Shown here: piece after piece, positions 1-64,000 of the stretch | Layout of the letters: each line of letters begins with the position of its first letter | How positions within the stretch are numbered: the stretch's first letter is position 1 | NCBI GenBank assembly: GCA_027493935.1 | Contig: JAOSJV010000010.1 | Coordinates: 547,930 to 611,929 of the forward strand | Reading direction: 5' to 3' | Source of the DNA: Burkholderiales bacterium | Lineage (GTDB): Bacteria; Pseudomonadota; Gammaproteobacteria; Burkholderiales; SG8-39 | Length of the DNA stretch: 64,000 nucleotides | Made by a program: the position numbers and the translations under genes | The notes under the pieces: model-generated | The model's database searches: none | What the model was told of the DNA's origin: nothing | The model's input: the letters and a program-made list of their open reading frames with translations, nothing else

Positions 1-528
1 CGCGAGCGCCAGCGCCGCCATGCTGGCGAGCTGCAGCTGGCTCTGCTTGGTCACCATGCGCGCCATGTGGCGCTGGACGACGTGCGCGATCTCGTGCGCG
101 ACCACCGACGCGAGCTCCGACTCGGTCTGAGCGGTCAGCAGCAGTCCGGTGTGCAGGCCGACGTGCCCACCCGGGAGCGCGAAGGCGTTCACCTGCGGGT
201 CGCGAACGACGAAGAATTCGAACGACTGCGTCCCGCTTGCATACGCACCGGCGAGCCGATCGCCGAGCCGCTGGACGTACGCGGAAACCTCCGGATCGGC
301 CACGTAAGCCGGATCACGGCGGATGTCGCGCATGATGGCCTCGCCGATGCGGCGCTCCTCGGCGGGCGAGAAGTCGGCCTGCGAGGCCTCGCCGAGGTCG
401 GGCAGATTCTGCGCGGCGGCCGGTGGTGCGGCTTCCAGGGGAGCGACCGCGAGCGCGACCGCGAGCACCGCCGGCAGCACGCATGCGCCGCGGCGCCGCC
501 GACCGGCCGAAAGGCGTCTGTCGAACAT
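1..528 (-). CDS. M48-family zinc metallopeptidase (BepA/YfgC-like), N-terminal part; gene continues beyond the left window edge
   Basis: The minus-strand frame is open from position 1 up to the ATG at 528..526. It translates as MFDRRLSAGRRRRGACVLPAVLAVALAVA (signal peptide) ... ELASVVAHEIAHVVQRHMARM, with the HExxH zinc site encoded at about 82..96. It is missing from the ORF track because it has no stop codon inside the window. Confidence 0.8.
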   Translation of the reverse strand, partial: MFDRRLSAGRRRRGACVLPAVLAVALAVAPLEAAPPAAAQNLPDLGEASQADFSPAEERRIGEAIMRDIRRDPAYVADPEVSAYVQRLGDRLAGAYASGTQSFEFFVVRDPQVNAFALPGGHVGLHTGLLLTAQTESELASVVAHEIAHVVQRHMARMVTKQSQLQLASMAALALA

Positions 529-608
529 GACCTTATGATACCCGTGCGCGCGCGAGGTTCCGCGCCGGCTGCGGGCAGCCCCGCATCCGGTCGGGCATAA
601 TTGCCAGT

Positions 609-1124
609 ATGGGAAAAGTGAGGGCGGTCGCGGGACCAGCCGAGGCACTGCTCAGTCATTTCGACCCACGGGGCCAGGCACACATGGTGGACGTCGGCGA
701 CAAGGCCGAGACCCACCGCGTCGCCCGCGCGCGGGGCGTGATCCGGATGCAGCCCAGCACGTTCGCGCGGATTCGCTCCGGCAGGGCGCGCAAGGGCGAC
801 GTGCTCGGCGTCGCCCGCATCGCGGCGATTCAGGCAGCGAAGCGCACGGCGGACCTCATCCCGCTCTGTCATCCGCTCGCATTGACGCGCGTCGGCGCCG
901 AGTTCGCGCTCGACGCGGACCGCGCGGGGGTGGTGCTCACGGTGACCGTCGAGACGCGCGGCCGCACCGGCGTCGAGATGGAAGCCCTGACTGCCGTCAG
1001 CGTGGGACTGCTCACCGTCTACGATATGTGCAAGGCGGCCGACCGCGGCATGCGCATCGAGGGCATCCAGTTGCTGGAAAAGTCGGGCGGGCGGTCCGGA
1101 CGTTTCGTCGCGGCGGACGGCTGA
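609..1124 (+). CDS. moaC: Cyclic pyranopterin monophosphate synthase MoaC
   Basis: 171-aa ORF with [16 protein letters not shown] and [23 protein letters not shown] segments typical of MoaC. It is divergent from the M48 gene. Confidence 0.93.
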
Positions 1125-1381
1125 CCGGCTCCCGTCTTCGCGCGGCAAGCGCCCGCGCTCGGAACATTAGCGAACCTTATGCCGCCCCTTGAATTTTCGT
1201 TGCCGTACTCCTTGCTTCGGGTAGGACTTTGTGCATACCCTCTCCCGCGGCATTCGAAACGACTCACGGAGCGGTCGAGAACGGCGCGCAGCGCGGTCCA
1301 AACCCCGCATCACCGCAGCGCAGCCCGATCGCTCCGTGGATCCGCACACTTCAACCCGCTCGCAGGAGGACTGGAGGAACC

Positions 1382-1849
1382 ATGGACCAAACCCGCAGAG
1401 GCGTGCTGAAAGGCGCCGGCACGGCCGGGGCGCTCGTCGCCGCGTTCGCGACCGGAGCGCTGCGCCCGGCCGACGTGCTCGCCGCCTGGAACAAGGGCGC
1501 GTTCGACGCGAAGACGACCGCTGATGCGCTGAAGGCGATGAACATCGCCTCGGCCGCCGACAGCGCCGACATCGTGATCCGCGCACCCGACATCGCCGAG
1601 AACGGGGCGGTCGTGCCGATCGACATCACGAGCAAGATTCCCGGCACGCAGAGCATCTCGCTGTTCGTCGAGAAGAACCCGTTCCCCTACGTCGGGACGT
1701 TCAACGTCGCCGCGGGCGCAGAGCCATTCGTGCACGTGCGGGTGAAGATCAGCGAGTCGTCGAACGTGCGCGCGGTGGTGGCGGCGGGCGGCAAGTACTT
1801 CCAGACGGTGAAGGAAGTGAAGGTCACCATCGGCGGCTGCGGCGGCTGA
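1382..1849 (+). CDS. soxY: Sulfur carrier protein SoxY
   Basis: Start taken at ATG 1382 inside track ORF 1229..1849. A GGAGG sits just upstream and the N-terminus carries a twin-arginine signal (MDQTRRGVLKGAG). The C-terminus ends in the GGCGG carrier-cysteine motif. Confidence 0.92.
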   Translation: MDQTRRGVLKGAGTAGALVAAFATGALRPADVLAAWNKGAFDAKTTADALKAMNIASAADSADIVIRAPDIAENGAVVPIDITSKIPGTQSISLFVEKNPFPYVGTFNVAAGAEPFVHVRVKISESSNVRAVVAAGGKYFQTVKEVKVTIGGCGG

Positions 1850-1886
1850 TCGGGATCGCGACCACAAGGCAACGAAGGAGCAGACG

Positions 1887-2201
1887 ATGGGCGACCCGAT
1901 GAAGATCAGGGCGAGGCTGCAGGGCGACGTCGCCGACGTGCGCGTGCTGATGGCGCACCCGATGGAGACCGGCCAGCGCAAGGACCCGTCCGGCAAAGTC
2001 ATTCCCGCGCACTTCATCAAGGAGATCCGCGCCGAGCTGAACGGCAAACCGGTGTTCGACGCGCAGATCAGCCAGGCGATCTCGCGCAACCCCGTGTTCG
2101 CGTTCCGGGTGAAGGGCGCGAAGGCGGGCGACAAGCTCAAGATCACCTGGGAAGACAACACCGGCGACAAGCGCTCCGACGAGATCACCGTGGGCGGCTG
2201 A
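1887..2201 (+). CDS. soxZ: Sulfur compound chelating protein SoxZ
   Basis: 104-aa ORF immediately after soxY, SoxZ-like (KIRARLQGDVADVRVLMAHPMETG...). The position in soxYZ synteny supports the call. Confidence 0.9.
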   Translation: MGDPMKIRARLQGDVADVRVLMAHPMETGQRKDPSGKVIPAHFIKEIRAELNGKPVFDAQISQAISRNPVFAFRVKGAKAGDKLKITWEDNTGDKRSDEITVGG

Positions 2202-2340
2202 GCGTCCGCGGCATTCCGCGGCAAGAAGAAGCAACGACGCGCGCGCACCGGGCGGAGCCGGGCAGCGCGAAACAGGCGAACGAGGAGCGGGAGGCGCGCT
2301 TGCTGACCCAGGGACCGCGTCGCAACCTTAGGAGGAGCTG

Positions 2341-3162
2341 ATGAGATACGCACGCGTGCTGTGCGCCGCCGCGGGGCTAGCCGTGGGGCTCGCCGGCCAG
2401 CCGGCGACGGCCCAGTCCGACGACCGGACGGCCGCCGAGTTCGACAAGTTCCGCGAGGTGCTCGAGGAGGCCAACCCGGCCGAGCTCTGGGAGCTGAAGG
2501 GGGAGGAGCTCTGGAGGCAGAAGCGCGGCCCGAAGAACGCCTCGCTCGAGCAGTGCGACCTCGGCCTCGGTGCGGGCGTGCTGAAAGGCGCCTACGTTCA
2601 GCTGCCGCGCTACTTCGCCGACACCGGCAAGGTGATGGACGCCGAGCAGCGGATCGTGCACTGCATGATCACGCTGCAGGGCTTCAAGTACGAGGACCTC
2701 GCCAATCGTCCGTTCAGCCGCGGCAACTATACGCCCGACCCGGTCTCGATCGTGACCTATGTCGCCGCACAGTCGCGCGAGATGAAGATCGCCGTTCCGC
2801 AGTCGCATCCGAAGGAGCGCGAGACCTACGAGATCGGCAGGCAGATTTTCTTCTACCGCGCCGGTCCGTGGGACTTCTCCTGCGCGAGCTGCCATGGCGC
2901 GGACGGCCTGCGGATCCGCACGCAGAACCTGCCTAACTTCACCAAGCCGGGGGCGCAGGCCGCGCGCAGCTTCATCGGCTGGCCGGGCTACCGCATGACC
3001 GGCGGGGTCATGCACAGCCTGCAGTGGCGCATGAACGACTGCTTCCGCCAGCAGCGCTTCCCGGAGCCGGGCTACGCCTCCGACACGATCGCCGCGCTGC
3101 TCACCTACATGGCCGTGAACTCGAACGGCCAGCTTTACCGCGGCCCGGGCATCAAGCGCTGA
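2341..3162 (+). CDS. soxA: SoxA c-type cytochrome (single-heme type)
   Basis: It has a signal peptide and a single CxxCH site (CASCH). The conserved axial-ligand Cys context WRMNDCFRQQRFP is present. The position of the N-terminal second heme motif reads LEQCDLG, so no CxxCH is there. Confidence 0.9.
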   Translation: MRYARVLCAAAGLAVGLAGQPATAQSDDRTAAEFDKFREVLEEANPAELWELKGEELWRQKRGPKNASLEQCDLGLGAGVLKGAYVQLPRYFADTGKVMDAEQRIVHCMITLQGFKYEDLANRPFSRGNYTPDPVSIVTYVAAQSREMKIAVPQSHPKERETYEIGRQIFFYRAGPWDFSCASCHGADGLRIRTQNLPNFTKPGAQAARSFIGWPGYRMTGGVMHSLQWRMNDCFRQQRFPEPGYASDTIAALLTYMAVNSNGQLYRGPGIKR

Positions 3163-3184
3163 CCGGACGACGAGGGGAGAACCG

Positions 3185-3793
3185 ATGAGAAAGGCAATCG
3201 TTTTCGCGGGCGTCGCGGCGGTGGCGGCGGGCTGCGCCACTATGCAGGACGAGGCGGCATACCGGGAGCAGGCGGTCGCGTGGATGAAGCGCGACTTTCA
3301 CGCGCGCGGCATGGCGAAGACCGACCGGCTGAACCAGGACGAGCTGCAGCGCGCGTGCACGCAATACAACAACAATCCGCCCGAGGCGCTCGTCAAGCGC
3401 GTCGAGGCGGCCGAGATGGCGGGGATCAAGCTGCCCGCCGACGGCAAGTACCTGGGCGACTGGAAGCGCGGCCAGCGCATCGCCTCGAGCGGCCGCGGCA
3501 TGACCTGGAGTGACAAGCCCGGCGCGGCCGGCGGCAGCTGCTACAACTGCCACCAGCTCTCGCCGCAGCAGCCCTCGTTCGGCACCATCGGCCCGAGCCT
3601 GCGCGGGTACGGCAAGACGCGCGGCTACACGGCCGAAAACCGGAAGTACGTGTACCAGCGGATCTACAACTCGAAGGCGTTCTCGATGTGCTCGACGATG
3701 CCGCGGTTCGGCCATTCCGGCACGCTGAACGAGCAGCAGATCAAGGACGTTGCGGCCTACCTCATGGACCCGGCGTCCCCGGTCAACCAGTAG
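3185..3793 (+). CDS. soxX: SoxX monoheme c-type cytochrome
   Basis: 202-aa ORF with a lipoprotein-like signal (VAAVAAGC) and one heme site, CYNCH. It follows soxA. Confidence 0.85.
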   Translation: MRKAIVFAGVAAVAAGCATMQDEAAYREQAVAWMKRDFHARGMAKTDRLNQDELQRACTQYNNNPPEALVKRVEAAEMAGIKLPADGKYLGDWKRGQRIASSGRGMTWSDKPGAAGGSCYNCHQLSPQQPSFGTIGPSLRGYGKTRGYTAENRKYVYQRIYNSKAFSMCSTMPRFGHSGTLNEQQIKDVAAYLMDPASPVNQ

Positions 3794-3930
3794 CCGCCAC
3801 GCGCGCATAGAGGGGCTTGGGTGACCAGGCCCCTTTTTTCGTTCGTGGCGGACGGCTTCGCGAAACCGGGCCGTGCGCCGCATCGTGCCCCGCCGCGGCC
3901 CCCGTTCCCCACCCTCGGGTCGATCATCCG

Positions 3931-5641
3931 ATGAACCGCAGAGAATTCCTCGAAGTCCTCGCCGCGGCGGCCGCTGCCGGCCTCGTGCTCGACTCGCGTG
4001 ACGCACTCGCCCGGGCGGGCGCAGATGCGCTCTACCGCGTGCCGAAGTTCGGCAACGTCTCGCTACTGCACTTCACCGACTGCCACGCGCAGCTCCTGCC
4101 GATCCATTTCCGCGAGCCGAGCGTGAACATCGGCGTCGGTGGGGCCGCCGGCAAGCCGCCGCACCTGGTTGGCGAGCGGCTGCTGAAAGCGTTCAACGTC
4201 AAGCCCAGCACGCCGGAGGCTGCACGCGTTCACGTACCTCGATTTCGAGGCCGCGGCGAAGACCTACGGCAAGGTCGGCGGGTTCGCGCACCTCGCCACG
4301 CTGGTGAGGCGGCTGCGCGCCGAGCGGCCGGACGCGCTGCTGCTCGACGGCGGCGATACATGGCAGGGTTCGGGCGTCTCGCTCTGGACCAAGGGCGCCG
4401 ACATGATCGAGGCGTGCAAGGCGCTCGGCGTGGACGCCATGACCGGGCACTGGGAGTTCACCTACGGCGCCGAGCGCGTGGAGCAGGCGGTCAACACCGA
4501 GCTCGCCGGCAGGACCGAGTTCCTCGCCCAGAACGTGAAGACGCAGGACTTCGGCGACCCGGTGTTCAAGCCCTACACGATGCGCACGCTCGGCGGCGTT
4601 CCTGTGGCGATCGTCGGCCAGGCGTTTCCCTACACGCCGATCGCCAACCCGCGCTACATGATGGCCGAGTGGACCTTCGGCATCCAGGAGGAGGAGCTGC
4701 AGAAGGTCGTGAACGAGGCGCGCGCCAAGGGGGCGCAGGTGGTCGTGCTGCTCTCGCACAACGGCATGGACGTCGACCTCAAGCTCGCAAGCCGCGTGCG
4801 CGGGATCGACGCGATCCTCGGCGGGCACACGCACGACGGTGTGCCGCAGCCCACCGTGGTGAGGAATGCCGGCGGCCAGACCCTCGTCGCCAACTCCGGC
4901 TCGAACAGCAAGTTCCTGTCGGTGCTGGACCTGGAGGTGAAGGGCGGCAAGGTCACGGGTTACCGCTACCGGCTGCTCCCGGTGTTCGCGAACTTCCTGC
5001 CGGCCGACGACGCGATGGCGCAGGTCATTGCGAAGACTCGCGCGCCCTACGAGAAGAAGCTCGGCGAGCGGCTCGCGGTCACCGAGGGGCTGCTCTACCG
5101 GCGCGGAAACTTCAACGGCACGTTCGACCAGCTGATTCTCGACGCGATGATGGAGGTGAAGGGCGCCGAGATCGCGTTCTCGCCGGGATTCCGCTGGGGC
5201 ACGACCATCCTTCCCGGCCAGCCGATCACGTTCGAGCACGTGATGGATCAGACCGCGATTACCTACCCCTATGCCACGCTCTCCGAACTCACCGGCGCGC
5301 AGATCAAGGAGATCCTGGAAGACGTCGCCGACAACCTGTTCAATCCGGATCCGTACAAGCAGCAGGGCGGCGACATGGTGCGCGTCGGCGGGCTCGCCTA
5401 CACCTGCGTGCCGAACGCGACGATGGGCGGCCGCATCGTCGACATGCGTCTCGCGGGCAAGCCGCTCGAGGGGTCGAGGAAGTACAAGGTGGCCGGCTGG
5501 GCGCCGGTTGCCGAGGGCGCCCGCGGCGAGCCGATCTGGGAGGTGGTGTCGGGCTGGCTGCGCGACAAGAAGACGGTGCCGCCGCGCGAGTTGAACCTGC
5601 CGCGGCTGAAGGGCATCGAGGGCAATCCGGGGATCGCGTGA
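3931..5641 (+). pseudogene. soxB: Thiosulfohydrolase SoxB (dinuclear Mn 5'-nucleotidase-like), interrupted by a 1-nt frameshift at about 4222, probably a sequence error
   Basis: The N-terminus (Tat signal MNRREFLEVLAAAAAAG ... LHFTDCHAQL) is in the frame of track ORF 3817..5691 up to ...KPSTPEA. The rest (HAFTYLDFEAAAKTYGKVGGFAHLATLV.. DGGDTWQGSG ...) is in the frame of ORF 4304..5641. A lone G at 4222 separates the two frames. Joined length is about 570 aa, as expected for SoxB. Confidence 0.9.
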
Positions 5642-5814
5642 AGCGCAGGTCTTCGCGCTCGCCACGTAAGGGCTTGCCCGGGCGTCACTAAGCACGCGCT
5701 TGTCCTGCGCACGCGCCGCGCGCGGGAGAGTTACACGAGCGGTCGCCTTGTTGCCCCTGGAAGCGCCCAATAACAACATGCGTCGCTTCTTCGGCATGGC
5801 GAGCAGAGGATCCG

Positions 5815-7842
5815 ATGGGGTTGCTTGACGGGCTGCTTCGCACCTTCGGGCGCCGCCGCCGGGCGGGCGCGAAAGCGGTCGCCCAGGCGGTGGAGCTTTT
5901 CGAAGAAGGCCGCGTCGACGAGGCGGAGGCGATCTGCACCCACAGGCTTGAGCGAGATCCGCGCGACGCGCAGGCCCTGAACCTGCTCGGGCTCGCGGCC
6001 GATCGACGCGGCGATCATCGGCGCGCGGCGGAGCTTCTCGAAGCGGCGGTCGCGGCCGCGCCCGAAGTCGGGCTGTTCCGCTACAACCTGGGCAATGCGC
6101 AGGTCGCAGTGGGCCGGGCGGACGACGCGCTCGCCAGCTACTCCAGGGCCGTCGCGCTCGAACCCGACCGGTTCGCGGCATGGTTCAATCTCGGTCAGCT
6201 CCACGCCGAACGCGGCCGCCCGGCTCAGGCGGTCGCCGCATTCCGGCAGGCGCTGCGCATTCGTCCGGCGAACAGCGAGGCGCGGCTCGCGCTCGCCGCG
6301 GCGCTCGTGGACTCCGTGCAAGCGGACGCCACTGGACCCGCGGCCTGCGCCGAGGCGCTGGCGCTGGTCGAGACCTGTTGGGAGCAGACCCCGGACCCCC
6401 TGCGCGCGCGCTTCGTCCTCGCGATGGCGCTCGCCGGCTGCGAGCGGTGGACCGAGGCCGCAGCGAATCTGGAGGCGGTCGTCGCCGCGCGCCCGGATGC
6501 CGTCGAGCCGCGCAACCAGCTCGCCAACTGCTACAACCGCGTTGGACGCTTGCGCGACGCGGTGCATGAGTATCGCGAGACCTTCCGCCTTGCGCCGGGA
6601 TTCCATCACGCGCTGACGAGCGTCCTCGGGACGCTCAATGCGGTCGCCGACGCGACGCCGGAGGAGATCTTCGAGGCGCACCGGGCGTGGGCGACGGCGG
6701 TCGCCGAGCCGCTCTACCCGGTCGCTCCGCGTTTTGCGAACGCGCGCGATTCCGCGCGTCGCCTGCGCGTCGGCTACGTCTCGCCGGACCTCCGGCGCCA
6801 TCCGGTGGGCACGATGTTCGCACCGGTGCTCGAGCGGCACGATGCCGCGCGCTTCGAGACGTTCTGCTACTACAACTACCCGCGCGGCGACGGCATGACC
6901 GACCGCATGCGCCGCGCCGCGCATCATTGGCGGGACATCGCCGGACAGGACGACGACGTGGTGGTCGACGCGATCCGGGCGGATGCGATCGATATCCTGG
7001 TCGACCTCGTCGGCCATACTCGGCACACGCGGCTGCCGGTCTTTGCGCGCAAGCCGGCGCCGGTCCAGGCGAGCTGGCTCGGCTACTTCAACACGACCGG
7101 CCTTGCGACGATGGACTGGTTCGTCACCGATCCCGTGTCGTCCCCGCACGGGCAGGAGCGCTATTTCGTCGAGCGCCTGCTGCGGCTGCCCGCCACGCGC
7201 TTCTGCTACGAGCCACCGGAGTTCCTGCCAGCGGTGAGCACGTTACCGGCGCGCTCCCGCGGCCACGTCACCTTCGGCTGCCTGAACAGCCTCGCCAAGG
7301 TGAACGACCGCGTGCTCGCGCTCTGGGGACGGATTCTCGCCGCCGTGCCCGGCGGGCGCCTTGTCCTGCAGGCGTCCGCGCTCAACGATCCGTGCGTGCG
7401 CGAGAACCTACGCGCGCGCGCGCAAGCGTGCGGGATCGCCTCCGAGCGGCTCGATCTGAAGCGCTTCGTGCCGGTCGAGGAAGCCGCCACGTCGTATCAC
7501 GACATCGACGTCGCCCTGGACCCGTTCCCGTTCTGCGGCGGCATGACGAGCCTGGACGCGCTGTGGATGGGCGTGCCTGTCGTGACGCTCCCGCAAGTGA
7601 TGATCGCCGGCCGTCAGACGGCGAGCATGCTCGCGAACCTCGGCCTGGTGGAGCTCATCGCCGCGGACGAGACGGGCTATGTGGCCGCGGCCGTCGGATT
7701 GGCGCACGATCTCGATCGGCTCGCGGCGCTGCGGGCAGAGCTGCGCGAGCGGTTCCGGCGCTCGCCGCTCGCTGACTACGACCGTTTTGCCCGCGATCTC
7801 GAACGCGCGTTCGCGACGATGTGGCAGGCCTGGCTGGCCTAA
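5815..7842 (+). CDS. TPR-repeat protein fused to a GT41/SPINDLY-like (O-GlcNAc-transferase-type) glycosyltransferase domain
   Basis: 675 aa. The N-terminal half is TPR repeats. The C-terminal half reads LRVGYVSPDLRRHPVG ... IDILVDLVGHTRHTRL ... KPAPVQASWLGYFNTTG, typical of bacterial SPY/OGT-like (COG3914) proteins. Confidence 0.8.
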   Translation: MGLLDGLLRTFGRRRRAGAKAVAQAVELFEEGRVDEAEAICTHRLERDPRDAQALNLLGLAADRRGDHRRAAELLEAAVAAAPEVGLFRYNLGNAQVAVGRADDALASYSRAVALEPDRFAAWFNLGQLHAERGRPAQAVAAFRQALRIRPANSEARLALAAALVDSVQADATGPAACAEALALVETCWEQTPDPLRARFVLAMALAGCERWTEAAANLEAVVAARPDAVEPRNQLANCYNRVGRLRDAVHEYRETFRLAPGFHHALTSVLGTLNAVADATPEEIFEAHRAWATAVAEPLYPVAPRFANARDSARRLRVGYVSPDLRRHPVGTMFAPVLERHDAARFETFCYYNYPRGDGMTDRMRRAAHHWRDIAGQDDDVVVDAIRADAIDILVDLVGHTRHTRLPVFARKPAPVQASWLGYFNTTGLATMDWFVTDPVSSPHGQERYFVERLLRLPATRFCYEPPEFLPAVSTLPARSRGHVTFGCLNSLAKVNDRVLALWGRILAAVPGGRLVLQASALNDPCVRENLRARAQACGIASERLDLKRFVPVEEAATSYHDIDVALDPFPFCGGMTSLDALWMGVPVVTLPQVMIAGRQTASMLANLGLVELIAADETGYVAAAVGLAHDLDRLAALRAELRERFRRSPLADYDRFARDLERAFATMWQAWLA

Positions 7843-8141
7843 CCGAAGCGGGCTGCGCGGCGACGGAGCACGTTCCTCGGCTTCCACCCCGACGAGCGAC
7901 GCCACCGGATCGGTCGCCGAACTCAGCACGCTCGCGATGGAACCGCACGTCGAATTCTGGGTCAGCCCCCTACCGAGCATGCCAGGCCCCTGTCGGTGCC
8001 CGGTGCTCGCAAGAAAACAGCGCCTTACGGAAGGTTGATTGCGGGAGCGTGGTCCGGCCACGCTGGCCGCGGCCCCGCACAGGGCACGAATGGCCCGGGA
8101 AAATGCCCGGGCCGTGCTGCTGCGCTCGTTGCGGTGCACCT

Positions 8142-8170
8142 CCAAAAGAAACCCCTCCGAAGAGGGGTTT
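8142..8170 (-). terminator. Rho-independent terminator downstream of pilA
   Basis: Perfect 9-bp stem AAACCCCTC (8149..8157) and GAGGGGTTT (8162..8170) with a CGAA loop. On the minus strand it is followed by CTTTTGG. It lies about 20 nt after the pilA stop codon. Confidence 0.6.
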
Positions 8171-8190
8171 CCTCCGCGCGGCGGGACCGC

Positions 8191-8598
8191 TTAGCGGCAA
8201 CTCGCCGGCATGTACTTCGCGGGCGTGCCCGTGCAACTCCAGACCAGCGTCGTGCCGGTCGCCGACGGGGTCAGCGTGACAGTCACCGCGGTACCCGTCG
8301 AGGTCGAAGCGCTCGAACCCTGGACAGTGATCACGCCTACGGCGGTGATGGTGCCGCCCGTGATCTTGCCGTAGGTGGTGACTTCGAGGCCCGAGCCGAT
8401 CGACGCGGTGGTCTGGTCGGATTGGTACTTCTCGGTCGCCGCGGTCCTCAGGGCGCTCGCCGCGACGATGAGCTCGGACACCTTCGCGCGGATGGTGTAA
8501 TCCTGATATGCGGGCAGCGCGATCGCCGCCAGGATACCGATGATCGCCACGACGATCATCAGCTCGATCAGGGTGAAACCTTTCTGAATTGCCTTCAT
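8191..8598 (-). CDS. pilA: Type IVa major pilin (PilA)
   Basis: [34 protein letters not shown] is a class III prepilin leader with the conserved N-terminal helix. The C-terminus has a disulfide loop ([14 protein letters not shown]). The C-terminal half is Ser/Thr-rich ([24 protein letters not shown]). Confidence 0.93.
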
Positions 8599-8654
8599 GC
8601 AGTTCTCCTGTAAGTGCGAAGTGCGGTGTACCTAATCCACCACATCCCTCCTTA

Positions 8655-8670
8655 AGCAACCCGTGTGCCA
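8655..8670 (-). promoter_or_regulatory. Sigma54 (-24/-12) promoter of pilA
   Basis: The minus strand reads TGGCAC-ACGGG-TTGCT, an exact TGGCAC-N5-TTGCW match. It lies about 57 nt upstream of the pilA ATG, which is preceded by a GGAG ribosome-binding site. Confidence 0.65.
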
Positions 8671-8851
8671 CGGTCCAGCGCCCTGCCCTCTCTTGTCTTA
8701 ACCATCTGTTATTTATATAAATTTAATCAGCGAACGAAGCATCACCTTGAAATGACCGTGAACTATTCCCGAAGCCTCCACGCCGCCTCGCGGCGCGGTG
8801 TGACGCTCTACGGCACCCCTTGGCCCTCGGTTGGCAAGTGCCGGGATTCGG

Positions 8852-10527
8852 TCACGCGGCATGGCCCACGGCGGCGACGAGATCCTCGAAAACCGGGCGC
8901 CAGTCCAGCGGACGGGGCTGGCGAAACAGGCGTACGGACGGGTACCAGAGCATGCGCTCACCCTCGGCTCCGTAGCGCCACTCGGCAGTGTACGGCACAA
9001 GAACCAGCGCGCGCGCGCCCAGGGCGCCGGCGAGATGCACGACCGCCGTGCAGACGCTGACGACGCAATCGAGCGCACACACCAGCGCGGCAGTCTCGTC
9101 ATAGTCGCGCTCGCTCTCTTCGAACCGATGCACAGGCGCGCCGGCCGCCGCGCAGGCGGCAATCTCCTCGCCCCATTCGCCGTACTGCAGGCTAACCAAC
9201 GTCGCGGTCGCCGGCCGCAGCGCCTCGCTTAGCGCAGCAAGAGGAATGGATCGCAGGTCACGCCGAGTCTTGAGCAGCCCTCCGCGCCAGGACAGGCCGA
9301 CCCAGGGCCGCGGCCCGAGCGCCGTCAGCCGCTCCCGCCAGCGGGCGACGCGGGCGGGAGCGGCGCGCAGGTAGCCGCTGTGCGTCGGAAAGTCGTTCGC
9401 CTGGCGACGAAAGAAGCGCGGCAGACTGCCCATCGCCACCTGGACGTGCGGTGGGTCCACGGTCGCCGGCCACACGGGATCTCGATCGCGCACTCGCCCC
9501 GGAACGACATCGACACCGGGAAAAGAGCGCCGTACGAGGACGCGAGCCGGGGCTCGCACTCGACCACGCAACTCGCCACGCGCGCCAGGGCGTCCGGCAG
9601 GCACGAAAGGAACATGATCTGGTCACCGAGCCCCTGCTCGGCGTAGACGAGCAGCCGCGCGTTCGGCGCGGAGCCGCCATCCCACTGGGGGTGTACGAAT
9701 GGTCGCGCCACCGCCAGCTGCACCTTCCAGCGTGCTTCGTAGGCCTCCCAGCCCTCGGCGAAGCGCCCAACCTTCAGCAGCGCCTCCGCGCGGAGGATCG
9801 CGGCCTGCGCGTCGTCCGGGTTGCGCGCGACGCCCTGTGCCATGAGTCGAAGCCCCTCCGCCGCCCGGCGCTGCTCGACCAGTGCCCAGCCGAGATTGCA
9901 CAGCACCCCGGAAGACTGCGGATCGAGTTCGAACGCCCGTCGCAACAGACGCTCGCCCTCGTCCAGCTGCGCCAGCTGACGCGCCTTCAGGAAGCCAAGA
10001 AAGTTGTAGCCGGCGGCACTCCGCGGATGGCGCGCGAGCAGCTCTTCCAGCCGCGCGATGGTGTCTTCGAACCGGCCGCGCCGATAGAGCCAATGGGCGT
10101 GATTGTAGAGCCCTGCCGCGCTCCCCGGCACGCGGGCGAGAAACTCCGCGTGCACCGCCTCGGCCTCGTCATCGCGGCCGAGCCGCTCCAACGCCCGGAG
10201 CACCCCGACGTAAGCGCCTTCATCCGTGGGTGCGTAGTGCAGCGCGAGCGAGAACAGGTCGAGCGCCGATTCGGCATCGTTCGCCGCCATATAGGCCTGC
10301 CCACCCGCGACGTGGAGCGGAACTTCCTCGGGACGCTCGGCCAGGAGCCGCTCTGCGAGCTCCGCGGCCCGCCCCGCCTCGCCTGCGTCGAGCAGCCGCG
10401 TGACCGCGTCGGCACCAGCCGTCTCGCGCGGACGCGCCGATTCGAGCGCCGGCGCCCGACGCCCGAGCGGTGACAGGTCCCCGCTAGACGTCGGATCCCG
10501 GTTGCGCCACCTTCCGAGCCACCCCAC
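8852..10527 (-). pseudogene. TPR-repeat / GT9 (heptosyltransferase-like) glycosyltransferase fusion, paralog 1; frameshift at about 9516-9520
   Basis: The N-terminal TPR part and ...LLVYAEQGLGDQIMFLSCLPDAL..CVVECEPRLASSYGALFP are in the frame of ORF 9325..10527. The continuation GVDVVPGR..GSLPRFFRR..VGLSWRGG..DYDETAALVCALDCVVSVCTAVVHLAGALG is in the frame of ORF 8852..9604. It is collinear with the intact paralog at 10544..12274. Confidence 0.8.
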
Positions 10528-10543
10528 CGCCGTGTCTTCCCGG

Positions 10544-12274
10544 CTATCCGATTCCCTCGCCGCGGCGCTCCAGCCCTGCCACAGCCGACGCCGGCGGCGC
10601 GAATGCTCCCGCCCGCAACCGATCGCGCGCCTCGGTCACGACCGGCTCCCACCCGTTCGGCGCACGCTGGCGCAACAGCCGGACCGACGGATACCACACC
10701 ATGGCCTCCCCCTGATCGCCGTATCGCCATTCCGCAGAGTAGGGGACCAGCACGATCGCGGGCCGCGCAAGGGCGCCTGCGAGATGCACGAGCGCCGTGC
10801 AGACGGTCACGATACCGTCGAGGGCGCAGACCAGCGCAGCGGTCTCGTCATAGTCGTCAATTGCTTCCTGCCAGTGCCACACGGTCTTCCCGGTCGCGCG
10901 CTTGAACCCCGCGAGTTCTGCCGCGCAATCGTTGTACTGGAGGCTCACGAACTCGGCGTCGACGCCAAGCAGGACCGGCGCGAGCGCCGCGAGATCCAGG
11001 GAGCGGAGCTGGCGCCGCGATCGCATCCAGCCGCCGCGCCAGGACACGCCGATCGAGCGCCGTCCGCCGAGCCGGTCCAGCCGGTCGCGCCAACGCGCAA
11101 CCTTCGAGGCGTCGGCCTTGAGATAGCCTTGGTGAGGCAGGAACGCGTCGCGGTGCCGGCGAAAGAACCCGGGCAGGCTTCCCACGGGCGCTTGCGCCCC
11201 GATTGGCGCGACCTCCGTCAGCCAGGCGGGGAGCGGATCGCTCAGCCGGCCGGGGTAGACGCGCGCGCCGGGGAAAGAGCGCGCGAAGATCGGCGCGAGC
11301 CGCGGCTCGCATTCGATGACGCAGCGCTCCACGCGCGCCATCGCATCGGGTATGCACGAAGCGAACATGATCTGGTCGCCGAGCCCCTGCTCGCCGAACA
11401 CCAGTAGCGCGCCCTCGCGCAAACGCGACCCGTCCCAAGCCGGAAAGCCGAACGGGCGCTTCGCGGCCGTCGGGTCGGCGAAGCGCGCGTCGTAGGCATC
11501 CCAGCCCGCCGCGAACTCTCCGCGCTTGAGATCCGCGGTCGCCGCGAGGAAACGCACCTCGTCGCCTCCTGCGCGCACCGTCAGCGCCCGCCGCAAGAGC
11601 GCCATCCCCTCGTCGTAGCGCCGCTGCTCGTTCAGGATCCAGCCGAGATTGGCGAGCGCGGCGCCGTAGTCAGGATCCAGCGCGAGCGCCTGGCGAACTC
11701 TCGATTCGCCGCGCTCGAAATCCGCGAACTCGCGCGCAGCAATCAGTCCGAGGAAGTTGAGCGCGTGCTTGTTGGTCGGATTCAGCGCAAGCGCCTGCTC
11801 GAGCGCTGCCTTCGCCTCGTCGAACCGCCCTTCGACCTGGGCCACTCGGCCGAGTTGGTAGAACGCCTCGTCCGAATCCGGATTGCGGGCGAGATACTCT
11901 CGCGAGGCGATCTCGATCTCGCGCAGGCGGCCGAGCCGGTCGAGCGCCAGCACCAAGCCGCGATAGGCCGATTCGCTCCGCGGGTCGTAGTGCAGAGCGA
12001 GCGTGAAGTCATCGAGCGCGTCCTCGGCTCTGCCGAGCCCGAGATTCGCGTGCCCGGCGAGCGCGCTCAACTCCGGATCGTCGGGATGACGCTCGAGGCC
12101 ACTCTGCGCCGCCCGCAGCGCGGCCTTCGGGCTTCCGGACTCCAGCGCGCGAACGGCGGCGCGGCGCGCCACGGCGGCGTCGGCAACCGAATCGTCGGCG
12201 GCCACCGCACCCGGCGGCCCGGATCCCGGCGGCTGAGTCCTGTCCCGCCGCAGTTTCTTGGTCACCCAACCCAT
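10544..12274 (-). CDS. TPR-repeat / GT9 (heptosyltransferase-like) glycosyltransferase fusion, paralog 2
   Basis: Intact 576 aa. The N-terminal half is TPR repeats. The C-terminal half reads LLVFGEQGLGDQIMF ... IGVSWRGG ... DYDETAALVCALDGIVTVCTALVHLAGALARP, a GT-B fold resembling the RfaF/RfaC donor-binding region. Confidence 0.8.
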   Translation of the reverse strand: MGWVTKKLRRDRTQPPGSGPPGAVAADDSVADAAVARRAAVRALESGSPKAALRAAQSGLERHPDDPELSALAGHANLGLGRAEDALDDFTLALHYDPRSESAYRGLVLALDRLGRLREIEIASREYLARNPDSDEAFYQLGRVAQVEGRFDEAKAALEQALALNPTNKHALNFLGLIAAREFADFERGESRVRQALALDPDYGAALANLGWILNEQRRYDEGMALLRRALTVRAGGDEVRFLAATADLKRGEFAAGWDAYDARFADPTAAKRPFGFPAWDGSRLREGALLVFGEQGLGDQIMFASCIPDAMARVERCVIECEPRLAPIFARSFPGARVYPGRLSDPLPAWLTEVAPIGAQAPVGSLPGFFRRHRDAFLPHQGYLKADASKVARWRDRLDRLGGRRSIGVSWRGGWMRSRRQLRSLDLAALAPVLLGVDAEFVSLQYNDCAAELAGFKRATGKTVWHWQEAIDDYDETAALVCALDGIVTVCTALVHLAGALARPAIVLVPYSAEWRYGDQGEAMVWYPSVRLLRQRAPNGWEPVVTEARDRLRAGAFAPPASAVAGLERRGEGIG

Positions 12275-12307
12275 GCTCGCATCGGCCGCACGCGCAACGT
12301 GTCCCGG

Positions 12308-12733
12308 CTATACATACGCTTCGCGTTGACTGCAGGCCAGCATCTGCGCCGCCGCGCAGCGCGACTCTTCGGCGTACTGGCCGTCGCGGACCCCCCCGAA
12401 GTACGGACCACCGAGCGCATCGTGGACCATCCTCCCGGCATAGCGCTCGTCGCGCAGCCGCCAGAGCCTCTCGACGTCGTCGAGCATCAGCCCGTCGCAG
12501 TCCATGAGCACGCTCCAGCCTTCGTAGTCCGCCAGATGCGGGGTCACAAAGCGGCTGAACGCAAAGTCCGTCGACTGCAAAGGAACACGCTTGCGCGCGC
12601 ACGCGCCGTCGAGCTCGGGGAGCATCAGCGGGGCGACGCACTCTGGCTCGCTCGCGCGGACATAGATGCTATGTGCGAGCACGCTGAACGCGACCGCCTC
12701 GCGTGGATCGAACCCGATGAAGGCCCTGATCAC
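12308..12733 (-). CDS. GT8-like glycosyltransferase-family protein (DxD motif), short and possibly truncated
   Basis: Start taken at GTG 12733..12731, which overlaps the upstream stop codon (GTGA). The protein reads IRAFIGFDPREAVAFSVLAHSI ... QSTDFAFSRFVTPHL ... GWSVLMDCDGLMLDDV. Family assignment is by recalled similarity only. At 141 aa it is shorter than I would expect. Confidence 0.45.
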   Translation of the reverse strand: MIRAFIGFDPREAVAFSVLAHSIYVRASEPECVAPLMLPELDGACARKRVPLQSTDFAFSRFVTPHLADYEGWSVLMDCDGLMLDDVERLWRLRDERYAGRMVHDALGGPYFGGVRDGQYAEESRCAAAQMLACSQREAYV

Positions 12734-13395
12734 GCCGTACGTTTCTCCGAGCCGACCCGGCTCTCCACGTACCGAGGACCCTCGGGCAGATCCTCGCGGT
12801 TCTGGATCCAGAACTCCCACACGAGCCCGGGATGACGCCCAGCCACCGCGCCGACCAGCTCGCCCCACCACTCGGGCGGTCGGATCGTGCAGTGAGCGTT
12901 TTCGCCGGTGGGCAGGCGCTTGCGCGCCGGATAGCACGCGACGTTAGCGAACACGAACCGCTCGGCGTATCCGAAGATCTCCTCGACGATCCAGGGGATG
13001 TCTTCCTCCGGGCAGTGCTCCAGCACATCGGTCGACACCACCCCGTGAAACCTGCCCTCGGGAAGCTTGCTGAACGGCGGATAGCTCGGGTCGAAGCAGT
13101 GCACGAAGTCGACGTCCCAGTAGTCGGTGATGCTGGAGACCACCAGCCCGTCCGGCAGAGTAACGTCGCGCAGGTCGTATTGACGCCCCTTGCCGCTGCC
13201 GTAGTCGAGCAGGTTCGCGGCACCGGTAAGGTCGATCAGACGCTTGATCCGCGCCGCCTGCGCGGGTAGGCTCAGCCCCGGAAACGTGTCGGCCGCGGGG
13301 ACGTTGAGAAACCGCTCGCCCTCGGCGTGCATCGTGCGGTACAGGGCGGTGAGCTCGCGGTAGCGCTCGCTTGGGTGCTCTCTGGTGAAGGTCAT
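12730..13395 (-). CDS. Class I SAM-dependent methyltransferase
   Basis: 221 aa with motif I LLDYGSGKG and an acidic-loop/post-I pattern (VVSTDVLEHC). It is translationally coupled to the downstream GT8-like gene. Confidence 0.7.
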   Translation of the reverse strand: MTFTREHPSERYRELTALYRTMHAEGERFLNVPAADTFPGLSLPAQAARIKRLIDLTGAANLLDYGSGKGRQYDLRDVTLPDGLVVSSITDYWDVDFVHCFDPSYPPFSKLPEGRFHGVVSTDVLEHCPEEDIPWIVEEIFGYAERFVFANVACYPARKRLPTGENAHCTIRPPEWWGELVGAVAGRHPGLVWEFWIQNREDLPEGPRYVESRVGSEKRTA

Positions 13396-13544
13396 CTGCC
13401 GCGCTGCGTGGTTTAGGGTACTCGTCGCATTCTACCAACGCACTAGTCCGACCCGAGTGCAAAGTTCACGCGATGGTCCGGCCGCGCGTTGCCAATTGCG
13501 CCGAAAGTCCGCCGGGCCGAGGCCGAGCCTGAAGCGCCACCGGC

Positions 13545-15377
13545 TCAGAGCTCCGCGGCCACCGCGCACACCACCTCGCGCCAGTCGCCTGACACCCGCT
13601 GCCGGACGAGCCGGGCCGTCGGATACCACGGCATCGTGCTTCCTTCGCGGAGATAGCGCCACTCGGGGTTCGCCGGCACCATCACCCGCATGTCGGCGCC
13701 GAGCGCGCCGCCGAGATGGACGATCCAGCTGCACACGGTGATTGTCACGTCGAGCGCGCTAACAAGCGCGGCCGTCTCGTCGGCGTCGCCGAGCGCATCG
13801 TGCCAGTGATGAAAGCGGCCCGGCGCGAGCTCGCCGAGCGCGGCGAGATCGACCTCGGAAGCGGCATGCTGCACGCTGACGAACGCGACGCCCTCCCGTG
13901 CCAGGATCGGACGCAGCGCCGCCGGCTCGATCGACCGCTGCGTGCGGCGGGTCTTAGCGAGGCCGCCACGCCATGCTATCCCGACCGTGCGGCCGGCGCC
14001 GAGACCGCTCAACCGCTCCCGATAACGCGCCACCTTCGCTGGATCGGGGCGCAGATATCCGGCGTGCCGGGGGAAGCTCGCGACGTCGCGCCGGTAGCGG
14101 CCCGGCAGCGAGCCCGCTGCAATCTGCACGTCGATGACGCCAGCCTCCGCAACCCAGGGGTGCGAGCCGTGCAAGCGGCCGGCGAAGACGGCGGCATGCG
14201 GAAACGAGCGCGCGAACAGCGCCGCCAGCCGGGCATCGCACTCGATCACGACACGGCCGGCCTCGGCGATGACGTCCGCAAAGCAGTTGGCGAACATGAT
14301 CTCGTCGCCGATGCCCTGCTCGGCATAGACCAGCACCGGCTTGCCCGTCAGCGGCTCGCCCCGCCACTCCGGAAACGGGAAGCCGCGGCGCGGAGTCTCG
14401 GCAGTCTCGAATCTCGCGGCGTAGTCGTCCCAGCCGCGGCCGAAGTCGCCGGTGGCGAGTCGCAGGAATCCGCGCAGCTGGCGCACGTTCGGATCGCCGG
14501 GCCGTTGCTCGAGTGCGCGCTCGAGGTGGATCTCGGCGCCGGCGATGTCTCCGGCGTCCTGCAGGACCCGCGCCAGGGTGCAGCGCGCCTCGGTGAAGCC
14601 GGGCGAGCGCTCGACGAGCGGCACGACCAAGGCGCGCGCCTCTTCGAGCGCCCCCCGGTCCGCCAGAATCACCGCGAGGTTGTTCAGCGTCGTAGGCGCA
14701 GCCGGGTCGCGCGACAGAGCCGACCGGATCTCGCGCTCGGCGTCGTCCAGCCGGCCGGCCTCGCGCAGCGCGAGCGCCAGGTTGTTCCGCAGCAGCACGT
14801 TGCTCTCATCGAGCGCTACGGCGCGCGCGAAATGAGCAAGTGCCGTCTCGCCGTCGCCCAGCCGCTGCAGCGCGACGCCGAGGTTACCGTGCGCCTCGGC
14901 ACTGTCCGGCGCGCGATTCAGGACGTAACGCAGCAGCGATGCGGCGTCTTTCGCCTGGTCCAGACCGATTAACAGCACCGCAAGCTCCAGGCGCGGCCTC
15001 AGATCCTCGGGCGAGAGCGCGATCGCGCGCATGTAGGCCTTAGCCGCGTGGCGCAGGTTTCCGGCATCGCGCATGACCGCTGCAAGCGTCAGCCAGGCAT
15101 CGCTCCGGTGCCGCTCGCGGGAGAGCACGTCCTTGACCAGGCGCGCCGCCGCCGCGAGCTCGCCGAGCTCGCGGCGGACGTCTGCGAGTAGCAACCGTGC
15201 CTCGGCGTCTTGCGCCCGCATCGCCAGCAATCCCTCCAAGGCGGTCACGGCCGCGCGCAACTCCCCGGCGTTGCGCAGCGCAGCCGCGTTCCTCAGGGTG
15301 CGGTCGCGGGCGCGCCGCGCCGGGCCCTGCAGAATCCCGTTGACTATTCGCTGAAGCAAGACTGTGCGGTCCTGCAC
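13545..15377 (-). CDS. TPR-repeat / GT9 (heptosyltransferase-like) glycosyltransferase fusion, paralog 3
   Basis: Intact 610 aa with the same architecture and motifs: VLVYAEQGIGDEIMF, VGIAWRGG, DADETAALVSALDVTITVCSWIVHLGGALG. Confidence 0.8.
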   Translation of the reverse strand: MQDRTVLLQRIVNGILQGPARRARDRTLRNAAALRNAGELRAAVTALEGLLAMRAQDAEARLLLADVRRELGELAAAARLVKDVLSRERHRSDAWLTLAAVMRDAGNLRHAAKAYMRAIALSPEDLRPRLELAVLLIGLDQAKDAASLLRYVLNRAPDSAEAHGNLGVALQRLGDGETALAHFARAVALDESNVLLRNNLALALREAGRLDDAEREIRSALSRDPAAPTTLNNLAVILADRGALEEARALVVPLVERSPGFTEARCTLARVLQDAGDIAGAEIHLERALEQRPGDPNVRQLRGFLRLATGDFGRGWDDYAARFETAETPRRGFPFPEWRGEPLTGKPVLVYAEQGIGDEIMFANCFADVIAEAGRVVIECDARLAALFARSFPHAAVFAGRLHGSHPWVAEAGVIDVQIAAGSLPGRYRRDVASFPRHAGYLRPDPAKVARYRERLSGLGAGRTVGIAWRGGLAKTRRTQRSIEPAALRPILAREGVAFVSVQHAASEVDLAALGELAPGRFHHWHDALGDADETAALVSALDVTITVCSWIVHLGGALGADMRVMVPANPEWRYLREGSTMPWYPTARLVRQRVSGDWREVVCAVAAEL

Positions 15378-15423
15378 GCTGCCCGGCGGGCATCGCCGTG
15401 CCGCGTGCGCGCGACGGCCGCCA

Positions 15424-17248
15424 TCACCGCTCCGGCCTTGCGCGGTCGCGCCACGCGTCGAGCGCGCGCGCCACCGCCTCCAGCACCGGCCCCCAGGCGC
15501 CAGGCGCCGACTGCCGGAAGAGTCGCGCGGCCGGGTACCACGGCATGCTGTCGCCGGACACCCCGTAGCGCCATTCGGGAACGAAGGGCAGCATCGCCCA
15601 CGTGGCCCGCCCGGTCGCCCCGGCCAGCTGCGCGACGGTATTGTCGATCGTGATCACGAGATCCAGGGCGCCCATCAGCGCCGCGGTTTCGGCGAGATCC
15701 GTCAGGGCCTCCGGCAGCCGGTGGATTAGCACGCCGTGCGCCTGCCGGATCTCCGCCAGCTCGGCCTCGGTGCAGTCGTGCTGCAGGCTCACCCAGCGCA
15801 CGCCCGATGCGTGCAGCGCCCGCGCGAGCATCGCGAGCGGGACGGAGCGTGCCGGTCCGCGCGAGCGTGCCGTCCCGCCCCGCCACGATAGGCCGACCCA
15901 CGGCCCCTCCCCGAGCCCGGCGAGTCGCCTTCGCCACGCAGCGACGCGCCGCACGCTGCCGGCCAAGTACGACTCCCGGCGCGGAAATTCGGCGCGGGTC
16001 CCACGCAAGTACATCGGCAGGCTTGCGATCGGCACATGGTAGTCGAGGCGCGCTCTGCTCATGTCGTCGGCCGGGCTCTCGGCGCTCCCGAGAACGGTCG
16101 CGCGCGGGAACGAGTGCCGGTAGAGGGAGACCAAGCGCGCGTCGCATTGGATCACGCATCGACCTGCCCTTTCGATCAGATCTGGCAGGCAGGAGGCGAA
16201 CAGGATCTCGTCGCCCACGCCCTGCTCCGGCTGTACCAGGATGCCACGGTCGGCGAGGTCCTCGCCCTGCCACCGCGCCGGCGGAGGCGTCGTGGGGAGT
16301 CGCGGCCGCGCGCGGTCCTCGGACAGGAGCCGCAACTCGTAATCGGGCCAGCCCTCGCCGAAGCGCCCGAGCGCGAGCAGGGTGATCGCGCGGTGAAAGC
16401 GCGCGGAAACGTGGTCGGGAGCGTGCGCGAGAGCGCAGCCGAATGCCTTCAGCGCAGCGTCGAAGCGCCCGAGCTCGTGCAGCGCGGCACCCCCTGCGGG
16501 AGTGTACGTTGGCGTCGTCTACACCGAGCTCGAGTGCCCGGTCGAGCGCGGCGAGCGCCGGCTCCGCGTCGAACGCGCCGCGCAGGTGCAGTGCTCCGAG
16601 AGCGGCGAACGCCGGTGCGTGATCCGGCATGCGTTCGGTCACTTCGCGCAGCCAAGCGATATCCGCGCTCGGTACGGCGTCATCGGGCAGCCAGCCCACG
16701 AGGTTCGATAGCGCGGGCACGAAGCGTGGGTTCGCACGCAGCGCCCGCCGGAAGAGATCGAGGGCCGCCGCCCGGTCGCCGCCGCGGGCCCTGATCAATC
16801 CGAGGTTGTTCAGCGCCGCGGCATGCGTGGGATCGACCTGCAGCGCACGCTCGTAGCAGGCCCGCGACTCCGTATCGCGCCCGAGCATGGCGTAGGCATT
16901 GCCGAGGTCGACGTGCGCGGCCGCCGAGTCGGCGGGGGCGGCGTCGATCGCGGCCCTGAGCAGATCGATTGCCCGGGCCCCGTCGCCGCCCTGCGCCTCC
17001 AGCCGTCCGAGCACCCCGAGCACTCCGGGATCGCGGACACGGTCCCGCGCTACCGCCCGGCGCAGGACGCAGCGCGCCTCGTCGGCCCGCCCGGCCGCCT
17101 CGAGCGCGAGTGCCTCCGCCATGGCTGCACGCGCGCCACCGCCGTCGCGAACGCGAGCGGTGGTGCCGAGTGCCATGCGTAGGAGTTGCTTGAGCAATTT
17201 TCGCTCGCTCGTATCCCGGCCGGTGCAGCGCGTCACACTTGAGCCCAC
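15424..17248 (-). pseudogene. TPR-repeat / GT9 glycosyltransferase fusion, paralog 4; frameshift in the C5 run 16490..16494
   Basis: The TPR N-terminus is in the frame of ORF 15344..17248 up to ..LELGVDDANVH. From AALHELGRFDAALKAF.. onward it reads into the frame of ORF 15424..16335 (ILVQPEQGVGDEILF, VGLSWRGG, DLAETAALMGALDLVITIDNTVAQLAGATG). Confidence 0.8.
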
Positions 17249-17398
17249 CCGAGCCTGAATCGGCGCGGCCTAATGCCGTAGAATGCTATACGTTACGGGC
17301 GGCCGAGCGGTCTTCCGGTTCCCGCCCGCACATGATCGGGTTGCACGCCGTCAAGAGCGTCTGCCGCGACTTCGAGACCGCTAGCAAGGAGATCGGAC

Positions 17399-17749
17399 AT
17401 GGCGTTGATGTCTCTGTTCTCGCGCAAAGAGATCACTGAGTTCGCGAAAGGCCTCGCCGTCAGCTTGTCCAAACGCTATCCGCCGGCCCTGGACTTCAAT
17501 CCGGAGAAGCGCGTCTCTGAGAACCGCCTCACCAAGGTTCTCGAGGACACGCTCCACCAGGCGGTCGAGTTCCAGCAGAAGCACAAGCTTGGTCTGTTCG
17601 GCAAGGCGAAGCTAGGCAACGAGTTCCGCTGGCAACTCAAGGAGCTCGGATACACCGAGAAGTTCGTCGAGGTCGCCACGGAGGGCCTGATGGTGTACAT
17701 CACGCGCGGCTCGGCCGGCAACGCCTCGCAGAGCAAACAGCCGGGCTGA
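17399..17749 (+). CDS. Hypothetical protein (116 aa)
   Basis: ATG ORF preceded by AAGGAG. Its composition is protein-like and non-repetitive (MALMSLFSRKEITEFAKGL...). I recognise no family. Confidence 0.5.
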   Translation: MALMSLFSRKEITEFAKGLAVSLSKRYPPALDFNPEKRVSENRLTKVLEDTLHQAVEFQQKHKLGLFGKAKLGNEFRWQLKELGYTEKFVEVATEGLMVYITRGSAGNASQSKQPG

Positions 17750-17843
17750 TCTGGCGGCGCGGCGGAATGGGCTGCTGGACGCCGCGGTCCGGAGCGGCGG
17801 CACCGTAGCACCCGCCAGCGCGCAGCGTAACCCTTGTTTCCGC

Positions 17844-19547
17844 TCAACCACCGCCGCCTGTCACGCCGCTCCGCTCGACCTCGTCGATCTGCTCGGGATC
17901 GAGGAACTGGCGTGCGTACTGCAGATAGACCCCGCTGCGGACGAATATGTCAAAGAGGTCCGGATCGATGTGCCCGTTCTGCTTGAACTGGCCCAGGATC
18001 CGCAGCGACTCGGACAGCGTCTTGCCCTGCTTGTAGGGCCGATCCTTGGCGGTCAGCGCCTCGAAGATGTCGGCGATGCCCATGATGCGCGCCTGCACCG
18101 ACATCTGCTCGCGCGTGAGCCCCCGTGGGTAGCCCTTGCCGTCCATGCGCTCGTGGTGGCCGCCGGCGTACTCCGGTACGTTCTTCAGGTGCTTCGGCCA
18201 GGGCAGCGCCTCGAGCATCTTGATGGTCGAGTCGATGTGGTGGTTGATGATCTCGCGCTCCTCGGTGGTGAGCGTGCCGCGCGCGATGGTCAGGTTCTTG
18301 ATCTCGTCCTCGGTGAGGAAGTCGGCGGTGTTGCCGCTGATCTCGCGCCACTTGTAGCCGGTGCCGATGCGGCGCACCCGCTCCTGCTCCTCGCGCGACA
18401 TCGATTCGCCGCCGATGTTGCAGCGGCGCACGAACTTGCGGTCCTCGTCGAGCTGGCGCAGCCGTTCGCGCAGCTGCTGGTCGATCTCGAATAGCCGGGT
18501 GCGCTGGGTGATCTCGTCGATATCGCGCCGCTTGGCGAGCTCGAGCCTGCGGCGCATCGCGTCGAGCTCGGCGTCGCGGATCAGGACCTCGAAGCGCGTG
18601 TCGACCAGATGGATGCGGTCGAAGATCGTCTCGAGCTTGGTCGCCTTGTCGACGACGTGCACCGGAGTGGTGATCTTGCCGCAGTCGTGCAGCAGCCCGG
18701 CGATCCTCAGCTCGTAGCGGTCCTTGTCGGTCATGCAGAAGTCGGCGAGCGGACCCTCGCTCGCCGCGTCCGCGGCCTCTGCGAGCATCATGGTGAGCTG
18801 CGGGACCCGCTGGCAGTGCCCGCCGGTATACGGCGACTTCTCGTCGATCGCGGTGTTGATCAGCTCGATGAACGACTCGAACAGGGCCTCGAGCTGGATG
18901 ATCAGGGCGCGGTTGGTGAGCGCGATGGCGGCCTGCGAGGCGAGCGACTCGGCGAGCCGCTGGTCGGAGTTGGAGAAGGCGACGATCTCGCCGGTGGCGA
19001 GATCCTGGCAATTGATGAGCTGCAGGACGCCGATGATCTCGCCCTCGTGGTTCTTCATCGGTACCGTCAGGAACGACTTCGAGCGGTACCCGGTCTTCTG
19101 GTCGAAGCGGCGGGTACCGGAGAAGTCGAAGCCCTCCTCCGTGTAGGCGTCGGCGATATTCACCGTCCTGCCGGTGAGCGCCGCGTACGCGGCTACCATC
19201 GAGTTATTCGGCTCGCCGTCGCGGTAGAGCTGGATCGGGAAGAAGGGGATCGGATTTCCGGTGGTGCCGCCGAGAGCAATGTTGAGCGAGGCCGTGCGGA
19301 CGATCTCGAAATGCAGCTCCGGATGACCGTCGCCGCCTCTTAGCAGGTAGAGCGTGCCGCCATCCGCACGCGTGATGGTCTTGGCGGCGACGAGAATCTT
19401 CTCGAGCAGCGCATTGAGGTTCTTCTCGAGCGAAAGCGCCGCCCCGATCTCGTTCAGCTGGTCCAGCCGGCGGAACAGATCGTCGGTCGTGTCGGACGGT
19501 CCTCGCGCCCCGGTCCCGGCCATTGGGGCGACGTTCGTGCCTGGCAT
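17844..19547 (-). CDS. GAF-domain HD-GYP phosphohydrolase (putative c-di-GMP phosphodiesterase) with a large insertion inside the HD domain
   Basis: Start at ATG 19547, with AGGAGG upstream, 11 nt after the stop codon of the ATPase gene. It has an N-terminal GAF domain, then HCQRV ... LLHDCGKITTP and a distal HHERMDGKGYPRGL signature. Confidence 0.85.
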   Translation of the reverse strand: MPGTNVAPMAGTGARGPSDTTDDLFRRLDQLNEIGAALSLEKNLNALLEKILVAAKTITRADGGTLYLLRGGDGHPELHFEIVRTASLNIALGGTTGNPIPFFPIQLYRDGEPNNSMVAAYAALTGRTVNIADAYTEEGFDFSGTRRFDQKTGYRSKSFLTVPMKNHEGEIIGVLQLINCQDLATGEIVAFSNSDQRLAESLASQAAIALTNRALIIQLEALFESFIELINTAIDEKSPYTGGHCQRVPQLTMMLAEAADAASEGPLADFCMTDKDRYELRIAGLLHDCGKITTPVHVVDKATKLETIFDRIHLVDTRFEVLIRDAELDAMRRRLELAKRRDIDEITQRTRLFEIDQQLRERLRQLDEDRKFVRRCNIGGESMSREEQERVRRIGTGYKWREISGNTADFLTEDEIKNLTIARGTLTTEEREIINHHIDSTIKMLEALPWPKHLKNVPEYAGGHHERMDGKGYPRGLTREQMSVQARIMGIADIFEALTAKDRPYKQGKTLSESLRILGQFKQNGHIDPDLFDIFVRSGVYLQYARQFLDPEQIDEVERSGVTGGGG

Positions 19548-19558
19548 CGCGCGCCCTC

Positions 19559-21919
19559 CTACTTGATGCAGACCGCGCGCACCTGGGCGATGTCGGTGAT
19601 GCCCATCAGCACCTTCTCGACGCCGTCCATCTTCAGGGTGCGCATCCCCTCCTCCAGCGCCACGGCGAGAATCTCCGCCACCCGCGCGTGTTCCTGGATG
19701 AGCTTCTTGATATGATCGCTGCCGACCAGCAGCTCGTGCAGGCCGACCCGCCCCTTGTAGCCCGAGCCGCCGCAGGCGTCGCAGCCGGCCTTCTGGTAGA
19801 GCGTGAACTGCCCCTGCTCGTTGCCGAAGGTCTTGATCCACTCGCGGTACACGGCCTCATAGGCCGACTTCGGGTCCTTCTTGAACGAAGCGGTATTCAG
19901 CAGTTCCTGGCAGTACTCCGTGATCAGCGCCTTGACCTCCTCCTGTCCGGGGCTGTAGGCCGCCTTGCACTTCGAGCACAGCCGCTTCGCGAGGCGCTGC
20001 GCCAGCACGCCGAGCAGGGCGTCGGCGAAGTTGAACGGGTCCATACCCATGTCGAGCAGGCGGATGATCGACTCGGGCGCGCTGTTCGTATGCAGGGTCG
20101 CGAACACCAAGTGGCCGGTGAGCGAGGCCTCGATGCCGATCGCGGTCGTTTCCTTGTCGCGCATCTCGCCGACCATGATGATGTCCGGATCGGCGCGCAG
20201 GAAGGCCTTCATCACCGTGGCGAAATCGAGTCCCGCCTTGCGGTTCACCTGCACCTGGCGCAGACCCTTCTGCGTGATCTCGACCGGATCCTCGGCCGTC
20301 CAGATCTTGGTATCGGGCGTGTTCAGGTACTTCAGGATCGAGTGCAGTGTGGTCGTCTTGCCCGAGCCGGTCGGCCCACAGACGAAGAACAGACCGTAGG
20401 GCTTCTCGACGGTCGCCTTCAACGCGCCGAGGTTGTAGGGCGAGAGGCCGAGGTTCTCGAGCGGGATCGGTTCGCCGGCGGCCAGGATCCGCATCACGAC
20501 GTCCTCGACCCCACCGGCGGTCGGGATCGTGGCGACGCGCAGTTCGATGTCGAGCGGGCCGAACTTCTTGAACTTGATCTTGCCGTCCTGCGGCTTGCGG
20601 CGCTCGGAGATGTCGAGGTCGCACATGATCTTCAGGCGCGCGACGAGCGAGTTGCGGTAGGACGCCGGCACCTCGATGTAGGGCGCGAGCGAGCCGTCCT
20701 TGCGGAACCGGATCTCGGTCTTCGCCTTGCCGGGATAGGACTCGATGTGGATGTCGGACGCGCCCTGCTGGTAGGCCTCGACGATGATCTTGTTGACGAG
20801 CTTCACCAGCTCGTTGTCGGCGGCCGCGGAGAGGTCGTCGTTGCCTGCGTCCTCGGACCCCTCTTCGTCCATCCCCGAGAGGAGATCGCCGATGTCACCG
20901 ATGTCGAGGTCGGCACCGAAGAATTGGTTCAGTGTTTCCTTGAATTCGCGCTGGGTCGTGACGACGTACTTGATGCGCCCCTTCTGGAACACGTTGTTGA
21001 CGATCCGCGAGCTCTTGATGCGCTCCGGATCCAGGCACATGACGAGCAGGCCCTCCTTGTTCTCCTCGAGCGGAAGCCACTGGTTCGCGTCGACGTACTC
21101 ACGCTTGAGGTTCTTTAGCAGGTCGATCGGCTTCACGCGCTCGGGCTTGAACGGCTCGTACGGAACGCCGAAGAACTTCGACAGCGCCGCGCCGAGCGCC
21201 GGCAGCTTGACGTTGAACTCCTCGATCAGCGCCGCCTCGATGTCGGTCGCCTTCTTGCGCGCCGAGCGCGCCGCGAGTTCGAACTCGGCGGCCGAGATCA
21301 CCGCGTCGGCCACCAGGAAGTCGTACTTGGTCTTGAGCAGTGCCGGCTTCTGGCGCTGGCGGAAGGCGATCGCGAGCGTCTGGCATAGCTCGGTCACACC
21401 CTCCTCGGCCACGTGCCCGAATGGCTGGCCGGACTTGTTGTTGATCAGCTGCGCCACGCCGATCAGGTCGCCCTTTTCGGGGTCTAGGATCGGCGCGCAG
21501 AGCATTTGCTTGGTGCGGTAGCCGGTGCGCTTGTCGACCTCCTGCAGGAACCGCAGCGACGGGTGATGGCGCTTCAGCTCGGACTCGTCGTAGACATCAT
21601 TGAGGTTAAGGAGCTTCTTCGACATCGCGCAGTAGCCGGCAATCGAGTGCTCCGCGATCGGCAGCTTCAGGTCGCGGAAGGAGTTCAGCCCGATCTTGAC
21701 CTTTGAGATGATCGTCGCCTTGTCGTCGCCGGTGGCGTAGATCGTCAGCCGGTCGGCGTTGAACAGGTGACAGATGTCCGCGCTCACCTCCAGCATTATC
21801 TCGTCGATGTTGCTGGTGGCGTGGATGCGGTTCGTGACGATCTGCAAGCTCTTCTGGAAGGCGAGTCGGGAGTTGACGTCACCCGAGGCGGCAGACGCAG
21901 GGCTCAGCACGGCGCTCAT
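19559..21919 (-). CDS. GAF-domain-containing GspE/PilB-family secretion/pilus ATPase
   Basis: Start at ATG 21919 (MSAVLSP). The N-terminal GAF domain is about 190 aa and is followed by a T2SSE_N-like region. The ATPase core has Walker A GPTGSGKTTT, Walker B DPDIIMVGEMRD, a His box TGHLVFATLHTN and a tetra-Cys site (CSKC...CDAC). Confidence 0.9.
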   Translation of the reverse strand: MSAVLSPASAASGDVNSRLAFQKSLQIVTNRIHATSNIDEIMLEVSADICHLFNADRLTIYATGDDKATIISKVKIGLNSFRDLKLPIAEHSIAGYCAMSKKLLNLNDVYDESELKRHHPSLRFLQEVDKRTGYRTKQMLCAPILDPEKGDLIGVAQLINNKSGQPFGHVAEEGVTELCQTLAIAFRQRQKPALLKTKYDFLVADAVISAAEFELAARSARKKATDIEAALIEEFNVKLPALGAALSKFFGVPYEPFKPERVKPIDLLKNLKREYVDANQWLPLEENKEGLLVMCLDPERIKSSRIVNNVFQKGRIKYVVTTQREFKETLNQFFGADLDIGDIGDLLSGMDEEGSEDAGNDDLSAAADNELVKLVNKIIVEAYQQGASDIHIESYPGKAKTEIRFRKDGSLAPYIEVPASYRNSLVARLKIMCDLDISERRKPQDGKIKFKKFGPLDIELRVATIPTAGGVEDVVMRILAAGEPIPLENLGLSPYNLGALKATVEKPYGLFFVCGPTGSGKTTTLHSILKYLNTPDTKIWTAEDPVEITQKGLRQVQVNRKAGLDFATVMKAFLRADPDIIMVGEMRDKETTAIGIEASLTGHLVFATLHTNSAPESIIRLLDMGMDPFNFADALLGVLAQRLAKRLCSKCKAAYSPGQEEVKALITEYCQELLNTASFKKDPKSAYEAVYREWIKTFGNEQGQFTLYQKAGCDACGGSGYKGRVGLHELLVGSDHIKKLIQEHARVAEILAVALEEGMRTLKMDGVEKVLMGITDIAQVRAVCIK

Positions 21920-22129
21920 GTCATCGCATCCTGTATGGTCTGCAGCCGGTGCCAATCCGGTCGCGCAACGCCCACGCAATCGAGTGCCACGGGTCCCGGC
22001 GGCGCAGCAGGACATGCTAGTCTCCGGGCCGGTGCCGGGCAACCGTGGGCTGCCGGGCGATGCGGCTTATTGCGGCCGTGGGGCGGAACCCGCCCGGCCA
22101 GGGCGCTTCCGGGGGCCCGGAGCGACGTT

Positions 22130-23207
22130 TTAGCGCGCACGGCCCTCGCCTCCGCCGAGACCGCCCTCGAGCACGAAGGCGCGCAGCCCCCGCTGGGCGA
22201 GCAGGAACGCGGCGGCCGCGCTGCGCCGCCCGGTCTGGCAGTACACGACATACTCGCGGGACTTGTCGAGAATCTTCACGGCGTTGCGGATCTCGGCGAG
22301 CGGGATGTTGATCGCTCCGGGAAGCTTGTCGTACTGGTACTCGGACGGATAGCGTACGTCGAGCCACTGCCCGCCTCGCGCTACCTTCTCGCGCGCGATC
22401 TCCATGTTCACGCCGTGCAAGAGCGGCTTCTTCAGCAGCTCATTGAAATCGTTCTTGTCCAAGCGCAGTAGCGTCCCGTCGGTCAGCATCGTGACGGTCG
22501 CGTTGCGTTTGGCGTTGGCCACCAGCGCCTCTTCCCCCGAACGCATCTCCGCTCTTGAGCTCGGCGAGCCGCATGCTGACCCCGCCGACCGATCGCTCGA
22601 CCAGGCACTTGCCGGTCTCGACGACGTAGTAGTAGTCGCCCTCGGCGCCCTCGCGAATCACCACGTCGGCGCGCTTCGCCGTGACCCGCTTGAAGCGCTT
22701 CAGGAGCTCGTTGATGTGCGCGGTGGGGAGTTGCGAGAAAGCGCCACCGGCCTTGAGATTGTTGATGCTGAACAACCCAGTGAGGATGGCCCAGTTGCCG
22801 ATCGAGGGCGCTTCGGCGGCCGGGCTCCGCTTGGCGTCTTCCTCGGCGGCGGCGAGCTGGTCCCAGGTCACCATGATGTCGAGCAGATCGTCGTCGATCC
22901 GGATCATCTCGACGTCGGTGATCGCCTTCGCCGAAGCGAACGGCGTCTTGCGCCCGATCGGGTGGCGCGCCTCGACGGTGCCGCCGACCACCACCTCGGA
23001 GCTGCCGTTGCCGAGGATCAGGGCGAGCTCGCCCTTGAGCAAGTAGACCAGCTGGCCGGCGACGCCCTTCACGCGGAACGGGTCGAGCGTCTTCGAGACG
23101 CGCTCGACGAACGTGAGCTCGGCGAGCTCGGCGAGCCGCGTTCCGGATAGTGCGGCGATCGGCTCCAGGCCGCGCAGCGTTTCAACCTTGACTTTGTCGC
23201 TCGACAT
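22130..23207 (-). pseudogene. Cyclic-nucleotide-binding domain protein with a C-terminal rhodanese domain; frameshift in the C5 run 22534..22538
   Basis: MSSDKVKVE... ADVVIREGAEGDYYYVVETGKCLVERS..LAELKSGDAFG is in the frame of ORF 22440..23999. The continuation EEALVANAKRNATVTMLTDGTLLRLDKNDF plus the rhodanese part (WLDVRYPSEY ... VVYCQTGRRS) is in ORF 22130..22546. Confidence 0.8.
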
Positions 23208-23251
23208 ATTCTCGGGTATCCGTGGCTCGTGGTGCGCCGGCGCACGGCCGG

Positions 23252-24019
23252 CTATATCTCGAAGACCTGATTGTTCTGCAGCATCCGCGGGCGGTACTGC
23301 CCGGCGTACTCCTCGATCTCCTCCATCGAGAGTTCGATTTCGCCGGGCTTCAGGTGGGTGATGAAGATCTCGGCGCTCCGCTCGAGCTTGGCCAGCTCGT
23401 CGGCGAGCATGCTGGGACAGAGGTGCTTGGACATGACCGCGAGCTGCTTCTCCTTGTTCGAAAACGCGCACTCGATGATCAGGTACTTCAGGTTGGCGAT
23501 CCGGTTGACGATCGGCCACAGCTCGTCGTTGGTGGTCGTGTCGCCGGTGAACACCAGGCTGCCGCCGCCGCTGTCGAGCTGGTAGCCGATCGCCGGCACC
23601 ACGTGGTTGGCGGGCAGCACTGTGATGCGCCGGCCGTCGAGCTCGACGGTCTCGCCGAGCCCGATCGCCTGGTAGCGCAGGAACGGCGCCTCGGCGCTCG
23701 GAATCTGCGTGAAGTCCGGCCAGATGCTCCAGTTGAAGATGTGGTTCTTCAGGATCTCGATCGTCGCCGGGATCGCGTACACGGTGAGTGGCTTGTCGCG
23801 CATCTGGCCGACGGTGTCGACCATGAACGGGATCGACGCGATGTGGTCGAGGTGCGAATGGGTCAGGAACACGTGATCGACCGGCGTCAGCTCGGCGAGC
23901 GTCAGGTCGGCGACGCCGGTGCCGGCGTCGATCAACACGTCCTGGTCGAGCAGCATCGAGGTGGTGCGCAGGTGACGCCCGCCGATGCCGCCGCTGCAAC
24001 CGAGGACCCGCAGCCTCAT
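23252..24019 (-). CDS. Class II 3',5'-cyclic-nucleotide phosphodiesterase (metallo-beta-lactamase fold)
   Basis: 255 aa with MRLRVLGCSGG ... LTHSHLDH (HxHLDH signature) and overall CpdP/PDE1-like collinearity. Confidence 0.8.
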   Translation of the reverse strand: MRLRVLGCSGGIGGRHLRTTSMLLDQDVLIDAGTGVADLTLAELTPVDHVFLTHSHLDHIASIPFMVDTVGQMRDKPLTVYAIPATIEILKNHIFNWSIWPDFTQIPSAEAPFLRYQAIGLGETVELDGRRITVLPANHVVPAIGYQLDSGGGSLVFTGDTTTNDELWPIVNRIANLKYLIIECAFSNKEKQLAVMSKHLCPSMLADELAKLERSAEIFITHLKPGEIELSMEEIEEYAGQYRPRMLQNNQVFEI

Positions 24020-24032
24020 CCTTGCGTCCCGC

Positions 24033-26263
24033 CTACTTTTCCGCGAATGTCGTCACGCCGTCCCACCGTCCCGCAGGCGGGTGCGCGCGCAGGCGCGCGA
24101 CGCGCCCGGCATAGATCTCGTACAGGGGTATCTGCGGGTATAGCCGCTGCATGTTGAACAGCGCGAGCTCGGCCTGGTCCCAGTCGCCGGCGCGGTAGGC
24201 CTTGAGCGCCTGCTGCCACAGCCTGAGCTCCTCGGCGCGCGGCTTGCCGACCGCGCCTTCCGGCCCGACCGGCTCGTAGATCGCCACCGGCGCGTCCTTG
24301 CCCTTGACCCGCACGCGATCGAGTTCGCGGAACACCATCCCACCCACCGCCTGGCGGGTCGCCTCGCCAACGATGATGCCGACGCCGTACTGCTTCGTCA
24401 GGCCTTCCAGCCGCGACGCGAGGTTGACCGCGTCACCGAGCACGGTGTACGCCTTGCGCAGCTGCGAACCCATGTCTCCCACCCGCATCGGCCCGGTGTT
24501 GATGCCGATGCCGATCCTGAGCTCCGGCCAGCCGCGCGCGCGGAACCGCACATTCAATGGTCCGAGCGCCGCCTGCATGTCGACCGCCGCGGCAACCGCC
24601 TGCGCGGCGTGGCGCGGCTCGCCGACCGGCGCCCCCCAGAACGCCATGATCGCGTCGCCGATGTACTTGTCCAGCGTGCCGCGATGCTCGCCGATGACGC
24701 GGCTCATCTCGGTCAGGTACTCGTTCAGGAGCTGCGAGAGCTCCCGCGGCTCCATTCCTTCGGCGATCGACGTGAAGCCGCGGATGTCCGAGAAGAGCAC
24801 CGTCAGCTCCTCGCTGCGGCCTTCCATGGTGTACTTGCCCGGGTTGCGCGCCATCTGGTCGACCAGCTCCGGCGGAACGTACTGGCCGAAGAGCTCCGTG
24901 AACTGGCGCTTCGCGCGCGACTCGACGAAATAACCGTACGACATGTTCAGCGCGAACATACCGACGGTCATAAGCAAACTGCTTGCCAAAGGCAGGGCGA
25001 GATGGGCCGTTTGCCACACGCCGACGTTCAAACCCGCGTACCCGGCGAGCGCCGCCCCGGCAGCGAGCGTGGCCCGCAGGGGCGAGAGCATCGGCAGCAG
25101 CAAGGCGAGCGCCAGACCACCCGCAACCAGCAGCACCATCTCGGCCCCGAGCGCGTAGGGGGCCGGCCCTTGAGCGTCCCGTCGAGCATTCCGGCGATCA
25201 GGTTCGCGTGCACCTCGACGCCGGGGAACGCCCGGTTCACGGGGGTCGCCCGCAGATCGACTAGCCCCGGCGCCGAGGTGCCGACGAGCGTGATGCGGCC
25301 GCGCAGTCTCTCGGGCGGCACCCGGTCGAGGTAGACGTCGATCAGCGACAGGTAGGGGAAGGAGCGGACGTCGCCGCGGTAGGGGATCAGCGCGGCGGCG
25401 TTCTCGTCCACGGGGACGCGCAGCTTGCCGACCGCGAGCCACTCCAGGCCGCTGTAGGTCGGGGTCATGAACAGATCGGGCGGATAGCCGGGCTCGATCG
25501 GCGGGAAGCCAAGCAGCATACGCACCAGGGCGAGAGCGAGCGGCTCGTAGTAGCGTCCCTGGTACTCCGCGAGCATCGGCACGCGGCGCACGACGCCGTC
25601 CTCGTCCACCACCGGGTTGAAATGGCCGGCCGCGGCCGCCGCGGCCTGGAACGCCGGCAGGTTGCCGCCATAGCCGCCCCAGCGGGTGAACGGAATCGCC
25701 CGCCCGGAGAACGTGCCCGCCGGCAGCACCGGAGCCGGAATCGCGCCGTGCGCCGCGCGGCTGCCGGCCTCAGCCTCGCTGGTGAAGTAGTAGCCGAGGA
25801 CGACCGGCCGGCCTCTGATCGCGCGCGCGAACCGGGCGTCGTGATCGAGTTCCGGGCGCAGCCGCCCAAGCGCGGTCTGGAACTCGACGTTCTCCTTGAG
25901 CTCGCCCGCGGCGAGCCGCTCGAGGACCGGCAGCCCGCTGGAGGCGTCCGGCTCGGCATTCACGACGTCAAAGCCGAGCGCCGCGATCCGGTACTTGTCG
26001 AACAGCTTGTCGACCAGCGCGGCGACCTTGTCGCGTCCCCATGGCCAGCGTCCAAGCTCGGGCGCCGCAAGGCTCTTCTCGTCGATGTCCAGGATGACGA
26101 TGCGTTCGTCGACGCCGCCCGTCATGGTCAGGCGCAGACGCGCATCGTAGATGATGTAGTCCAGCCGGTTGACCAGCTCGATCTGGTAGAACTTCGCAGC
26201 GTGGCCGGCGAACAGCGCGAGCACCGCGAGCCCCAGCACGATCCTCGCGAGATGCTTCCTCAC
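24033..26263 (-). pseudogene. CHASE2-sensor class III adenylate/guanylate cyclase; frameshift in the G5 run 25158..25162
   Basis: The CHASE2 part is in ORF 25028..26263 (..IVILDIDEKSL..GRWPWGRDK.. up to LIAGMLDGTLKGRP). The TM segments and cyclase domain are in ORF 24033..25442 (YALGAEMV.., LTVLFSDIRGFT, KYIGDAIMAFWGAP, YTVLGDAVNLASRLE). Confidence 0.88.
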
Positions 26264-26336
26264 CGCGTGCGCCTCCGGGCCGCGTCCGAAATCTGGCTGC
26301 CGTTCGTCCGGCCAGTGCGCCCTGGCGCGCGGCCCG

Positions 26337-27155
26337 TCAGGTCTTGAAGAAGAACTCCATCTTGACGCCGGCGAGCTCGAGCACGTCGTGGTCGTTCAGC
26401 GCGTGCGCCTGCGCATCGAGCGACTTGCCGTTAACGATCGGGAAGTTCGCACCCTCGACGTGGGTGATGAAGTAGCCCTGCGGCCGGCGCGTGATCACCG
26501 CCACCTGCACGCCGGGCTTGCCGAGAGTGGTCAGCGCCTTGGTGAGCTCCATCTCTTTGCCGGCGTTCGCGCCGGAAAGGATCTGGATCGAGGCGACGCG
26601 ACCCGAGGCCATCGGCTGCGAACTCGCCATTGCGGGCTGCGGCTGCGACTGCGCGTTCAGGATCGGCATCGGCTGCGGGGCGCCTGCGGCTGGCGACCCT
26701 GGCGTCGCCGGCGGCGGGCTCATCGTCGGCATGCCCTGCGAAGAGGACATCGTGCCCATCGGCTGTAAGGGGCCCGGGCCTGCGACCGGCGCGCCGGCCT
26801 TCGGCATCGCGCCGGGCCGGATGACCATGGTCTTCTCGAAATCCTGCTGCCCCTTGGCCGCGGCGGGCGCGTCCGAGATGTACTTGAGCTTGTACTTGCC
26901 GAGCTCGATCACATCCGCGTTCTGCAGGAAGTGCTTCTTGATCGGCTGTCCGTTCACCAGCGTCCCGTTCGTGCTGCCGAGGTCCTCCAAGAACGAGTCG
27001 TTGAGGATGGTGACGATCACGGCGTGCTCGCCGGACACCGCCAGGTTGTCGATCTGGATGTCGTTGTGCGGCTTGCGGCCGATGGTGGTCCGCTCTTTCG
27101 TGAGCGTGATCTCCTTCAGTACCAGCCCATCCATACTGAGAATCAGCTTCGCCAT
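26337..27155 (-). CDS. FHA-domain protein (N-terminal FHA, Pro/Ala/Met-rich linker, C-terminal FHA-like domain)
   Basis: Start at ATG 27155 (MAKLILSMDG). The FHA signature reads TIGRKPHNDIQIDNLAVSGEHAVI ... GSTNGTLVNG. The second beta-rich domain ends ...NDHDVLELAGVKMEFFF. Confidence 0.85.
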   Translation of the reverse strand: MAKLILSMDGLVLKEITLTKERTTIGRKPHNDIQIDNLAVSGEHAVIVTILNDSFLEDLGSTNGTLVNGQPIKKHFLQNADVIELGKYKLKYISDAPAAAKGQQDFEKTMVIRPGAMPKAGAPVAGPGPLQPMGTMSSSQGMPTMSPPPATPGSPAAGAPQPMPILNAQSQPQPAMASSQPMASGRVASIQILSGANAGKEMELTKALTTLGKPGVQVAVITRRPQGYFITHVEGANFPIVNGKSLDAQAHALNDHDVLELAGVKMEFFFKT

Positions 27156-27169
27156 GGCAGTGTCCCCAC

Positions 27170-27994
27170 TTATCTCAACCAGCCGAACAATCGCGACACC
27201 CAACCGCGCGGAACCGAGAAGTCGCGCAGCACGCGCACCAGGATGACGGACACGTTGTCGCGCCCGCCGTTGTCGTTCGCCATCTGCACCAGCTGCTGCG
27301 CGGCGAGCTTCAGGTTCGCCGACAGCGTCTGCACCGTGAGCCCGATGTCCTCGTCGGTCACCATGTCGTTCAGGCCGTCGGAACACAGCAGCCAGACGTC
27401 GCCCGGACGGGTGTCGTACTCGCGGATCTCGGGCTCCACCGTCGGGTCGATGCCGAGCGCGCGTGTGACGAGATTCTTGTTCTGCGAGAACCGCGCCTGC
27501 TCGGGCGTGATCATGCCGCTGTCGATCTGCTCCTGCAGCAGCGAGTGGTCCTTGGTGATCTGCTCGAACACCTCGTCGCGCAGCCGGTACACGCGCGAAT
27601 CGCCGATGTGCGCGATCAGCACCCGGTTGTCGTAGAACACGGCCGCCACCAGCGTGGTGCCCATCCCGGCGTACTGCGGCTGGCTCTGCGCCGCCTGGAA
27701 GATCGATGTGTTCGCCTTCTCGATCTGCTCGCGCAGCATCCGCTCGGCGTACGGTCGGCCATTCAGCGGGTCGGCGCGGTAGGGCGGGTTGTCCTCGAGC
27801 AGATGCTGCAGTTCGGTCGTGATGACGGTCGTGGCCATGCCGCTCGCCACTTCGCCCGCGTTGTAGCCGCCCATGCCGTCGGCGAGCACGACCAGGCCTT
27901 TCGAGGCATCGGCCGCGATCGAATCCTCGTTGTGAGATCGAACGATGCCCGGATCGGTGCAGCTCGCGATCTCGATGGCCTGGCTGAGGTTCAT
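27170..27994 (-). CDS. PP2C-family Ser/Thr protein phosphatase
   Basis: Start at ATG 27994 (MNLSQ). Motifs present: RSHNEDS, LADGMGG, HIGDSRVY, LLCSDGL and GGRDNVSVILV. Confidence 0.9.
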   Translation of the reverse strand: MNLSQAIEIASCTDPGIVRSHNEDSIAADASKGLVVLADGMGGYNAGEVASGMATTVITTELQHLLEDNPPYRADPLNGRPYAERMLREQIEKANTSIFQAAQSQPQYAGMGTTLVAAVFYDNRVLIAHIGDSRVYRLRDEVFEQITKDHSLLQEQIDSGMITPEQARFSQNKNLVTRALGIDPTVEPEIREYDTRPGDVWLLCSDGLNDMVTDEDIGLTVQTLSANLKLAAQQLVQMANDNGGRDNVSVILVRVLRDFSVPRGWVSRLFGWLR

Positions 27995-28016
27995 GTTCCG
28001 ATCGTCTCTTGCGCGG

Positions 28017-30584
28017 CTACAAGCTGATGTCCACCGAACGGATGCCGGGGTCGGGCGCGGGCGCCGCACAGGCGCGCAGCGCGGCAGCGAACTCCTCGCC
28101 GGTCTGGTAGCGCGCCTCGGCGTCCTTGGCCATCGCGCGCTCGAGAAACTGGGCGATCGCCGGCGGCAGGCCCGGGTTGAACGACAGGATGCTCGGCGCC
28201 GGCGCGTTCGCGATCTTGAACATCAGCTGCGCCATCGACTCGCCCTCGAAAGGCAGCCGTCCGGACAGGAGCTGGTACAGGCTCACCGCCAGGGAGAAGA
28301 GGTCGGAGCGACCGTCGATGCGACGCCCGGCGAGCTGCTCGGGCGACATGTACGACGGCGTGCCGAGCACCATGCCGGTCCTGGTTTTCGAGGAATCTGT
28401 GATGCGAGCGATGCCGAAGTCGGTCACCTTGACGGTGTCGGAGTCCGGCTCGTACATGATGTTGGCCGGCTTGATGTCGCGGTGCACGATGCCCTGGCGG
28501 TGCGCGTAGCCGAGCGCGTCGGCGACTCGCGCCACGATCGATATCACCCGCTCGGCCGGCTGCAGCTTCCCGGCTTTGGTGTACGGCGTGAGATCCTGAC
28601 CCTTGAGGAACTCCATCGCGATGTAGGCGAGGTCGTGCTCCTCGCCGGCGTCGAAGATCGTGACGATGTTCGGGTGGTTGAGCCGACCGGCGGTCTCGGC
28701 CTCGCGGAAGAAGCGCTCGCGCACGTCGGCAAGCTCGTCGGGCTCGAACTCCTGCGCAAGCGCCATCGTCTTGATCGCGACGACGCGGCCGATCTTCGGG
28801 TCACGTCCCTGGTAGACGACGCCCATCGCGCCCTTGCCGAGCTCCTTCTCGACCTGGTAGCGCCCGAGCATCGGCTTCTCGACGGTGCCTGCGGTCATGA
28901 TGCTCTGGTTGGTGCGCGCACCGGTCGCTGCGCCGCCGAGGATCACCGTCTCCGAGAGCTGCTTTGCGCGCGAGACCTTCTCGCCGACGTCGCGGAACTT
29001 CGGGTTGTGCTCGGCGACGTAGCGGTAGACCGCCTCGGCCTTGTTGAACTGGCGCTTGCGCTCGAAGTCGAGCGCGAGGTTGTACAGGTTGTCGAGCACC
29101 GCCTCGTCGACCGGTTTCACCTTGCGGAACTTGTCGAACGCCATTTCGAGCTGGCCCTGACCCTGGAACGCGAGGCCGAGCATACGGTTCGACTCGGCCG
29201 ATTCGGCGTCGGACTTGAGCTTGCCAGCCTCGGTGACCAGGAACCGCTTGGTCGTGAGCAGCAGGTAGCCGACCAGGAGCAGCGTGGCAGGGAGCATCAG
29301 CTGCAGCCACATGCCGCGGCCGGTCATCAGGCCGAAATGCGCGCCGACGAGCGCAACGAACAGCACCGCGGTCGCGATGAACGCCATGCCGGCCCCGATC
29401 CGCGGCAGCAGCACGATCAGGTAGAGCCCGATCGCCAGGAACACGCCGGTCTCGGCCCACGGCGCCCACGACGGCACGATGAAGAAGTGCTCCTGCAGGA
29501 TCGACGACACGGTGTGCGCAAGCGTCAGCACCGGCGCCATGGCGGGCGACACCGGCGTGACCGAGGCGGTGCCGACCCCGGCCGCGGTCGGCCCGATCAG
29601 CACGATCTTATCGCGGTACTTGTCGACCGGGATCCTGCCGGTGAAGACGTCGAAGAAGGAGTCCACCGGGAACGCCGGCCGGCCGCCGCGGTCCTTGTAG
29701 AAGTAGGTGTGCATCTGCAGCTTCGCGTCGGTCGCGATGCGCAGGTTGGCGAGGCTCACCCCGCGGCCGAGCTCCACGCGCACGTCGGCGACGTCGAGGT
29801 TCAGGCTCCTCGCCGCGACGAGCAGCGCTAGCGATGGATAGATCTGATCGAAGTGCGCAAGGACGAGCGGCTCGCCGCGAATGCCGCCGTCGACGTCCAA
29901 GCGCGCGTTCAAGTGCCCGATTCCGGCCGCGTGCCGACCGATCTCCGCGATCGGAAAGATCACGCGGGCGGTCGTAGTGAACGGCGGCTCGGGCGAGGCG
30001 CCGTCGACATTCGCGATCGCGTTGCGCGTGACGTAGTCCGGCAAATCGCGCTCCGACCGGCCACGCGGGTCGCCGAGCTCGAACAGCATCGGCAAGAGCA
30101 CGTTGCCCGCCCGCTGGTAGCTGCGGGCCAGCTTGCGGTCGGTGTTCAGCGCCTGCTCCGCCTCGGCGAGGATTGCGCCGATCCGCGCGAGCGGGGCGCC
30201 CAGGTCGAGCCCGCCGCGGTTGGGTACCGCGCGCTGGTACTCGGCGAGCAGCGAGTTCACGTATACGAGTCCCGGGTCACGCTGCGGCTCGGTGAGGAAC
30301 ACCACGCTGCCGATCGCTTTCGCGGCTGCGCCGGCGAGCTGTTCGGTAAGCCGCGCGTGCACGTCGCGCGGCCACGGCCAGCGGCCGATGTTCTGGATGC
30401 TCGCGTCGTCGATCGCGATCACCGCGATGCGGTCGCTCGGCGTGCGATCGGTTGCGCGCACGCCGAGGTCGTACGCCTTGCGCTCGAGGCTCCGGATCAG
30501 ATCGGAGGAGCCGGCGACGGCGAAGGCGAGCGTCACCGCCAGGCCGAGGAACCAATCCTTCCTCCAGAATGCAGCCTTCTGCAC
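28017..30584 (-). CDS. CHASE2-sensor, TPR-containing Ser/Thr protein kinase
   Basis: Intact 855 aa. The order is an N-terminal CHASE2 domain (IAVIAIDDASIQNIGRWPWPRD), TM segments, TPR-like repeats, then a Hanks kinase (GKGAMGVVY, HRDIKPANIM, DFGIA, GTPSYMSPEQ). Confidence 0.9.
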   Translation of the reverse strand: MQKAAFWRKDWFLGLAVTLAFAVAGSSDLIRSLERKAYDLGVRATDRTPSDRIAVIAIDDASIQNIGRWPWPRDVHARLTEQLAGAAAKAIGSVVFLTEPQRDPGLVYVNSLLAEYQRAVPNRGGLDLGAPLARIGAILAEAEQALNTDRKLARSYQRAGNVLLPMLFELGDPRGRSERDLPDYVTRNAIANVDGASPEPPFTTTARVIFPIAEIGRHAAGIGHLNARLDVDGGIRGEPLVLAHFDQIYPSLALLVAARSLNLDVADVRVELGRGVSLANLRIATDAKLQMHTYFYKDRGGRPAFPVDSFFDVFTGRIPVDKYRDKIVLIGPTAAGVGTASVTPVSPAMAPVLTLAHTVSSILQEHFFIVPSWAPWAETGVFLAIGLYLIVLLPRIGAGMAFIATAVLFVALVGAHFGLMTGRGMWLQLMLPATLLLVGYLLLTTKRFLVTEAGKLKSDAESAESNRMLGLAFQGQGQLEMAFDKFRKVKPVDEAVLDNLYNLALDFERKRQFNKAEAVYRYVAEHNPKFRDVGEKVSRAKQLSETVILGGAATGARTNQSIMTAGTVEKPMLGRYQVEKELGKGAMGVVYQGRDPKIGRVVAIKTMALAQEFEPDELADVRERFFREAETAGRLNHPNIVTIFDAGEEHDLAYIAMEFLKGQDLTPYTKAGKLQPAERVISIVARVADALGYAHRQGIVHRDIKPANIMYEPDSDTVKVTDFGIARITDSSKTRTGMVLGTPSYMSPEQLAGRRIDGRSDLFSLAVSLYQLLSGRLPFEGESMAQLMFKIANAPAPSILSFNPGLPPAIAQFLERAMAKDAEARYQTGEEFAAALRACAAPAPDPGIRSVDISL

Positions 30585-31055
30585 CGAGCCCGATCCCCGA
30601 ATGATGTTGTTGTCGTTATGCGCAGCCGTCGTGCGACATCAGCGGCATTCTACGCCCCCGGTTCCGCGCCCCTGCCGCGGCCGCGCCGCGGGCGGGCGCT
30701 GGCGCTCCGCCGCGACGCCCGCGGCTCGTAGGGTACGGCCGGATGTCCGCGAAAACCGGCCTGGACCGTCGATCAACCGCGCATCCGCGCTATTGGTTCG
30801 CTAAGTCCCTGAAGAAACAGCAGCATAATGCGCATTCTTACAGTCGGATATGAATTTAGTCAAATTTTTGCCGAGGTGTCGTCCGGCGGGCCCGCGGCCG
30901 TCGGGGGCTGCGGCGGCCCGCCGGACGCACGCCTGATCGATACCGAGGGGGAATGGCACCGGCCGGGGCCGCACGGCGCAGGCCGGACGCGCCGGGGCCG
31001 CGTGCCTGAGGGCGGCGCGGAGAAGCGGCGTGGAGAAGCAGGCCGGGGCGCGACT

Positions 31056-31987
31056 TCAGTTGCCGAGAAGCGTCCCAACGCCGAGACCGAGCTGGCGGGC
31101 GAGGTCGGCGGCGCCGATCTTCTTGGTCTCCTCGCCTTTTGCCTTGAGCACCTCGACGCGGCCGCCTTGGGCGGTGACGAAGAAGCTCGACGCAGTAACC
31201 TCGGACACCTCCCCGACCTTGCCCTTCACCGCTCCGAACGTGCGGAACGGGTGCCTGCGGCAGTCGAAGAGCTGGATCCGCTGGCCGCCGAGCGTCGTCC
31301 AGGCGCCCGGGGCCGGGTCGCAGCCGCGGATCAGGTTATGGACGAAGTCGACGTGGTTGTGCCAGTTGATCTTCGCTTCGGGCGCGCGGCACCAGCCCTC
31401 ATAGGTCGCCTGGCGCTCGTCCTGCACGGACTCGGTGTGCTTGCCCGCCATGACCAGATCGGCCGCCTCCAGCATGGCGGCGACGCCCATCGGGAACAGG
31501 CGGTCGAAGTACACGCTGCCGAGCGTGTCGTCCGGCCCGATCGGCGTCTCCTTTTGCAGGATCACCGGACCTCGTCGAGGCCCTCGTTCGGCCGGAAGAT
31601 CGTGAGGCCGGTGCGGGTGTCGCCGCGGATGATCGGCCAGTTGATCGACGACGGGCCGCGGTATCTCGGCAGAAGCGACGGGTGGTACTGGATCGTGCCC
31701 CGCCTCGGCAGATGCGTGAGCGAGTCGGGCGCGAACTGCAGCACGTAGGCCATGACGCCGAGGTCGACGGCTAGCCCCTTCAGCGCATCGTGCGCCTCGG
31801 AACTGCGCAGCGAGGCGAACTGCAACACCCCGACACCCTTCGCTGCCGCTGCCGTCTTCAGCGGGTCGACCTTCGCGCCCTCCTTCTCCGGCGCGCAGAA
31901 TACGCCCGCCACCTCGTCCCCGCGCGCGACGAACGCCTCGAAGACGGCTTTGCCGAACTCCTGCTGCCCGATGATGGCGATTCGCAT
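31056..31987 (-). pseudogene. Fmt-like formyltransferase (formyl_trans_N + _C domains); frameshift at about 31570
   Basis: ORF 31562..31987 (MRIAIIGQQEFG ... HPSLLPRYRGPSSINWPII ... RPNEGLDE) continues in ORF 31056..31565 ((GP)VILQKETPIGPDDTLGSVY...). One base is missing in GAGG(G)TCC. It starts 9 nt after the frc stop codon. Confidence 0.8.
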
Positions 31988-31996
31988 GAATAGACC

Positions 31997-33268
31997 TCAG
32001 GCTGCCTTCTTCGGCGGCGCGCTGAAGGCGCCGGCCTTGCGCAGCGACTCGATCCGCGCTGCGTCGTAGCCGAGCACCTCCTTCAGCACCTCGTCAGTGT
32101 GCTCTCCGAGAGTCGGCGAGCGCCGGATCGCCGCCGGCGAGGCCGAGAGCTTGATCGGCATGCCGACGTTCCACCACCTGCCGCGCTGCGGATGGTCGAG
32201 TTCGACCCACATGTCGCGCCCGCGCACGTGCTCGTCGTTGGCAAGGTCCTGGGTCGACATGATCGGGCCGCATGGCACGTCGAGCGGATTCAGGATCGCC
32301 ATCAGCTCGCGCTTGGTGTAGTTCTCGGCGAACTTGTTGATCAGCGTCCACATCAGCGCCTGGTTCTTGCGCCGGTCGGCGATGGTGGCGAAGTGCGCGT
32401 CGCCGGCGAGGTCGGGCATGCCGAGCTCGGGACCGATGCGCTTCGCTAGCGCGTTCCACACCGCCTCCTGCACGACGATGTAGAGCCAATCGTTGGCACC
32501 GTGCGGCTTGCAGTGGATCGCGTTGCCAAGCTGCCCGCCTCCGGAGTCGTTGCCGGCGCGCGGCACCTCGCCCATGCCCTGGTAGGTGGGCACCGAGTAC
32601 TCCGCCAGCTCGCTGCGCATGAGGCGCTGGTGGTCGCGGAACTTGACGCGGCAGAGATTCATCACCCCGTCCATCATCGCCACCTCGACGTACTGCCCCT
32701 GCCCGGTGCGCTCGGCCTGCCTGAGCGCCGCGAGCAGCCCAATCGCGAGGTGCAGGCCGGTGCCCGAGTCGCCGATCTGGGCGCCGGTGACGAACGGCGG
32801 GCCGTCCGGTACGCCGGTGGTGCTCATCGCCCCGCCCATCGCCTGCGCCACGTTCTCGTAGGCCTTGAAGTCGGCGTAGGGGCCGGTCGAGCCGAAGCCC
32901 TTGATCGAGCCCATCACGATCTTCGGATTGATCTCGTGGATCTTCTCCCACGAGAAGCCGAAGCGGTCGAGCACGCCCGGACCGAAGTTCTCCATGACGA
33001 TGTCGCACTTCGCGAGCAGGTCGACGAAGATCCGCTTGCCCTCGGCCGACTTCATGTTCACGGTGATCGACCGCTTGTTGCAGTTGAGCATCGTGAAGTA
33101 GAGGCTGTCGGCGTTCGGCACGTCGCGCAGCTGCCCGCGCGTCGCGTCCCCCTGCGGGTTCTCGAACTTGATCACGTCGGCGCCCATCCAGGCCAGGAGC
33201 TGCGAGCAGGTCGGCCCGGCCTGCACGTGCGTCATGTCGAGAATTCGTACCCCCTTCAGTGCTTCCAT
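31997..33268 (-). CDS. frc: Formyl-CoA:oxalate CoA-transferase
   Basis: Start at ATG 33268 ([36 protein letters not shown]). 423 aa, family III CoA-transferase collinear with Frc. It forms the C-terminal part of the artificial 1026-aa track ORF. Confidence 0.9.
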
Positions 33269-33327
33269 GCTGATCTCCGATGACTTGGCGCCGGGCGAAG
33301 GATCACCCGCCTGCGCGCGAATCCCGC

Positions 33328-35077
33328 CTACTTCCTCTTGGCCGCCTGCGGATTGAGGTTGGTGATGCGCCCGCTCTCGGTGCCGGCGGTCTCGTCGATG
33401 ACCGCGTTGATGAGCGTGGGCCGGCGCGTGCGGATGGCTTCGTCCATGCCCTTGCGCAGTTCGTCCCGCGTCGTGGCGTGCACGCCCACGCCGCCGAACG
33501 CATCGATCAGCTTGTCGTAGCGCGCACCCTTGACGAACACGGTGGGCGCCACGTCGGACCCGCCGGCGGGGTTGACGTCGGTGCCGCGGTACACGCCGTT
33601 GTTGTTCATGACCACCACACAGACCGGCAGGTTGTAGCGGCAGATGGTCTCGACTTCCATGCCGGAAAAAGCCGAACGCGCTGTCGCCCTCGATAGCGAT
33701 GACCGGCCTGCCGGTCAAGACGGCGGCGGCGACCGAGAACCCCATGCCGATGCCCATGATGCCCCAGGTGCCCACGTCGAGGCGCCTGCGCGGCCGATAC
33801 ATGTCCACGATGCTGCGCGTGAAGTCTAGCGCGTTGGCGCCCTCGTTGATGAGGTAGGCGTCCGGGTTGGCCTTGACCACGTCGCGCACCACGGCGAGCG
33901 CGCTGTGGAAGCTCATCGGCGTCGGGTCCTTGGCGAGGATCTCGGCCATCTTGGCGATGTTCCTGGTCTTGCGCTCGGCGATGGCGGCGAGCCAGTCCGC
34001 CGGCGGGCGGGGCCAGCCGGCGCCGATGCCGGCGAGCAGTGCCGACACGCAGGATCCGATGTCGCCCACTACCGGTGCGTCGATGCGCACGTTGCTGTCG
34101 GCCTCCTGCGGGAAGATGTCGACCTGTATGAACCTCTGGCCGCCCCAATCCTTGGGGCCCTTGCCGCCCCAGGTCTTGCCCTTGCCGTGCGAGAGCAGCC
34201 AGTTGAGGCGGGCGCCGATCAGCATCACCACATCGGCCTCGGGCAGCACGTACGAGCGCGCGGCGGCGGCGGACTGCTCGTGTGTGTCCGGAAGCAGCCC
34301 CTTCGCCATGGACATCGGCAGGTAAGGGATGCCGGTCCGCTCGACGAGCGCCTGGATATCGGCGTCGGCCTGTGCGTAAGCCGCACCCTTGCCGAGGACG
34401 ATGAGCGGGCGCTTGGCTCCCTCGAGGAGGCTCAGCGCACGCTGCACCGCCTCCGGTGCCGGAATCTGACGTGGTGCCGGATCGACCACCTTGATCAGCG
34501 AACTCCTCCCGGCCGCTGCATCCATGGTCTGCACGAAGAGTTTCGCCGGCAGGTCGAGATAGACGCCGCCCGGCCGGCCGGAGACTGCGGCACGAATCGC
34601 GCGCGCGACGCCCACGCCGATGTCCTCGGCGTGGAGCACGCGGAACGCCGCCTTGCAGAGCGGCCGGGCGACGGCGAGCTGGTCCATCTCCTCGTAGTCG
34701 CCCTGCTGCAGGTCGACGATCTCGCGCTCGCTCGAACCGCTGACGAGGATCATCGGAAAGCAGTTGGTGGTGGCGTTGGCGAGCGCGGTCAGGCCGTTCA
34801 GGAAGCCGGGCGCGGAGACCGTAAGGCAGATGCCCGGCTTCTGCGTGAGAAAGCCGGCGATGGCAGCGGCGTTGCCTGCGTTCTGCTCGTGGCGGAACGA
34901 GATGACACGTATGCCCGCGGCCTGTGCCTTGCGGGCGAGATCGGTGATCGGGATTCCGGGCAGACCGAAGATGGTGTCGATGCCGTTGAGTCTGAGCGCA
35001 TCGATGACCAGGTGAAACCCATCGGTCAGCGTTTGCACCTCGTCGGCGACTTGGGGTTCTGTCACGGCTCCACCCAT
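33328..35077 (-). pseudogene. oxc: Oxalyl-CoA decarboxylase (ThDP-dependent); frameshift in the A5/T5 run 33666..33670
   Basis: The N-terminal roughly 470 aa ([27 protein letters not shown] ...) run to ..[11 protein letters not shown]. The ThDP-motif continuation [24 protein letters not shown]... is in ORF 33328..33660. Confidence 0.9.
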
Positions 35078-35157
35078 GCGGGCCTCCTACTGCCGGTCGT
35101 GAAGAAGCGCTCGGACAATGAGGACCTTATGGTAGTGACTCGGTCGCCCCGCGAGCC

Positions 35158-35171
35158 TTGACTGCGGTCAA
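35158..35171. promoter_or_regulatory. Crp/Fnr-type palindromic box TTGAC-TGCG-GTCAA in the oxc / crp-like divergent promoter region
   Basis: Perfect inverted repeat (extended form CCTTGAC..GTCAAGG). Its centre is about 87 nt upstream of the oxc ATG and about 148 nt upstream of the regulator ATG. Confidence 0.55.
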
Positions 35172-35312
35172 GGTTCCGGCTTAAATCGACGCGGCAAACC
35201 CTGGTCGGGATCGTGCACGAGCATGCTCCTGCGGGACGCTTGCGTAGCGTAGCGCGCGCCGCAGACTCACTCCTCATCGCAACGGTAGCCACTCACTGCA
35301 GCGGTTCCTGGA

Positions 35313-35930
35313 ATGTCCGCCGTCCTGACCTGCCATCCGCAGCGCAACGCGCTGCGCCTCGAGCTGAGGCAGAACCAGGTCCTGCGCGGCGTGCCGCAGC
35401 CGGCGTGGGACCAGCTCGAGCCGCGCGTCGAGATCGTCGAGTTCCGCAAGGGCGAGCTGCTGGTCAGGCAGGGCAGCCGCGAGATGGAGCAGTTCTTCAT
35501 CCTCGGCGGCATTCTCAAGCGCGTGGTCTCCAACCCCGAGGGCAAGGAGATGATCCTGCGCTTCGCCGCCGAGGGTGACATGGACACGTCTTACGCGGCG
35601 TGGCGGCTCAAGACGCCGGTGCCCTATTCGATCGTCGCGGTCACCAAGGTGCGGGCGGCGAAGCTGCCGATGCCGCACTGGGTCGAGTTTCTCGAGCGGC
35701 AGCCGGAGGTGAAGGCGCGCTTCGAGTACGAGGTGATGCGCCTGATGTCCGAGGTGATGGCGCACACGATCACGCTGCATCTGCTCGATGCGCCGGGCCG
35801 CCTCGCGCGCTTCCGCCGCAAGCACGCCGAGCTCCTTGGGCGCATCCCGAACAAGGAGCTCGCCTCGTACCTCAACCTGAGTCCCGAGACGCTCTCGCGC
35901 CTGAAACAGCGCGAGCACCAGCCGGCCTGA
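35313..35930 (+). CDS. Crp/Fnr-family transcriptional regulator (no FNR-type Cys cluster)
   Basis: 205 aa with an N-terminal cNMP-binding-like beta-roll and a C-terminal HTH (NKELASYLNLSPETLSRLK) carrying the E--SR recognition motif of FNR/Dnr-type proteins. Confidence 0.85.
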   Translation: MSAVLTCHPQRNALRLELRQNQVLRGVPQPAWDQLEPRVEIVEFRKGELLVRQGSREMEQFFILGGILKRVVSNPEGKEMILRFAAEGDMDTSYAAWRLKTPVPYSIVAVTKVRAAKLPMPHWVEFLERQPEVKARFEYEVMRLMSEVMAHTITLHLLDAPGRLARFRRKHAELLGRIPNKELASYLNLSPETLSRLKQREHQPA

Positions 35931-35956
35931 GCGGCGGTCTTTCCCGCCGCCGCTGG

Positions 35957-36773
35957 CTACCGCCGCGGCCGCCGGAAGGTGCGCAGCTCCGAGTGCACCT
36001 CGCCGACGCCGGCGACCGACTTCGCCACGCGTGCCGCGGCCTTGCGCTCGGCGTCGGTGCCGACCATGCCGCGCAGCACGACCTTCGGGCCGTCGGCCGC
36101 CACCGTCACCTGGACATCGGCGGTCTCCTCGTGCGCCATAAACGCCGCGCGCACCCGCGCCTCGAGCGCGAGGTTGTCGAGGATCGCGCGCGAGGCGGGC
36201 GTCTGCTGGAACTCGGGTCGCCGCGCGAGCCCGACGACCTGCTCGACGCAGCTCGCGATCGAGACGCGCTCGGTGTTCAGCGTGAGGTCATAGAGCATCG
36301 GGTCGCCCCACTTCACGTGGAAGCGGCGCTGCATCGCCGCGGCGTGCGCCTCGTCGCTCTTCCTCGATCTCCTCGCGGATGAAGCTCTCGTCGTCGGTGT
36401 CCAGGCGCCGCATCAGCGAGCGCACGCGCGCCTCGAACGGCGCGCAGACGCGCACGCACGGAATGTGCGGCACCGGGCGCAGGAGCAGCGTCGAGCCCCA
36501 TCCGCGGATGAGGACGTTGCCGCCCTGGGCGAGCGCCAGCACCTCCTCGGCGGTGTAGACCGCGATCTCCGCCTGGCTGGTCGAGAGCCGCTCGATGATG
36601 CTCGCCTTGCCCTCGCGCAGGCGCTGCAGCAGGCTCTTCTTCACGCTCATCTTGTCGGCCACGCGGTCCACGATCTCGTGGCCGACCGAGGCGATGCCCA
36701 GGGCCTGGGCGAGGCCGGCGGCGACCTCCGAGCCGCGCGTGCCGACTTCCATCGTCATGGCGATCACCGGCAT
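35957..36773 (-). pseudogene. Cytidylate-kinase-like family protein with a C-terminal BON domain; frameshift at about 36360
   Basis: ORF 36288..36773 (MPVIAMTMEVGTRGSEVAAGLAQALG ... IREEIE) continues in ORF 35957..36334 (KSDEAHAAAMQRRFHVKWGDPMLYDLTLNTERV ... BON-like VTVAADGPKVVLRGMV). Confidence 0.6.
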
Positions 36774-36874
36774 GACGAGGCCTGCGGGACGCGAGGGGGG
36801 CAGAGGCCGCTGCGCGGCGCCTCCGGTTGCTCCCGCATCCCGCGGAAAGCGATGCCTGCGGCGTCGGTTTCATC

Positions 36875-38371
36875 CTAGTGTCCTCCCCGCGCGCGCTTGA
36901 GGCCCGCGGCGATCATCGGCCAGAACAGCAGCACCAGCGCGAGGGTGGTGATGCCGCCGACCAGCGCATTCGAGAAGAAGATCGACATCGCGCCCTGCGA
37001 CATCAGCATCGACTGGCGGAACGAGTCCTCGGCGCGGTCGCCGAGCACGAGCGCGAGCACCAGCGGAGCAAGCGGGTAATCGAGCTTGCGCAGCACGTAG
37101 CCGGCGACGCCGAAGAGCAGCATGAGATACACGTCGGCGACCGAAGTGTGCACGGTGTACGCACCGATCGCGCAGATCACCAGGATCACCGGCGCGATGA
37201 TCGCGAACGGCACGCGCAGGATGGCAGCGAACAGCGGCACGCAGGTGAGCACCACGATCAGGCCGGCGATGTTGCCGAGGTACATGCTCGCGATCAGGCC
37301 CCAGACGAAGTCCCGCTGCTCGACGAACAGCAGCGGCCCGGGCTGAAGCCCCCAGATGAGCAGGCCGCCAAGCAGCACCGCCGCAGTCGGCGAGCCGGGT
37401 ACGCCGAGCGTGATCATCGGCAGCAGCGCGCTCGTGCCCGCGGCGTGCGCGGCAGTCTCCGGCGCGACCACACCTTCCACCTTGCCGGTGCCGAACTTCT
37501 CGCCGTCCTTCGAGAAGCGCTTCGCCACGCCGTAGCTCATGAACGAAGCCGGTGTCGCGCCGCCGGGCACGATCCCCATGAAGCAGCCCACTGCCGAGCT
37601 GCGCAGCGAAGTGATCCAGTAGCGCGGCAGCTCCTTCCACGTCTCGGAGCACCACGCGCGGGCTGAGCTTCGCGCGCGTGCCCTTGAAGAACAGGCCCTC
37701 CTCGAGCGTAAGCAGGATCTCGCCGATGCCGAACAGCCCGATCACCGCGATCAGGAAATCGAAGCCTTTCAGCAGGTCGGTGAAACCGAAAGTCAGACGC
37801 AGCTGGCCGGTGACGGTGTCCAGGCCCACGGTCGCGAGCCCGAAACCGACCATCATCGACACCACGGTCTTCAGCGCCTGGCCGCGGCTCATGCCGACGA
37901 AGGCGCAGAAGGTGAGCAGGTAGACCGAGAAGAACTCGGGCGGGCCGAACTGCAGCGCGAAGCTCGCCACGACGGGCGCGAGGAAGGTGATCAGCAGCAC
38001 CGCGACGAAGGCCCCTATGAATGACGAGGTGAACGCGGCGGTGAGCGCGGTGCCGGCGCGGCCCTGCTGCGCCAGCGGATAGCCGTCGAACGTCGTCGCG
38101 ACCGACCACGGTTCGCCCGGGATGTTGAAAAGGATCGAGGTGATTGCGCCGCCGAAGAGCGCCCCCAGTAGATGCACGAGAGCATGATGATCGCCGAGGT
38201 CGGCGGCATCGTGAAGGTGAGCGGCAGCAGGATCGCGACGCCGTTCGCGCCACCGAGCCCCGGCAGCACGCCGATGACCACGCCGAGCAGCACCCCGACG
38301 AACATCAGCATCAGGTTGAACGGCGTCAGCGCGACGCCGAAGCCGTCGAAGAGGTAGCCGATCTCTGCCAC
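36875..38371 (-). pseudogene. tctA: Tripartite tricarboxylate transporter large permease TctA; two frameshifts (C5 run 38162..38166 and about 37640-37672)
   Basis: GTG start at 38371 with AGGAGG upstream. The gene is read in three collinear pieces. They are MAEIGYLFDGFG...MLSCIYWG, then ALFGGAITSILFNIPGEPWSVATTFDG ... GLFFKGTRAKLS, then ETWKELPRYWITSLRSSAVGCFMGIVPGG ... to the stop codon. Confidence 0.85.
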
Positions 38372-38393
38372 GCCCGTTGCCTCCTGGCAACTC

Positions 38394-38547
38394 TAGAACG
38401 TATCTCAAAATGAGAATGCAACCGCGAAAAACGGGATCTACAAGGGGTCGCCCCTTGTCCGTTCCGGGACATACGAGGGGCAATTTGCCCCTTGTTCGTA
38501 CGACCTCAGTTGACGAAGAAGCACGGCCGCGATTCTGAGATGGCTTC
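38394..38547 (+). repeat. Intergenic repeat, copy A (tctB-tctA spacer); partner at 47671..47787 in inverted orientation
   Basis: Manual alignment to the reverse complement of 47671..47787 gives about 113 aligned positions with 16 mismatches, plus a 41-nt segment in copy A where copy B has 4 nt (net 37 nt extra in A). It contains GC-rich hairpins (CAAGGGG-TCG-CCCCTTG and AGGGGCA-ATT-TGCCCCT) and the 10-nt palindrome GTCGTACGAC. Confidence 0.75.
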
Positions 38548-38613
38548 TGGTTGTCGTGCCTGCGGTGTGTCACGGAGCTCCGCCCGCGCGGGCGCCGCCG
38601 CGCAGCGCTCCGG

Positions 38614-39123
38614 TCAGTCGAGTCCGAGCAGCGCCTCGAGCGGCCCCTTCGGCAGCGGCACCAGGAACCAGACCTCGAAGAGCAGGAAGAACACCACGCT
38701 CACGCCGAGCGCGACCGGCACCGTCTTGAACCAGGTGTAGCGTCCGAGCCAAAGCATGAAGAACGCGATGTAGACGGTCGAAGAGACGTAGATGCCGATC
38801 GTGCCGACCCCGACCACGTACAGGATCGACGGCACCAGCATCTTGAACACGAGCAGGATCTGCCCGCGCGAGACGAACATCTCGCGCGCCTTCGCCTTGT
38901 CCCACAGCGCCCGCACGAAGATCACGGCGGTGGCGAGGCAGATGAGCAGCCCGATGTAGAACGGGAAGTAACCCGCCTGCGGGCCCTCGATGCCCCAGCC
39001 CGCGCCGATGCGGTTGCCGTCGTAGGCGGCGATCGCGCCGAGCAGGAAGATCAACGCCGCGACGGCGAGCTCGAGCGTGCGGGTCGACGCGGCGGAACGG
39101 TCGTGCGAGTGCTTGTCGCTCAT
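38614..39123 (-). CDS. tctB: Tripartite tricarboxylate transporter small subunit TctB
   Basis: 169-aa protein with four hydrophobic segments, positioned between tctC and tctA. Confidence 0.8.
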   Translation of the reverse strand: MSDKHSHDRSAASTRTLELAVAALIFLLGAIAAYDGNRIGAGWGIEGPQAGYFPFYIGLLICLATAVIFVRALWDKAKAREMFVSRGQILLVFKMLVPSILYVVGVGTIGIYVSSTVYIAFFMLWLGRYTWFKTVPVALGVSVVFFLLFEVWFLVPLPKGPLEALLGLD

Positions 39124-39196
39124 GCAGGATGGTCCGCAAGCCGCGGAGCGGGCATCGGCGCCCGCCGCGCGGCCCGGGGAAGATCGCTGTGGCCCG

Positions 39197-40202
39197 CTAC
39201 TTGCTGGCGGCGAGGAACCCCGCCTCCTTCATGAGCTGCATGTGGCGCTGCTCCTCCTTCGCCACCCAATTCTTGTACTGGTCGCCGACCATGGTGGTCT
39301 GGTTGAACGCGCCTTTCTCCATGAATTCCTTCCACTCGGGCAGGCCGCGCACCTTCTCGAGCAGGTCGGAGTAGTACTTGACCTGGTCCGCGGTGACGCC
39401 GCCGGCCATGAAGATGCCGCGCAGCATCAGATAGTCCATGTCGACCCCGGCCTCTTTGCAGGTCGGGATGTCGCTCCAGGCCGAGTCGCCGGCGACCTTG
39501 CCCTTGTAGATCAGCCGCTCGTTGTCGAACACGCAGAGCGGCCGCACCTTGCCGGCGCGCCAGTTGGCCACCGCCTCGATCGGGTTGTTGACCGTCGAGT
39601 CGACGTGCTTGCCGACGAGCTGCGTGTTGACCGCACCACCGCCCTTGAACGGGATGTAGGTGAACTTGGCGCCGCTCTGCTTCTCCAGCGCCACGGTGAT
39701 GATCTGGTCTTCCTGCTTGGAGCCGGTGCCGCCCATCTTGAACTTGCCGGGTCCGGCCGCCTTCGCCGCCGCGACGTACTCCTTCGCGGTCTTGTACGGC
39801 GTCTCGGCATTGACCCACAGCACGAACTGGTCGAGCGCCATCATCCGGACCGGCGTCAGGTCCTTCCAGTTGAACGGCACGCCGGTCGCTAACGGGGTAG
39901 TGAAAAGGTTCGAGAGGGTGATGATGATCTTGTGCGGGTCCCCCTTCGCGCCCCTTCACCTCGAGGAAACCCTCGGCGCCGGCGCCGCCGCCCTTGTTGA
40001 TGACCACCATCGACTGCTTCATCAGGTTGTGCTTCTGCACCAGACCCTGGATCAGGCGTGCCATCTGGTCGGCGCCGCCGCCGGTGCCGGCAGGAACGAT
40101 GAACTCGACGGTCTTGGTCGGCTCCCAGGCCATCGCCGGGCTGCCCGCGAGCGCGAGCGCGGCTGAAAGCGCGGCCGCCCTTAGAATCAGTCTGCGTTGC
40201 AT
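39197..40202 (-). pseudogene. tctC: Tripartite tricarboxylate transporter substrate-binding protein TctC (Bug family); frameshift in the C4 run 39951..39954
   Basis: Start at ATG 40202 (GGAGGAG upstream; signal peptide MQRRLILRAAALSAALALAGSPAMA). The sequence EFIVPAGTGGGADQMAR ... FLEVKG then continues in ORF 39197..39880 (AKGDPHKIIITLSNLF..., GGTGSKQEDQI, FKGGGAV). Confidence 0.85.
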
Positions 40203-40329
40203 ATGCTCCTCCACCTTTTGGTCGATTGGACGGGCTGCGGCCAGTCTGCCCGGTTGCCGGGGTCGGACACCGAAAGCCCCACAGCCTTCCCGGCCATGGA
40301 ATTGTGGGCCAGAACCCGATCTTGCGCCG

Positions 40330-40343
40330 TTGACCCCGGTCAA
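40330..40343. promoter_or_regulatory. Crp/Fnr-type box TTGAC-CCCG-GTCAA upstream of tctCBA
   Basis: Perfect half-sites. The centre is about 134 nt upstream of the tctC ATG, in the usp-tctC spacer. Confidence 0.5.
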
Positions 40344-40372
40344 CAATTGCCGGCCGGCCCGTACGGCGACGC

Positions 40373-40816
40373 TTACCGGTGCACCAGCACTGGGACGTCG
40401 GCGTGGGTCAGCACCTTCTGGGTCTCGCTGCCGAGCAGCACCGCCGAGACGCCGCGGCGGCCGTGCGAGGCCATGTAGATCAGGTCGCACCTGCGCTTCT
40501 TCGCGATCTTGAGTATCGCGTCGGCCGGAAAGTCGTTCGTCACGCTCACGGTCTCGCACGGGACCCGGGCCTTCTCGGCCGCCCGCTGGATGATCGACAG
40601 GTACTGCTCGGCCGTGCGCTCGATCTGCTTCGCGTGCGCTTGCGGGGTCATGTAGCCGACCGGCAGGAAGTGCCGGTACACGATCGGCGTTGCGGTCGGG
40701 GCCGCGAACAGCCCGGTGACGCGCGCGCCGATCGCCTTGGCGAGCGCGACGCCGCCGGCGATCGCGCGGCGCGAGAGGTCGGACCCGTCGGTCGGGATGA
40801 GGATGTGCTTGAACAT
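40373..40816 (-). CDS. Universal stress protein (UspA family)
   Basis: Start at ATG 40816 ([15 protein letters not shown] ...). The C-terminus reads GSHGRRG-like ([22 protein letters not shown]). 147 aa. Confidence 0.85.
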
Positions 40817-40827
40817 GGCGGATGCGC

Positions 40828-42141
40828 CTATTTCACGTACGGCAGGACCCAGATCAGCATGCCGAGGACGTAGCACACGGCGGCCGCGACCAGTGTGAAG
40901 GGTACGCTCCAGGCGAGAAACTCGCGCAGCGACACCTTGCGGCTCTCCTCTCGCTCGCAGATGTTCAGCGCCACGTACAGCGCAGGCGCACCGGCCACCG
41001 TCAGGTTGCTGCCGAGCGTCCCCGACCACACCAGCATCCACCACAACGGCCAGGGCGGCACGCCGGCGGATTCGAGATCGCGGATCGTGTAGAGGAAGGT
41101 GAGGATGTAGGCGTCGTGCTCGACGATGCCGACGATCGGCACGGTCACCCAGTAGAGCAGCGTCGCCCCGAGCGCCAGGTTCTCGCGGAACAGCGGAATG
41201 AGCAGGTGCGCGAGATCCTCCAGGATCTTCATCTTCTCCAGCCCGCCCACCAGCGCGAACAGCGCCACGTAGAAGAACACGGCGCGCCAGTCGAGCTCCT
41301 GGATGATCTCCTCGAAGCTCGGCGACTTGACCCGCTCGCCGGCGAGCTCGAGCACGAGCACCAGCGTCACAGCACCGGTGAGGGCGATGAAGCCGAGCTT
41401 CACGTCGAGCGCCTCGCGGAACGCCATGCCGACCACGGTGAGCAGGAACCACGCGACGACGATCCCGGCGAACACCGGATCGGGGATGTTCGATGCGATG
41501 TCCGCCTGCGCGGCGCCGAGCGAGCGCCGCTTGCCGCGGAAGCCGTACGCATACATCGCACCGAGCGTGATCGCGAACGTGACCATCAGTATCGGGAACG
41601 ACGACGGCCGGCCGAACTGCCAGATGAAATCCATGAACTCCGCGCCGGACACGCTGTGCAGCATCTGCGGCGGCAGGTCGCCGAGCAGGAGCGCGGTGCC
41701 CATGAAGTTCGCGCTGAACCCGATCATCAGGATCACCGGCGTAAGCGGCAGCCGCATCGCGCGGGCGAGTGGAATCGCCACCGGCGCCAGCATCAGGATG
41801 GTGACGACGTTGTCGACGAACATCGAGATCACGCCGGCCAGGACCGAGAGCACCATCACCAGCAGGCCCGGGTGCCCGCCCGACAGGCGCAGCGCCTGCA
41901 CCGAGAGCCAGCCCGGCAGGCCGGTCTTGCCGAAGTAGCCGGCGATGATCCAGATGCTCACCAGGATCGCCATCACGTTCCAGTCGACGAAGCCGAAGGC
42001 GTCGACCTCGGTCATCACGCCGATCCAGATCATCACGGCGACGCCGGTCAGCGCCGCCACGGTGCTGTCGATCTTGTTGCTGATCACCACGATGATCGTG
42101 ATGACGAACACGGTGAGCGCGGCCCACGCCATCGGTTCCAT
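40828..42141 (-). CDS. ArsB/NhaD-superfamily (CitMHS/SLC13-like) anion permease
   Basis: Start at ATG 42141 (MEPMAWAAL), with AAGGAG 10 nt upstream. It is a polytopic membrane protein of about 437 aa. The substrate cannot be read from the sequence. Confidence 0.7.
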
Positions 42142-42246
42142 CGCCTGCCGATCTCCTTTTGCGTTCCGTCTGCGCACGCCGCGGCCACGCGGCGGGCGCC
42201 GGGCCTCGCTTTCCGTTTCGGCCGCGCGGCGGTCGCGCGCGCGCGG

Positions 42247-43921
42247 TCAGAACAGTCCGATCACCTTGCCGTCGACGAGATCGATTTTCTCCGCCCCCGG
42301 CGCCTTCGGCAAACCCGGCATCGTCATGATGTCCCCGCACACCATCACGACGAACTCTGCGCCGGCCGCAAGCCGCACTTCGCGTACGTTGATCGAGTGA
42401 CCTTCGGGAGCGCCGCGCAGCTGGGCGTCGGTCGAGAACGAGTACTGCGTCTTCGCGATACATACCGGGTAGCGCCCGTAGCCGCCGTCCTGCAGCCTCC
42501 TGATCTGCGCGCGCACCTTGGTGTCGGCGGTGACTTCCGAGGCGCGGTAGACCGTCCGCGCGATCTTGCCGACCTTGTCCCAGAGCGGGTCGGCGTCCTC
42601 GTAGACGAACTTGACCGCGGTCTTGCGCTGCTCGCACAGACCGACCACCCTGCGCGCGAGATCGGCCGCGCCCTCGCCGCCATTCGCCCAGTGCGAGGCG
42701 AGCTCGACCGGCACGCCGAGCTTGGCCATGCGCGACCTGACCAGGTCGATCTCGGCCGCAGTGTCGCTCGTGAACTGGTTGACCGCGACCACGCACGGAA
42801 TGCCGAAGTTCTTCTGCACGTTCTCGACGTGCCGCTCGAGGTTGACGATGCCCTTGCCGAGCGCCTCGACGTTCTCCGCGGTGAGCGACTTCACGTCGAC
42901 GCCGCCGTGGTACTTCAGCGCCCGCACTGTGGCGACGATCACCGCCGCATTCGGCCGCAGGCCGGACTTGCGGCACTTGATGTCGAAGGAACTTCTCGGC
43001 GCCGAGATCGGCGCCGAAGCCGGCCTCGGTGACCACGTAGTCGGCGAGCTTGAGCGCGCTCTGCGTCGCGATCACCGAGTTGCAGCCGTGCGCGATGTTG
43101 GCGAACGGGCCGCCGTGGACGAACGCCGGGTTGTTCTCGAGCGTCTGCACCAGGTTGGGCTGGAGCGCGTCCTTCAACAGCACGGTCATCGCGCCGTCGG
43201 CCTTGAGCTCGCGCGCGGTCACCGGCTTCTGGTCGCGCGTATAGCCGACCACGATGTTGCCCAGGCGCTTCTTGAGATCATCGGCCGAGGTCGCGAGGCA
43301 GAAGATCGCCATCACCTCGGAGGCGACCACGATGTCGAAGCCGTCCTCGCGCGGAAGGCCGTTCGCCGTGCCGCCGAGGGCGATCACGATGTGACGCAGC
43401 GCCCGGTCGTTCATGTCGAGCACGCGCCGCCACTGGATCTGGCGCGGGTCGACGCCGAGCGCGTTGCCGTGGTGGATGTGGTTGTCGAGCATCGCCGCGA
43501 GCAGGTTGTTGGCGAGCTGGATCGCGCCGAAATCGCCGGTGAAATGGAGGTTGATGTCCTCCATCGGGACCACCTGGGCATGACCGCCCCCCGCGGCGCC
43601 GCCCTTCATGCCGAACACCGGGCCGAGCGAGGGCTCGCGCAGGCAGATCATCGCCCGCTTGCCGATCCGGTTCAACGCATCGCCGAGCCCGACGGTCGTG
43701 GTCGTCTTGCCCTCGCCGGCGGGCGTCGGCGTCATCGCGGTGACCAGGATGAGCTTGGCATCGGGCCGGCGCTGGAGGGTATCCAGATACCCGAGCGACA
43801 CCTTCGCCTTGTAGTGCCCGTAGGGCTCGAGGTGCTCCTCCGCGATGCCGAGCTTCTCGAGCGCAACCCTGGAGATGCGCTGGAGCTTCGCCGCCTGGGC
43901 GATCTCGATGTCCGATGGCAT
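42247..43921 (-). pseudogene. fhs: Formate--tetrahydrofolate ligase; frameshift at about 42988
   Basis: Start at ATG 43921 ([14 protein letters not shown] ... [16 protein letters not shown] ... [11 protein letters not shown]). It then continues in ORF 42247..42942 ([29 protein letters not shown]...). There is one extra base in AAGTTC(C)TTCGAC. Confidence 0.9.
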
Positions 43922-43977
43922 GGCTTTCTCCCCGATTGCGTGGCCGACACTATAGGTGTCCGGCGCGCGCGGCCACA

Positions 43978-43991
43978 TTGACGGCGGTCAA
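43978..43991. promoter_or_regulatory. Crp/Fnr-type box TTGAC-GGCG-GTCAA upstream of fhs
   Basis: Perfect half-sites. The centre is about 63 nt upstream of the fhs ATG. Confidence 0.55.
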
Positions 43992-44345
43992 GAGGCTCGC
44001 GTGCCCGATCGTCGGCGCTCGAACAGCCGGTGCGCATCGGAATAGCACAGCGCGTCGCGCTGGAACGACGCGTAGGCGCCGCAGTGCGCGAGCGCGCGCG
44101 CAATCCCGTCAACGCGCCGACCATCTCCGCCGGCGGCAGTCTCTCGCGGTCGGGATAGCCGAGCGAGCAGGCGACCCGCACGCGAGAAGTCGCGAGCGCG
44201 CCGAAGCTTTCCACCTCGACGACGCGCGCGCTCGCCGCATCCCAGACGCTGCCGACCACCAGATTGCGCGGGTCCTGATGCAGCTCGCGCCGCCGCCCGA
44301 CCCCATTTCCCCTGTGCCGCCTCGTCCACCGATCGGTCCTTGCCT

Positions 44346-45641
44346 TCAGCCGGTCCGGAACTGCGGGAGCGCCGAGCGGCCGGCGTAGCGCGCCGCACCA
44401 CCGAGCGTCTCCTCGATGCGTACGCATTCGTTCCATTTCGCCATTCGCTCCGAGCGCGCGAACGAACCCACCTTGAGCTGGCCCGCATCCCAGCCCACGG
44501 CCAGATGGGCGATGGTGGTGTCCTCGGTCTCGCCCGAGCGCGCCGACACGATCGTGCCCCAGCCAGCGCGCTTGCCCGCCGCGAGCGCCGCGTGCGCCTC
44601 GGTGAGCGTCCCGGCCTGGTTGGGCTTGACGAGCACCGCATTGCACGCGCCGGCGGCGGCAGCCGCTTCGACGCGCACGGCCCTCGTGACCAGGAAGTCG
44701 TCGCCGATCACCTGCACACGGTGCCCGACCGCGCGCGTGAACCGCGCGAAGCCGCGCTCGTCGTCCTCGGCGAGCGGGTCCTCGATCGAGACGATCGGAT
44801 AGCGCTCCAGCCAGCCGATCAGGAGCTCGCTCATCGCGTCGCTGTCTAGCTCGCGCGCCTCGAGCCCGAGCCGGTAGCGTCCCTCCCCGCCGAGCTCGGA
44901 CGCGGCGACGTCGAGCGAGATCGCGACCTGCTCGCCGGGCGCGAAGCCGGCTCGCTCGATCGAGCGCACCAGCATCTCGAGCGCCGCCGCGTTCGAGTCG
45001 AACGCCGGCCACCAGCCGCCCTCGTCGGCGATGCCCGCGCGCGCGCCCGCCTCGCCCATGAGCTCGCCGGCGGCGCGATACACCTCCGCGCACATCGCGA
45101 GCGCCTCGCCGAAGCTCGTCGCTGCGAGCGGCATCACCATCAGGTCCTGAATGTCGATGCGGCGCCCGGCGTGCGCACCGCCGCCAAAGATCTGGATCTC
45201 CGGCAGCGGCAGGCTCACCGGGCCGTCGCCGGCGAGATAGCGGTAGAGCGGCACTCGCTCGGCGGCGGCGGCCGCGTGCGCGCACGCCATCGAGGTCGCG
45301 ACCAGCGCATTGCCACCGAGCTTCGCGCGTGCCGGCGTCCCGTCCAGCCCGACCAGGATCCGGTCGACGTCGGCCTGGCGCCGCGCATCGACGCCGGCGA
45401 GCGCGTGCGCGATCGGCCCGTTCACGTTCGCCACTGCGCGGCCGACGTCGAGCCCGCCGTGCCGCGTGCCGCCGTCGCGCAGATCGACCGCCTCGCGCGA
45501 GCCGCGCGAGGCGCCCGCAGGAGCCGCCGCGCGGCCCGACGCGCCGCCGGCCGTGTGCACCTCCACCTCCACCGTCGGGCGCCCGCGCGAATCCCAGATC
45601 CGCCGCCCGTGCACGCGCGTGATCGTGCCGTCGGTCATCAT
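44346..45641 (-). CDS. Enolase-family protein (divergent phosphopyruvate-hydratase paralog)
   Basis: 431 aa with IWDSRGRPTVEVEV, APAGASRGSREAVDLRDG, KPNQAGTLTE and SARSGETED. The start ATG overlaps the stop codon of the upstream kinase gene (ATGATGA). Confidence 0.8.
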   Translation of the reverse strand: MMTDGTITRVHGRRIWDSRGRPTVEVEVHTAGGASGRAAAPAGASRGSREAVDLRDGGTRHGGLDVGRAVANVNGPIAHALAGVDARRQADVDRILVGLDGTPARAKLGGNALVATSMACAHAAAAAERVPLYRYLAGDGPVSLPLPEIQIFGGGAHAGRRIDIQDLMVMPLAATSFGEALAMCAEVYRAAGELMGEAGARAGIADEGGWWPAFDSNAAALEMLVRSIERAGFAPGEQVAISLDVAASELGGEGRYRLGLEARELDSDAMSELLIGWLERYPIVSIEDPLAEDDERGFARFTRAVGHRVQVIGDDFLVTRAVRVEAAAAAGACNAVLVKPNQAGTLTEAHAALAAGKRAGWGTIVSARSGETEDTTIAHLAVGWDAGQLKVGSFARSERMAKWNECVRIEETLGGAARYAGRSALPQFRTG

Positions 45642-46702
45642 GCGAGCGCCCTCCGCCAGACGTCGGCGACGTCCGCCAGCGCGGCCGCAGGCTGCGCCAG
45701 CAGCAGCCTCGCCGCGCGCCGCACCCGCGCCTTGTCGCGCTGGTCGGTCACGTACTCCGCCGGCGACTTGCCGTCGACGCGTCCGAGGAAGAGCCCGGGG
45801 AGCAGGCGTGCGGTGCGCGCCTCCATCGCCGCGCGCGGCTCCCAGGCCACGCCGTCGAGGTACGCGCGGGCGAGCGACGCGAAGCATTCGAGGTAGCGCT
45901 CGCGCCATTGCGGGCGCCACAAGCACTTCAGGAGCAGGTGGTTCAGGCAGAACGCGAGGTCGAACGCGGGATCGCCGTACACCGCGCATTCGGCGTCGAG
46001 GAACACCGGGCCGCGCGGTCCGGCGAGGATGTTCTTCGGGCTGACGTCGCCGTGCACCAGCACGAGCTTGTTCGATCGCGTGACCTCGACCAGGGCAAGC
46101 AGCGCATCACGCACGTCCGCGTGCGCCGCCGCGGTGGCGACGAGATACGCCTCGAGCCGGATCGGGTAGAAGATGTGGTCGTTCGCGAAGCGCGCGGCGA
46201 GCGCGTCGCGCCGCGCCGTCGCGGCATGGATGCGCGCGAGGCGTCCGCCGACCTCGGCCGCGAAGGCCGCGTCGACGCGCCCGTCGCGCAGCTCGGCCTT
46301 CCACACCGGATACCGCTCCGGCGGCAGGTACTCCATCGCGAAGAGCCCCGCCACGCGGTCCTCGGCGAGCAGCCGCGGCACCGCGTCGGGCACGATCGCC
46401 CCGGCGACCCGCATCCACTCGGCCTCGGCGTGGTTGCGCTCGACCGGCGCGCGCCATTCGGCCGCGACCTTCAGCTTCGCGAGCGCACGCTTGACGCAGA
46501 ACGTTCGGCCGCCCGCATCGACCCGCACGATGTCGGAGGAGACGCCGCCAGCGAGCGCCTCGACCAGGCGCGGCGCACCGGCCTGCACCAGCCCGAGCCG
46601 GTCGAGCGACGCCTCGAGCGGGGTCGCGACGGTCTCCACCGCGGATGCGTCCGCTGCCGGCTCACGCCGCCGCGCGGTCCTCCTCCTTCTGCTGCAGGGC
46701 AA
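45638..46702 (-). CDS. APH/MtnK-like phosphotransferase (kinase); start uncertain
   Basis: It has a Brenner-type catalytic loop LVHGDVSPKNIL and a DAE..YGDPAFDLAF segment. The longest ORF overlaps the PhyH gene by 41 nt. An alternative GTG lies near 46639. Confidence 0.7.
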   Translation of the reverse strand: MPCSRRRRTARRREPAADASAVETVATPLEASLDRLGLVQAGAPRLVEALAGGVSSDIVRVDAGGRTFCVKRALAKLKVAAEWRAPVERNHAEAEWMRVAGAIVPDAVPRLLAEDRVAGLFAMEYLPPERYPVWKAELRDGRVDAAFAAEVGGRLARIHAATARRDALAARFANDHIFYPIRLEAYLVATAAAHADVRDALLALVEVTRSNKLVLVHGDVSPKNILAGPRGPVFLDAECAVYGDPAFDLAFCLNHLLLKCLWRPQWRERYLECFASLARAYLDGVAWEPRAAMEARTARLLPGLFLGRVDGKSPAEYVTDQRDKARVRRAARLLLAQPAAALADVADVWRRALA

Positions 46703-47564
46703 AGATCGACGTGTAGCCGCCCGACCAGTCCGGCGGGAGCAGGCACGGCCGCGCGTCGTGGTGCGCCCACTCCGCGCGCTTGCCGCGGATGATCGCCTGG
46801 TCCTTCGAGGAGCGGATCGGGTTCGCGGTGTACGGGAACGCGTCGGCCGAGCTGAGCGTGTAGAGGAGCAGCGGTCGGCCGAGGTCCGACAGGTTGCGCG
46901 CCGAGTAGTGCAGCGTGCGGCAGTTGTGCAACGTGAGCGAGCCCGCCGGCCCCGGCAGCGCCACCGCTTTCCACGTGTCGAGCCTCGCGGCGTCCTCGGC
47001 GCGCAGGCAGCCGATCCAGCGCCCGTCGCGATCGTACTGCGTCGGCATCGGCTCGACGAGGTGGCTCTTCGGCAGCACCTGCAGCGGCCCCTGGTCCATG
47101 TCGCAGTCGTAGATGTAGGTGCCGACGGTGATCGGCGAGTAGTTCGTGTGCGGCCAGAACGAGATGTCGTAGTGCCACTTCACCTCCTCGCCGCCCTGCG
47201 CCCACTTGAAGTTGAGCTTCGAGTGGTGGAACTTGACGTCGGGCCCGACCAGATCGGCCACGATATCGCCGATGGTCGACTGCGTAACGTAGTCCCAGTA
47301 GGCCGGATGCTGGTCGACCGGTGCCGACACCCGGCGCAGCCGCGGCGCGTCGGGCCGGTGGCCGGGCTCGAGGTCCCAGACGGCGTCGGACTTCGTCACC
47401 CTGCGGCTGCGCTCGACGAGCTCGTCAGTCGCCGCGCGCAGGCGCCCGATCCACTCCTCCGGCAGGATCTTCTCGAGCAGCAGGTAGCCCTCGGCGAAAT
47501 AGAACTCCCGCTGCGCCTGGGTCAGCACCCGGGGCGGATGGGACAGCACTTGCTCGGGCGTCAT
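46662..47564 (-). CDS. Phytanoyl-CoA dioxygenase (PhyH) family Fe(II)/2-oxoglutarate oxygenase
   Basis: Start at ATG 47564 (MTPEQVLSH). PhyH-like features are FYFAEGYLLLEKILP, WHYDISFWPH and a distal His (HNCRTLHYS). Confidence 0.75.
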   Translation of the reverse strand: MTPEQVLSHPPRVLTQAQREFYFAEGYLLLEKILPEEWIGRLRAATDELVERSRRVTKSDAVWDLEPGHRPDAPRLRRVSAPVDQHPAYWDYVTQSTIGDIVADLVGPDVKFHHSKLNFKWAQGGEEVKWHYDISFWPHTNYSPITVGTYIYDCDMDQGPLQVLPKSHLVEPMPTQYDRDGRWIGCLRAEDAARLDTWKAVALPGPAGSLTLHNCRTLHYSARNLSDLGRPLLLYTLSSADAFPYTANPIRSSKDQAIIRGKRAEWAHHDARPCLLPPDWSGGYTSIFALQQKEEDRAAA

Positions 47565-47670
47565 GTCGTGCCTCCTTGCGTTGGCGTTGTGTGCCTGCGC
47601 GCCAGCCGCCACGCTGGCGTGGCGCGCCCGGTCCTGCGAATCCGCCGCTGCCGATGGCTAGATCCAGCTG

Positions 47671-47787
47671 GAAGCTAGCTCAGAAGCGCGGCCGTGCTTG
47701 TGCGTGAACTGGGGTCGTACGAACAAGGGGCGAGCCCTTGCAAATCCCCTCTTTCGCGGTGGCATTCTCGTCTCGAGATAGGTTCTA
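47671..47787 (-). repeat. Intergenic repeat, copy B (DUF1638-PhyH spacer), inverted relative to copy A at 38394..38547
   Basis: See copy A. The repeat starts at the TAG stop codon of the DUF1638 gene (47785..47787). Confidence 0.75.
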
Positions 47788-48534
47788 CGCGGCCTTTCCC
47801 GACCGGGCGACCGGCTGCGGCGCCGGCTCGCCGCCGCGCATGAACATCTCCATCGCGAGCTCGCCGCCGGGCTCGACCACCACGAACTCCTCGTTCGCGT
47901 CGGCGACTTGCTCCGGCATCCGCACGAGCGCCTCGATGAGCGCGGTGGAGCCGAGCGTCTCCTCGCAGACGACGCCGCCGAAGCGCCGGTCCATGAAGTC
48001 GGCCACCGCCCGCGCGCGGGCGCGGTATTCGTCGAGCTCCTGCTGCGTGAAGCCGACGAGGCAGATCTTGCGGTAGTGCTTGTACTTCATCTCGAACAGG
48101 TAGTCGGCGGTCTCCTCGTCGAACTGCTCGACGTAGTCGTGGTAGTCGGCAAGCGGCTCGTCGCGCGCGTCGATCCAGCCCTTGGTGAGGTAGTAGGTGT
48201 TCGGGCTCGCGAAGAAGCGCTGCACGTAGCGCTGGTGCGAGCCGAGAAAGATCGCCACGCAGTCGTGGGTACGCGGCACGACGAGCGTGTGCGGCCCCGA
48301 CTTGACCCCGACCAGGCCGTTGCCGCACAGGCCGTAACCGATGATCACGGTGCTCGGCTCGGGCAGCGCGTCGATCTTCGCCTGTAGCGCCTCGGCGAGT
48401 TTCTTCGGCGAGTTGTGCAGCATGACGTCGAGCCATACCGAAGGCACTTCCGCCGGCAGCCGCTTGCCGAGGAGATCCTCCAGCACGGCGCACGAGATCA
48501 CGACGGTGGGGCGGGACTTGACGGCCGTGTCCAT
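47785..48534 (-). CDS. DUF1638-domain protein (family associated with corrinoid methyltransferase systems)
   Basis: 249 aa with VVISCAVLEDLL ... VIIGYGLCGNGLVG ... VPRTHDCVAIFLGS, matching my recollection of DUF1638. Confidence 0.65.
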   Translation of the reverse strand: MDTAVKSRPTVVISCAVLEDLLGKRLPAEVPSVWLDVMLHNSPKKLAEALQAKIDALPEPSTVIIGYGLCGNGLVGVKSGPHTLVVPRTHDCVAIFLGSHQRYVQRFFASPNTYYLTKGWIDARDEPLADYHDYVEQFDEETADYLFEMKYKHYRKICLVGFTQQELDEYRARARAVADFMDRRFGGVVCEETLGSTALIEALVRMPEQVADANEEFVVVEPGGELAMEMFMRGGEPAPQPVARSGKAA

Positions 48535-48546
48535 GGCGCTGGCCTC

Positions 48547-49967
48547 CTATGCTGCGCGCGGCCGCTGCGCCCCGAAGAGCGGGACGCGGCCGCCGAGAAC
48601 GCCCGATTCGGCGACGATCGAGGGTATCAGATGCTCCTGCCTGGCGGCCATGAGGTGGACGCCGGCGACGCCCGGGATGGCGCGGAGGCGCTGCACGAGC
48701 TCGATGCAGATCCGGCGCCCCTCCTCGCGCGCGTCGGCTGCACCCTCCAGGCGCGCCACGATCGTCTCCGGGATGTGCACGCCGGGCACCTTGGCGCGCA
48801 GCCAGCGCGCTGTCTTGGCCGATCCGACCGGCCCGACCCCGACCAGAATGCGCACGCGCTCGTGCAGCCCCGCCTCGCGCACGCGCGCCATGTAGCGCTC
48901 CAGCCGATCGAGGTCGAAGCAGTACTGGGTCTGCACGAACTGCGCGCCGGCACCGATCTTCTTCGCGAGCCGCACCACGCGGGCGTCGAATGGCGGCGCG
49001 AACGGGTTGTCGGCGGCGCCGAGAAAGAGCTGCGGTGCTGCGCCGAGCTTGCGCCCGGAAAGGAAACGCGCCTCGTCGCGCATCGTGCGCGCGGTGACGA
49101 GCAGCGACACCGCGTCGAGGTCGCCGACGTGCTTCGCCCCGGGATGGTCGCCGTTCGCCACGTTGTCGCCGGTCAGGCAGACCACGTTCCTCACGCCGAG
49201 GGCGGCGGCGCCGAGGATGTCGCCCTGGATGGCGATGCGGTTGCGGTCGCGGCAGGAGATCTGCATCACCGGCTCGCAGCCCGCCTGGAGAAGCAGCACC
49301 GACACGCCGAGGCTCGACATGTGGCAGTTCGCGCCGGAGCCGTCGGTCACGTTGAGGGCGTCCACGCAACCGGCGAAGGGCGCGAGCCGGGCGTGCACGT
49401 CGGCCGGATCGGCGGAGTCGGGCGGGGAGAACTCGGCGGTGACCACGAACGCGCCGGATTCCATCAGCCGCTCGAGCGCGCTCGCCGCGCGCGCGCGCGG
49501 CGCCGGCGGCGCCGCACGCGCCGCCTCGTCGCTGCCGGCGATCACCCGCAGCCAGCTCGAGCGCCCGACGAGGTTGTGCTCCACCGGCGGATTGGGCTCC
49601 GCGGGCAGCACCCCGGCGGCCATCTTCCGGCTCCCATGCCAGCCCTCGACCCAGACGCAGCGCACGTCCGGCTTCACCTCGCAGGTGCCGTCCGGCCGCA
49701 CGCCTCCGCACGGGCCGTTGCGCACCTGCTTCGGGCAGTTCATCGGGCAGGACATGCCGGTCACCGAGAGCGCGCAGCGCCCGCACATCTTGCAGTCGAA
49801 GAGGAAGCTCTTGACCGCGCGCTCGGCGGCCGCGAGCGGACGCTCGAGCCGCTCGAGGCCCATCGCCCGGGCGAGCGGCCTGAGCGCGCGCAGCGCGCCC
49901 GCGAGCGCATCGTACGCCCGCTCGAGCAGCCCTGCGTTGCGCACTGCCCACTTTCGCATGACGAGCA
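48547..49967 (-). CDS. Methylenetetrahydrofolate reductase with an N-terminal Cys-rich MetV-like domain (MetV-MetF fusion)
   Basis: Start at ATG 49967 (MLVMRKW). The N-terminal Cys-rich part reads CKMCGRCALSVTGMSCPMNCPKQVRNGPCGG. The MetF TIM-barrel part reads FVVTAEFSPP ... NVTDGSGA ... CLTGD ... FVQTQYCFD. Confidence 0.8.
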
Positions 49968-49981
49968 TGGCCTGATTCCCC

Positions 49982-51864
49982 CTAGACCGTCGCGAACGCC
50001 TCGGGCGAGGGCGCGAGCGCGGTGTGCGTGACGAAGAGATCCTGGAAGTCGAGGCGCGCCGAGAGCTCGAGCACCCGCAGCCGCTTCGCGAGCGCCGCGG
50101 CGCGCCGCCGGTGGCTCCGGCTGAAGAGCGCCATGCGCGCGCCGTCGCCCGCCGCGTTGCCGATCGAGCGGATACGCTCGACCGGGACCGGGGGACGAGC
50201 CCGATCTTGAGGATGTCCTCCGGCTCGAGATGGTTGCCGAAGGTGCCGGCGAGGTAGATGCGGTCGATCCGTTCGACGCCGCTCTCGGCGAGCAGGATCT
50301 CGATGCCCGCGCGCAGCGCCGACTTGCCGAGCTGCACGCTTCTCACGTCCTGCTGGGTGAGGACGATGTCGCGCCCGGTTCGCGTGTAGGGGGCTGCAAC
50401 GAGCACGAGCTCTTCGGCGCGACCGTTGGCCGATCCGCGCAGCTGCGGGTGCCGTCCGGCCTCCGCGAGTGCGCCGTCCTCGCCCACGATCCCGCTCGCC
50501 ACGAACGCCGCCACGCTCGAGATCACGCCGGAGCCGCACAGGCCGATCGGCCGCGGATCGCCCTTGCCGTCGGGCTCGCGGATCGCCGCCCAGCGGATCC
50601 GCCCGGACGGCTCCACCCAGGTGCGCTCGATCGCGCCGGGGGCCGCACGCACCCCGCAGCGGATGTGCGCCCCTTCGTACACCGGTCCGGTCGCGCACGA
50701 GGTTGCCGTGAGCACGCCCTCGTGCGCGAGCACGACCTCGCCGTTGGTGCCGACGTCCACCAGCAGGTGCGTGCCGCGGTAGAACTCGGCGCCGCGGGTG
50801 AGCACGGCGGCGAGCGTGTCGCCGCCGATGTAGCCCGCGATCGACGGGAACACGAACACGCGCGCGCGCGGCAGGATCTCCAGCCCGAGCTGCGCCGCCT
50901 CGGTCTCCACGCCCTCGGCCCACACCGGCAGGTACGGCCCGCGTCCGAGGGGCTCCGGATTCACGCCGAGCAGGAGGTGCTGCATCGTCGGGTTGCCGAC
51001 CGCCACCGCGTCGACGATGTCGCCGCGTGGCACGCCGGCCTCGGCCGCCGCCTCGGCGATCAGCCGGTTGAGCTCGGCCACCAGGAGCCGCCGCATCTCG
51101 GCGAGCGCGTCCGGATCCTTCTGGATGTGCGTCATGCGCGAGATGACGTCCTCGCCGTAGATCGCCTGCGGATTGCCGGCGGTGCGCATGGCAACGATGG
51201 CACCGGCCGCGAGATCGCACAGGAAGACCACGATCGAGGTCGTGCCGACGTCGATCGCCGCGCCGTAGAGCGCCTGCGCGCGGCCGCTCTGCAACCCGAG
51301 CACGCGCCGCTCCTGGTAGAGCGTCGCGGTGACCTCGCGCGCGCCGTCGAAGCCGGGCCGGGTGGAATACTCGGCCAGCACCTCCACCGGCAGCGCCACC
51401 GACTTGCGGCGCGCGGCGCGCGCGATCGCGCCCCTCAGGCGCTCGGCGAGCGTGCGCAGCGGCTCGCTATAGGCGCCGGGCACCTCCGCGCTCACCCGCG
51501 CGACCACCGGCCGCGGCTTGACCTGGGTCACCGTGTAGGGCTTGCGCGGCGCGCTGCGCACCGCCTGGCTCTCCGGCGGCACCGAGAGCGCGAGGTCGCC
51601 GCGCACCTCGCACAGGCAGGCCAGACGGTAGCCGCGCGCCTCGCCGCCTGGCGGCAGCAGCGCGCGCTCCTCGTCCGAAAGCGGCGTCAGGGCGTCCGGC
51701 GCGGAAGCCTCCGCATCCACCTCGATCAGGCAGCTGCCGCACTTCCCGCGCCCGCCGCAGACGGACTTGATGCCGACCCCGGCCTTCCACGCCGCGGCAA
51801 GCAGCCGCTCGCCCCGCCGGACTTCCGCGGCGCGCGAGTCGGGATGGAAGGTGACGCGCGGCAT
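49982..51864 (-). pseudogene. Corrinoid reductive activase (RACo/RamA-like: 2Fe-2S ferredoxin domain plus ASKHA/DUF4445 ATPase); frameshift in the G5 run 50190..50194
   Basis: Start at ATG 51864 (MPRVTFHP ... CGGRGKCGSCLIEV). The ASKHA motifs AIDVGTTSIV and LVDVGTNGEV are present. After ..EDILKIGLVP the C-terminus continues in the frame of ORF 49982..51220 (VPVERIRSIGNAAGDGARMAL...). Confidence 0.8.
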
Positions 51865-51895
51865 CGGCGATCGACCCCGGGTGCGGAACGCCTCC

Positions 51896-52696
51896 TCAGG
51901 CGGCGACGCGTCCGGCCTGGAACGCCTCGATGAACCCCATGCAGTACTCGTCGCGCCCGAACACCGCGCGTGCGGCATGCATGGCCGACACGAGCTGCGC
52001 GTCGGTCGGATCGATGATCGCGGCGTCCATGCCGCGGCTCATCGCGGCGACGAGGAAGGTGCGGTTGACGAGCTTGCGCGCCGGCAGGCCGTGCGACACG
52101 TTGGTGAGGCCGCAGATCGTGTGCACCCCGGGGTAGCGGCGCATGATCTCGCCGATCGCCTCGACGGTCACCTGCGCCGAGGCCGAGTCGGTGCCGAGCG
52201 GGAAGACCAGCGGATCGACGTAGATGTCGTCGAGCGCGATCCCCGCGCGCGTGAGCCGCTCGACGAGCTCGGCGGCGAGCGCGACCTTGCCGTCGACGCT
52301 GGTCGCGGGGGTCCCCTCGCCTTGGCAGAGGGCGACCAGCTTCGCGCGGTGCTCGAGTGCGAGCGCGAGGACGCGGTCGAAGCGCTCGCGCTCGAGGTTG
52401 ATCGAGTTGATCATCGGCGGCCGCGTCGTCAACCGCGGCAGCGCCGCGGCGAGCGCCGCCGGGTCGGGCGAGTCGAGGCACAGCGGCTTGTCGGTCACCG
52501 CCTGCACCGTGTCCACCAGCCAGGCCAGCAGCTCGGGCTCGCGTCCCGGGAAGGTGCCGCCGTTCACGTCGATGTAGTCGGCGCCGGCGGCGGCCTGGTC
52601 GATCGCCTCGCGCTGGATCGCCGCGGCGTCCATCGCCTCGAGCGCGGCGCGGATCGCCTTGCGCGAGGCGTTGATCCGCTCGGCGACGATCAGCAT
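51896..52696 (-). CDS. Methyltetrahydrofolate:corrinoid methyltransferase (pterin-binding, MT-II/CmuB/AcsE-like)
   Basis: Start at ATG 52696 (MLIVAERINASRKAIRAAL ... ADYIDVNGG ... LCLDSPD ... INSIN ... DPLVFPLGT), a DHPS-like pterin-binding barrel. Confidence 0.8.
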   Translation of the reverse strand: MLIVAERINASRKAIRAALEAMDAAAIQREAIDQAAAGADYIDVNGGTFPGREPELLAWLVDTVQAVTDKPLCLDSPDPAALAAALPRLTTRPPMINSINLERERFDRVLALALEHRAKLVALCQGEGTPATSVDGKVALAAELVERLTRAGIALDDIYVDPLVFPLGTDSASAQVTVEAIGEIMRRYPGVHTICGLTNVSHGLPARKLVNRTFLVAAMSRGMDAAIIDPTDAQLVSAMHAARAVFGRDEYCMGFIEAFQAGRVAA

Positions 52697-52698
52697 GG

Positions 52699-53784
52699 TC
52701 AGGTGTATTTCCCGTACTTCCTGATCGCGCGCGACATCGCCCAGACGTTCTCCACCTTGCAGTAGTCGGTGATGCTGTTCGCGCTCGAGATCATGTAGCC
52801 GCCGCCCTTGCCGACGCGCTCGATGCGGTCCTTCACCTCGGCCTCGACCTCGGCCTCGGTGCCGCGCGGCAGCGTGTAGTCGAGGTCGATGTTGCCGACG
52901 ATGCACACGCGCTCGCCGTACCTCGCCTTCAACTGGTTGATGTCCATCGCCGAGGGCTGCACCGGGTGGATGCCGCTCATGCCGAGCTGGACCAGCCCGT
53001 CGAGGATCGGGAACAGGTTGCCGTCGCTGTGGAAGATCCACGGCTTGCGGATCTCGTTCGCGACCATCATCTGGTAGGGCCTGAAGAACTCCTCCCACAT
53101 TTCCATGTTGATCCACGGCGCCTTGGTGTCGGCGTGGTCGTCGTTCGCCCAGATGAAGTCGAAGTCCATCTTGTTGAGATGCTGCACCACGCGCGCGGAC
53201 CACTCCGAGAAGCGGCGGTGGATCTCCTTCACGAGATCGGGTTCCTCGTACAGCATGATCGAGAACACGTCGAGCCCCATGCTCTCGAAGGTGCTCGCGC
53301 TGCCGAGCCGGATGCGCGCGAAGACCGCGTAATCCTCGCGGTACTTCGCCAGCCACTCGGCGACCTGCTCGTAGCGGCCGGGGTGGTCCGGATCGGGCAG
53401 GAAGCGGTCGAAGAGCTCGAGCGAAGCGCGGTCGGTGAGCAGCCCGCGCTTGACGTAGGTGCGCCCGGTCTTCGCGTCGGTGCCCATCTCGGCGATCCAC
53501 GGCGGCACGAAGTCGAACGTGATCCGCGTCGGCCGGTACCAGGCCTCCTTGCCGGTCTTGCCGGTGGTCTGGATCGACTGGCCGTCGGAGGCGTGCTGCC
53601 CGCTCGGAAAGTGGTAGCCGAAGCCGTCCATGCCGAGCGCGCGGCAGAGCTCGCCCGGGGTGAAGTCGGTACGCCCGCCCATGAGGCGGACCTGGATGTC
53701 CTCCTCGACGTCGTTCTCGATCCACGGCACCTGGTCGGGCTGCCCGCGCCTGAGCGCCGTCAGCACGCGTTCTCTCGGGGTCAT
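52699..53784 (-). CDS. URO-D-family (MtaA/CmuA-N-like) substrate:corrinoid methyltransferase
   Basis: 361 aa in a uroporphyrinogen-decarboxylase-like fold (RERVLTALRRGQPDQVPW ... IWANDDHADTK ... FHSDGN ... GIHPVQP). It sits between the corrinoid protein gene and the MT-II gene. Confidence 0.7.
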   Translation of the reverse strand: MTPRERVLTALRRGQPDQVPWIENDVEEDIQVRLMGGRTDFTPGELCRALGMDGFGYHFPSGQHASDGQSIQTTGKTGKEAWYRPTRITFDFVPPWIAEMGTDAKTGRTYVKRGLLTDRASLELFDRFLPDPDHPGRYEQVAEWLAKYREDYAVFARIRLGSASTFESMGLDVFSIMLYEEPDLVKEIHRRFSEWSARVVQHLNKMDFDFIWANDDHADTKAPWINMEMWEEFFRPYQMMVANEIRKPWIFHSDGNLFPILDGLVQLGMSGIHPVQPSAMDINQLKARYGERVCIVGNIDLDYTLPRGTEAEVEAEVKDRIERVGKGGGYMISSANSITDYCKVENVWAMSRAIRKYGKYT

Positions 53785-53817
53785 CGTCTGCTCCTCTCGG
53801 TCCGCGGGCGGTCGCGC

Positions 53818-54453
53818 TCAGTGCAGCATGCGGTTGCAGGTCTCGACGCAGCCGTACGCGTCCTGGCTGTAGAAATCGGCGCCGATCTCGTCGGCGAACT
53901 TCTGGGTGAGCGGCGCCCCGCCCACGCCCACCCGCACCGCCGCGCGCACCCCGGCGGCGTCGAGCGCCTCGATCGTGCGGCGCATGCTCTCCATCGTGAG
54001 CGTGATGAGCGCGCTCATCAGCACGAAGTTGGGTGTCTCGTTGGCAACCGCCTCGACGAACTTCTCCGGGCCGACATCGACGCCCAGGTCGACCACCTCG
54101 TAGCCCGCGCCCTCGAGCATCATCTTGACGATGTTCTTGCCGATGTCGTGGAAGTCGCCGGCCACGGTGCCGATCACCGCCTTGCCGCGCTTCGCGGCGG
54201 CCTCGCCCACCAGGTGCGGCTTCAGCACCGGGATCACCTCGGTCATCGCGCGCGCCGCGATCATCATCTGCGGCAGGAAGAACTCCCCGGTCGAGTAGCG
54301 CCGCCCCACCTCCGACATCGCGGCGATCAGCCCGTCCTTCATGATCGCCCCGGCGTCGACGCCGGCGGCGAGCGCGCGCCGCGCCTCCTCCGCCGCCTCG
54401 TTGCGCTTGCCGCGGATCACCCAGTCCCTGATCGCCTCGATCGCCTGCGTCAT
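53818..54453 (-). CDS. Cobalamin-binding corrinoid protein (B12-binding_2 cap plus Rossmann domain)
   Basis: Start at ATG 54453 (MTQAIEAI). It carries the DxHxxG motif GDFHDIGKNIV, SALITLTM and VGGAP. Confidence 0.88.
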   Translation of the reverse strand: MTQAIEAIRDWVIRGKRNEAAEEARRALAAGVDAGAIMKDGLIAAMSEVGRRYSTGEFFLPQMMIAARAMTEVIPVLKPHLVGEAAAKRGKAVIGTVAGDFHDIGKNIVKMMLEGAGYEVVDLGVDVGPEKFVEAVANETPNFVLMSALITLTMESMRRTIEALDAAGVRAAVRVGVGGAPLTQKFADEIGADFYSQDAYGCVETCNRMLH

Positions 54454-54565
54454 GCCGTCCTCGCCTCCCCCGTCCGCGCGCCGGATGGCGCGCTGGTATG
54501 TAACTGATATATTACGCGCCGGGCCGGGCGTCATCAACCGCTTTCTGCCGCGCGTTTGATCGGCA

Positions 54566-55993
54566 TCAAGCGTCGCCGGCCGGCGGATGGTGCGCTGCGT
54601 CATCGGGGGCGGTGCGGTCGGCGCCCGTCCCGCGCACGCCGGTCCGGGTCAGTGCACCGGCCGCGCCGAGCTGCGCGCCGTCCTGGTTGAGGCGAGCACG
54701 GAGCTCCTCCCCCCGGAGGGCGCGCGGCTCGCAGCCGGCCTCGATGCACATGGCCGCCGCGTGGCCGACCGCGTGGCCGTAGGCGAAGCACTGCGCGGTC
54801 ACCCGTGCCGACGCGACCGCCTCGTGCTCGGCCGAAAGGCAGCGGCCGGCGAAGAGCAGACCCTCGCCGCGCGCGGGGACGAAGCATCCGTAGGGCACCT
54901 CGTACCAGTCGTCGAGCAGCCATTCGACCCGCGGCCTGGCCCCTGCGTGCAGCTCGATCGGCCAGGGCGAGCGCGCGATCGCGTCGGCGAACTTGGCGCC
55001 GCGCACGACGTCGGCGTTGGCGAGCAGCGCGACCCCGCGGCCCTGGCGCGTCTGGCGCACCCCGACCTGCACCCCGGTGTCGTTGACCCAGCTCGCCTCG
55101 CAGCCGGCAAGGTGGTCGCGGAAGAAGCGCGCGTACTCGCGCACCTGGCGCCGCCCCGCCGTCTCGGCCTCGGTGAAGTCGGCGGCGTAGAGCGTGTTCA
55201 GCTCGCGCCCGTCGGGGCCGACCACCCGCGTGCAGTTGCACAGGAGCTCGCCGGGTCGCGTGGTCGTGAACAGCCAGATCTTGGCGCGCGGCAACGCGTA
55301 GCCCTTGCCGTCGTGCCGGCGCAGGAGCGCCGACACTTCCTGCGGCATGATCGTGTCCGCGCCGTAGGCCCGCAGGAACCGCGCGGTATCGACCCCGCCG
55401 AGACGGAAGATCATGGTCGGGTTCTGCACCCTGCCGTCGTCGCCGACGAGCGACGGCATCCCCGCCATTGCCAGCACGTCGGCGTCGCCGCTGGCGTCGA
55501 TCGTGATCCGGGCGCGGATTGCGAGCTTGCCCTGCTTGGTAGAGGCGACGAGCCCGCACACGCGGTCGCCGTCGACCAGCGCCTCGGTCACGGTGGCGTG
55601 CAGAAAGACGCGTACGCCGGCCTCGCTCAGGAGATGATCGGCGGCCTCGCGCCACACCAGCGGATCGTGCACCCGCGTGAAAGTCTTGCCGTAGCGCACC
55701 GGCGGCGTGATCCCGCCGCGGCGCTCGAGCAGGCGCACGAATTCGTCGGCGAATCCGAATACCACCTGCTCGGGATGCGCGTGCGGGCGGTCGCTCGCCG
55801 CGTAGAGCCCGCACACGGTGCCCGACATTCCGGCCACCGCGCCGCCGCCGCAGAAGCCGTAGCGCTCGACCAGCACGACGCGCATCCCCCGGCGCGCCGC
55901 GGTGACCGCCGCCGCCACGCCCGCGGCGCCGCCGCCGGCCACCGCGACGTCGGCGTCGATCGAGATGCCGGCGCGCAGGTCGATCGGTGTCAT
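54566..55993 (-). CDS. FAD-dependent oxidoreductase (FAD_oxidored/PF12831-like)
   Basis: 475 aa with an N-terminal dinucleotide fold (DVAVAGGGAAGVAAAVTAARRGMRVVLVE). Confidence 0.7.
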   Translation of the reverse strand: MTPIDLRAGISIDADVAVAGGGAAGVAAAVTAARRGMRVVLVERYGFCGGGAVAGMSGTVCGLYAASDRPHAHPEQVVFGFADEFVRLLERRGGITPPVRYGKTFTRVHDPLVWREAADHLLSEAGVRVFLHATVTEALVDGDRVCGLVASTKQGKLAIRARITIDASGDADVLAMAGMPSLVGDDGRVQNPTMIFRLGGVDTARFLRAYGADTIMPQEVSALLRRHDGKGYALPRAKIWLFTTTRPGELLCNCTRVVGPDGRELNTLYAADFTEAETAGRRQVREYARFFRDHLAGCEASWVNDTGVQVGVRQTRQGRGVALLANADVVRGAKFADAIARSPWPIELHAGARPRVEWLLDDWYEVPYGCFVPARGEGLLFAGRCLSAEHEAVASARVTAQCFAYGHAVGHAAAMCIEAGCEPRALRGEELRARLNQDGAQLGAAGALTRTGVRGTGADRTAPDDAAHHPPAGDA

Positions 55994-56027
55994 GACGAGG
56001 CCCGCGTCCGATGCGGTGCGCGGCGGC

Positions 56028-57350
56028 CTAGTTGAAGCCGAGCAGCTTGCTCGGCAGCCACAGCACGGTCTGCGGGAAAGCCATCACGATCGCGAGCGTC
56101 AGCGCCTGCAGCAGGATGAACGGCACCACGCCCTTGTACATGTCCAGCAACGTGATGGAGGGCGGCGCGATGCCGCGCAGGTAGAAGATGGCCGGCGCGA
56201 GCGGCGGCGTGAGGTAGCTCGTCTGGATCACGATCAGGAACAGGATGCAGAACCAGACCGGGTTGAAGCCGGCGCCGTTCACCAGCGGCATGAAGATCGG
56301 GATGAAGATCAGCAGGATCGAGATCCAGTCGAGCACGAATCCGGCCAGGAACGCGAGCCCGAGCAGCAGGAAGAGCAGCGCCCACGCGTGCAGGTCGAGG
56401 TAGGTGACGAGCTGGTTGGTGAGCGCGATGCCGCCGGCAGCGAAGAAGACCCCGGTGAAGATCGTGCCGCCGAGCAGGATGCCCATGATCATCGAGGTGA
56501 TGCGCAGCGTCTTCATCACCGAGTCCCTGAGCATCGCGAAGTTGAACCGGCGGTAGAAGAGCGTGAGCAGGATCGCGCCGAAGGCGCCGAGCGCGGCGGC
56601 CTCGGTGGGCGCCGCCCACCCGAACATGATCGAGCCGAGCACCGCGAAGATCATGAAGAGCGGCGGCACCAGCGCATGCGCGGTGACGCGCAGCCGCAGC
56701 GCGAGCGGCGGATCGTCTGCCCCCGGCGGGATGCGCGGTCCGGCCGCCGGCCGGATCACGCACAGCAGGAAGATGTAGAGCACGTAGAGTCCGGCCATGA
56801 TCAGGCCGGGAAAGATCATTCCCACCAGCAGGTCGCCGACCGAGACGTTTGCCACCGGCCCGAGCACCACCACCACCACCGACGGCGGGATGATGGTGCC
56901 GAGCGAGCCGCCGGCGCAGATCGTGCCGCAGATGAGCGGCTTGTTGTATGCGTATTTCAGCATCACCGGGATCGCCAGCAGCCCGACCACCGTCTCGGTC
57001 GCGCCGATCACCCCGGTCGAGGCGGCGAAGATCACGCACATGATCACGGTGCCGAGCGCCAGCCCGCCGGGCAGGCGCCGGGTCCACAGATGCACCGCCT
57101 CGAAGAGTGCCTCGGCGATGCCCGAGCGTTCGAGCATGGTGCCCATGAACACGAAGAGCGGCACCGCGGCCAGCACGAAATTCGAGCCGATGTCCTCGAT
57201 CTTCTCCATGAACTGGAAGATCACGGCGCCCTTGAAGACGAGAAAACCGAACAGGAGCGCGGTGCCGGCGAGCGCGAACGCGACGTGCACCCCCAGGAAG
57301 ATGAGCACGAACATCGCCGCGATCATGAAGATCGGCAGCAGCTCGCTCAT
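56028..57350 (-). CDS. TRAP transporter large permease (DctM family)
   Basis: Start at ATG 57350 (MSELLPIFMIAAMF). Polytopic protein of about 440 aa, DctM-like. The start overlaps the DctQ-like stop codon (ATGA). Confidence 0.88.
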   Translation of the reverse strand: MSELLPIFMIAAMFVLIFLGVHVAFALAGTALLFGFLVFKGAVIFQFMEKIEDIGSNFVLAAVPLFVFMGTMLERSGIAEALFEAVHLWTRRLPGGLALGTVIMCVIFAASTGVIGATETVVGLLAIPVMLKYAYNKPLICGTICAGGSLGTIIPPSVVVVVLGPVANVSVGDLLVGMIFPGLIMAGLYVLYIFLLCVIRPAAGPRIPPGADDPPLALRLRVTAHALVPPLFMIFAVLGSIMFGWAAPTEAAALGAFGAILLTLFYRRFNFAMLRDSVMKTLRITSMIMGILLGGTIFTGVFFAAGGIALTNQLVTYLDLHAWALLFLLLGLAFLAGFVLDWISILLIFIPIFMPLVNGAGFNPVWFCILFLIVIQTSYLTPPLAPAIFYLRGIAPPSITLLDMYKGVVPFILLQALTLAIVMAFPQTVLWLPSKLLGFN

Positions 57351-57865
57351 CGCCGTGCCCCCGGAGCGGAGCGGCCGGTGAGGACCAGGTAGCAGCGGAT
57401 GAGCTGTGCGAGCCCCTGCAGCGCGAGCAGCACGAACGCCGTGCACATCACCAGCCGGAACGGCCAGATCACCGGATTGAAGGCCGACATACCCGAGCGT
57501 TCCTGGCTCGCGTAGGCCTTCACCACCTTCTCCCAGAAGCCGATCGAGAGCCACACCGCCAGCGGCAGCAGCAGCACGACGTAGGTGAAGGTGTCGATCA
57601 GCGCCTGCGCCTTGCGCGAGGCGCGCGCGTAGAAGAGGTCGACGCGCACGTGCTCGTTCTCGCGCAGAGTGTAGGCGAGCCCGATCAGGAAATGGGTGCC
57701 CATCACCAGGTAGCCGACTTCGAAGGCCCACAGCGTCGGCTCGCCGAGCACGTAGCGCGAGAACACCTCGTAGCAGCTCGCCGCGATCAGCGGAATGACG
57801 AGCCAGGCCGCGACGGCCCCGGCGGAGCCGCTCACGCGGTCGAGAAAGCGCAGCAGCGGGATCAT
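57347..57865 (-). CDS. TRAP transporter small permease (DctQ family)
   Basis: Start at ATG 57865 (MIPLLRFLDRVSG). About 172 aa with four TM segments. Confidence 0.8.
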   Translation of the reverse strand: MIPLLRFLDRVSGSAGAVAAWLVIPLIAASCYEVFSRYVLGEPTLWAFEVGYLVMGTHFLIGLAYTLRENEHVRVDLFYARASRKAQALIDTFTYVVLLLPLAVWLSIGFWEKVVKAYASQERSGMSAFNPVIWPFRLVMCTAFVLLALQGLAQLIRCYLVLTGRSAPGARR

Positions 57866-57975
57866 GCGCGAGGCGTCATGCGCGGCGCGCCGCGGCGCGG
57901 TGCGGTTGCTGCCGCGCGCGGGCAAAAAGAAAACCGGCCGGCGCGCGGCTCGCCGCGGCTTCCGGCCGGCGCCGG

Positions 57976-59049
57976 TCAGGCCTGCCTGACCTTCACGTTG
58001 CGATAGCGCGGCGCGTCCTTCCAGAGCGCCTCGAACTCGCGCTGGCTCTTCACCACCTTGTCGAACCAGGCGTTGCCCGCCCGCACCTTGTCGGCCCATG
58101 CGATTCCGCGCTCGCGCGCCGCGTACTGCACGTCTGGATCGAGCTCGATGATCTCGTTGCCGCTCTTGCGGAAGAACTCGAGCGCCTTGGCGTCCTCCTG
58201 CCCGATGCGCGTGAAGGTCTCGTAGGTGACGAGCTTTGCCGTGAGCTCGACGAGCTTCTTGTCGCTCGCGGAGAGCTTCGCCCACACGTCCTTGTTGATG
58301 CACAGCTCGAACGGCGCGGTGGGCTGGTGCACGCCCGGGATGATCAGGTACTTCGCGACCTTGTAGAAGCCGGGCGTGATGTTCTCCCACAGCGTGCCCC
58401 ACTCGGTTGCGTCGATCACCCCGCGCTCGAGCGCGGGGTAGATCTCGCCGCCCGGGGTGGTCACCGGCGAGGCGCCGAGCTCCTTCGACATCTCGATCCA
58501 CGCGCCGGCGGTGCGCAGCTTGAGGCCTTTCAGGTCGGCGAGCGTCTTGACCGGCTTGCGCGAGTGCAGGAAGACCTCGGCGGTGCGGATGAACAGCGGC
58601 AGCGAGACGATGCCGAACTTCTCGTCGCGGAACTGGCGCTGCAACTCCGCCCCGCCCGCCTCGTAGATCCAGTGCAGCATGTACTCCGAGTTGAAGCTGC
58701 CGGCGTACCCGCCGAAGGCCACCGTGGTCGGGTCGGCGCCCCAGTCGTAGCCCATCCAGGTGTGGCCCATCTCGGCGACGCCGTTCTTGACGGTCTCCGA
58801 GACCTTGAGCGCGTTGCCGAGCGCGCCGCCGGTGAACACCTGCACCTTCATGCGCCCGCCGGAGAGGAAATCCAGCCGCTCGGCGAAGGCCTTCGCGCCG
58901 ATGTCCATCAGCGGCCCGCCCGACCAGGCGGTCGCCATCTTCCAGCTGTAGCTCGGCCCGCCCTGGGCGCGCGCCGGCACCGCCGCAGCGGCGGCCGCGG
59001 CAGCCGCCGCCGACAGCGCACCGGCCTTCAGAAACTCGCGTTTTCTCAT
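57976..59049 (-). CDS. TRAP transporter substrate-binding protein (DctP family) with a Tat-type signal
   Basis: Start at ATG 59049 (MRKREFLKAGALSAAAAAAAAAAVPARA). DctP-like body, 357 aa. Confidence 0.88.
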   Translation of the reverse strand: MRKREFLKAGALSAAAAAAAAAAVPARAQGGPSYSWKMATAWSGGPLMDIGAKAFAERLDFLSGGRMKVQVFTGGALGNALKVSETVKNGVAEMGHTWMGYDWGADPTTVAFGGYAGSFNSEYMLHWIYEAGGAELQRQFRDEKFGIVSLPLFIRTAEVFLHSRKPVKTLADLKGLKLRTAGAWIEMSKELGASPVTTPGGEIYPALERGVIDATEWGTLWENITPGFYKVAKYLIIPGVHQPTAPFELCINKDVWAKLSASDKKLVELTAKLVTYETFTRIGQEDAKALEFFRKSGNEIIELDPDVQYAARERGIAWADKVRAGNAWFDKVVKSQREFEALWKDAPRYRNVKVRQA

Positions 59050-59092
59050 TGCCTTCTCCTCCTTGGGGTGGTCAGATTCTGGTGCCGGGGAA

Positions 59093-59917
59093 TCACGCGG
59101 CCCGCGCAACGGCGCCATCCTGCCCGGCGGTGCCCGGCGCGTCGTTGATGTACCTCTCCATTTTCGCGCGCAGATCGGGCTTGACGTGCTTCATGCCGTA
59201 GCCGTTGAAGAGGTGCCCGAGCAGGCCGCGGTCGAGGTCGCTCGTGCGCATGATCCAGTCGGCGATCGGGAAGGTGAGGTTCATGTTGATATCCATCATG
59301 ATGCCCTGATTGTGGTGCACCGTGTGATGGCGCCGGATGGTGTTGACGAACGGCACATAGCGCACGAACCAGTTGTCGTGCACGTGGCAGCAGTAGTGGA
59401 AGGTCTCGTAGATCAGGTACTGGGCGACGATCGTCACCATCAGGACGTAGCCCACGTTTGGATTGATCAGCCAGCCGAGCAGGAGCGCGAACGGCGTGCC
59501 GAGCGCCATGAACGTGAACAGCGCGCGCCACGGGAAGAAGATTATGCGCCATTCGCGCGTACTGTCGACCGTCATCTCGTTGTCGGTGAAGTACTGGTGG
59601 TGCTGCCGGGTGTGCCGGTCGTAGATCGCCCGCAGCGCCCAAACGTCCACCAGCCGGTGCATCACGTTCTTGTGGATCCACCACTCGAAGAGGTTCGAAG
59701 CGACGAACACCGGCACCACCAGCAGCCACTCCCAGGTGGGGTTCTGCATCCGGCTCACGCACCAGGCGATCACCGCGATCCCCACCGCGTAGATCACGCC
59801 GATGTGCACCGGGCCGTTGTACAGGGGGTGCACCTGCGACATGTACTCGCCGCGGAAGCGGCGCTGGCGCTCGCTCATCGCGTGGCGCTCGACCAGGGTG
59901 TCTCCGAGCCGTGCCAT
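59093..59917 (-). CDS. Fatty-acid-hydroxylase/sterol-desaturase-family membrane di-iron oxygenase
   Basis: It carries histidine boxes HKNVMH, HTRQHH and HHTVHH with hydrophobic segments. The start could also be an internal Met. Confidence 0.75.
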   Translation of the reverse strand: MARLGDTLVERHAMSERQRRFRGEYMSQVHPLYNGPVHIGVIYAVGIAVIAWCVSRMQNPTWEWLLVVPVFVASNLFEWWIHKNVMHRLVDVWALRAIYDRHTRQHHQYFTDNEMTVDSTREWRIIFFPWRALFTFMALGTPFALLLGWLINPNVGYVLMVTIVAQYLIYETFHYCCHVHDNWFVRYVPFVNTIRRHHTVHHNQGIMMDINMNLTFPIADWIMRTSDLDRGLLGHLFNGYGMKHVKPDLRAKMERYINDAPGTAGQDGAVARAA

Positions 59918-60091
59918 TGCTGTCTCCTTGCGTCTGCGCGGCGCGCAACCGCCTGCGCGGCGGCCGGACCGTCGTCTGATATGTCACACGTATATTTTTG
60001 ACGACCATTGTCGCGCCGTGCAGCGCGAATTTCAAGCCGTCCGCGCGCCGCCCGATGCTGCGCTGCGGCATGGGTTGCGCGCCGTGCGGGC

Positions 60092-62022
60092 TCAGTGCCG
60101 CGCGCCCGCGCCCTCGGCCACCAGCCGTTTGGCGAGGCGAACCGCCTCCACCGCATTGGCGCCGTACCCGTCGGCGCCGATCTTCGCCGCGAACTGCTCG
60201 CTCACCGGTGCGCCGCCAACGATCACGCGGCAGCGGTCGCGCAGTCCGTTCGCCTCGAGCGCCTTGATGATCTCGCCCATCTCGACCATCGTGGTGGTGA
60301 GCAGCGCCGACAGGCCGAGCACGTCGGGCGCGAAGGCCGCCACCTCCTCGCAGAAGCGCTCGCGCGCGACGCTCACGCCGAGATCGCGCACTTCGAACCC
60401 GACCCCGCGCAGCATGGTCACCACCAGGTTCTTGCCGATGTCGTGCATGTCGCCGCGCACGGTGCCGACCAGCACCTTGCCGCGCTGCTGCTCGCCGCTC
60501 GCGGCGAGGTGCGGCTCGAGCATCTTGACCGCCGCGGTCATTGCCCGCGCGGCGAGCAGCACCTCGGGAATGAACGCCTCGCCGGCGGCCATGCGGTTGC
60601 CGACGACCGAGATCGCGGCGATCAGTCCGTGCTCGAGGATGTCGGCCGCGCGTGTGCCGCGGTCGAGCAGCTCCTGCACGTGCGCCCGGATGTCGACGTG
60701 GCGGCCCTTGAAGACGTCCTGCCGCACCTGCGCGAAAGCGTCGTCGGCCGCGCCCGCGGCCTGCGCCGCCGCCGGCGCGCGCGCCGCCGGCAGGGTTTCC
60801 AGCGTGCGCGCAGCGCCCGCCTTGAGCGGCAGCGCCCCCTCGCGCGCGATGCGCTCGCCGATGCGCTGCAGGCGCGAGAAGATCGCGTTCGGCGGCACCT
60901 CGTCGGCGACCCCGACGACGAGCCGGTTGCCCGGCGCCACGGCACGGAAAAACCCGTCGAGGTAGGCTTCGAAGTCGGCCTCGCTCGTCTCCGCGAGTAC
61001 CACCGTCGACGGGATGCCGCCGTAGAGGGTGAGCCGCGGGCTCCAGTGTCGGTAGTACTCGGCGAAGGTCACGCGCGTCATCGGTGCCGGGCAGATCGAT
61101 TCGGCGACGTGCATCCCGGAGTCGCGAATCAGGTCCATCAGCCCGCGGTTCTCGCCGTCGGTATGGCACAGGAGGAGCTTGCCGGCGCCTTGCATCGCCG
61201 CGGCCGCCTTGCGGATCCACGGCTGGATCTCCTTCTCGAAATAGGGCGGGAAGGTGAGCATGTCGTCGAAATTCGCCCCCACCAGACGACCTCGGCCGGC
61301 GATTGGGCGAGGATCGCGATCATCTTGTCCATCAGCGGCGCGATGCGCTCGGCGAGCCCGCGCATCTCGGCGTAGTGGTCCTTGTAGTGGATGAAGAACT
61401 GCGTCTGGTCGCTCAGGTCGCGCTGGATCAAGTGGAACGGCGAGGCGTCGAGCGAGCCGATCGCGATCGGCAGTCCGTCCTCGCGCATGTCCTCGGCCGA
61501 CCAGCGCCGGAAGCGCTCGAAGTTCGGCACCACGTCCATGTGCTCGAACAGGTACCCCGCGGGCGCATAGTCGGCGGGCGTCTTGATCAGGTGCTCGGCC
61601 AGTGCGGGAATGGTGATGCCGTTCATCTGCGACTCGACGTCGTAGTGCGTAACGGTGCTCACCATGCCGAGCGGCGTGTGGTACTCGACGCGCGTGCGCG
61701 CTCCGCTGCGCGCGATCTTGACCTCGACGTCCTTCGGCAGCACGACGTCGAACACCGTGTCGCGGCTGTAGAACACGTTGATGCCGCGGTGCAGGTAGAG
61801 CGGCTGGAAGGCCGCATCGAGCTGGTCGTCGCAGAAGCGGTGGTGCAGGGCCCAGCCCTCGGCGAGCGCGATCTCGCGCATCGCGCGGCCCGCGTGCGCG
61901 CGCGGCAGCGTGCCGGCGGTCGCGTTCGCGAGATACCATAGATCGAGACGCGGCACGTACGGCAGCTGATCGACGGTCTCGCCGCGCAGCGCCGCGGAGA
62001 TGCGGGCCCTGTTCGTGTACAT
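60092..62022 (-). pseudogene. CmuA-like two-domain protein: URO-D-type methyltransferase fused to a cobalamin-binding domain; frameshift in the C5 run 61276..61280
   Basis: Start at ATG 62022 (GGAGGAG upstream; MYTNRARISAAL...). The N-terminal part in ORF 61138..62085 runs to ..AEVVWWG. The continuation ANFDDMLTFPPYFEKE ... is in ORF 60092..62047. The C-terminal B12 domain carries GDMHDIGKNLV, SALLTTTM and VGGAP. Confidence 0.8.
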
Positions 62023-62080
62023 GGTTGGTCTCCTCCGGACGCGGCACCGGCCGGCCCCGCGAAAGCCTGGGTCGATCGCT

Positions 62081-62099
62081 GACATACTAGACGTATGTC
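62081..62099. promoter_or_regulatory. Perfect 7-5-7 palindrome GACATAC-TAGAC-GTATGTC upstream of the CmuA-like gene (candidate operator)
   Basis: The inverted repeat lies about 60-75 nt upstream of the ATG at 62022, in the divergent spacer. Confidence 0.3.
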
Positions 62100-62447
62100 T
62101 GCGGCTGCGTCCACAGCCGCGCGCGGTTTCTTGACGCGGATCACAGCCTGCGGCACCGGTCTCGGCGATCCGGGGCCGGGAAGCCTGGACCTGCCCGCGC
62201 TAAAGTAGAATCGCGGGGCTGGCGGCAACACCGCGGGCGCACGGATGCAGGCGACGCGATGCTGACGGTGAGCGCCGCCAGCGATCGATGCCGCCGCCTA
62301 GTATGTTCCGCGCCGCATGGCGTTCTTCGGGCAGTTGCCGGAGAGCGCCATGGGAATGATTCTGAAGGCGGAGCTGCGTCGCGCGTACGGTACCCCGGCG
62401 CGGCTCGCCGACTGACCGACGCACCGATCCTGGAAGGAGAGCCGGAC

Positions 62448-62864
62448 GTGAAGAGCACACTGCAGCCGGGCACCGCCCACACCGCGCGAAAGCCGATCGA
62501 CCGCGAGCGCACCATCGCCTTCATGGGTGACGAGCTGCGCGTCTATTCGACACCGAGCATGTGCCTGGACATCGAGAGCACCTGCCGCGACCTGCTGCTC
62601 GCCCATTGCGACGCGGGCGAGGACTCGGTTGGCGCGCGCATCGAGATCGACCATCTCGGCCCGACGCTGGTCGGACAGACGGTGGAGCTGACCGCGCGCG
62701 TGGCCGAGCTCGCGCTGCCGCGGGTCGTTTTCGAGGTGGAGGTGAAGGACGAGATCGACACGGTGGGCAGGGCGAAGCACATCCGCTTCGTGGTCGACAC
62801 CGCCAAGCAGGGCGAGCGGCTCAAGCGCAAGGCGGAGAAGGTGAAGTCAGCGAAGGGCGGCTGA
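62448..62864 (+). CDS. Hotdog-fold thioesterase-superfamily protein (FlK-like)
   Basis: Start taken at GTG 62448, with GGAAGGAG 8 nt upstream. The sequence ...STPSMCLDIESTCRDLL ... SVGARIEIDHLGPTLVGQTVELTARV ... matches the FlK-like thioesterase pattern. Confidence 0.6.
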   Translation: MKSTLQPGTAHTARKPIDRERTIAFMGDELRVYSTPSMCLDIESTCRDLLLAHCDAGEDSVGARIEIDHLGPTLVGQTVELTARVAELALPRVVFEVEVKDEIDTVGRAKHIRFVVDTAKQGERLKRKAEKVKSAKGG

Positions 62865-62889
62865 AGCCGCGCGCGCGGAGACGAGCAGC

Positions 62890-64000
62890 ATGGCCGAGCA
62901 GGCAACCGGCAAGAAGACCGTCCCGATGTACTGCTACCAGTGCGTCGCGGGTCCGGATTTCTTCAAGGTCGAGGTCGAGAACGGGGGTGGCGACCCGCAT
63001 CGAGTCGAACTGGGACATCGGCCACGCGCACGCCGCGGGCGGACGGGTGTGCGTGAAGGCCTACGGGCTGATCCAGAAGACCTACAACCCCAACCGGATC
63101 AGGAGCCCGATGAAGCGGACCAACCCGAGGAAGGGCCGCGATCAGGATCCGGGGTTCGTGCCGATCGCCTGGCAGGAGGCTTTCGACATCGTCGGCGCCA
63201 AGCTGCGCGAGGTGCGCGCGCGCGGCCTCACCGACGAGCACGGCTTTCCGCGCTTCGCCATCACCACCGGCGGCGGCGGCACGCCGGTCCAGTACATGGG
63301 CGCGTGGCCGGCGTTCCTGGCAGCCTGGGGACCGGTCGACCAGGGCTTCGGCGCCGGCCAGGGCGTGAAGTGCATGCACTCGGAGCACCTGTACGGCGAA
63401 TTCTGGCACCGCGCCTTCATCGTTTCGGCGGACACGCCCCGCACCGATTTCGTCATCAACTGCGGAGCCAACATCGAGGCCTCGCATGGCGTGCTCGGGA
63501 TCTGGCGCGAGGCCGAGGCGCGCGTGCGTGGGCTGCGCCGCATCCAGGTCGAGCCGCACATGTCGGTCACCGGCGCGCTGTCGGCCGAGTGGGTGCCGAT
63601 CAAGCCGAAGACCGATGCCGCGTTCCTCTTCGGACTGGTCCACCGCATCTTGCACGAGCGCGCCTGGCGCGAGGTGTGCGACCTGCCCTACCTCTCGCGG
63701 CGCACCAACTCGCCGTACCTGGTCGGCCCGAACGGCTGGTTCCTGCGCGACCCGTCGAGCGAGAAGCCGCTCGTCTGGGACCTCGCCGAGGGACGCGCCA
63801 GGCCGTACGACGCCGAGGTGGCGCAGCCAGCCATGACCGGGGCATACACGCTCGGCGGTATCGAGATCGGGCCCGACGGGCGCCGCTGGACGCACGCGTC
63901 GTGCAGCGCGGTGCCCGCGTTCCAGAAGCTGCTCGATCACATGGCCCCCTACACGCCCGAGTGGGCGGCCGAGGAGTGCGGGATCGCGGCCGCGACCATC
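62890..64000 (+). pseudogene. Molybdopterin (bis-MGD) oxidoreductase catalytic subunit, 3'-partial; frameshift in the G5 run 62984..62988
   Basis: ATG 62890 (MAEQATGKKTVPMYCYQCVAGPDFFKVEVENG) continues in the -1 frame as VATRIESNWDIGHAHAAGGRVCVKAYGLIQKTYNPNRIRSPMKRTNP ... GFVPIAWQEAFDIVG ... and stays open to the window end. It is absent from the ORF track because it has no stop codon in the window. Confidence 0.75.

Follow-up and report, generated by a model that had tools for sequence, protein, structure and literature searches.

A type IVa pilin gene among TPR-glycosyltransferase fusions in a Burkholderiales genome: a candidate island for cytoplasmic pilin O-glycosylation

In cyanobacteria, both the glycosylation of pilin (with GlcNAc) and normal piliation depend on a cytoplasmic TPR-glycosyltransferase (TPR-GT; PMC9306852). 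These Ogt/OgtA proteins (Synechococcus elongatus, Nostoc punctiforme) are TPR + GT41 enzymes encoded adjacent to the major pilin gene, and are established as a requirement rather than as the direct modifier. FlmG of Caulobacter and Brevundimonas binds its acceptor, flagellin, through the TPR domain (PMC7591256); the GT-B domain sets donor specificity, and the filament subunit would be modified before export (PMC7591256; 10.1101/2022.03.25.485807). FlmG occurs as a single copy and reportedly only in Caulobacterales (10.1101/2023.12.03.569772). The autotransporter heptosyltransferases TibC/AAH act in the cytoplasm, on Ser residues of a protein that Sec exports; the LPS heptosyltransferases WaaC/WaaF (CAZy GT9) lack a TPR fusion and have lipid A-Kdo as their acceptor. 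TfpO/PilO, TfpM, PglS, PglL and TfpW often adjoin a pilin gene and have the same kind of target protein; all are polytopic membrane proteins whose donors, in the periplasm, are lipid-linked glycans.

The window analyzed here, a 64 kb stretch of DNA from an uncultured Burkholderiales bacterium, contains an island in which a σ54-promoted, monocistronic type IVa pilA lies among soluble TPR + GT-B enzymes that have neither a signal peptide nor a transmembrane segment (Table 1). The placing of a σ54 pilin gene among TPR-glycosyltransferase fusions agrees with the preliminary description of this DNA. The island encodes four diverged GT9-like paralogues, one GT41, a class I SAM-methyltransferase, a decayed GT8 and orf116.

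Table 1. Features of the pilA island, in window coordinates.
Feature	Position	Strand	Remarks
TPR-GT41 (SPY/OGT-like) gene	5815..7842	+	675 aa, convergent with pilA; Pfam and PDB matches
Hairpin and T run, intrinsic-terminator-like, directly 3' of pilA	8152..8165	-	Terminator scan, sequence
pilA, type IVa prepilin, 135 aa	8191..8598	-	Pfam Pilin and N_methyl
Sigma54-type -24/-12 element TGGCACacgggTTGC	8656..8670	-	58 nt upstream of pilA ATG
TPR + GT9-like GT-B paralogue 1	8852..10527	-	558 aa if intact; frameshift at ~9538
TPR + GT9-like GT-B paralogue 2	10544..12274	-	576 aa, intact
GT8-like gene remnant	12308..12733	-	141 aa, ~90-residue internal deletion
Class I SAM-dependent methyltransferase-like protein	12730..13395	-	221 aa
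TPR + GT9-like GT-B paralogue 3	13545..15377	-	Intact; 604 aa by gene call, 610 from first GTG
TPR + GT9-like GT-B paralogue 4	15424..17176	-	583 aa if intact; frameshift at ~16490
orf116, small conserved soluble protein	17399..17749	+	Divergent from TPR-GT array

The pilin gene (NCBI product name 'pilin', MCZ7565274.1) and its Ser/Thr-rich stretch are present where they had been described. By composition count, Ser and Thr make up 38% of the globular part of the window PilA, and the median Ser/Thr content of TPR-GT-linked pilins is 27%, against a comparison value of 23%. The promoter element matches TGGCAC-N5-TTGC perfectly, as no other site in the 64 kb window does, in keeping with the designation as a σ54-type pilin gene; a comparable element lies 46-68 nt upstream of 21 of 33 orthologous pilA genes.

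The convergent gene beside pilA is the SPY/OGT-like TPR-GT41 that had been proposed, with a PF13844 (Glyco_transf_41) match of 1.1e-55 (189 bits vs a cut-off of 25), PDB matches to 5djs (4e-104), SPINDLY (2e-101) and OGT (2e-81), and several TPR Pfam matches over residues ~30-260 that make up an N-terminal TPR superhelix. In the alignment with the 5djs K341M chain, its Lys495 (FGCLNSLAK) falls at position 341, that of the catalytic Lys in TtOGT, a residue that contacts the nucleotide-sugar phosphate and is equivalent to K445 in S. elongatus and K842 in hOGT.

The four co-directional TPR + C-terminal-domain paralogues are all present, two of them frameshifted in this window's assembly. Their pairwise identity is 36-47%, with lower values for the TPR domains (23-37%) than for the catalytic domains (40-55%), which is expected if acceptor recognition diversifies. 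The AF2 model of paralogue 2 (pLDDT 92) has 7 TPR-like helix pairs and two Rossmann-like halves, and the predicted TPR + GT-B architecture is confirmed by models with pLDDT of 92 and 89. The complete protein resembles SPY/OGT, while its catalytic domain resembles GT9 enzymes, including TibC.

Calling these enzymes GT9 holds by fold and fails by Pfam threshold. In Foldseek searches the structure closest to the C-domain model is WaaF (1psw, E 1.9e-9, TM 0.56), and the best 30 matches are mostly WaaF, WaaC, Veillonella GT9 and TibC (E 1.9e-9 to 1e-5; TM 0.45-0.56). The TibC chains 4rap and 4rb4 match at E 1e-7 to 1e-5 (4rap at ~1e-7), and further structural matches include WaaC, 2gt1 and 6dfe. 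PF01075 (Pfam GT9) remains below its cut-off of 22 in paralogue 2 (E 0.005, 16.6 bits), reaches E 0.028 in one of the other three paralogues and is not matched by the remaining two; TIGR02193 scores at most 18 bits on the paralogues vs a cut-off of 185, and the C-domain profile matched no GT9 chain in the PDB. The weak HMM match to GT9 covers the C-terminal nucleotide-sugar motif, and some homologues are called ‘glycosyltransferase family 9 protein’ by NCBI.

All four paralogues keep EQGxGD, SWRGG, ETAAL..ALD, EWRY and WYP..R..RQ. Because these family-invariant residues are retained, along with the catalytic Lys of the GT41, the GT9-like paralogues and the GT41 are likely active, judging from their sequences. 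From the WaaC literature, we take the GT9 motifs to be a catalytic Asp in an N-terminal GD motif and a D(S/T)G..H donor motif. The Asp of EQGxGD is invariant and maps to the GD motif by motif alignment only, a motif conserved between WaaC/WaaF and the window proteins. The ADP-heptose-type D(S/T)G motif is not retained in three of the four paralogues, where motif alignment alone places C-T-A or C-S-W; paralogue 4 (583 aa) has D-N-T, with Q replacing His (‘IDNT..Q’ vs ‘VCT..H’). With the donor motif altered, heptose is not inferable. The methylated, heptose- or hexose-containing glycan suggested earlier thus does not follow from the locus, as the GT8 is a remnant and the target of the methyltransferase could be a sugar or the protein.

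The start of the GT8-like gene overlaps the methyltransferase stop at GTGA, as had been described, and the GT8-like gene proves to be a remnant. When its product is aligned with 14 homologues (219-247 aa), an internal stretch of ~90 residues is missing in frame by comparison with homologues of 225-235 aa, and the occurrence of this deletion also in Logan contigs indicates that it is real rather than an assembly artefact. PF01501 (Pfam GT8) is matched by all 14 full-length homologues (best 1.3e-8) and not by the window copy, from which ~90 core residues are missing and in which DCD is retained. The degenerate GT8 in this genome was counted against reading the locus as a glycosylation island. 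Methyltransf_23 is matched weakly by 13 of 13 members of the methyltransferase family (best 1.4e-6); NCBI names the window protein ‘class I SAM-dependent methyltransferase’, and 17 related loci have homologues at 50-69% identity, with two further weak matches at ~25%. orf116 has no Pfam match; its homologues are found in 23 related loci, co-occurring with the cassette, and lie directly upstream of related pilins in three GT41-only cassettes (L094, L095 and L097).

In the window, paralogue 1 is split at ~9538 (CC vs CCC) into ORFs in different frames (9325..10527 and 8852..9604), as is paralogue 4 at ~16490 (G5 vs G4; 15344..17248 and 15424..16335). The region boundary at 17248 is where the longest ORF starts; in the intact contig the gene is called from ~17176. 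In Logan contigs from other sequencing runs, paralogue 1 is intact in both L001 and L002, and paralogue 4 is intact in L001, the only contig covering ~16490. Apart from these indels the two contigs are 100% identical to the window, and both frameshifts look like assembly errors.

Using the C-domain profile of the TPR-GT9-like family, we found 79 related genome loci. An orthologous pilA (53-73% identity) adjoins the TPR-GT array in 23 of the 79, which are not independent events since many are related MAGs sharing flanking synteny (GAF-ATPase, GAF-HD and SoxB genes). The cassette order is orf116, then one to seven TPR-GT9-like genes (with methyltransferase and GT8), one or two pilA genes and one to three GT41 genes; GT41, methyltransferase, GT8 and orf116 co-occur with the pilA-linked arrays. 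In 19 of the 23 loci pilA follows the last TPR-GT gene on the same strand within 1.3 kb, and in 13 it is flanked by GT41 (1-3 copies). Flanking synteny is absent at several of these loci (e.g., L004 and L010 of Methylococcus), while three syntenic arrays (L008, L011 and L034) have no pilin within the visible flank. A reverse sample started from pilin loci that have ≥3 kb of flanking sequence: TPR-GT genes are neighbors of 4 of the 13 pilins with ≥47% identity, and of 0 of the 22 more distant ones. The linkage, whose conservation had been put forward as a check on the preliminary description, is therefore conserved, in the reverse sample specific to the most similar pilins, and not due to chance.

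Like cyanobacterial Ogt/OgtA, the window GT41 is a cytoplasmic TPR + GT41 enzyme adjacent to a major pilin gene and keeps the equivalent catalytic Lys; the earlier statement that such a mechanism had not been described for type IV pilins is, given this precedent, wrong in general. In contrast to the cyanobacterial case, the window GT41 has four further TPR-GTs beside it, the GT9-like array dominates, a methyltransferase, GT8 and orf116 are added, and the host is a proteobacterium. FlmG was aptly chosen as an architectural parallel: by comparison with its published description (PMC7591256), it and the window paralogues are soluble proteins of ~560-600 aa with an N-terminal TPR and a C-terminal GT-B domain. 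The linked filament protein here is a Sec-exported type IV pilin, whereas that of FlmG is a flagellin exported via the flagellar T3SS, and the 64 kb window contains no flagellin or NulO gene; three related arrays do adjoin nonulosonic-acid genes. TibC (4rap) has the GT9-like GT-B fold of the window catalytic domain, but is an iron-containing dodecamer without a TPR domain, and the island contains no autotransporter.

We give a probability of roughly 50% to a stepwise cytoplasmic O-glycosylation island acting on the type IV pilin. Cytoplasmic binding of new prepilin, or of its globular part rich in Ser/Thr, would fall to the TPR domains, and the GT-B domains would transfer sugars singly from soluble nucleotide sugars onto Ser/Thr. 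Separate paralogues may serve separate sites or successive sugars, the methyltransferase could cap a sugar or methylate the pilin, and the modified prepilin would then be exported by Sec and assembled. The logic proposed would be that of FlmG on flagellin, TibC/AAH on autotransporters, HMW1C on HMW1 and cyanobacterial Ogt on PilA. The evidence suggests, and does not prove, glycosylation of this pilin in the cytoplasm rather than by the usual periplasmic route. Prepilins are generally considered to reach Sec co-translationally; little time would then remain for modifying a periplasmic domain in the cytoplasm, which counts against a cytoplasmic route.

The strongest competing explanation, which we consider unlikely, is that the TPR-GT enzymes modify another surface or secreted protein, or polysaccharide/LPS, and that pilA is adjacent as part of a co-inherited variable surface island. 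Most members of the large TPR-GT9-like family are found away from pilin genes (~35 more distant loci lack a pilin), an Azospirillum homologue has O-antigen ABC-transporter, sulfotransferase and rfb genes around it, and among the 79 loci nonulosonic-acid (NeuB-type) genes adjoin three arrays and flagellin genes lie near two distant members (L039 and L056). With neighbors this varied, family membership does not fix the acceptor, and the shared GAF-ATPase/GAF-HD/SoxB flanks imply that adjacency is partly inherited. However, the place and orientation of pilA after the last TPR-GT gene are near-constant while copy number and flanks change, the reverse-sample association is limited to the most similar pilins, cassettes of GT41, orf116 and pilin occur without GT9-like genes, and the island has no polysaccharide export or polymerase genes.

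Less probable still is that the island GTs make a lipid-linked oligosaccharide that a PglL/TfpO/TfpM-type oligosaccharyltransferase encoded elsewhere moves en bloc to the pilin in the periplasm. A 2025 review (PMC12645811) lists no other route for proteobacterial pilins, and this one would sidestep the topological difficulty of a cytoplasmic enzyme acting on a Sec substrate. In agreement with the preliminary description, no periplasmic oligosaccharyltransferase, and no polytopic Wzy_C-type or GT-C protein beside the pilin, was found in 5.8-17.7 kb or among the GC3-supported ORFs of the 64 kb window, the remaining genome lying outside it. The island and the scanned window ORFs also contain no initiating phosphoglycosyltransferase, flippase or Wzy_C-type transferase, and TPR fusions are typical of protein-acceptor binders (FlmG, OGT, SPY) and atypical of enzymes building lipid-linked glycans. 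That the island is decaying and non-functional in this genome, as the two frameshifts and a GT8 deletion found in every assembly might indicate, is very improbable, since both TPR-GT genes are intact in other contigs, each frameshift is a 1-base difference in the length of a homopolymer, several unrelated genes elsewhere in the window are also split or truncated, as is typical of an error-prone assembly, and all four paralogues retain the invariant residues.

A more specific version of the stepwise cytoplasmic reading, which we hold tentatively and with somewhat less confidence, is that the TPR-GT9-like family was recruited into fast-evolving tandem arrays of one to seven copies, which together with GT41, methyltransferase and orf116 may build a multi-site or multi-sugar pilin O-glycan in the cytoplasm before Sec export. 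If correct, this would constitute a stepwise, lipid-independent pilin glycosylation in proteobacteria, apart from all O-OTase routes. The hosts in this recruitment scenario are environmental Burkholderiales and Methylococcus-type Gammaproteobacteria, several of which carry SoxB.

The island comprises pilA, four paralogous genes (paralogues 1-4) encoding TPR domains joined to a GT9-like GT-B domain, a TPR-GT41 gene, methyltransferase-like and GT8-like ORFs that share a GTGA overlap, and orf116. The array outlined in the preliminary description is real, but that account needs correction with respect to split paralogues, a deletion in the GT8-like gene and the GT9 label.

Features of the island and of neighboring regions, in window positions
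Feature	Position	Strand	Remarks
SoxA/TsdA-type and c-type cytochromes, SoxB-like 5'-nucleotidase-domain protein	2341-5641	+	immediately upstream of island
TPR-GT41 protein, 675 aa	5815-7842	+	Pfam GT41 and PDB matches
pilA, 135 aa	8191-8598	-	Pilin and N_methyl domains
Paralogue 1, TPR + C-terminal domain	8852-10527	-	
Paralogue 2, TPR + C-terminal domain	10544-12274	-	
GT8-like ORF, 141 aa	12308-12733	-	
Methyltransferase-like ORF, 221 aa	12730-13395	-	
Paralogue 3, TPR + C-terminal domain	13545-15377	-	
Paralogue 4, TPR + C-terminal domain	15424-~17176	-	
orf116, small ORF	17399-17749	+	divergent
GAF + HD_5 (HD-GYP-like) protein	17844-19841	-	syntenic with island in at least 10 related MAGs
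GAF-MshEN-T2SSE secretion/pilus-type ATPase	19559-22042	-	syntenic with island in at least 10 related MAGs
cNMP-binding protein	22440-23999	-	syntenic in about 6 related MAGs
Split, fused or truncated unrelated genes	24033-26263, 31056-31987, 31997-35077, 36875-37591, 42247-42942		
Corrinoid-dependent methyl-transfer gene cluster	47785-55993	-	

The linkage between pilA and TPR-GT genes is conserved. A forward scan with a C-domain profile (one genome per species, loci mapped by tblastn) returned 79 loci. In 23 of these there is a pilin orthologue with 53-73% full-length identity, and in 19 of the 23 it follows the last TPR-GT gene on the same strand within 1.3 kb. The recurrent cassette consists, in this order, of a divergent orf116, one to seven TPR-GT9-like genes with methyltransferase/GT8 genes interleaved, one or two copies of pilA and one to three GT41 genes. 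Many linked loci have the same flanks (GAF-MshEN-T2SSE ATPase, GAF-HD protein and SoxB, the last adjoining the island in six related loci), and part of the linkage signal is therefore due to common descent. Other loci have the cassette but not these flanks, the Methylococcus loci L004 and L010 among them, and copy numbers vary widely. The linkage was also tested in reverse, starting from 80 metagenomic type IV pilin loci: TPR-GT genes adjoined 4 of 13 well-flanked pilins with at least 47% identity vs. none of 22 more distant ones. Chance linkage, raised in the preliminary description, is countered by this restriction to the closer pilins and by the recurrence of the cassette.

The pilA gene has a σ54-type element of its own 58 nt upstream of the ATG, as well as its own terminator hairpin; the perfect match TGGCAC-N5-TTGC occurs only here in the 64 kb, and of 33 pilA orthologues, 21 have a similar -24/-12 element 46-68 nt upstream. 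Linked pilins contain somewhat more Ser/Thr (27% vs. 23%), a comparison that ignores kinship, and the window pilin is extreme (38%).

The four paralogues had been described as GT9 enzymes; this holds at the level of fold, whereas sequence models are marginal and under threshold. The C-terminal domain had no match above threshold in Pfam or NCBIfam, only sub-threshold GT9 or heptosyltransferase I matches (PF01075, E = 0.005, below the gathering score and covering the C-terminal nucleotide-sugar motif; TIGR02193, far under its cut-off). In the PDB, phmmer and profile searches recovered TPR proteins only, with no relative found by the C-domain profile alone. AlphaFold modelled both the whole protein (pLDDT 92) and the C-domain (pLDDT 89) with confidence. 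The whole-protein model resembles SPY/OGT (TPR + GT-B), the fold search being dominated by TPR/OGT matches, and the only informative route to the identity of the C-domain was a search with a model of this domain alone. This placed WaaF (E = 1.9e-9, TM 0.56), a Veillonella GT9 protein, WaaC and TibC, a protein O-heptosyltransferase, ahead of other GT-B families.

The residues invariant in the family are, like the two-domain architecture, directly observed in all four paralogues. At the position of the GT9 donor motif D(S/T)G..H, three copies have VCT..H or VCS..H, and the 583-aa paralogue 4 has IDNT..Q (around LDLVITIDNTVAQLAG); about 10 other loci hold matches closest to this paralogue. There are hints in these sequences of two catalytic subtypes within the arrays. 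With D(S/T)G..H altered, heptose, one of the sugars suggested earlier for the glycan, cannot be assigned as the donor. Identity among the paralogues is 23-37% in the TPR domains vs. 40-55% in the catalytic domains. Position-specific orthologues of the window paralogues were not recovered from other arrays, where identities are all approximately 45-50% with no clean pattern, which suggests array turnover through lineage-specific duplication.

All four TPR-GT paralogues are present as initially described, but paralogues 1 and 4 each occupy two frames within the window. Three Logan contigs from separate sequencing runs have exactly the DNA of the window except for two one-base homopolymer differences, at ~9538 (CC vs. 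CCC, covered by contigs L001 and L002) and ~16490 (G5 vs. G4, covered by L001 only), and in the Logan contigs both paralogues are intact (558 and 583 aa). Because other window genes are also broken, we attribute these frameshifts to probable errors in the assembly rather than to pseudogene formation or phase variation. A formyltransferase is in two ORFs with separate N and C domains (31056-31987), CHASE2 and cyclase domains are in overlapping ORFs (24033-26263), TctA and FTHFS are partial ORFs with C-terminal parts only, and one 1026-aa ORF fuses a TPP-enzyme with a CoA-transferase. The assembly therefore carries indel errors, which suggests an indel-prone, probably long-read MAG (window G+C ~69%). 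Phase variation is further disfavored by tracts of only 2-5 bases. An exact-sequence look-up found pilA, the GT41 protein, the methyltransferase and orf116 among NCBI proteins MCZ7565273-283; the exact 576-aa protein occurs in Logan assemblies only, with a 573-aa member of the same cluster in the MCZ7565273-283 MAG.

The GT41 protein matches Pfam GT41 at 1e-55 and TtOGT/SPINDLY/OGT in the PDB at 1e-104 to 1e-81, and its Lys495 aligns with the catalytic Lys of TtOGT. Class I SAM-methyltransferase matches are weak but consistent, being found for 13/13 members of the methyltransferase family (best 1.4e-6). The GT8-like ORF was aligned with 14 homologues, most of them 219-240 aa long and one 247 aa, all of which match Pfam GT8 (best E 1.3e-8); the window copy keeps the DxD motif and lacks ~90 internal residues in every assembly. 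Judged by its sequence, it is probably a remnant. The product of orf116 is small, soluble and conserved, with no Pfam match. The gene accompanies the cassette in 23 loci. In cassettes with GT41 and no adjacent GT9-like gene (L094, L095 and L097; L097 has one GT9-like gene ~4 kb away on the opposite strand), it stands immediately upstream of related pilins; a GT41, orf116 and pilin variant was seen in the reverse sample. We infer that orf116 could encode an adaptor, chaperone or regulator.

The best-supported reading, and a plausible one, is stepwise, TPR-guided O-glycosylation of the prepilin, which would take place in the cytoplasm before Sec export. Diverged TPR domains would give specificity for the site or the acceptor, different sugars or linkages could come from the several GT-B domains, and the methyltransferase may modify the glycan or the protein. 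No signal peptide or TM segment was found in any of the enzymes, and their location is predicted to be cytoplasmic; we infer the acceptor, the donors and the order of action. The main difficulty for a cytoplasmic route is that prepilins are thought to be co-translationally targeted, which poses the question of how such a Sec substrate could be glycosylated in the cytoplasm; TibC/AAH and HMW1C show that export of glycosylated Sec substrates is possible.

The same TPR + GT-B logic serves flagellin in FlmG (PMC7591256; 10.1101/2022.03.25.485807), reported as confined to Caulobacterales (10.1101/2023.12.03.569772); its likeness to the island enzymes, compared by description, lies in this two-domain logic. 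A 2025 review on O-glycosylation in bacteria gives, for pilins of Proteobacteria, only periplasmic O-OTase routes with lipid-linked glycans (PMC12645811), and nothing was found in the literature on TPR-GT9-like enzymes with pilins. The earlier claim that OGT-style modification of type IV pilins had not been described is too strong, as the cytoplasmic TPR-GT Ogt is required for pilin glycosylation in cyanobacteria (PMC9306852). If true, prepilin glycosylation of this kind would bring proteobacterial type IV pili within the stepwise cytoplasmic route (FlmG, Maf, TibC, HMW1C, cyanobacterial Ogt). The very large, unnamed TPR-GT9-like family would then gain a first link to function, and glyco-engineering would gain modular enzymes, with TPR serving the acceptor and GT-B the donor.

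The family comprises 1,684 homologous protein clusters among 8,000 candidates scored, variously named 'tetratricopeptide repeat protein' or 'glycosyltransferase family 9 protein' at NCBI. Members in Planctomycetota, Acidobacteriota, Verrucomicrobiota and Alphaproteobacteria have no adjacent pilin, two members adjoin flagellins, and NeuB/CMP-transferase/2-epimerase genes adjoin 3/79 arrays. In plasmid/chromid records, used only as a caution on acceptor diversity, an Azospirillum homologue lies among O-antigen-type/polysaccharide genes and an unannotated Ralstonia record has no pilin or flagellin motif. With a family this large in such varied contexts, membership therefore fixes neither acceptor nor donor. 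Azospirillum shows a strong expansion of the domain, with up to 12 places on one replicon, and Ralstonia megaplasmids and secondary replicons of Burkholderia carry it too.

Nonulosonic-acid biosynthesis genes were rejected as a guide to the donor here, being found at only those 3/79 arrays and nowhere in the window. One locus, L011 (12381-20505), has a 1116-aa ORF of two fused TPR-GT9-like units, followed by co-directional genes for a CMP-sugar cytidylyltransferase, UDP-GlcNAc 2-epimerase, FemAB/GNAT, NeuB and a methyltransferase, a nonulosonic-acid pathway set; NeuB is also near the arrays of L048 and L060.

The neighboring ATPase, GAF-HD and cNMP-binding genes possibly represent a pilus motor controlled by a nucleotide second messenger and tied to the island pilin; no pilC, pilD or pilQ was found in the window. 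The more distant corrinoid cluster contains DUF1638, a URO-D/MtaA-like protein, a B12-binding protein, an FAD oxidoreductase and a 1143-aa ORF in which Fer2-RACo (corrinoid activase) and MTHFR domains are combined, with TRAP and Tct transporters nearby.

Follow-up and report, generated by a model that had tools for sequence, protein, structure and literature searches.

A conserved betaproteobacterial signalling operon that probably ties cAMP and Ser/Thr phosphorylation to a PilB-family ATPase and c-di-GMP hydrolysis

Several described systems each resemble one part of the locus considered here. In type VI secretion, the PpkA/PppA/Fha1 trio joins a kinase, a phosphatase and an FHA protein, and Tlr0485 is a characterised GAF-HD-GYP enzyme that is activated by cAMP. 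The GAF domains of CyaB2 are reported to be cAMP-specific (PMC4411481). A 64,000-nucleotide stretch of a Burkholderiales genome (the window) carries eight genes that combine such parts with a PilB/GspE-family ATPase. The literature yielded no description of such an operon, in line with the initial annotation, which had been aware of no characterised system of this composition. On balance, the genes probably form a conserved betaproteobacterial signalling operon in which cAMP and Ser/Thr phosphorylation control the ATPase and c-di-GMP hydrolysis, with a functional link to the type IVa pilus.

Layout and conservation of the locus

The eight genes (g1 to g8) run together on the minus strand from 17844 to 30584, separated in order by 22, 14, 73, 13, 44, 210 and 11 nt. 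Gene coordinates agree with the earlier account of short spacers (11-73 nt) and one 210-nt gap, and Pfam searches, the check it had named, confirm its gene order and domain calls, with qualifications for a TPR repeat and a second FHA domain given below. The features are as follows.

30834..30863, minus: sigma70-like promoter candidate 5' of g1, TTGACT-N18-AAGAAT, about 250 nt before the g1 start (consensus scan; weak)
28017..30584, minus: g1, membrane Ser/Thr kinase, CHASE2 + TM + Hanks kinase, 855 aa (Pfam, motifs)
27170..27994, minus: g2, PP2C-type Ser/Thr phosphatase, 274 aa (Pfam, NCBIfam)
26337..27155, minus: g3, FHA adaptor, 272 aa (Pfam, hhalign)
24033..26263, minus: g4, predicted CHASE2-TM-class III adenylate cyclase, 743 aa once repaired (Pfam on repaired protein)
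23252..24019, minus: g5, class II (metallo-beta-lactamase fold) 3',5'-cyclic-nucleotide phosphodiesterase, 255 aa (Pfam, PDB match)
22130..23207, minus: g6, cNMP-binding (CAP-type) + rhodanese protein, 358 aa once repaired (Pfam)
22014..22042, minus: candidate internal sigma70-type promoter of g7-g8, TTGCCC-N17-TAGCAT (conserved motif in the 210-nt gap)
19559..21919, minus: g7, GAF-MshEN-like-PilB/GspE-family hexameric ATPase, 786 aa (Pfam, structure matches)
17844..19547, minus: g8, GAF-HD-GYP phosphodiesterase, 567 aa (Pfam, structure matches)
17399..17749, plus: small convergent ORF, 116 aa (tblastn conservation beside the HD-GYP gene)
9325..17248, minus: block of TPR-repeat genes and one 233-aa gene of no assigned family (Pfam)
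8656..8670, minus: sigma54 -24/-12 element TGGCACACGGGTTGC 5' of pilA (only exact match in the window)
8191..8598, minus: pilA, type IVa major pilin (Pfam)

The nucleotide composition of the island is not atypical, and its flanks hold housekeeping genes and pilA. An alignment of the g6-g7 spacer shows GGTTGC...CTAGCAT conserved between the window and eight related loci, and this motif is a candidate internal promoter for g7-g8; in many relatives the spacer before g7 is just 3-50 nt. The 116-aa convergent ORF, which has no Pfam, NCBIfam or PADLOC match, is conserved at about 20 related loci beside HD-GYP.

Two genes are broken by 1-nt frameshifts in homopolymer runs, g4 in a C5 run (25158-25162) and g6 in a G5 run (22534-22538). 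GenBank numbering lacks two accession numbers at each site, where each gene has apparently been split into two CDSs. Both frameshifts are most likely assembly errors, because the same kind of indel pervades the window, affecting at least five other genes.

Recurrence of the gene order across genera, on which the initial annotation had staked its reading beforehand, was found in several betaproteobacterial families. The order kinase-PP2C-FHA-cyclase-PDE-(cNMP/rhodanese)-ATPase-HD-GYP recurs in Burkholderiales MAGs, Rhodocyclaceae, Gallionellaceae, Sideroxydans, Nitrosomonadales and Sulfuritalea; at 60-90% protein identity, both order and orientation hold across at least several families. The GAF-ATPase itself is held by at least 594 species among GTDB genomes. 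Its invariant partner is the class II phosphodiesterase, which adjoins it in 56/56 loci and again in a distant relative that shares just 44% identity with the N-terminal part (GAF-MshEN) used as query. The other genes are found less uniformly: HD-GYP in 51 of the 56 loci, PP2C and FHA in 49 each, the cyclase in 47, the kinase in 41 (38 with a full-length orthologue) and the cNMP/rhodanese gene in 27. Noviherbaspirillum keeps the core pair and has a GGDEF-EAL protein in place of HD-GYP. Some lineages keep the phosphodiesterase, ATPase and HD-GYP and have lost the cyclase and/or both CHASE2 proteins. Because some lineages lack cyclase, kinase or both, the module is not strictly self-contained; "self-contained" and "complete" were overstatements, given also the two frameshifts here and the lack of a diguanylate cyclase gene in the operon. 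The g6 gene is optional.

The ATPase and its probable tie to the pilin gene

The g7 protein matches T2SSE (5e-116), GAF (3.4e-10) and MshEN, equivalent to T2SSE_N (6e-10), and its Walker A/B, His box and tetra-Cys motifs are invariant among orthologues. Among solved structures, PilB/PilF (3jc8, 1e-109) come closest, with GspE ranked behind, and the NCBIfam PilB model outscores the GspE model, both below their cut-offs (PilB 483 vs 675.65). The c-di-GMP motif is absent from the MshEN-like domain in all 83 orthologues, which makes this domain an improbable c-di-GMP reader.

The pilin gene matches Pilin (4.3e-13) and N_methyl (1.2e-9) and has its sigma54 element about 60 nt 5' of the ATG. The same element lies 5' of 41/59 pilin genes in related loci, and a same-strand pilin is found downstream of the operon in 50/82; in 28/46, fewer than 600 nt separate g8 from a same-strand pilA downstream. 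The TPR block that lies between operon and pilA here is absent in most relatives, where pilA directly follows the HD-GYP gene, and pilin-glycosylation-type genes come after it. The proposed link to the sigma54 pilA locus is therefore stronger than had been guessed. With its own sigma54 promoter, pilA is not part of the operon transcript.

A tblastn search of the whole 64 kb revealed no second T2SSE ATPase, and among the window's main ORFs scanned with Pfam, pilA alone had pilus-related domains; both searches agree with the earlier remark that no other secretion or pilus-assembly gene lies beside the island. Nor did PilC, PilD, PilM-Q or other machine parts turn up next to it, either in this window or in those flanks of related loci that are annotated. 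Because no machine component is adjacent, it is pilA adjacency and PilB similarity alone that point to the client of the ATPase. Could the ATPase then be something other than a pilus motor? It might be an orphan PilB/GspE-family ATPase serving another client (T2SS-like or unknown export), or a purely nucleotide-dependent signalling protein, with pilA adjacency reflecting shared regulation and not a shared machine; PilB of M. xanthus has reportedly been proposed as a signalling protein in exopolysaccharide control. The lack of platform, alignment or secretin genes nearby, scores under both equivalog cut-offs, about 47 lineage-specific residues inserted between the Zn-binding Cys pairs, and more distant GAF-MshEN-T2SSE proteins encoded beside acyl-CoA dehydrogenases, GSTs or a hybrid kinase all speak for a non-motor role. 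However, the best structural relatives are type IV pilus extension ATPases rather than GspE, the PilB model scores higher, and pilA with its glycosylation-type neighbours comes next downstream in most loci across families. We regard a non-motor ATPase as a serious but minority possibility and prefer the pilus-linked reading.

Cyclic-nucleotide and phosphorylation components

A Lys...Thr pair is typical of class IIIb adenylate cyclases, and a Glu/Cys pair marks guanylate cyclases. The repaired g4 protein (CHASE2 1.3e-54, Guanylate_cyc 3.4e-24) has catalytic residues D493, K533, D537, T607, N614 and R618 that are invariant in 56 orthologue sequences, and by its Lys/Thr specificity pair it is a predicted class IIIb adenylate cyclase. 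The g5 phosphodiesterase (PDEase_II 5.1e-16, Lactamase_B_2 2.9e-19) has an HSHLDH motif and yeast PDE1 (4ojv) as its best PDB match. In g6 (cNMP_binding 1.5e-20, Rhodanese 4.6e-15), neither the phosphate-binding cassette (FGEEAL..RNA) nor the Cys loop of the rhodanese domain (YCQxxRRS) varies among relatives. The g8 protein (HD_5 1.8e-43, GAF 3.2e-16, with HD also matched) is closest in structure to PmGH (4mcw) and V-cGAP3 (5z7c); its HHERMDGKGYP, LLHDCGK and GYRS motifs do not vary among 66 sequences, and an insertion of about 100 aa lies in its HD-GYP domain. The operon encodes no diguanylate cyclase. A ligand-site core, TGYR[TS]..L..P...IGV.QLIN, is common to the g7 and g8 GAFs, and both are predicted to be of cNMP-binding type, the choice of cAMP, cGMP or another ligand not being certain from sequence. 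Complete cyclase residues, a class II phosphodiesterase, an intact CNB cassette and two cNMP-type GAFs agree with the writer, eraser and readers first proposed.

Is cAMP the messenger? The same architecture could run on another one, with GAF and CNB domains reading cGMP or some other cyclic mononucleotide and the MBL-fold phosphodiesterase acting as a broad cNMP hydrolase. The GAFs also match those of cGMP-binding PDE2A and PDE5, PDE2A GAF-B among the g7 matches; orthologous phosphodiesterases match PF23023 Anti-Pycsar_Apyc1, a family of broad cNMP hydrolysis; and the cyclase is missing in some loci, where the ligand may come from elsewhere. Yet the invariant cyclase pair is Lys...Thr, not Glu/Cys, and the strongest match of the g7 GAF is to the CyaB2 GAFs described above (2.8e-26). 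A different messenger is unlikely, and we retain cAMP.

The kinase g1 (CHASE2 3.5e-50, Pkinase 8e-53) has an N-terminal periplasmic CHASE2 domain followed by TM helices, and its VAIK, HRDIKPAN and DFG motifs are all present. Described at first as CHASE2-TPR-Hanks, it keeps the outer two elements, while its one near-threshold TPR_2 repeat (26.6 bits) falls just under the cut-off of 27. The phosphatase g2 matches PP2C_2 (3.7e-17) and Stp1_PP2C_phos (256.5 bits, cut-off 230). In the supposed double-FHA protein g3, just the N-terminal copy is a canonical FHA (5.7e-22). It is followed by the conserved motif FExTMxxR and then by a variable linker rich in P/Q/S/M, and the C-terminal domain is a degenerate FHA homologue that aligns with the first copy (hhalign 89%, E 2.2e-6) and lacks the SxxH loop. 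That such genes are neighbours without common function, by chance or as an anti-phage defence island of kinase and cyclic nucleotides, is very improbable: the kinase does match PADLOC PD-T4-6 and mad6 models and cNMP cyclase/PDE themes are known from Pycsar/anti-Pycsar biology, but the PADLOC matches span the generic kinase domain only, FHA, PDE and HD-GYP have no PADLOC defence match, PP2C has one weak match (PDC-M21C, 3.8e-10) and the ATPase only a 1e-6 P-loop match, composition and flanks are ordinary, and the conservation of order and orientation at such identity is unexpected for chance neighbours or mobile islands.

Proposed mechanism and related systems

A model in which cAMP links sensing to the pilus could run as follows. 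An extracellular cue would be sensed by the periplasmic CHASE2 domains of two membrane proteins, one of which, the predicted class IIIb cyclase, would make cAMP. The phosphodiesterase, judging by its family and its invariant pairing with the ATPase, may clear cAMP and keep the signal transient. The cNMP-type GAF of the PilB-like ATPase would read cAMP and gate the hexamer, and with it the extension of the pilus or some related role in it; in loci that have g6, its CAP-type domain would be a third reader. Together, these features suggest that the operon is a previously undescribed mode of type IV pilus control.

Both remaining branches have counterparts in described systems. By analogy with PpkA/PppA/Fha1, the CHASE2 kinase and PP2C may set the phosphorylation of a target read by, or identical to, the FHA protein, which would serve as a phospho-Thr-dependent adaptor. 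For g8, Tlr0485 offers a precedent for cAMP switching c-di-GMP hydrolysis, and by this likeness the HD-GYP enzyme's GAF would read cAMP and turn that hydrolysis on.

Operon layout and assembly quality

On the minus strand of the window, whose G+C content is about 68%, GC3-guided reading of open reading frames gives eight genes between 17844 and 30584, here called g1 to g8. Their spacers measure, in order, 22, 14, 73, 13, 44, 210 and 11 nt, in exact agreement with the initial annotation, and Pfam bears out all of the major domain calls made there (see table). Two finer calls need adjustment. The TPR region placed in g1 is marginal, at 26.6 bits against a cut-off of 27, and of the "double FHA" described in g3 the N-terminal copy is canonical but the C-terminal one is a degenerate FHA homologue (hhalign 89%, E 2e-6), in which GK replaces GR and the SxxH loop is lacking. 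We consider it moderately probable that the eight genes form a conserved cAMP-centred operon, with a PilB-family ATPase and c-di-GMP hydrolysis as its outputs, a CHASE2-kinase/PP2C/FHA switch, and a tie to the type IVa pilus.

Table. Domain content (Pfam, unless stated) of the eight minus-strand genes, and their occurrence in the 56 related loci with at least 8.8 kb of upstream sequence
g1, kinase: CHASE2 (3.5e-50) and Pkinase (8e-53); 41/56 loci
g2, PP2C: PP2C, exceeding the NCBIfam Stp1/IreP cut-off; 49/56 loci
g3, FHA protein: FHA (5.7e-22); 49/56 loci
g4, cyclase (frameshift repaired): CHASE2 (1.3e-54) and Guanylate_cyc (3.4e-24); 47/56 loci
g5, phosphodiesterase (PDE): PDEase_II on an MBL fold; 56/56 loci (5 divergent)
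g6, cNMP/rhodanese protein (frameshift repaired): cNMP_binding and Rhodanese; 27/56 loci
g7, ATPase: GAF, MshEN (formerly T2SSE_N) and T2SSE (5e-116); the gene by which the loci were found
g8, HD-GYP protein: GAF and HD/HD_5 (HD_5 1.8e-43), HHERMDGKGYP motif intact; 51/56 loci

Two of these genes are read through frameshifts, each a single-base indel: g4 in a C5 run at 25158-25162, and g6 in a G5 run at 22534-22538. GenBank has apparently split both into two CDSs, since the accession series skips two numbers before MCZ7565288 and two after it. Long-read assemblies typically show indel errors like these, and the source contig is 880 kb long. Between 31997 and 43978 the window contains many single-base indels at short homopolymers that split or fuse genes (for example at 33668-33694, 38136-38179 and 42989-43021): an out-of-frame stretch joins the oxalyl-CoA decarboxylase to formyl-CoA transferase, the reading of TctA switches between three frames, and TctC, the formate-THF ligase and a formyltransferase are also split. 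Each junction inspected coincides with such a run, namely G5 for TctA, T5 for oxc and CC for the ligase. ORFs anywhere in the window call for repair of frameshifts before they are read. The g4 and g6 frameshifts are best treated as assembly artefacts, and with similar indels in five other genes of the window a pseudogene reading is rejected as the default. That reading stays formally open because cyclase decay does occur in the clade: L030, at about 85% nucleotide identity the closest GTDB relative among the matches listed, has undergone a genuine internal deletion in its cyclase gene (L030 7446-7836), which leaves residues 386-542 only. Elsewhere in the window, a corrinoid methyl-transfer cluster at 47785-54648 (minus strand) comprises DUF1638, a 1163-aa ORF joining Fer2-RACo to MTHFR, a URO-D/MtaA-like methyltransferase and a B12-binding protein, followed by an FAD oxidoreductase and a TRAP transporter; the fusion of RACo (corrinoid activation) to MTHFR may be another frameshift artefact.

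The longest spacer lies between g6 and g7. An Rfam E-value scan of 7500-31500 gives no credible RNA element, only the two sub-threshold matches istR and M23, so a riboswitch in the 210-nt gap is not supported; a terminator scan returns fewer sites than expected by chance. Nor is the length of the gap conserved, ranging across relatives from -12 to 620 nt (mostly 3-275); many lineages have just 3-50 nt in front of g7, and g7 and g8 are about 10 nt apart. What does recur in the g6-g7 spacer, in the window and 8 related loci, is TTGCCC-N17-TAGCAT preceded by AAAAAGCCGCA (22014-22042, minus strand), a candidate internal promoter, from which the ATPase and HD-GYP genes would have their own transcript.

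Conservation across relatives

A search for the ATPase in one genome per GTDB species, with loci taken as 10 kb to either side, confirms relatives in at least 594 species, the best 80 of which match at full length with 67-93% identity. Among the matches listed are Burkholderiales MAGs, Rhodocyclaceae, Sterolibacteriaceae, Azonexaceae, Gallionellaceae, Sideroxydans, Nitrosomonadales, Nitrosomonas, Sulfuritalea, Methyloversatilis, Propionivibrio, Herminiimonas and Noviherbaspirillum. Carriers include iron and ammonia oxidisers as well as polyphosphate- or denitrification-related Rhodocyclaceae. The initial annotation had staked its proposal on the recurrence of the arrangement in related genomes, and tblastn with the eight proteins finds the same order and strand in most loci. 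This synteny crosses families: the full order and the order lacking only g6 (patterns 12345678 and 12345-78) together account for 27 of the 56 loci counted, and most of the others differ by one gene. The pairing of phosphodiesterase and ATPase is invariant.

The pattern of loss separates a core from its inputs. The kinase and cyclase genes, both of which encode CHASE2 sensors, are missing together in at least 6 loci from different lineages (those listed are L002, L011, L022, L027, L062, L076 and L080) that keep PP2C, FHA, PDE, ATPase and HD-GYP, and this joint loss hints at paired action of the two sensors. Noviherbaspirillum sp. Root189 retains a divergent class II PDE with its ATPase, which is followed by a MASE1-PAS-GGDEF-EAL protein in place of the HD-GYP protein; in a relative with 44% identity over an N-terminal GAF-MshEN query, just 5 nt separate the end of a PDE_II/Apyc1-like gene from the ATPase gene. 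Together with the short spacers flanking g7, these two cases support a functional unit, whose core is therefore a cNMP phosphodiesterase, a GAF-ATPase and a c-di-GMP enzyme. The CHASE2 sensors and the phospho-Thr trio are its usual but dispensable input layer. The architecture reaches beyond the clade, because a library-wide search with the GAF-MshEN half finds 259 cluster representatives at E ≤ 1e-30, some of them full-length, at 31-48% identity.

The ATPase and the pilin gene downstream

The nearest structures to the g7 core are M. xanthus PilB (3jc8, 1e-109), then Thermus PilF and Geobacter PilB, with GspE behind all of these; matches to PilB/PilF structures fall between 1e-100 and 1e-110. 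Both NCBIfam models stay under their cut-offs: PilB (TIGR02538) scores 483.1 bits, below its cut-off of 675.65, in a match split by an insertion (residues 201-664), and GspE (TIGR02533) scores 447.6 bits, below 630.25. No gsp genes lie near g7. The hallmarks of the PilB/GspE superfamily, namely Walker A, Asp box, Walker B, His box and tetra-cysteine Zn motif, are all present, and the Walker A sequence GPTGSGKTTT, DPDIIMVGEMRD, GHLVFATLHTNSA and the CxxC...CxxC pairs are invariant in 83 sequences; an insertion of about 47 aa lies between the Cys pairs. An AlphaFold2 model of g7 built on a 35-sequence alignment (78-100% identity, too shallow) was unusable (mean pLDDT 47, pTM 0.28).

Could the ATPase respond to c-di-GMP through MshEN? 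The Pfam match to this domain is present at the level of the fold. Its c-di-GMP motif is a tandem 24-residue RLGxx(L/V/I)(L/V/I)xxG(L/V/I)(L/V/I)xxxxLxxxLxxQ (Wang et al., PMC5013675). In its strict form the motif has no match in the window ATPase, and in a relaxed form it is absent from that protein and its 82 orthologues; the positive control, motif II of M. xanthus PilB, is recovered by the relaxed pattern. Because the motif is missing from all 83 sequences and the control is positive, canonical c-di-GMP binding by g7 is judged unlikely.

Downstream of the operon, a search with the type IVa prepilin N-terminus finds a same-strand pilin in 50 of 82 loci. The pilin motif lies less than 600 nt after the HD-GYP gene, typically at 200-330 nt, in 28 of the 46 loci that hold both g8 and a downstream pilin, and a sigma54 element (TGGCA[CT]-N5-[TC]TGC) stands upstream of 41 of 59 pilins. 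In the window, TPR genes, a 233-aa gene and a small convergent ORF are inserted between g8 and pilA. The features on this side of the operon are as follows.

531-1124: MoaC, upstream of the sulfur-oxidation cluster
1193-5641 (+): sulfur-oxidation cluster of SoxY, SoxZ, SoxA, a cytochrome c (SoxX-like) and a SoxB-like 5'-nucleotidase/metallophosphatase
5692-7842 (+): divergent TPR-GT41 gene, O-GlcNAc-transferase-like
8191-8598: pilA
8656-8670: exact TGGCACACGGGTTGC sigma54 element, the sole perfect match in 64 kb
9325-17248 (-): the inserted TPR genes and 233-aa gene, flanking pilA
17399-17749 (+): 116-aa ORF convergent to the HD-GYP gene, without a family match, conserved in position in about 20 related loci, with 31-79% identity

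Over the window and the relatives, the neighbours of pilA are TPR-GT41, TPR-only, Wzy_C/O-antigen-ligase-like and GT2/GT4 genes (in relatives, for example, L036 14747-16198 and L009 16818-18897). What follows pilA in the relatives is Wzy_C/O-antigen-ligase-like, TPR and glycosyltransferase genes of the pilin-glycosylation type, not pilC or pilD, which suggests pilin glycosylation cassettes that vary between lineages. A Nitrosomonadales relative encodes a Pkinase-cNMP_binding fusion 3 kb downstream of pilA (L041 17869-19242), a second link between Ser/Thr kinase and cyclic nucleotide at the locus.

An alternative is that g7 is an orphan or regulatory ATPase whose client is something other than the pilus. 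Platform, prepilin peptidase and secretin genes (PilC, PilD, PilMNOPQ) are absent from the Pfam-scanned ORFs of the window and the annotated flanks of the relatives, and distant family members occur in unrelated contexts, as an orphan would predict. Neither the window nor the 82 loci contain a second PilB/GspE/PilT paralogue or T2SSE ATPase. With a PilB-like core and a pilin gene as recurrent neighbour, we regard the orphan explanation as rather unlikely.

Cyclic nucleotides, phosphorylation and known systems

In g4, the metal-binding pair D493 and D537, the substrate-specifying K533 and T607, and N614 and R618 of the transition state do not vary among 56 sequences; in the window they are intact only after frameshift repair. 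Among class III cyclases, Lys with Thr or Asp marks adenylate cyclases (Thr denoting class IIIb), and Glu with Cys or Ser guanylate cyclases. Because of its Lys-Thr pair, the predicted product of g4 is most likely cAMP. By Pfam score (PDEase_II 59.1 bits, gathering score 23.7) and metal motif (THSHLDH, on the MBL fold), g5 is a predicted class II 3',5'-cyclic-nucleotide phosphodiesterase; its nearest PDB structure is yeast PDE1 (4ojv), a class II cAMP/cGMP phosphodiesterase, and its orthologues also match the Apyc1 family.

Three domains of the operon are candidate readers. The g7 GAF finds its best match in both cAMP-binding GAFs of Anabaena CyaB2 (E 2.8e-26), with PDE2A GAF-B at 1e-12, and the CyaB2 match covers the nucleotide-pocket segment GYRT..L..P...IGV.QLIN, which is invariant in 83 orthologues and common to the GAFs of g7 and g8. 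The g8 GAF resembles those of PDE5 (4.5e-16), CyaB2 and PmGH. In the repaired g6 protein, the phosphate-binding cassette FGEEAL..RNA of the CAP-type domain is invariant and the rhodanese catalytic Cys loop is retained. About 4.7 kb upstream of the operon, a Crp/Fnr-like protein (35313-35930, plus strand; cNMP_binding 7e-11, HTH-like C-terminal tail) might also read cAMP. That the messenger is something other than cAMP is improbable given the Lys-Thr pair of g4 and the CyaB2 likeness of g7.

As for the second output, g8 carries the HD dyad, HHExxDGxGYP and the other metal ligands of a predicted HD-GYP enzyme, with LLHDCGK, GGHHERMDGKGYP and SPYTGGHC invariant in 66 sequences. An insertion of about 100 aa splits the domain (window 18500-18800, residues ~318-413); conserved flanks (TTPVHVVDK.TKL..., GTLT..ER..IN.HI) enclose a variable middle, predicted to be a coiled coil, and PmGH is without the insertion. 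In the phosphorylation layer, the N-terminal FHA of g3 has all the phosphothreonine-binding residues (Gly-Arg, Ser-x-x-His, Asn-Gly). Directly after it, at residues ~105-112 (window 26820-26843), the motif FExTMxxR, a candidate target site for a kinase, shows conservation of at least 95%; we take it, as a lead only, to resemble ETTSVFR, the phospho-acceptor of GarA/OdhI. Neither chance clustering nor a defence island is at all likely to account for genes whose order recurs across families, and the defence reading is rejected, its PADLOC matches being to a generic kinase domain, weakly to PP2C (PDC-M21C 3.8e-10) and marginally to the ATPase P-loop.

In a cAMP-centred operon, the GAFs of both g7 and g8 would bind cAMP, which would switch on the HD-GYP domain of g8; the g7 ATPase would be gated, with the pilus as its client and the FHA protein g3 as adaptor. 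More specifically, and more tentatively, the locus might give betaproteobacteria a dedicated pathway for the post-translational control of type IVa pili. Here cAMP from the CHASE2-gated cyclase would bind the motor GAF directly, the motor being either a second, conditional extension ATPase or the sole one; the same pulse would activate the HD-GYP enzyme and lower c-di-GMP, and the kinase, PP2C and FHA protein would license the motor. Such a pathway would link cAMP directly to a motor, whereas the Pseudomonas route is transcriptional, through Vfr, and that of Vibrio and Myxococcus runs through c-di-GMP and MshEN.

Type IV pili drive adhesion, twitching, DNA uptake and biofilm formation. To our knowledge their extension motor is tuned by c-di-GMP and partner proteins, and we know of no direct binding of cAMP to it, nor of a ligand for the CHASE2 sensor. 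The locus is a compact system in which to study a cNMP-GAF on a secretion-superfamily ATPase, cross-talk from cAMP to c-di-GMP, CHASE2 in two output contexts side by side, and gating by an FHA protein and a Ser/Thr kinase outside type VI secretion. Confirmation of the proposal would give PilB-family motors a new class of regulatory input, and CHASE2 a phenotype for ligand screening.

The domain families are all known, and several of the links between pairs of them have precedents: c-di-GMP/MshEN control of PilB and MshE, cAMP-activated GAF-HD-GYP, cAMP-Vfr-pilus in Pseudomonas, and T6SS gating by PpkA/PppA/Fha1. A PilB-family ATPase with a cNMP-type GAF, the obligatory presence of a class II PDE beside it, and an operon of 7-8 genes next to pilA appear to be undescribed; no account of a GAF-PilB/GspE ATPase or of such an operon was found in literature whose full-text coverage leaves out most subscription journals. 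MshE/PilB-type motors (V. cholerae MshE, M. xanthus PilB, C. perfringens PilB2, T. thermophilus PilF) are, like g7, hexameric ATPases with an N-terminal second-messenger receptor, but theirs is a c-di-GMP-binding MshEN, whereas that of g7 is a predicted cNMP-type GAF, and no pilC or pilD gene is adjacent to g7. In P. aeruginosa, adenylate cyclase, PDE and cAMP receptors (CyaB, CpdA, Vfr, Pil-Chp, FimL/FimV) are tied to type IVa pili, with a sigma54-dependent pilA; cAMP acts there through the transcription factor Vfr, and PilB is without a cAMP-binding domain. Here, in contrast, the ATPase itself carries the predicted receptor domain, CHASE2 serves as the sensor of the cyclase, and the PDE belongs to class II, not to the CpdA type.

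The closest precedent for g8 is Tlr0485, for which a GAF-HD-GYP architecture and a cAMP input into c-di-GMP turnover are reported, as proposed here; g8 differs in its ~100-aa HD-GYP insertion and its predicted close translational coupling (11 nt) to a PilB-like ATPase. For g1 to g3, the T6SS PpkA/PppA/Fha1 pathway likewise has, encoded beside a machine ATPase, an FHA protein, a PP2C and a Hanks kinase that sits in the membrane and carries an extracytoplasmic sensor. The FHA domain of g3 also matches VI_FHA (TIGR03354) at 4e-12, below the cut-off. The sensor of g1, however, is CHASE2, and g3 has a second, degenerate FHA and the GarA-like FExTMxxR; with no T6SS genes in the window, the resemblance is one of analogy rather than membership in the T6SS threonine pathway. 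Anabaena CyaB2, finally, has the tandem cAMP GAFs closest in sequence to that of g7, but these regulate a cyclase in positive feedback, whereas g7 has a single GAF fused to a secretion-type ATPase.

Follow-up and report, generated by a model that had tools for sequence, protein, structure and literature searches.

Corrinoid-dependent methyl transfer has been described both in anaerobes and in aerobic proteobacteria. Among the former are the O-demethylases OdmABCD of Acetobacterium dehalogenans and those of Desulfitobacterium, together with CdmBCA, in which CdmB is a relative of the O-demethylases (PMC13222342), and the latter include CmuA/CmuB of Methylorubrum extorquens CM4, encoded on pCMU01. 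In the split methionine synthase and glycine betaine system of Roseobacters, a DUF1638 protein and a RamA-like protein are needed for B12-dependent methionine synthesis in Phaeobacter, and methylated osmolytes induce both in Ruegeria (PMC5764234, PMC12478193). For dimethyl sulfide (DMS), a methyltransferase was proposed by Visscher and Taylor in 1993 and was still unidentified as of 2019 (PMC6548844), so that an earlier note on the DNA studied here was correct in describing a cobalamin-dependent DMS demethylation with no genes assigned.

We analyzed a window of 64,000 nucleotides from an uncultured Burkholderiales bacterium of soil or freshwater, in which a methyl-transfer island had been proposed at positions 47785-62022. 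Profile searches (Pfam, NCBIfam) bore out this gene content and recovered all ten of the proposed components, every one of them on the minus strand and in or close to the place first assigned to it. They also showed that the same-strand array runs past the start of the island through PhyH, kinase, enolase and fhs genes (Pfam). The features are as follows:

42247-43921, minus strand: fhs, formate-tetrahydrofolate ligase (Pfam)
44346-45641, minus strand: enolase (Pfam; NCBIfam eno equivalog)
45638-46702, minus strand: APH-family kinase (Pfam; weakly MtnK-like in NCBIfam)
46662-47612, minus strand: PhyH-family Fe(II)/2-oxoglutarate dioxygenase (Pfam), outside the range of the earlier note
47785-48534, minus strand: DUF1638 protein (Pfam, E 2e-37)
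48547-49968, minus strand: MetV(DUF5981)-MetF(MTHFR) fusion (MetVF), methylene-THF reductase (Pfam, NCBIfam)
49982-51864, minus strand: RACo-type reductive activase, Fer2 + Raco_middle + RACo_C_ter (Pfam)
51896-52696, minus strand: methyl-THF:corrinoid methyltransferase (MT-II), Pterin_bind (Pfam; NF005719, 302 bits against a cutoff of 259)
52699-53784, minus strand: stand-alone URO-D-superfamily methyltransferase, MT-I candidate (Pfam)
53818-54453, minus strand: stand-alone corrinoid protein, cap + Rossmann domain, DFHDIG at 54139-54156 (Pfam, NCBIfam, motif)
54566-55993, minus strand: PF12831 FAD-dependent oxidoreductase (Pfam, 401 bits)
56028-57350 (DctM), 57347-57865 (DctQ) and 57976-59049 (DctP), minus strand: TRAP importer (Pfam)
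59093-59917, minus strand: membrane di-iron hydroxylase, FA_hydroxylase/sterol desaturase family (Pfam, three His boxes)
60092-62022, minus strand: methyltransferase (MT)-corrinoid fusion, DMHDIG at 60434-60451 (Pfam, motifs)

In the present assembly, the RACo and fusion reading frames are broken by 1-nt deletions, at 50189 in a C run and at 61275 in a G run, respectively, and fhs has a frameshift near 42990, at a homopolymer run. A Logan metagenome contig matched window positions 49241-63621 with zero mismatches and five homopolymer indels. Since this contig carries unbroken genes for the fusion, of 643 aa, and for RACo, of 627 aa, the frameshifts in these two genes are probably assembly errors; were they genuine, decay of the island would be under way in the present strain.

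We believe, with a probability of about 0.6, that the locus encodes a cobalamin-dependent demethylation system (MT-I, corrinoid protein, MT-II and RACo) set within a gene cluster for the oxygen-dependent catabolism of a small carboxylate, the imported candidate substrate being most likely an O-methylated small carboxylate. While this type of machinery is already known, its joining to an oxygen-dependent breakdown cluster represents an uncharacterized combination.

The fusion consists of a divergent URO-D-superfamily MT domain (about residues 1-400) followed by a B12-binding_2/B12-binding corrinoid domain. Its N-terminal domain gave no Pfam match above threshold and was assigned to the superfamily because weak URO-D matches to it were found in 27 of 30 relatives (Pfam) and because hhalign related it to the stand-alone URO-D family (98.4%, E 7e-15); this domain and the stand-alone protein are paralogous. 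The description of the fusion as CmuA-like held for the order of its domains and failed for the N-terminal one, which could not be aligned to CmuA: the two proteins align over the B12 domain only (31-37% identity), and the fusion did not reach the TIGR01463 cutoff (NCBIfam). In both MT domains, moreover, H-[S/T]-D-G (HTDGEN at 61148-61165 in the fusion; HSDGN at 53017-53031 in the stand-alone protein, at the place of HICGN in MtaA) replaces the H-x-C zinc motif of MtaA and CmuA, and motif comparison with these enzymes showed the zinc-thiolate (His-Cys-Cys) site to be missing from both. The URO-D proteins also scored far below the cutoffs of the NCBIfam MtaA and CmuA models. The AF2 model of the stand-alone protein (pLDDT 89.7) had its closest fold in MtaA (4ay7, TM 0.72-0.76), and among solved structures the best sequence match was CdmB (E 1e-11, in an alignment that covers the C-terminal third only) followed by MtaA. 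By nearest fold and nearest sequence, the URO-D proteins are not true uroporphyrinogen decarboxylases, a possibility raised beforehand. Orthologs with 64-69% identity occurred in Syntrophorhabdales, Chloroflexi and Rhodospirillales MAGs; of five such loci that we inspected, four have Liv-type ABC importers ahead of the ortholog, and most also carry a corrinoid protein, MT-II, MetVF, DUF1638 or RACo.

Profile matches agreed with the proposed four-component scheme of MT-I, corrinoid protein, methyl-THF MT-II and RACo, and within the island two MT-I/corrinoid modules indeed accompany one MT-II and one activase. The activase bears an N-terminal 2Fe-2S ferredoxin domain (Pfam) and matched NCBIfam AcsV/RamA-type models below their cutoffs, and the DUF1638 protein belongs, by analogy with the Roseobacter proteins, to a family that genetic evidence links to RamA-like activases as their partner in reactivating B12. 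The suggestion that MetF and fhs serve C1 oxidation was likewise upheld, both the MetV-MetF fusion and fhs being encoded; fhs, a possible C1 outlet, is also found near the fusion in 4 of 27 close loci and in one further locus (L047).

The carboxylate-type importer anticipated by the earlier note was confirmed, as in a solved-structure search the nearest matches of DctP were TakP and binding proteins for lactate, pyruvate and ketoacids. The His boxes of the hydroxylase are HKNVMH, HTRQHH and HHTVHH, the solved structures nearest to the PhyH protein were EctD, EvdO2 and GriE, and the structure search found no close solved structure for the PF12831 flavoprotein. Across the 27 close loci, the hydroxylase adjoins the fusion in 20, and DctP, PanB and GntR are each near it in 19, the URO-D gene in 11, the flavoprotein in 10, PhyH in 10-15 and a BHMT-like homocysteine methyltransferase in 8. 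The PanB-GntR pair of most relatives is not present in the window. The kinase and enolase, a pair also found in one related locus (L022), probably make up a downstream portion of the oxygenase/TRAP cluster. A cluster of hydroxylase, TRAP importer, PhyH, kinase and enolase exists without corrinoid genes in cultured Azospirillum brasilense, as do flavoprotein, hydroxylase and a PanB paralog in cultured Methylobacterium nodulans, and related gene sets were found in M. nodulans, Cupriavidus, Halomonas, Hydrogenophaga and Indioceanicola. The island is a mosaic, with the corrinoid genes located within the hydroxylase/TRAP/PhyH/kinase/enolase cluster. The redox proteins, previously regarded as unusual partners of methyl transfer, are not accessories of it, because the separable cluster to which they belong occurs without corrinoid genes in cultured bacteria.

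In the explanation that we favor, the TRAP system would bring in a small methylated carboxylate of the 2-oxo/2-hydroxy or a similar type, most likely an O-methyl (methoxy) acid, and each MT domain would use it to methylate Co(I) in its own corrinoid partner. The single MT-II would then transfer it to THF, and MetVF would convert methyl-THF into methylene-THF, with fhs able to release or take up formate. Any Co(II) arising in the oxygen-exposed cell would be re-reduced by RACo and the DUF1638 protein. The carbon skeleton might be handled by the hydroxylase, PhyH, flavoprotein, kinase and enolase (and, in most relatives, the PanB paralog as well), the hydroxylase being a possible O2-dependent alternative demethylase that attacks the same compound by alpha-hydroxylation of the methyl or ether carbon. 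We infer the direction of methyl flow from context alone (importer, MetVF and fhs). DctP is 72% identical in A. brasilense and Indioceanicola, and since organisms without a corrinoid methyltransferase use this TRAP ortholog, the imported compound may be something other than the methyl donor, or its use may not call for B12 at all. Unless activated by a Lewis acid, aliphatic methyl ethers donate methyl groups poorly to Co(I). We count this against our explanation, as we do the TRAP ortholog of corrinoid-free organisms, the lack of the PanB-GntR pair and the frameshifts of RACo and the fusion, should they be genuine.

It is unlikely, though worth weighing, that the island is a facultative or aerobic proteobacterial counterpart of the acetogen and Desulfitobacterium enzymes, acting on lignin-derived methoxylated aromatic acids such as vanillate or syringate. 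Phenyl methyl ether O-demethylases have as their hallmark a zinc-free URO-D-type MT-I, and their relative CdmB is the nearest solved sequence. The URO-D orthologs are found in Syntrophorhabdales, whose members degrade aromatic compounds, lie beside DmpFG, MarR and CoA ligase genes in a Rhodospirillales MAG and are preceded by Liv-type ABC importers, a group that includes binders of benzoate derivatives. However, ring-cleavage and ring-hydroxylation genes are absent from the window and from the conserved neighborhood, the binding protein is of the TakP/lactate/pyruvate type, and the partners (PanB in 19 of 27, KARI, IlvD-like, PrpB-like, MmgE/PrpD, enolase) are those of short aliphatic 2-oxo or dihydroxy acids. 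Still less do we favor an S-methyl donor (DMSP, 3-methylmercaptopropionate, 4-methylthio-2-oxobutyrate or DMS) whose freed sulfur would be oxidized by Sox. Methanogen URO-D-family enzymes do act on such donors (MtsA; MtpA, bioRxiv 10.1101/548461), sulfonium donors need no metal activation, a TakP-type protein would fit a 2-oxo acid such as 4-methylthio-2-oxobutyrate, the genome carries soxYZAXB, and the DMS methyltransferase mentioned above lacks an assigned gene (PMC6548844). Against this, and against the sox-linked DMS chemistry that the earlier note had put forward, both MT domains lack the His-Cys-Cys site of the thiol-type MtaA/CmuA enzymes, and more than 42 kb, with unrelated genes in between, separate the island from the sox genes, of which no homolog occurs in 92 related loci. 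The window showed no gene for methanethiol oxidase or for a thiol dioxygenase, PanB, PhyH, kinase, enolase, IlvD-like and PrpB-like partners are foreign to known organosulfur routes, and a TRAP importer would be superfluous for DMS and unsuited to a neutral volatile compound.

The methyl group could also run the other way, from MetVF and methyl-THF through MT-II to the corrinoid, with the URO-D domains methylating an acceptor. The system might then be a split methionine synthase or methylate some small molecule. Corrinoid protein, MT-II, RamA-like activase and DUF1638 form the split methionine synthase core of Phaeobacter and Ruegeria (PMC5764234, PMC12478193), URO-D-clan enzymes include methyl-to-thiol transferases (MtaA, MetE), and in 8 of 27 related loci the BHMT-like gene close to the fusion would supply a homocysteine S-methyltransferase. 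We nevertheless judge this improbable, given that the window holds no homocysteine-binding PF02574 gene, that the URO-D domains lack the zinc site required for thiol-acceptor activation and that close coupling with importers, GntR/FCD catabolic regulators and fhs suits catabolism. Chloromethane dehalogenation of the Cmu or Cdm kind is very improbable: the CmuA-like domain order, the nearby metF and C1-THF genes, as in pCMU01, and CdmB as the nearest solved sequence speak for it, but the N-terminal domain of the fusion is unalignable to CmuA and has its H-x-C replaced, the fusion falls below TIGR01463, and a gaseous substrate makes a dedicated TRAP importer and GntR/FCD regulator senseless.

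Compared with the anaerobe O-demethylase and Cdm systems, the island shares a URO-D-fold MT-I without obligatory zinc, an MtbC/MtgC-like corrinoid protein with DxHxxG, a pterin-binding MT-II acting on THF and a RACo-type activase. It is nonetheless remote from them in sequence, has one MT fused to a corrinoid domain, also encodes DUF1638 and MetV-MetF within one array, and lies in a Burkholderiales host among O2-dependent oxygenases, with conserved partners that speak for a small aliphatic acid and against aryl methyl ethers and haloalkanes. The Cmu system resembles it in performing corrinoid methyl transfer to THF in an aerobic proteobacterium, in placing MT before corrinoid in CmuA and in having metF, folD and purU-type C1 genes nearby on pCMU01, but CmuA retains the H-x-C zinc motif that the island proteins lack, and the importer, hydroxylase and PhyH of the island have no counterpart there. 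The Roseobacter system (PMC5764234, PMC12478193) likewise combines a corrinoid protein (MtgC), a pterin-binding MT, a RamA/RACo-like activase and DUF1638 in an aerobe, with a corrinoid carrier shared by its modules and a BHMT-like enzyme that recurs near some island relatives; its substrate-specific MT, in contrast, is of the MttB superfamily (MtgB) instead of the URO-D superfamily, and its homocysteine-binding module is missing from the window. MtsA/MtsB and MtpA/MtpC of methanogens and the clostridial mlp clusters (PMC10418091) belong to the zinc-dependent MtaA branch and occur in strict anaerobes, and the mlp clusters are without a THF methyltransferase, whereas the island has MT-II and MetVF and no zinc site. 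The oxygen-dependent part finds its counterparts on plasmid p1 of A. brasilense Sp7 (DctP 72%, DctM 73%, PhyH 70%, enolase 60%, kinase 56% and hydroxylase 54% identity), where the PhyH ortholog immediately follows DctM and the kinase-enolase pair comes after PhyH-GntR, and on pMNOD02 of M. nodulans (flavoprotein 73%, PanB 84%, GntR 57% and hydroxylase 52%). Corrinoid protein, methyltransferase, activase and MetVF are absent within 10 kb of these two clusters, which add DUF6166, an Fe-ADH, a PrpB-like lyase and an alpha/beta hydrolase.

Since the window has a G+C content of ~69%, it contains many spurious ORFs, among which codon-position G+C disclosed a co-directional array on the minus strand, from ~62,022 down to ~40,373. 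An earlier note, made from the sequence alone, had described in this stretch a complete corrinoid-dependent demethylation island, and every component that it listed was borne out by Pfam and NCBIfam profiles, start codons and motifs, as follows:

42247-43921, minus strand: fhs (Pfam)
47785-48534, minus strand: DUF1638 protein (Pfam/NCBIfam)
48547-49968, minus strand: fusion of MetV (DUF5981) and MTHFR, MetVF (Pfam/NCBIfam)
49982-51864, minus strand: RACo, the activase, with a 2Fe-2S domain at the N-terminus (Fer2, Raco_middle and RACo_C_ter)
51896-52696, minus strand: pterin-binding MT-II (NF005719, 302 bits, above the curated cutoff of 259)
52699-53784, minus strand: stand-alone URO-D protein (Pfam URO-D, 75.5 bits)
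53818-54453, minus strand: stand-alone corrinoid protein (PF02607 and PF02310; DFHDIG)
54566-55993, minus strand: PF12831 flavoprotein (Pfam)
56028-59049, minus strand: TRAP importer DctM, DctQ and DctP (Pfam)
59093-59917, minus strand: FA_hydroxylase (Pfam PF04116; three histidine boxes)
60092-62022, minus strand: fusion protein with a C-terminal corrinoid domain (PF02607 and PF02310; DMHDIG)

The sequence features of a four-component system of the O-demethylase type are all present: a URO-D-fold MT-I, a DxHxxG corrinoid protein, an MT-II and RACo. The base-off/His-on motif is found in both corrinoid domains, as DFHDIG in the stand-alone protein and DMHDIG in the fusion. The di-iron FA_hydroxylase (FAH) scored 36.4 bits against a Pfam cutoff of 31, carries the boxes HX4H, HX3HH and HX2HH as HKNVMH, HTRQHH and HHTVHH, and shows four hydrophobic segments when read from its sequence. 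Among solved structures, neither DUF1638 nor FAH nor the flavoprotein had a relative. For DctP the best solved matches were 2hzk (TakP), 2zzv (lactate), 5cm6, 7ug8 (ketoacid) and 4pet (E 1e-32 to 4e-40), and by whole-sequence comparison the matches to TakP-, lactate- and pyruvate-type binding proteins scored well above uronate or sialate binders. An Rfam scan of the whole window found no riboswitch or other RNA, and promoter and terminator scans gave nothing above shuffled expectation.

The genes of RACo, the fusion and fhs are each broken by one frame change, at a C or G homopolymer (positions 50189, 61275 and ~42990, respectively). A 14.4 kb Logan metagenome contig (L001) differed from window positions 49241-63621 by no substitution and by five homopolymer lengths, and encoded an intact fusion (643 aa) and an intact RACo (627 aa). 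Because the two sequences are identical but for homopolymer lengths and the genes are intact in L001, we treated the window genes as functional; the RACo and fusion frameshifts are probably assembly errors, in a source MAG that carries homopolymer errors. Programmed frameshifting was rejected, since all five differences are changes in homopolymer length and three of them fall outside RACo and the fusion. The 294-aa truncated product of the frameshifted fusion gene is present in the representative protein library. Single-base homopolymer indels are numerous in the assembly (50189, 61275, ~42990, 62983, 57924 and 54467) and, besides RACo, the fusion and fhs, they frameshift a molybdopterin oxidoreductase. 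The ORF at 31997-35086, which holds a TPP enzyme resembling oxalyl-CoA decarboxylase plus a family III CoA-transferase, is probably another artefactual fusion.

The island proteins were mapped onto 80 loci that encode a relative of the fusion, and partners were counted in the 27 loci whose fusion was ≥60% identical, several of which lie on truncated contigs. FAH was near the fusion in 20 of these 27, and an orthologous DctP, a PanB paralog that passes the panB equivalog cutoff and a GntR/FCD regulator were each found in 19. Less frequent neighbours were the URO-D protein (11/27), the flavoprotein (10/27), the Fe(II)/2-oxoglutarate dioxygenase PhyH (10-15/27), a BHMT-like homocysteine S-methyltransferase (8/27) and fhs (4/27). 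The comparison revealed two separable units, which stand apart in some genomes: Module A, made up of (PanB, GntR), the fusion, FAH, DctPQM, the flavoprotein and PhyH, and Module B, made up of the corrinoid protein, URO-D, MT-II, RACo, MetVF and DUF1638. No homologs of PanB, GntR or the homocysteine module were found in the window, where the flavoprotein and Module B sit exactly between DctM and PhyH, and where PhyH is followed by a kinase, an enolase and a degraded PrpB-like remnant. The corrinoid system has thus come to sit within an O2-dependent catabolic cluster that predates it.

The remnant, of ~110 aa and belonging to the PrpB/PEP-mutase superfamily, lies at 44000-44330 on the minus strand between enolase and fhs, and has an intact counterpart in the Azospirillum brasilense cluster (L098, 12081-12926). 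A phosphonate cluster (enolase, PEP-mutase-like protein and kinase) was considered and rejected, because no more than a short remnant of the PEP-mutase-like protein is present and the enolase qualifies as a true eno equivalog. Divergent from the fusion gene, at 62259-64000 on the plus strand, a hotdog thioesterase of the FlK type (like those specific for fluoroacetyl-CoA) and a molybdopterin oxidoreductase running past the window end occupy the position taken by PanB and GntR in most relatives. In three MAG loci (L019, L025 and L026) an Amidohydro_1 protein adjoins MetVF or RACo, and an amidohydrolase-family gene lies directly 3' of cmuA in pCMU01 of Methylorubrum extorquens CM4 (L097).

The earlier note had named as evidence against its reading a grouping of the URO-D-like proteins with true uroporphyrinogen decarboxylases, and both profiles and fold search favour the MtaA type. 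For the stand-alone URO-D protein, NCBIfam returned methylcobamide:CoM, MtaA and CmuA models only, which scored 47-56 bits (cutoffs 235-400), and hemE was not among them; its sole solved sequence relatives were CdmB and, second, MtaA, and its AF2 model (pLDDT 89.7) matched MtaA best (TM 0.72-0.76), ahead of the uroporphyrinogen decarboxylases. In every locus examined its gene lies between those of the corrinoid protein and MT-II. On these profiles, fold and context we rejected a HemE identity: both methyltransferase domains are corrinoid-methyltransferase-like members of the URO-D superfamily and not haem enzymes. As a query, the protein retrieved 872 proteins at E ≤ 0.001, with orthologs 64-69% identical in MAGs of Syntrophorhabdales, Chloroflexi, Rhodospirillales and Deltaproteobacteria, and it travels separately. 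Five loci of such orthologs were examined: Liv-type ABC importers precede the ortholog in four, a GntR/FCD regulator is present at four, and most also have the corrinoid protein, MT-II, MetVF, DUF1638 or RACo; NCBIfam gave no informative subfamily name for the GntR regulators or the Liv-type binding proteins. The orthologs (L085-L091) are unusually conserved across phyla, and their neighbours include glycolate oxidase GlcDEF, DmpFG/MarR/CoA ligase and a UGSC-family protein, at one locus each.

The full-length fusion retrieved 1,307 proteins at E ≤ 0.001, and for many of them the B12 domain alone accounts for the match. The closest, 64-92% identical, are from Burkholderiales and Betaproteobacteria MAGs, and relatives at 43-53% identity occur in MAGs of Desulfobacterota, Dehalococcoidia and Thermoleophilia; they are annotated merely as "corrinoid protein". 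With the N-terminal half of the fusion as query there were 404 representative clusters, and many of these are unfused proteins ~400 aa long. This domain is below the Pfam threshold, with weak URO-D matches in 27 of 30 relatives, and hhalign paired it with the stand-alone URO-D family (98.4% probability, E 7e-15), laying HTDGEN over HSDGNL. When a model of the whole fusion (pLDDT 70.7) was used for a fold search, the B12 domain dominated the hits, which were uninformative on the N-terminal domain. A second fusion paralog, 63-65% identical, occurs in L023, L024 and L026 with a CUT1 sugar-type ABC transporter in place of the TRAP system, a LacI regulator and another PhyH, which hints at a family of related substrates.

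The cluster also exists free of corrinoid genes in cultured bacteria. On plasmid p1 of A. brasilense Sp7 (L098, NZ_CP012915.1 1078733-1099461) there is an orthologous TRAP/oxygenase cluster at 54-73% identity (FAH 54%, DctP 72%, DctM 73%, PhyH 70%, GntR 66%; downstream, APH kinase 56% and enolase 60%), with additional DUF6166, alpha/beta hydrolase, PrpB-like lyase and Fe-ADH genes and no corrinoid gene. Plasmid pMNOD02 of Methylobacterium nodulans ORS 2060 (L092, 272616-293362) carries the flavoprotein (73%), GntR, MFS, FAH (52%), DUF6166 and a panB paralog whose product is 84% identical to the MAG PanB; this set adjoins a Liv-type ABC transporter, a CoA-transferase and an enoyl-CoA hydratase. 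In Cupriavidus campinensis GntR is followed by Fe-ADH, MFS and FAH (60%), and further variants occur in Halomonas, Hydrogenophaga and Indioceanicola, one consisting of DctP (72%), PhyH, an IlvD-like dehydratase and the flavoprotein. Our literature search found nothing on DUF6166 or on the Azospirillum cluster.

We propose that methyl groups would flow from a donor to THF, a direction indicated by the importer, the catabolic-type regulator of the relatives, MetVF and fhs, with two paralogous methyltransferase modules served by a single MT-II and a single activase. The donor would be a small carboxylate, because the nearest relatives of DctP are TakP and binding proteins for lactate, pyruvate and ketoacids and because the recurrent partners (PanB, KARI, IlvD-like, PrpB-like, MmgE/PrpD, and kinase plus enolase) act on short 2-oxo and dihydroxy acids. 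An O-methyl donor would be our first choice, since the methyltransferase domains have no zinc site of the thiol type and their closest kin are the O-demethylase/Cdm group. In fact, the MtaA zinc ligands in HICGN align to HSDGN of the stand-alone protein and the second zinc cysteine (GCG) to SANS, and the fusion has HTDGEN at this position. As the ligands H-x-C ... C are absent, the zinc-dependent thiol methyltransferase type (MtaA/MtbA/MtsA/MtpA), the candidate chemistry for DMS or methanethiol, was rejected. The reading that we favour, a small aliphatic methoxy acid, has by our estimate a probability of about 0.35. The literature search found no work on B12-dependent demethylation of methylated sugar acids. 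An aromatic methoxy acid would also offer an O-methyl group, and beside an importer and partner enzymes of the short-acid type it seems quite unlikely. A sulfonium or thioether carboxylate (DMSP, MMPA or KMTB) would suit a carboxylate importer and has the absence of the zinc site against it; it is a minority possibility, less probable still.

The earlier note had also proposed the island as a sox-linked candidate for DMS demethylation. Its account of a cobalamin-type DMS methyltransferase route in Thiobacillus with no enzyme assigned was accurate: the route was proposed by Visscher and Taylor in 1993 for Thiobacillus ASN-1, and as of 2019 the enzyme had still not been identified (PMC6548844). 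The proposal itself did not hold. The soxYZAXB genes (soxY, soxZ, soxA, soxX and soxB-like, after moaC) lie at 1193-5641 on the plus strand, separated from the island by genes for TPR proteins, signalling proteins, a secretion ATPase, oxalate catabolism and a Tct transporter; none of 92 related loci had a sox homolog within 10 kb, there is no zinc-thiolate site, and solute importers are central. The island is thus a poor candidate for the DMS methyltransferase and leaves that long-standing question unsolved. Within the interval, 17844-30638 (minus strand) is rich in signalling genes: a GAF/HD-GYP-type protein, a GAF-MshEN-T2SSE ATPase, a rhodanese/cNMP-binding protein, two CHASE2 proteins (one a Ser/Thr kinase) and a PP2C phosphatase. 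The oxalate-type genes at 31562-35086 (minus strand) encode a TPP decarboxylase and a formyl-CoA-transferase-like CoA_transf_3 protein, beside a short, possibly indel-truncated Formyl_trans_N ORF (PurU/PurN-like), and this stretch could be for formate/C1 handling or a 2-hydroxyacyl-CoA lyase system.

Returning to the small methoxy acid, the FA_hydroxylase family includes methyl oxidases (ERG25) and the ether-cleaving alkylglycerol monooxygenase. FAH may hydroxylate a methyl or methoxy carbon, which would either give an alcohol, to be used by neighbouring dehydrogenases or by a reversed PanB reaction (hydroxymethyl to methylene-THF), or release formaldehyde. FAH occurs alone in cultured strains of Azospirillum, Cupriavidus and Methylobacterium, which are aerobes, the corrinoid methyltransferases occur without FAH in MAGs of Desulfobacterota, Syntrophorhabdales and Chloroflexi, and both are together in Burkholderiales MAGs; this distribution suggests, as a hypothesis, that FAH and the corrinoid methyltransferases are isofunctional oxic and anoxic routes. 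In its full form, in which facultative Burkholderiales join two unrelated demethylation chemistries (O2-dependent di-iron and Co(I)) on one small methoxy- or methyl-bearing acid and capture all C1 units on THF, as methyl-THF via MT-II and as methylene-THF via the reversed PanB paralog, the idea is doubtful. If true, a C1-harvesting pathway that is widespread in the environment would have gone unrecognised until now, and corrinoid methyltransferases would have a new class of substrate. The A. brasilense cluster offers an experimental handle on the substrate, and experiments can already identify the carbon skeleton, as the B12-free part is present in A. brasilense Sp7, M. nodulans ORS 2060 and C. 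campinensis MJ1. Substrate identification would give a function to two unannotated methyltransferase families, a sterol-desaturase-like clade and a PF12831 flavoprotein clade.

Corrinoid-dependent demethylation is textbook knowledge for anaerobes; in aerobes we know of two cases only, chloromethane and glycine betaine. The island would be a third kind, widespread and unannotated, in which a Co(I) system stands side by side with O2-requiring oxygenases, and which is approachable through the cultured strains with the B12-free half. Nearly all of its close relatives come from uncultured bacteria of soil, groundwater, sand filters and lakes, and we found no paper describing the island or such a cluster in Betaproteobacteria.

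With respect to known systems, the "CmuA-like" label given earlier to the fusion stands for domain order only, methyltransferase then corrinoid in one polypeptide, because by tblastn and hhalign its corrinoid/B12 domain alone aligns to CmuA (31-37% identity) and N-terminal homology was not borne out. The fusion has no match to TIGR01463 (MtaA/CmuA), the stand-alone protein reached 47 bits against its cutoff of 235 and aligned by hhalign to the CmuA N-terminus at 93.5% probability and 22% identity, and CmuA has an H-x-C zinc motif (HTC, aligned to HSD of the stand-alone protein), whereas the window proteins have H-S/T-D. A split methionine synthase of the Phaeobacter/Ruegeria type was rejected because the window has no homolog of the PF02574 homocysteine S-methyltransferase, unlike the 8 of 27 related loci that have such an enzyme. 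The clostridial mlp gene clusters were rejected as the family, since they are without MT-II, restricted to strict anaerobes and of the zinc branch. In aerobic Alphaproteobacteria, genetic and proteomic data support a partnership between DUF1638 and a RamA-like activase (PMC5764234, PMC12478193). The island is therefore mechanistically of a known class of corrinoid methyltransferase systems and lies outside the CmuA, MtaA/Mts, HemE and split-MetH families; defining features of each were sought and are absent from it. What is new are the two uncharacterised methyltransferase families, the fusion, their placement in an uncultured Burkholderiales bacterium, and the way in which the system is physically joined to a di-iron hydroxylase, a 2-oxoglutarate dioxygenase and a flavoprotein, and in most relatives also to a PanB cluster.
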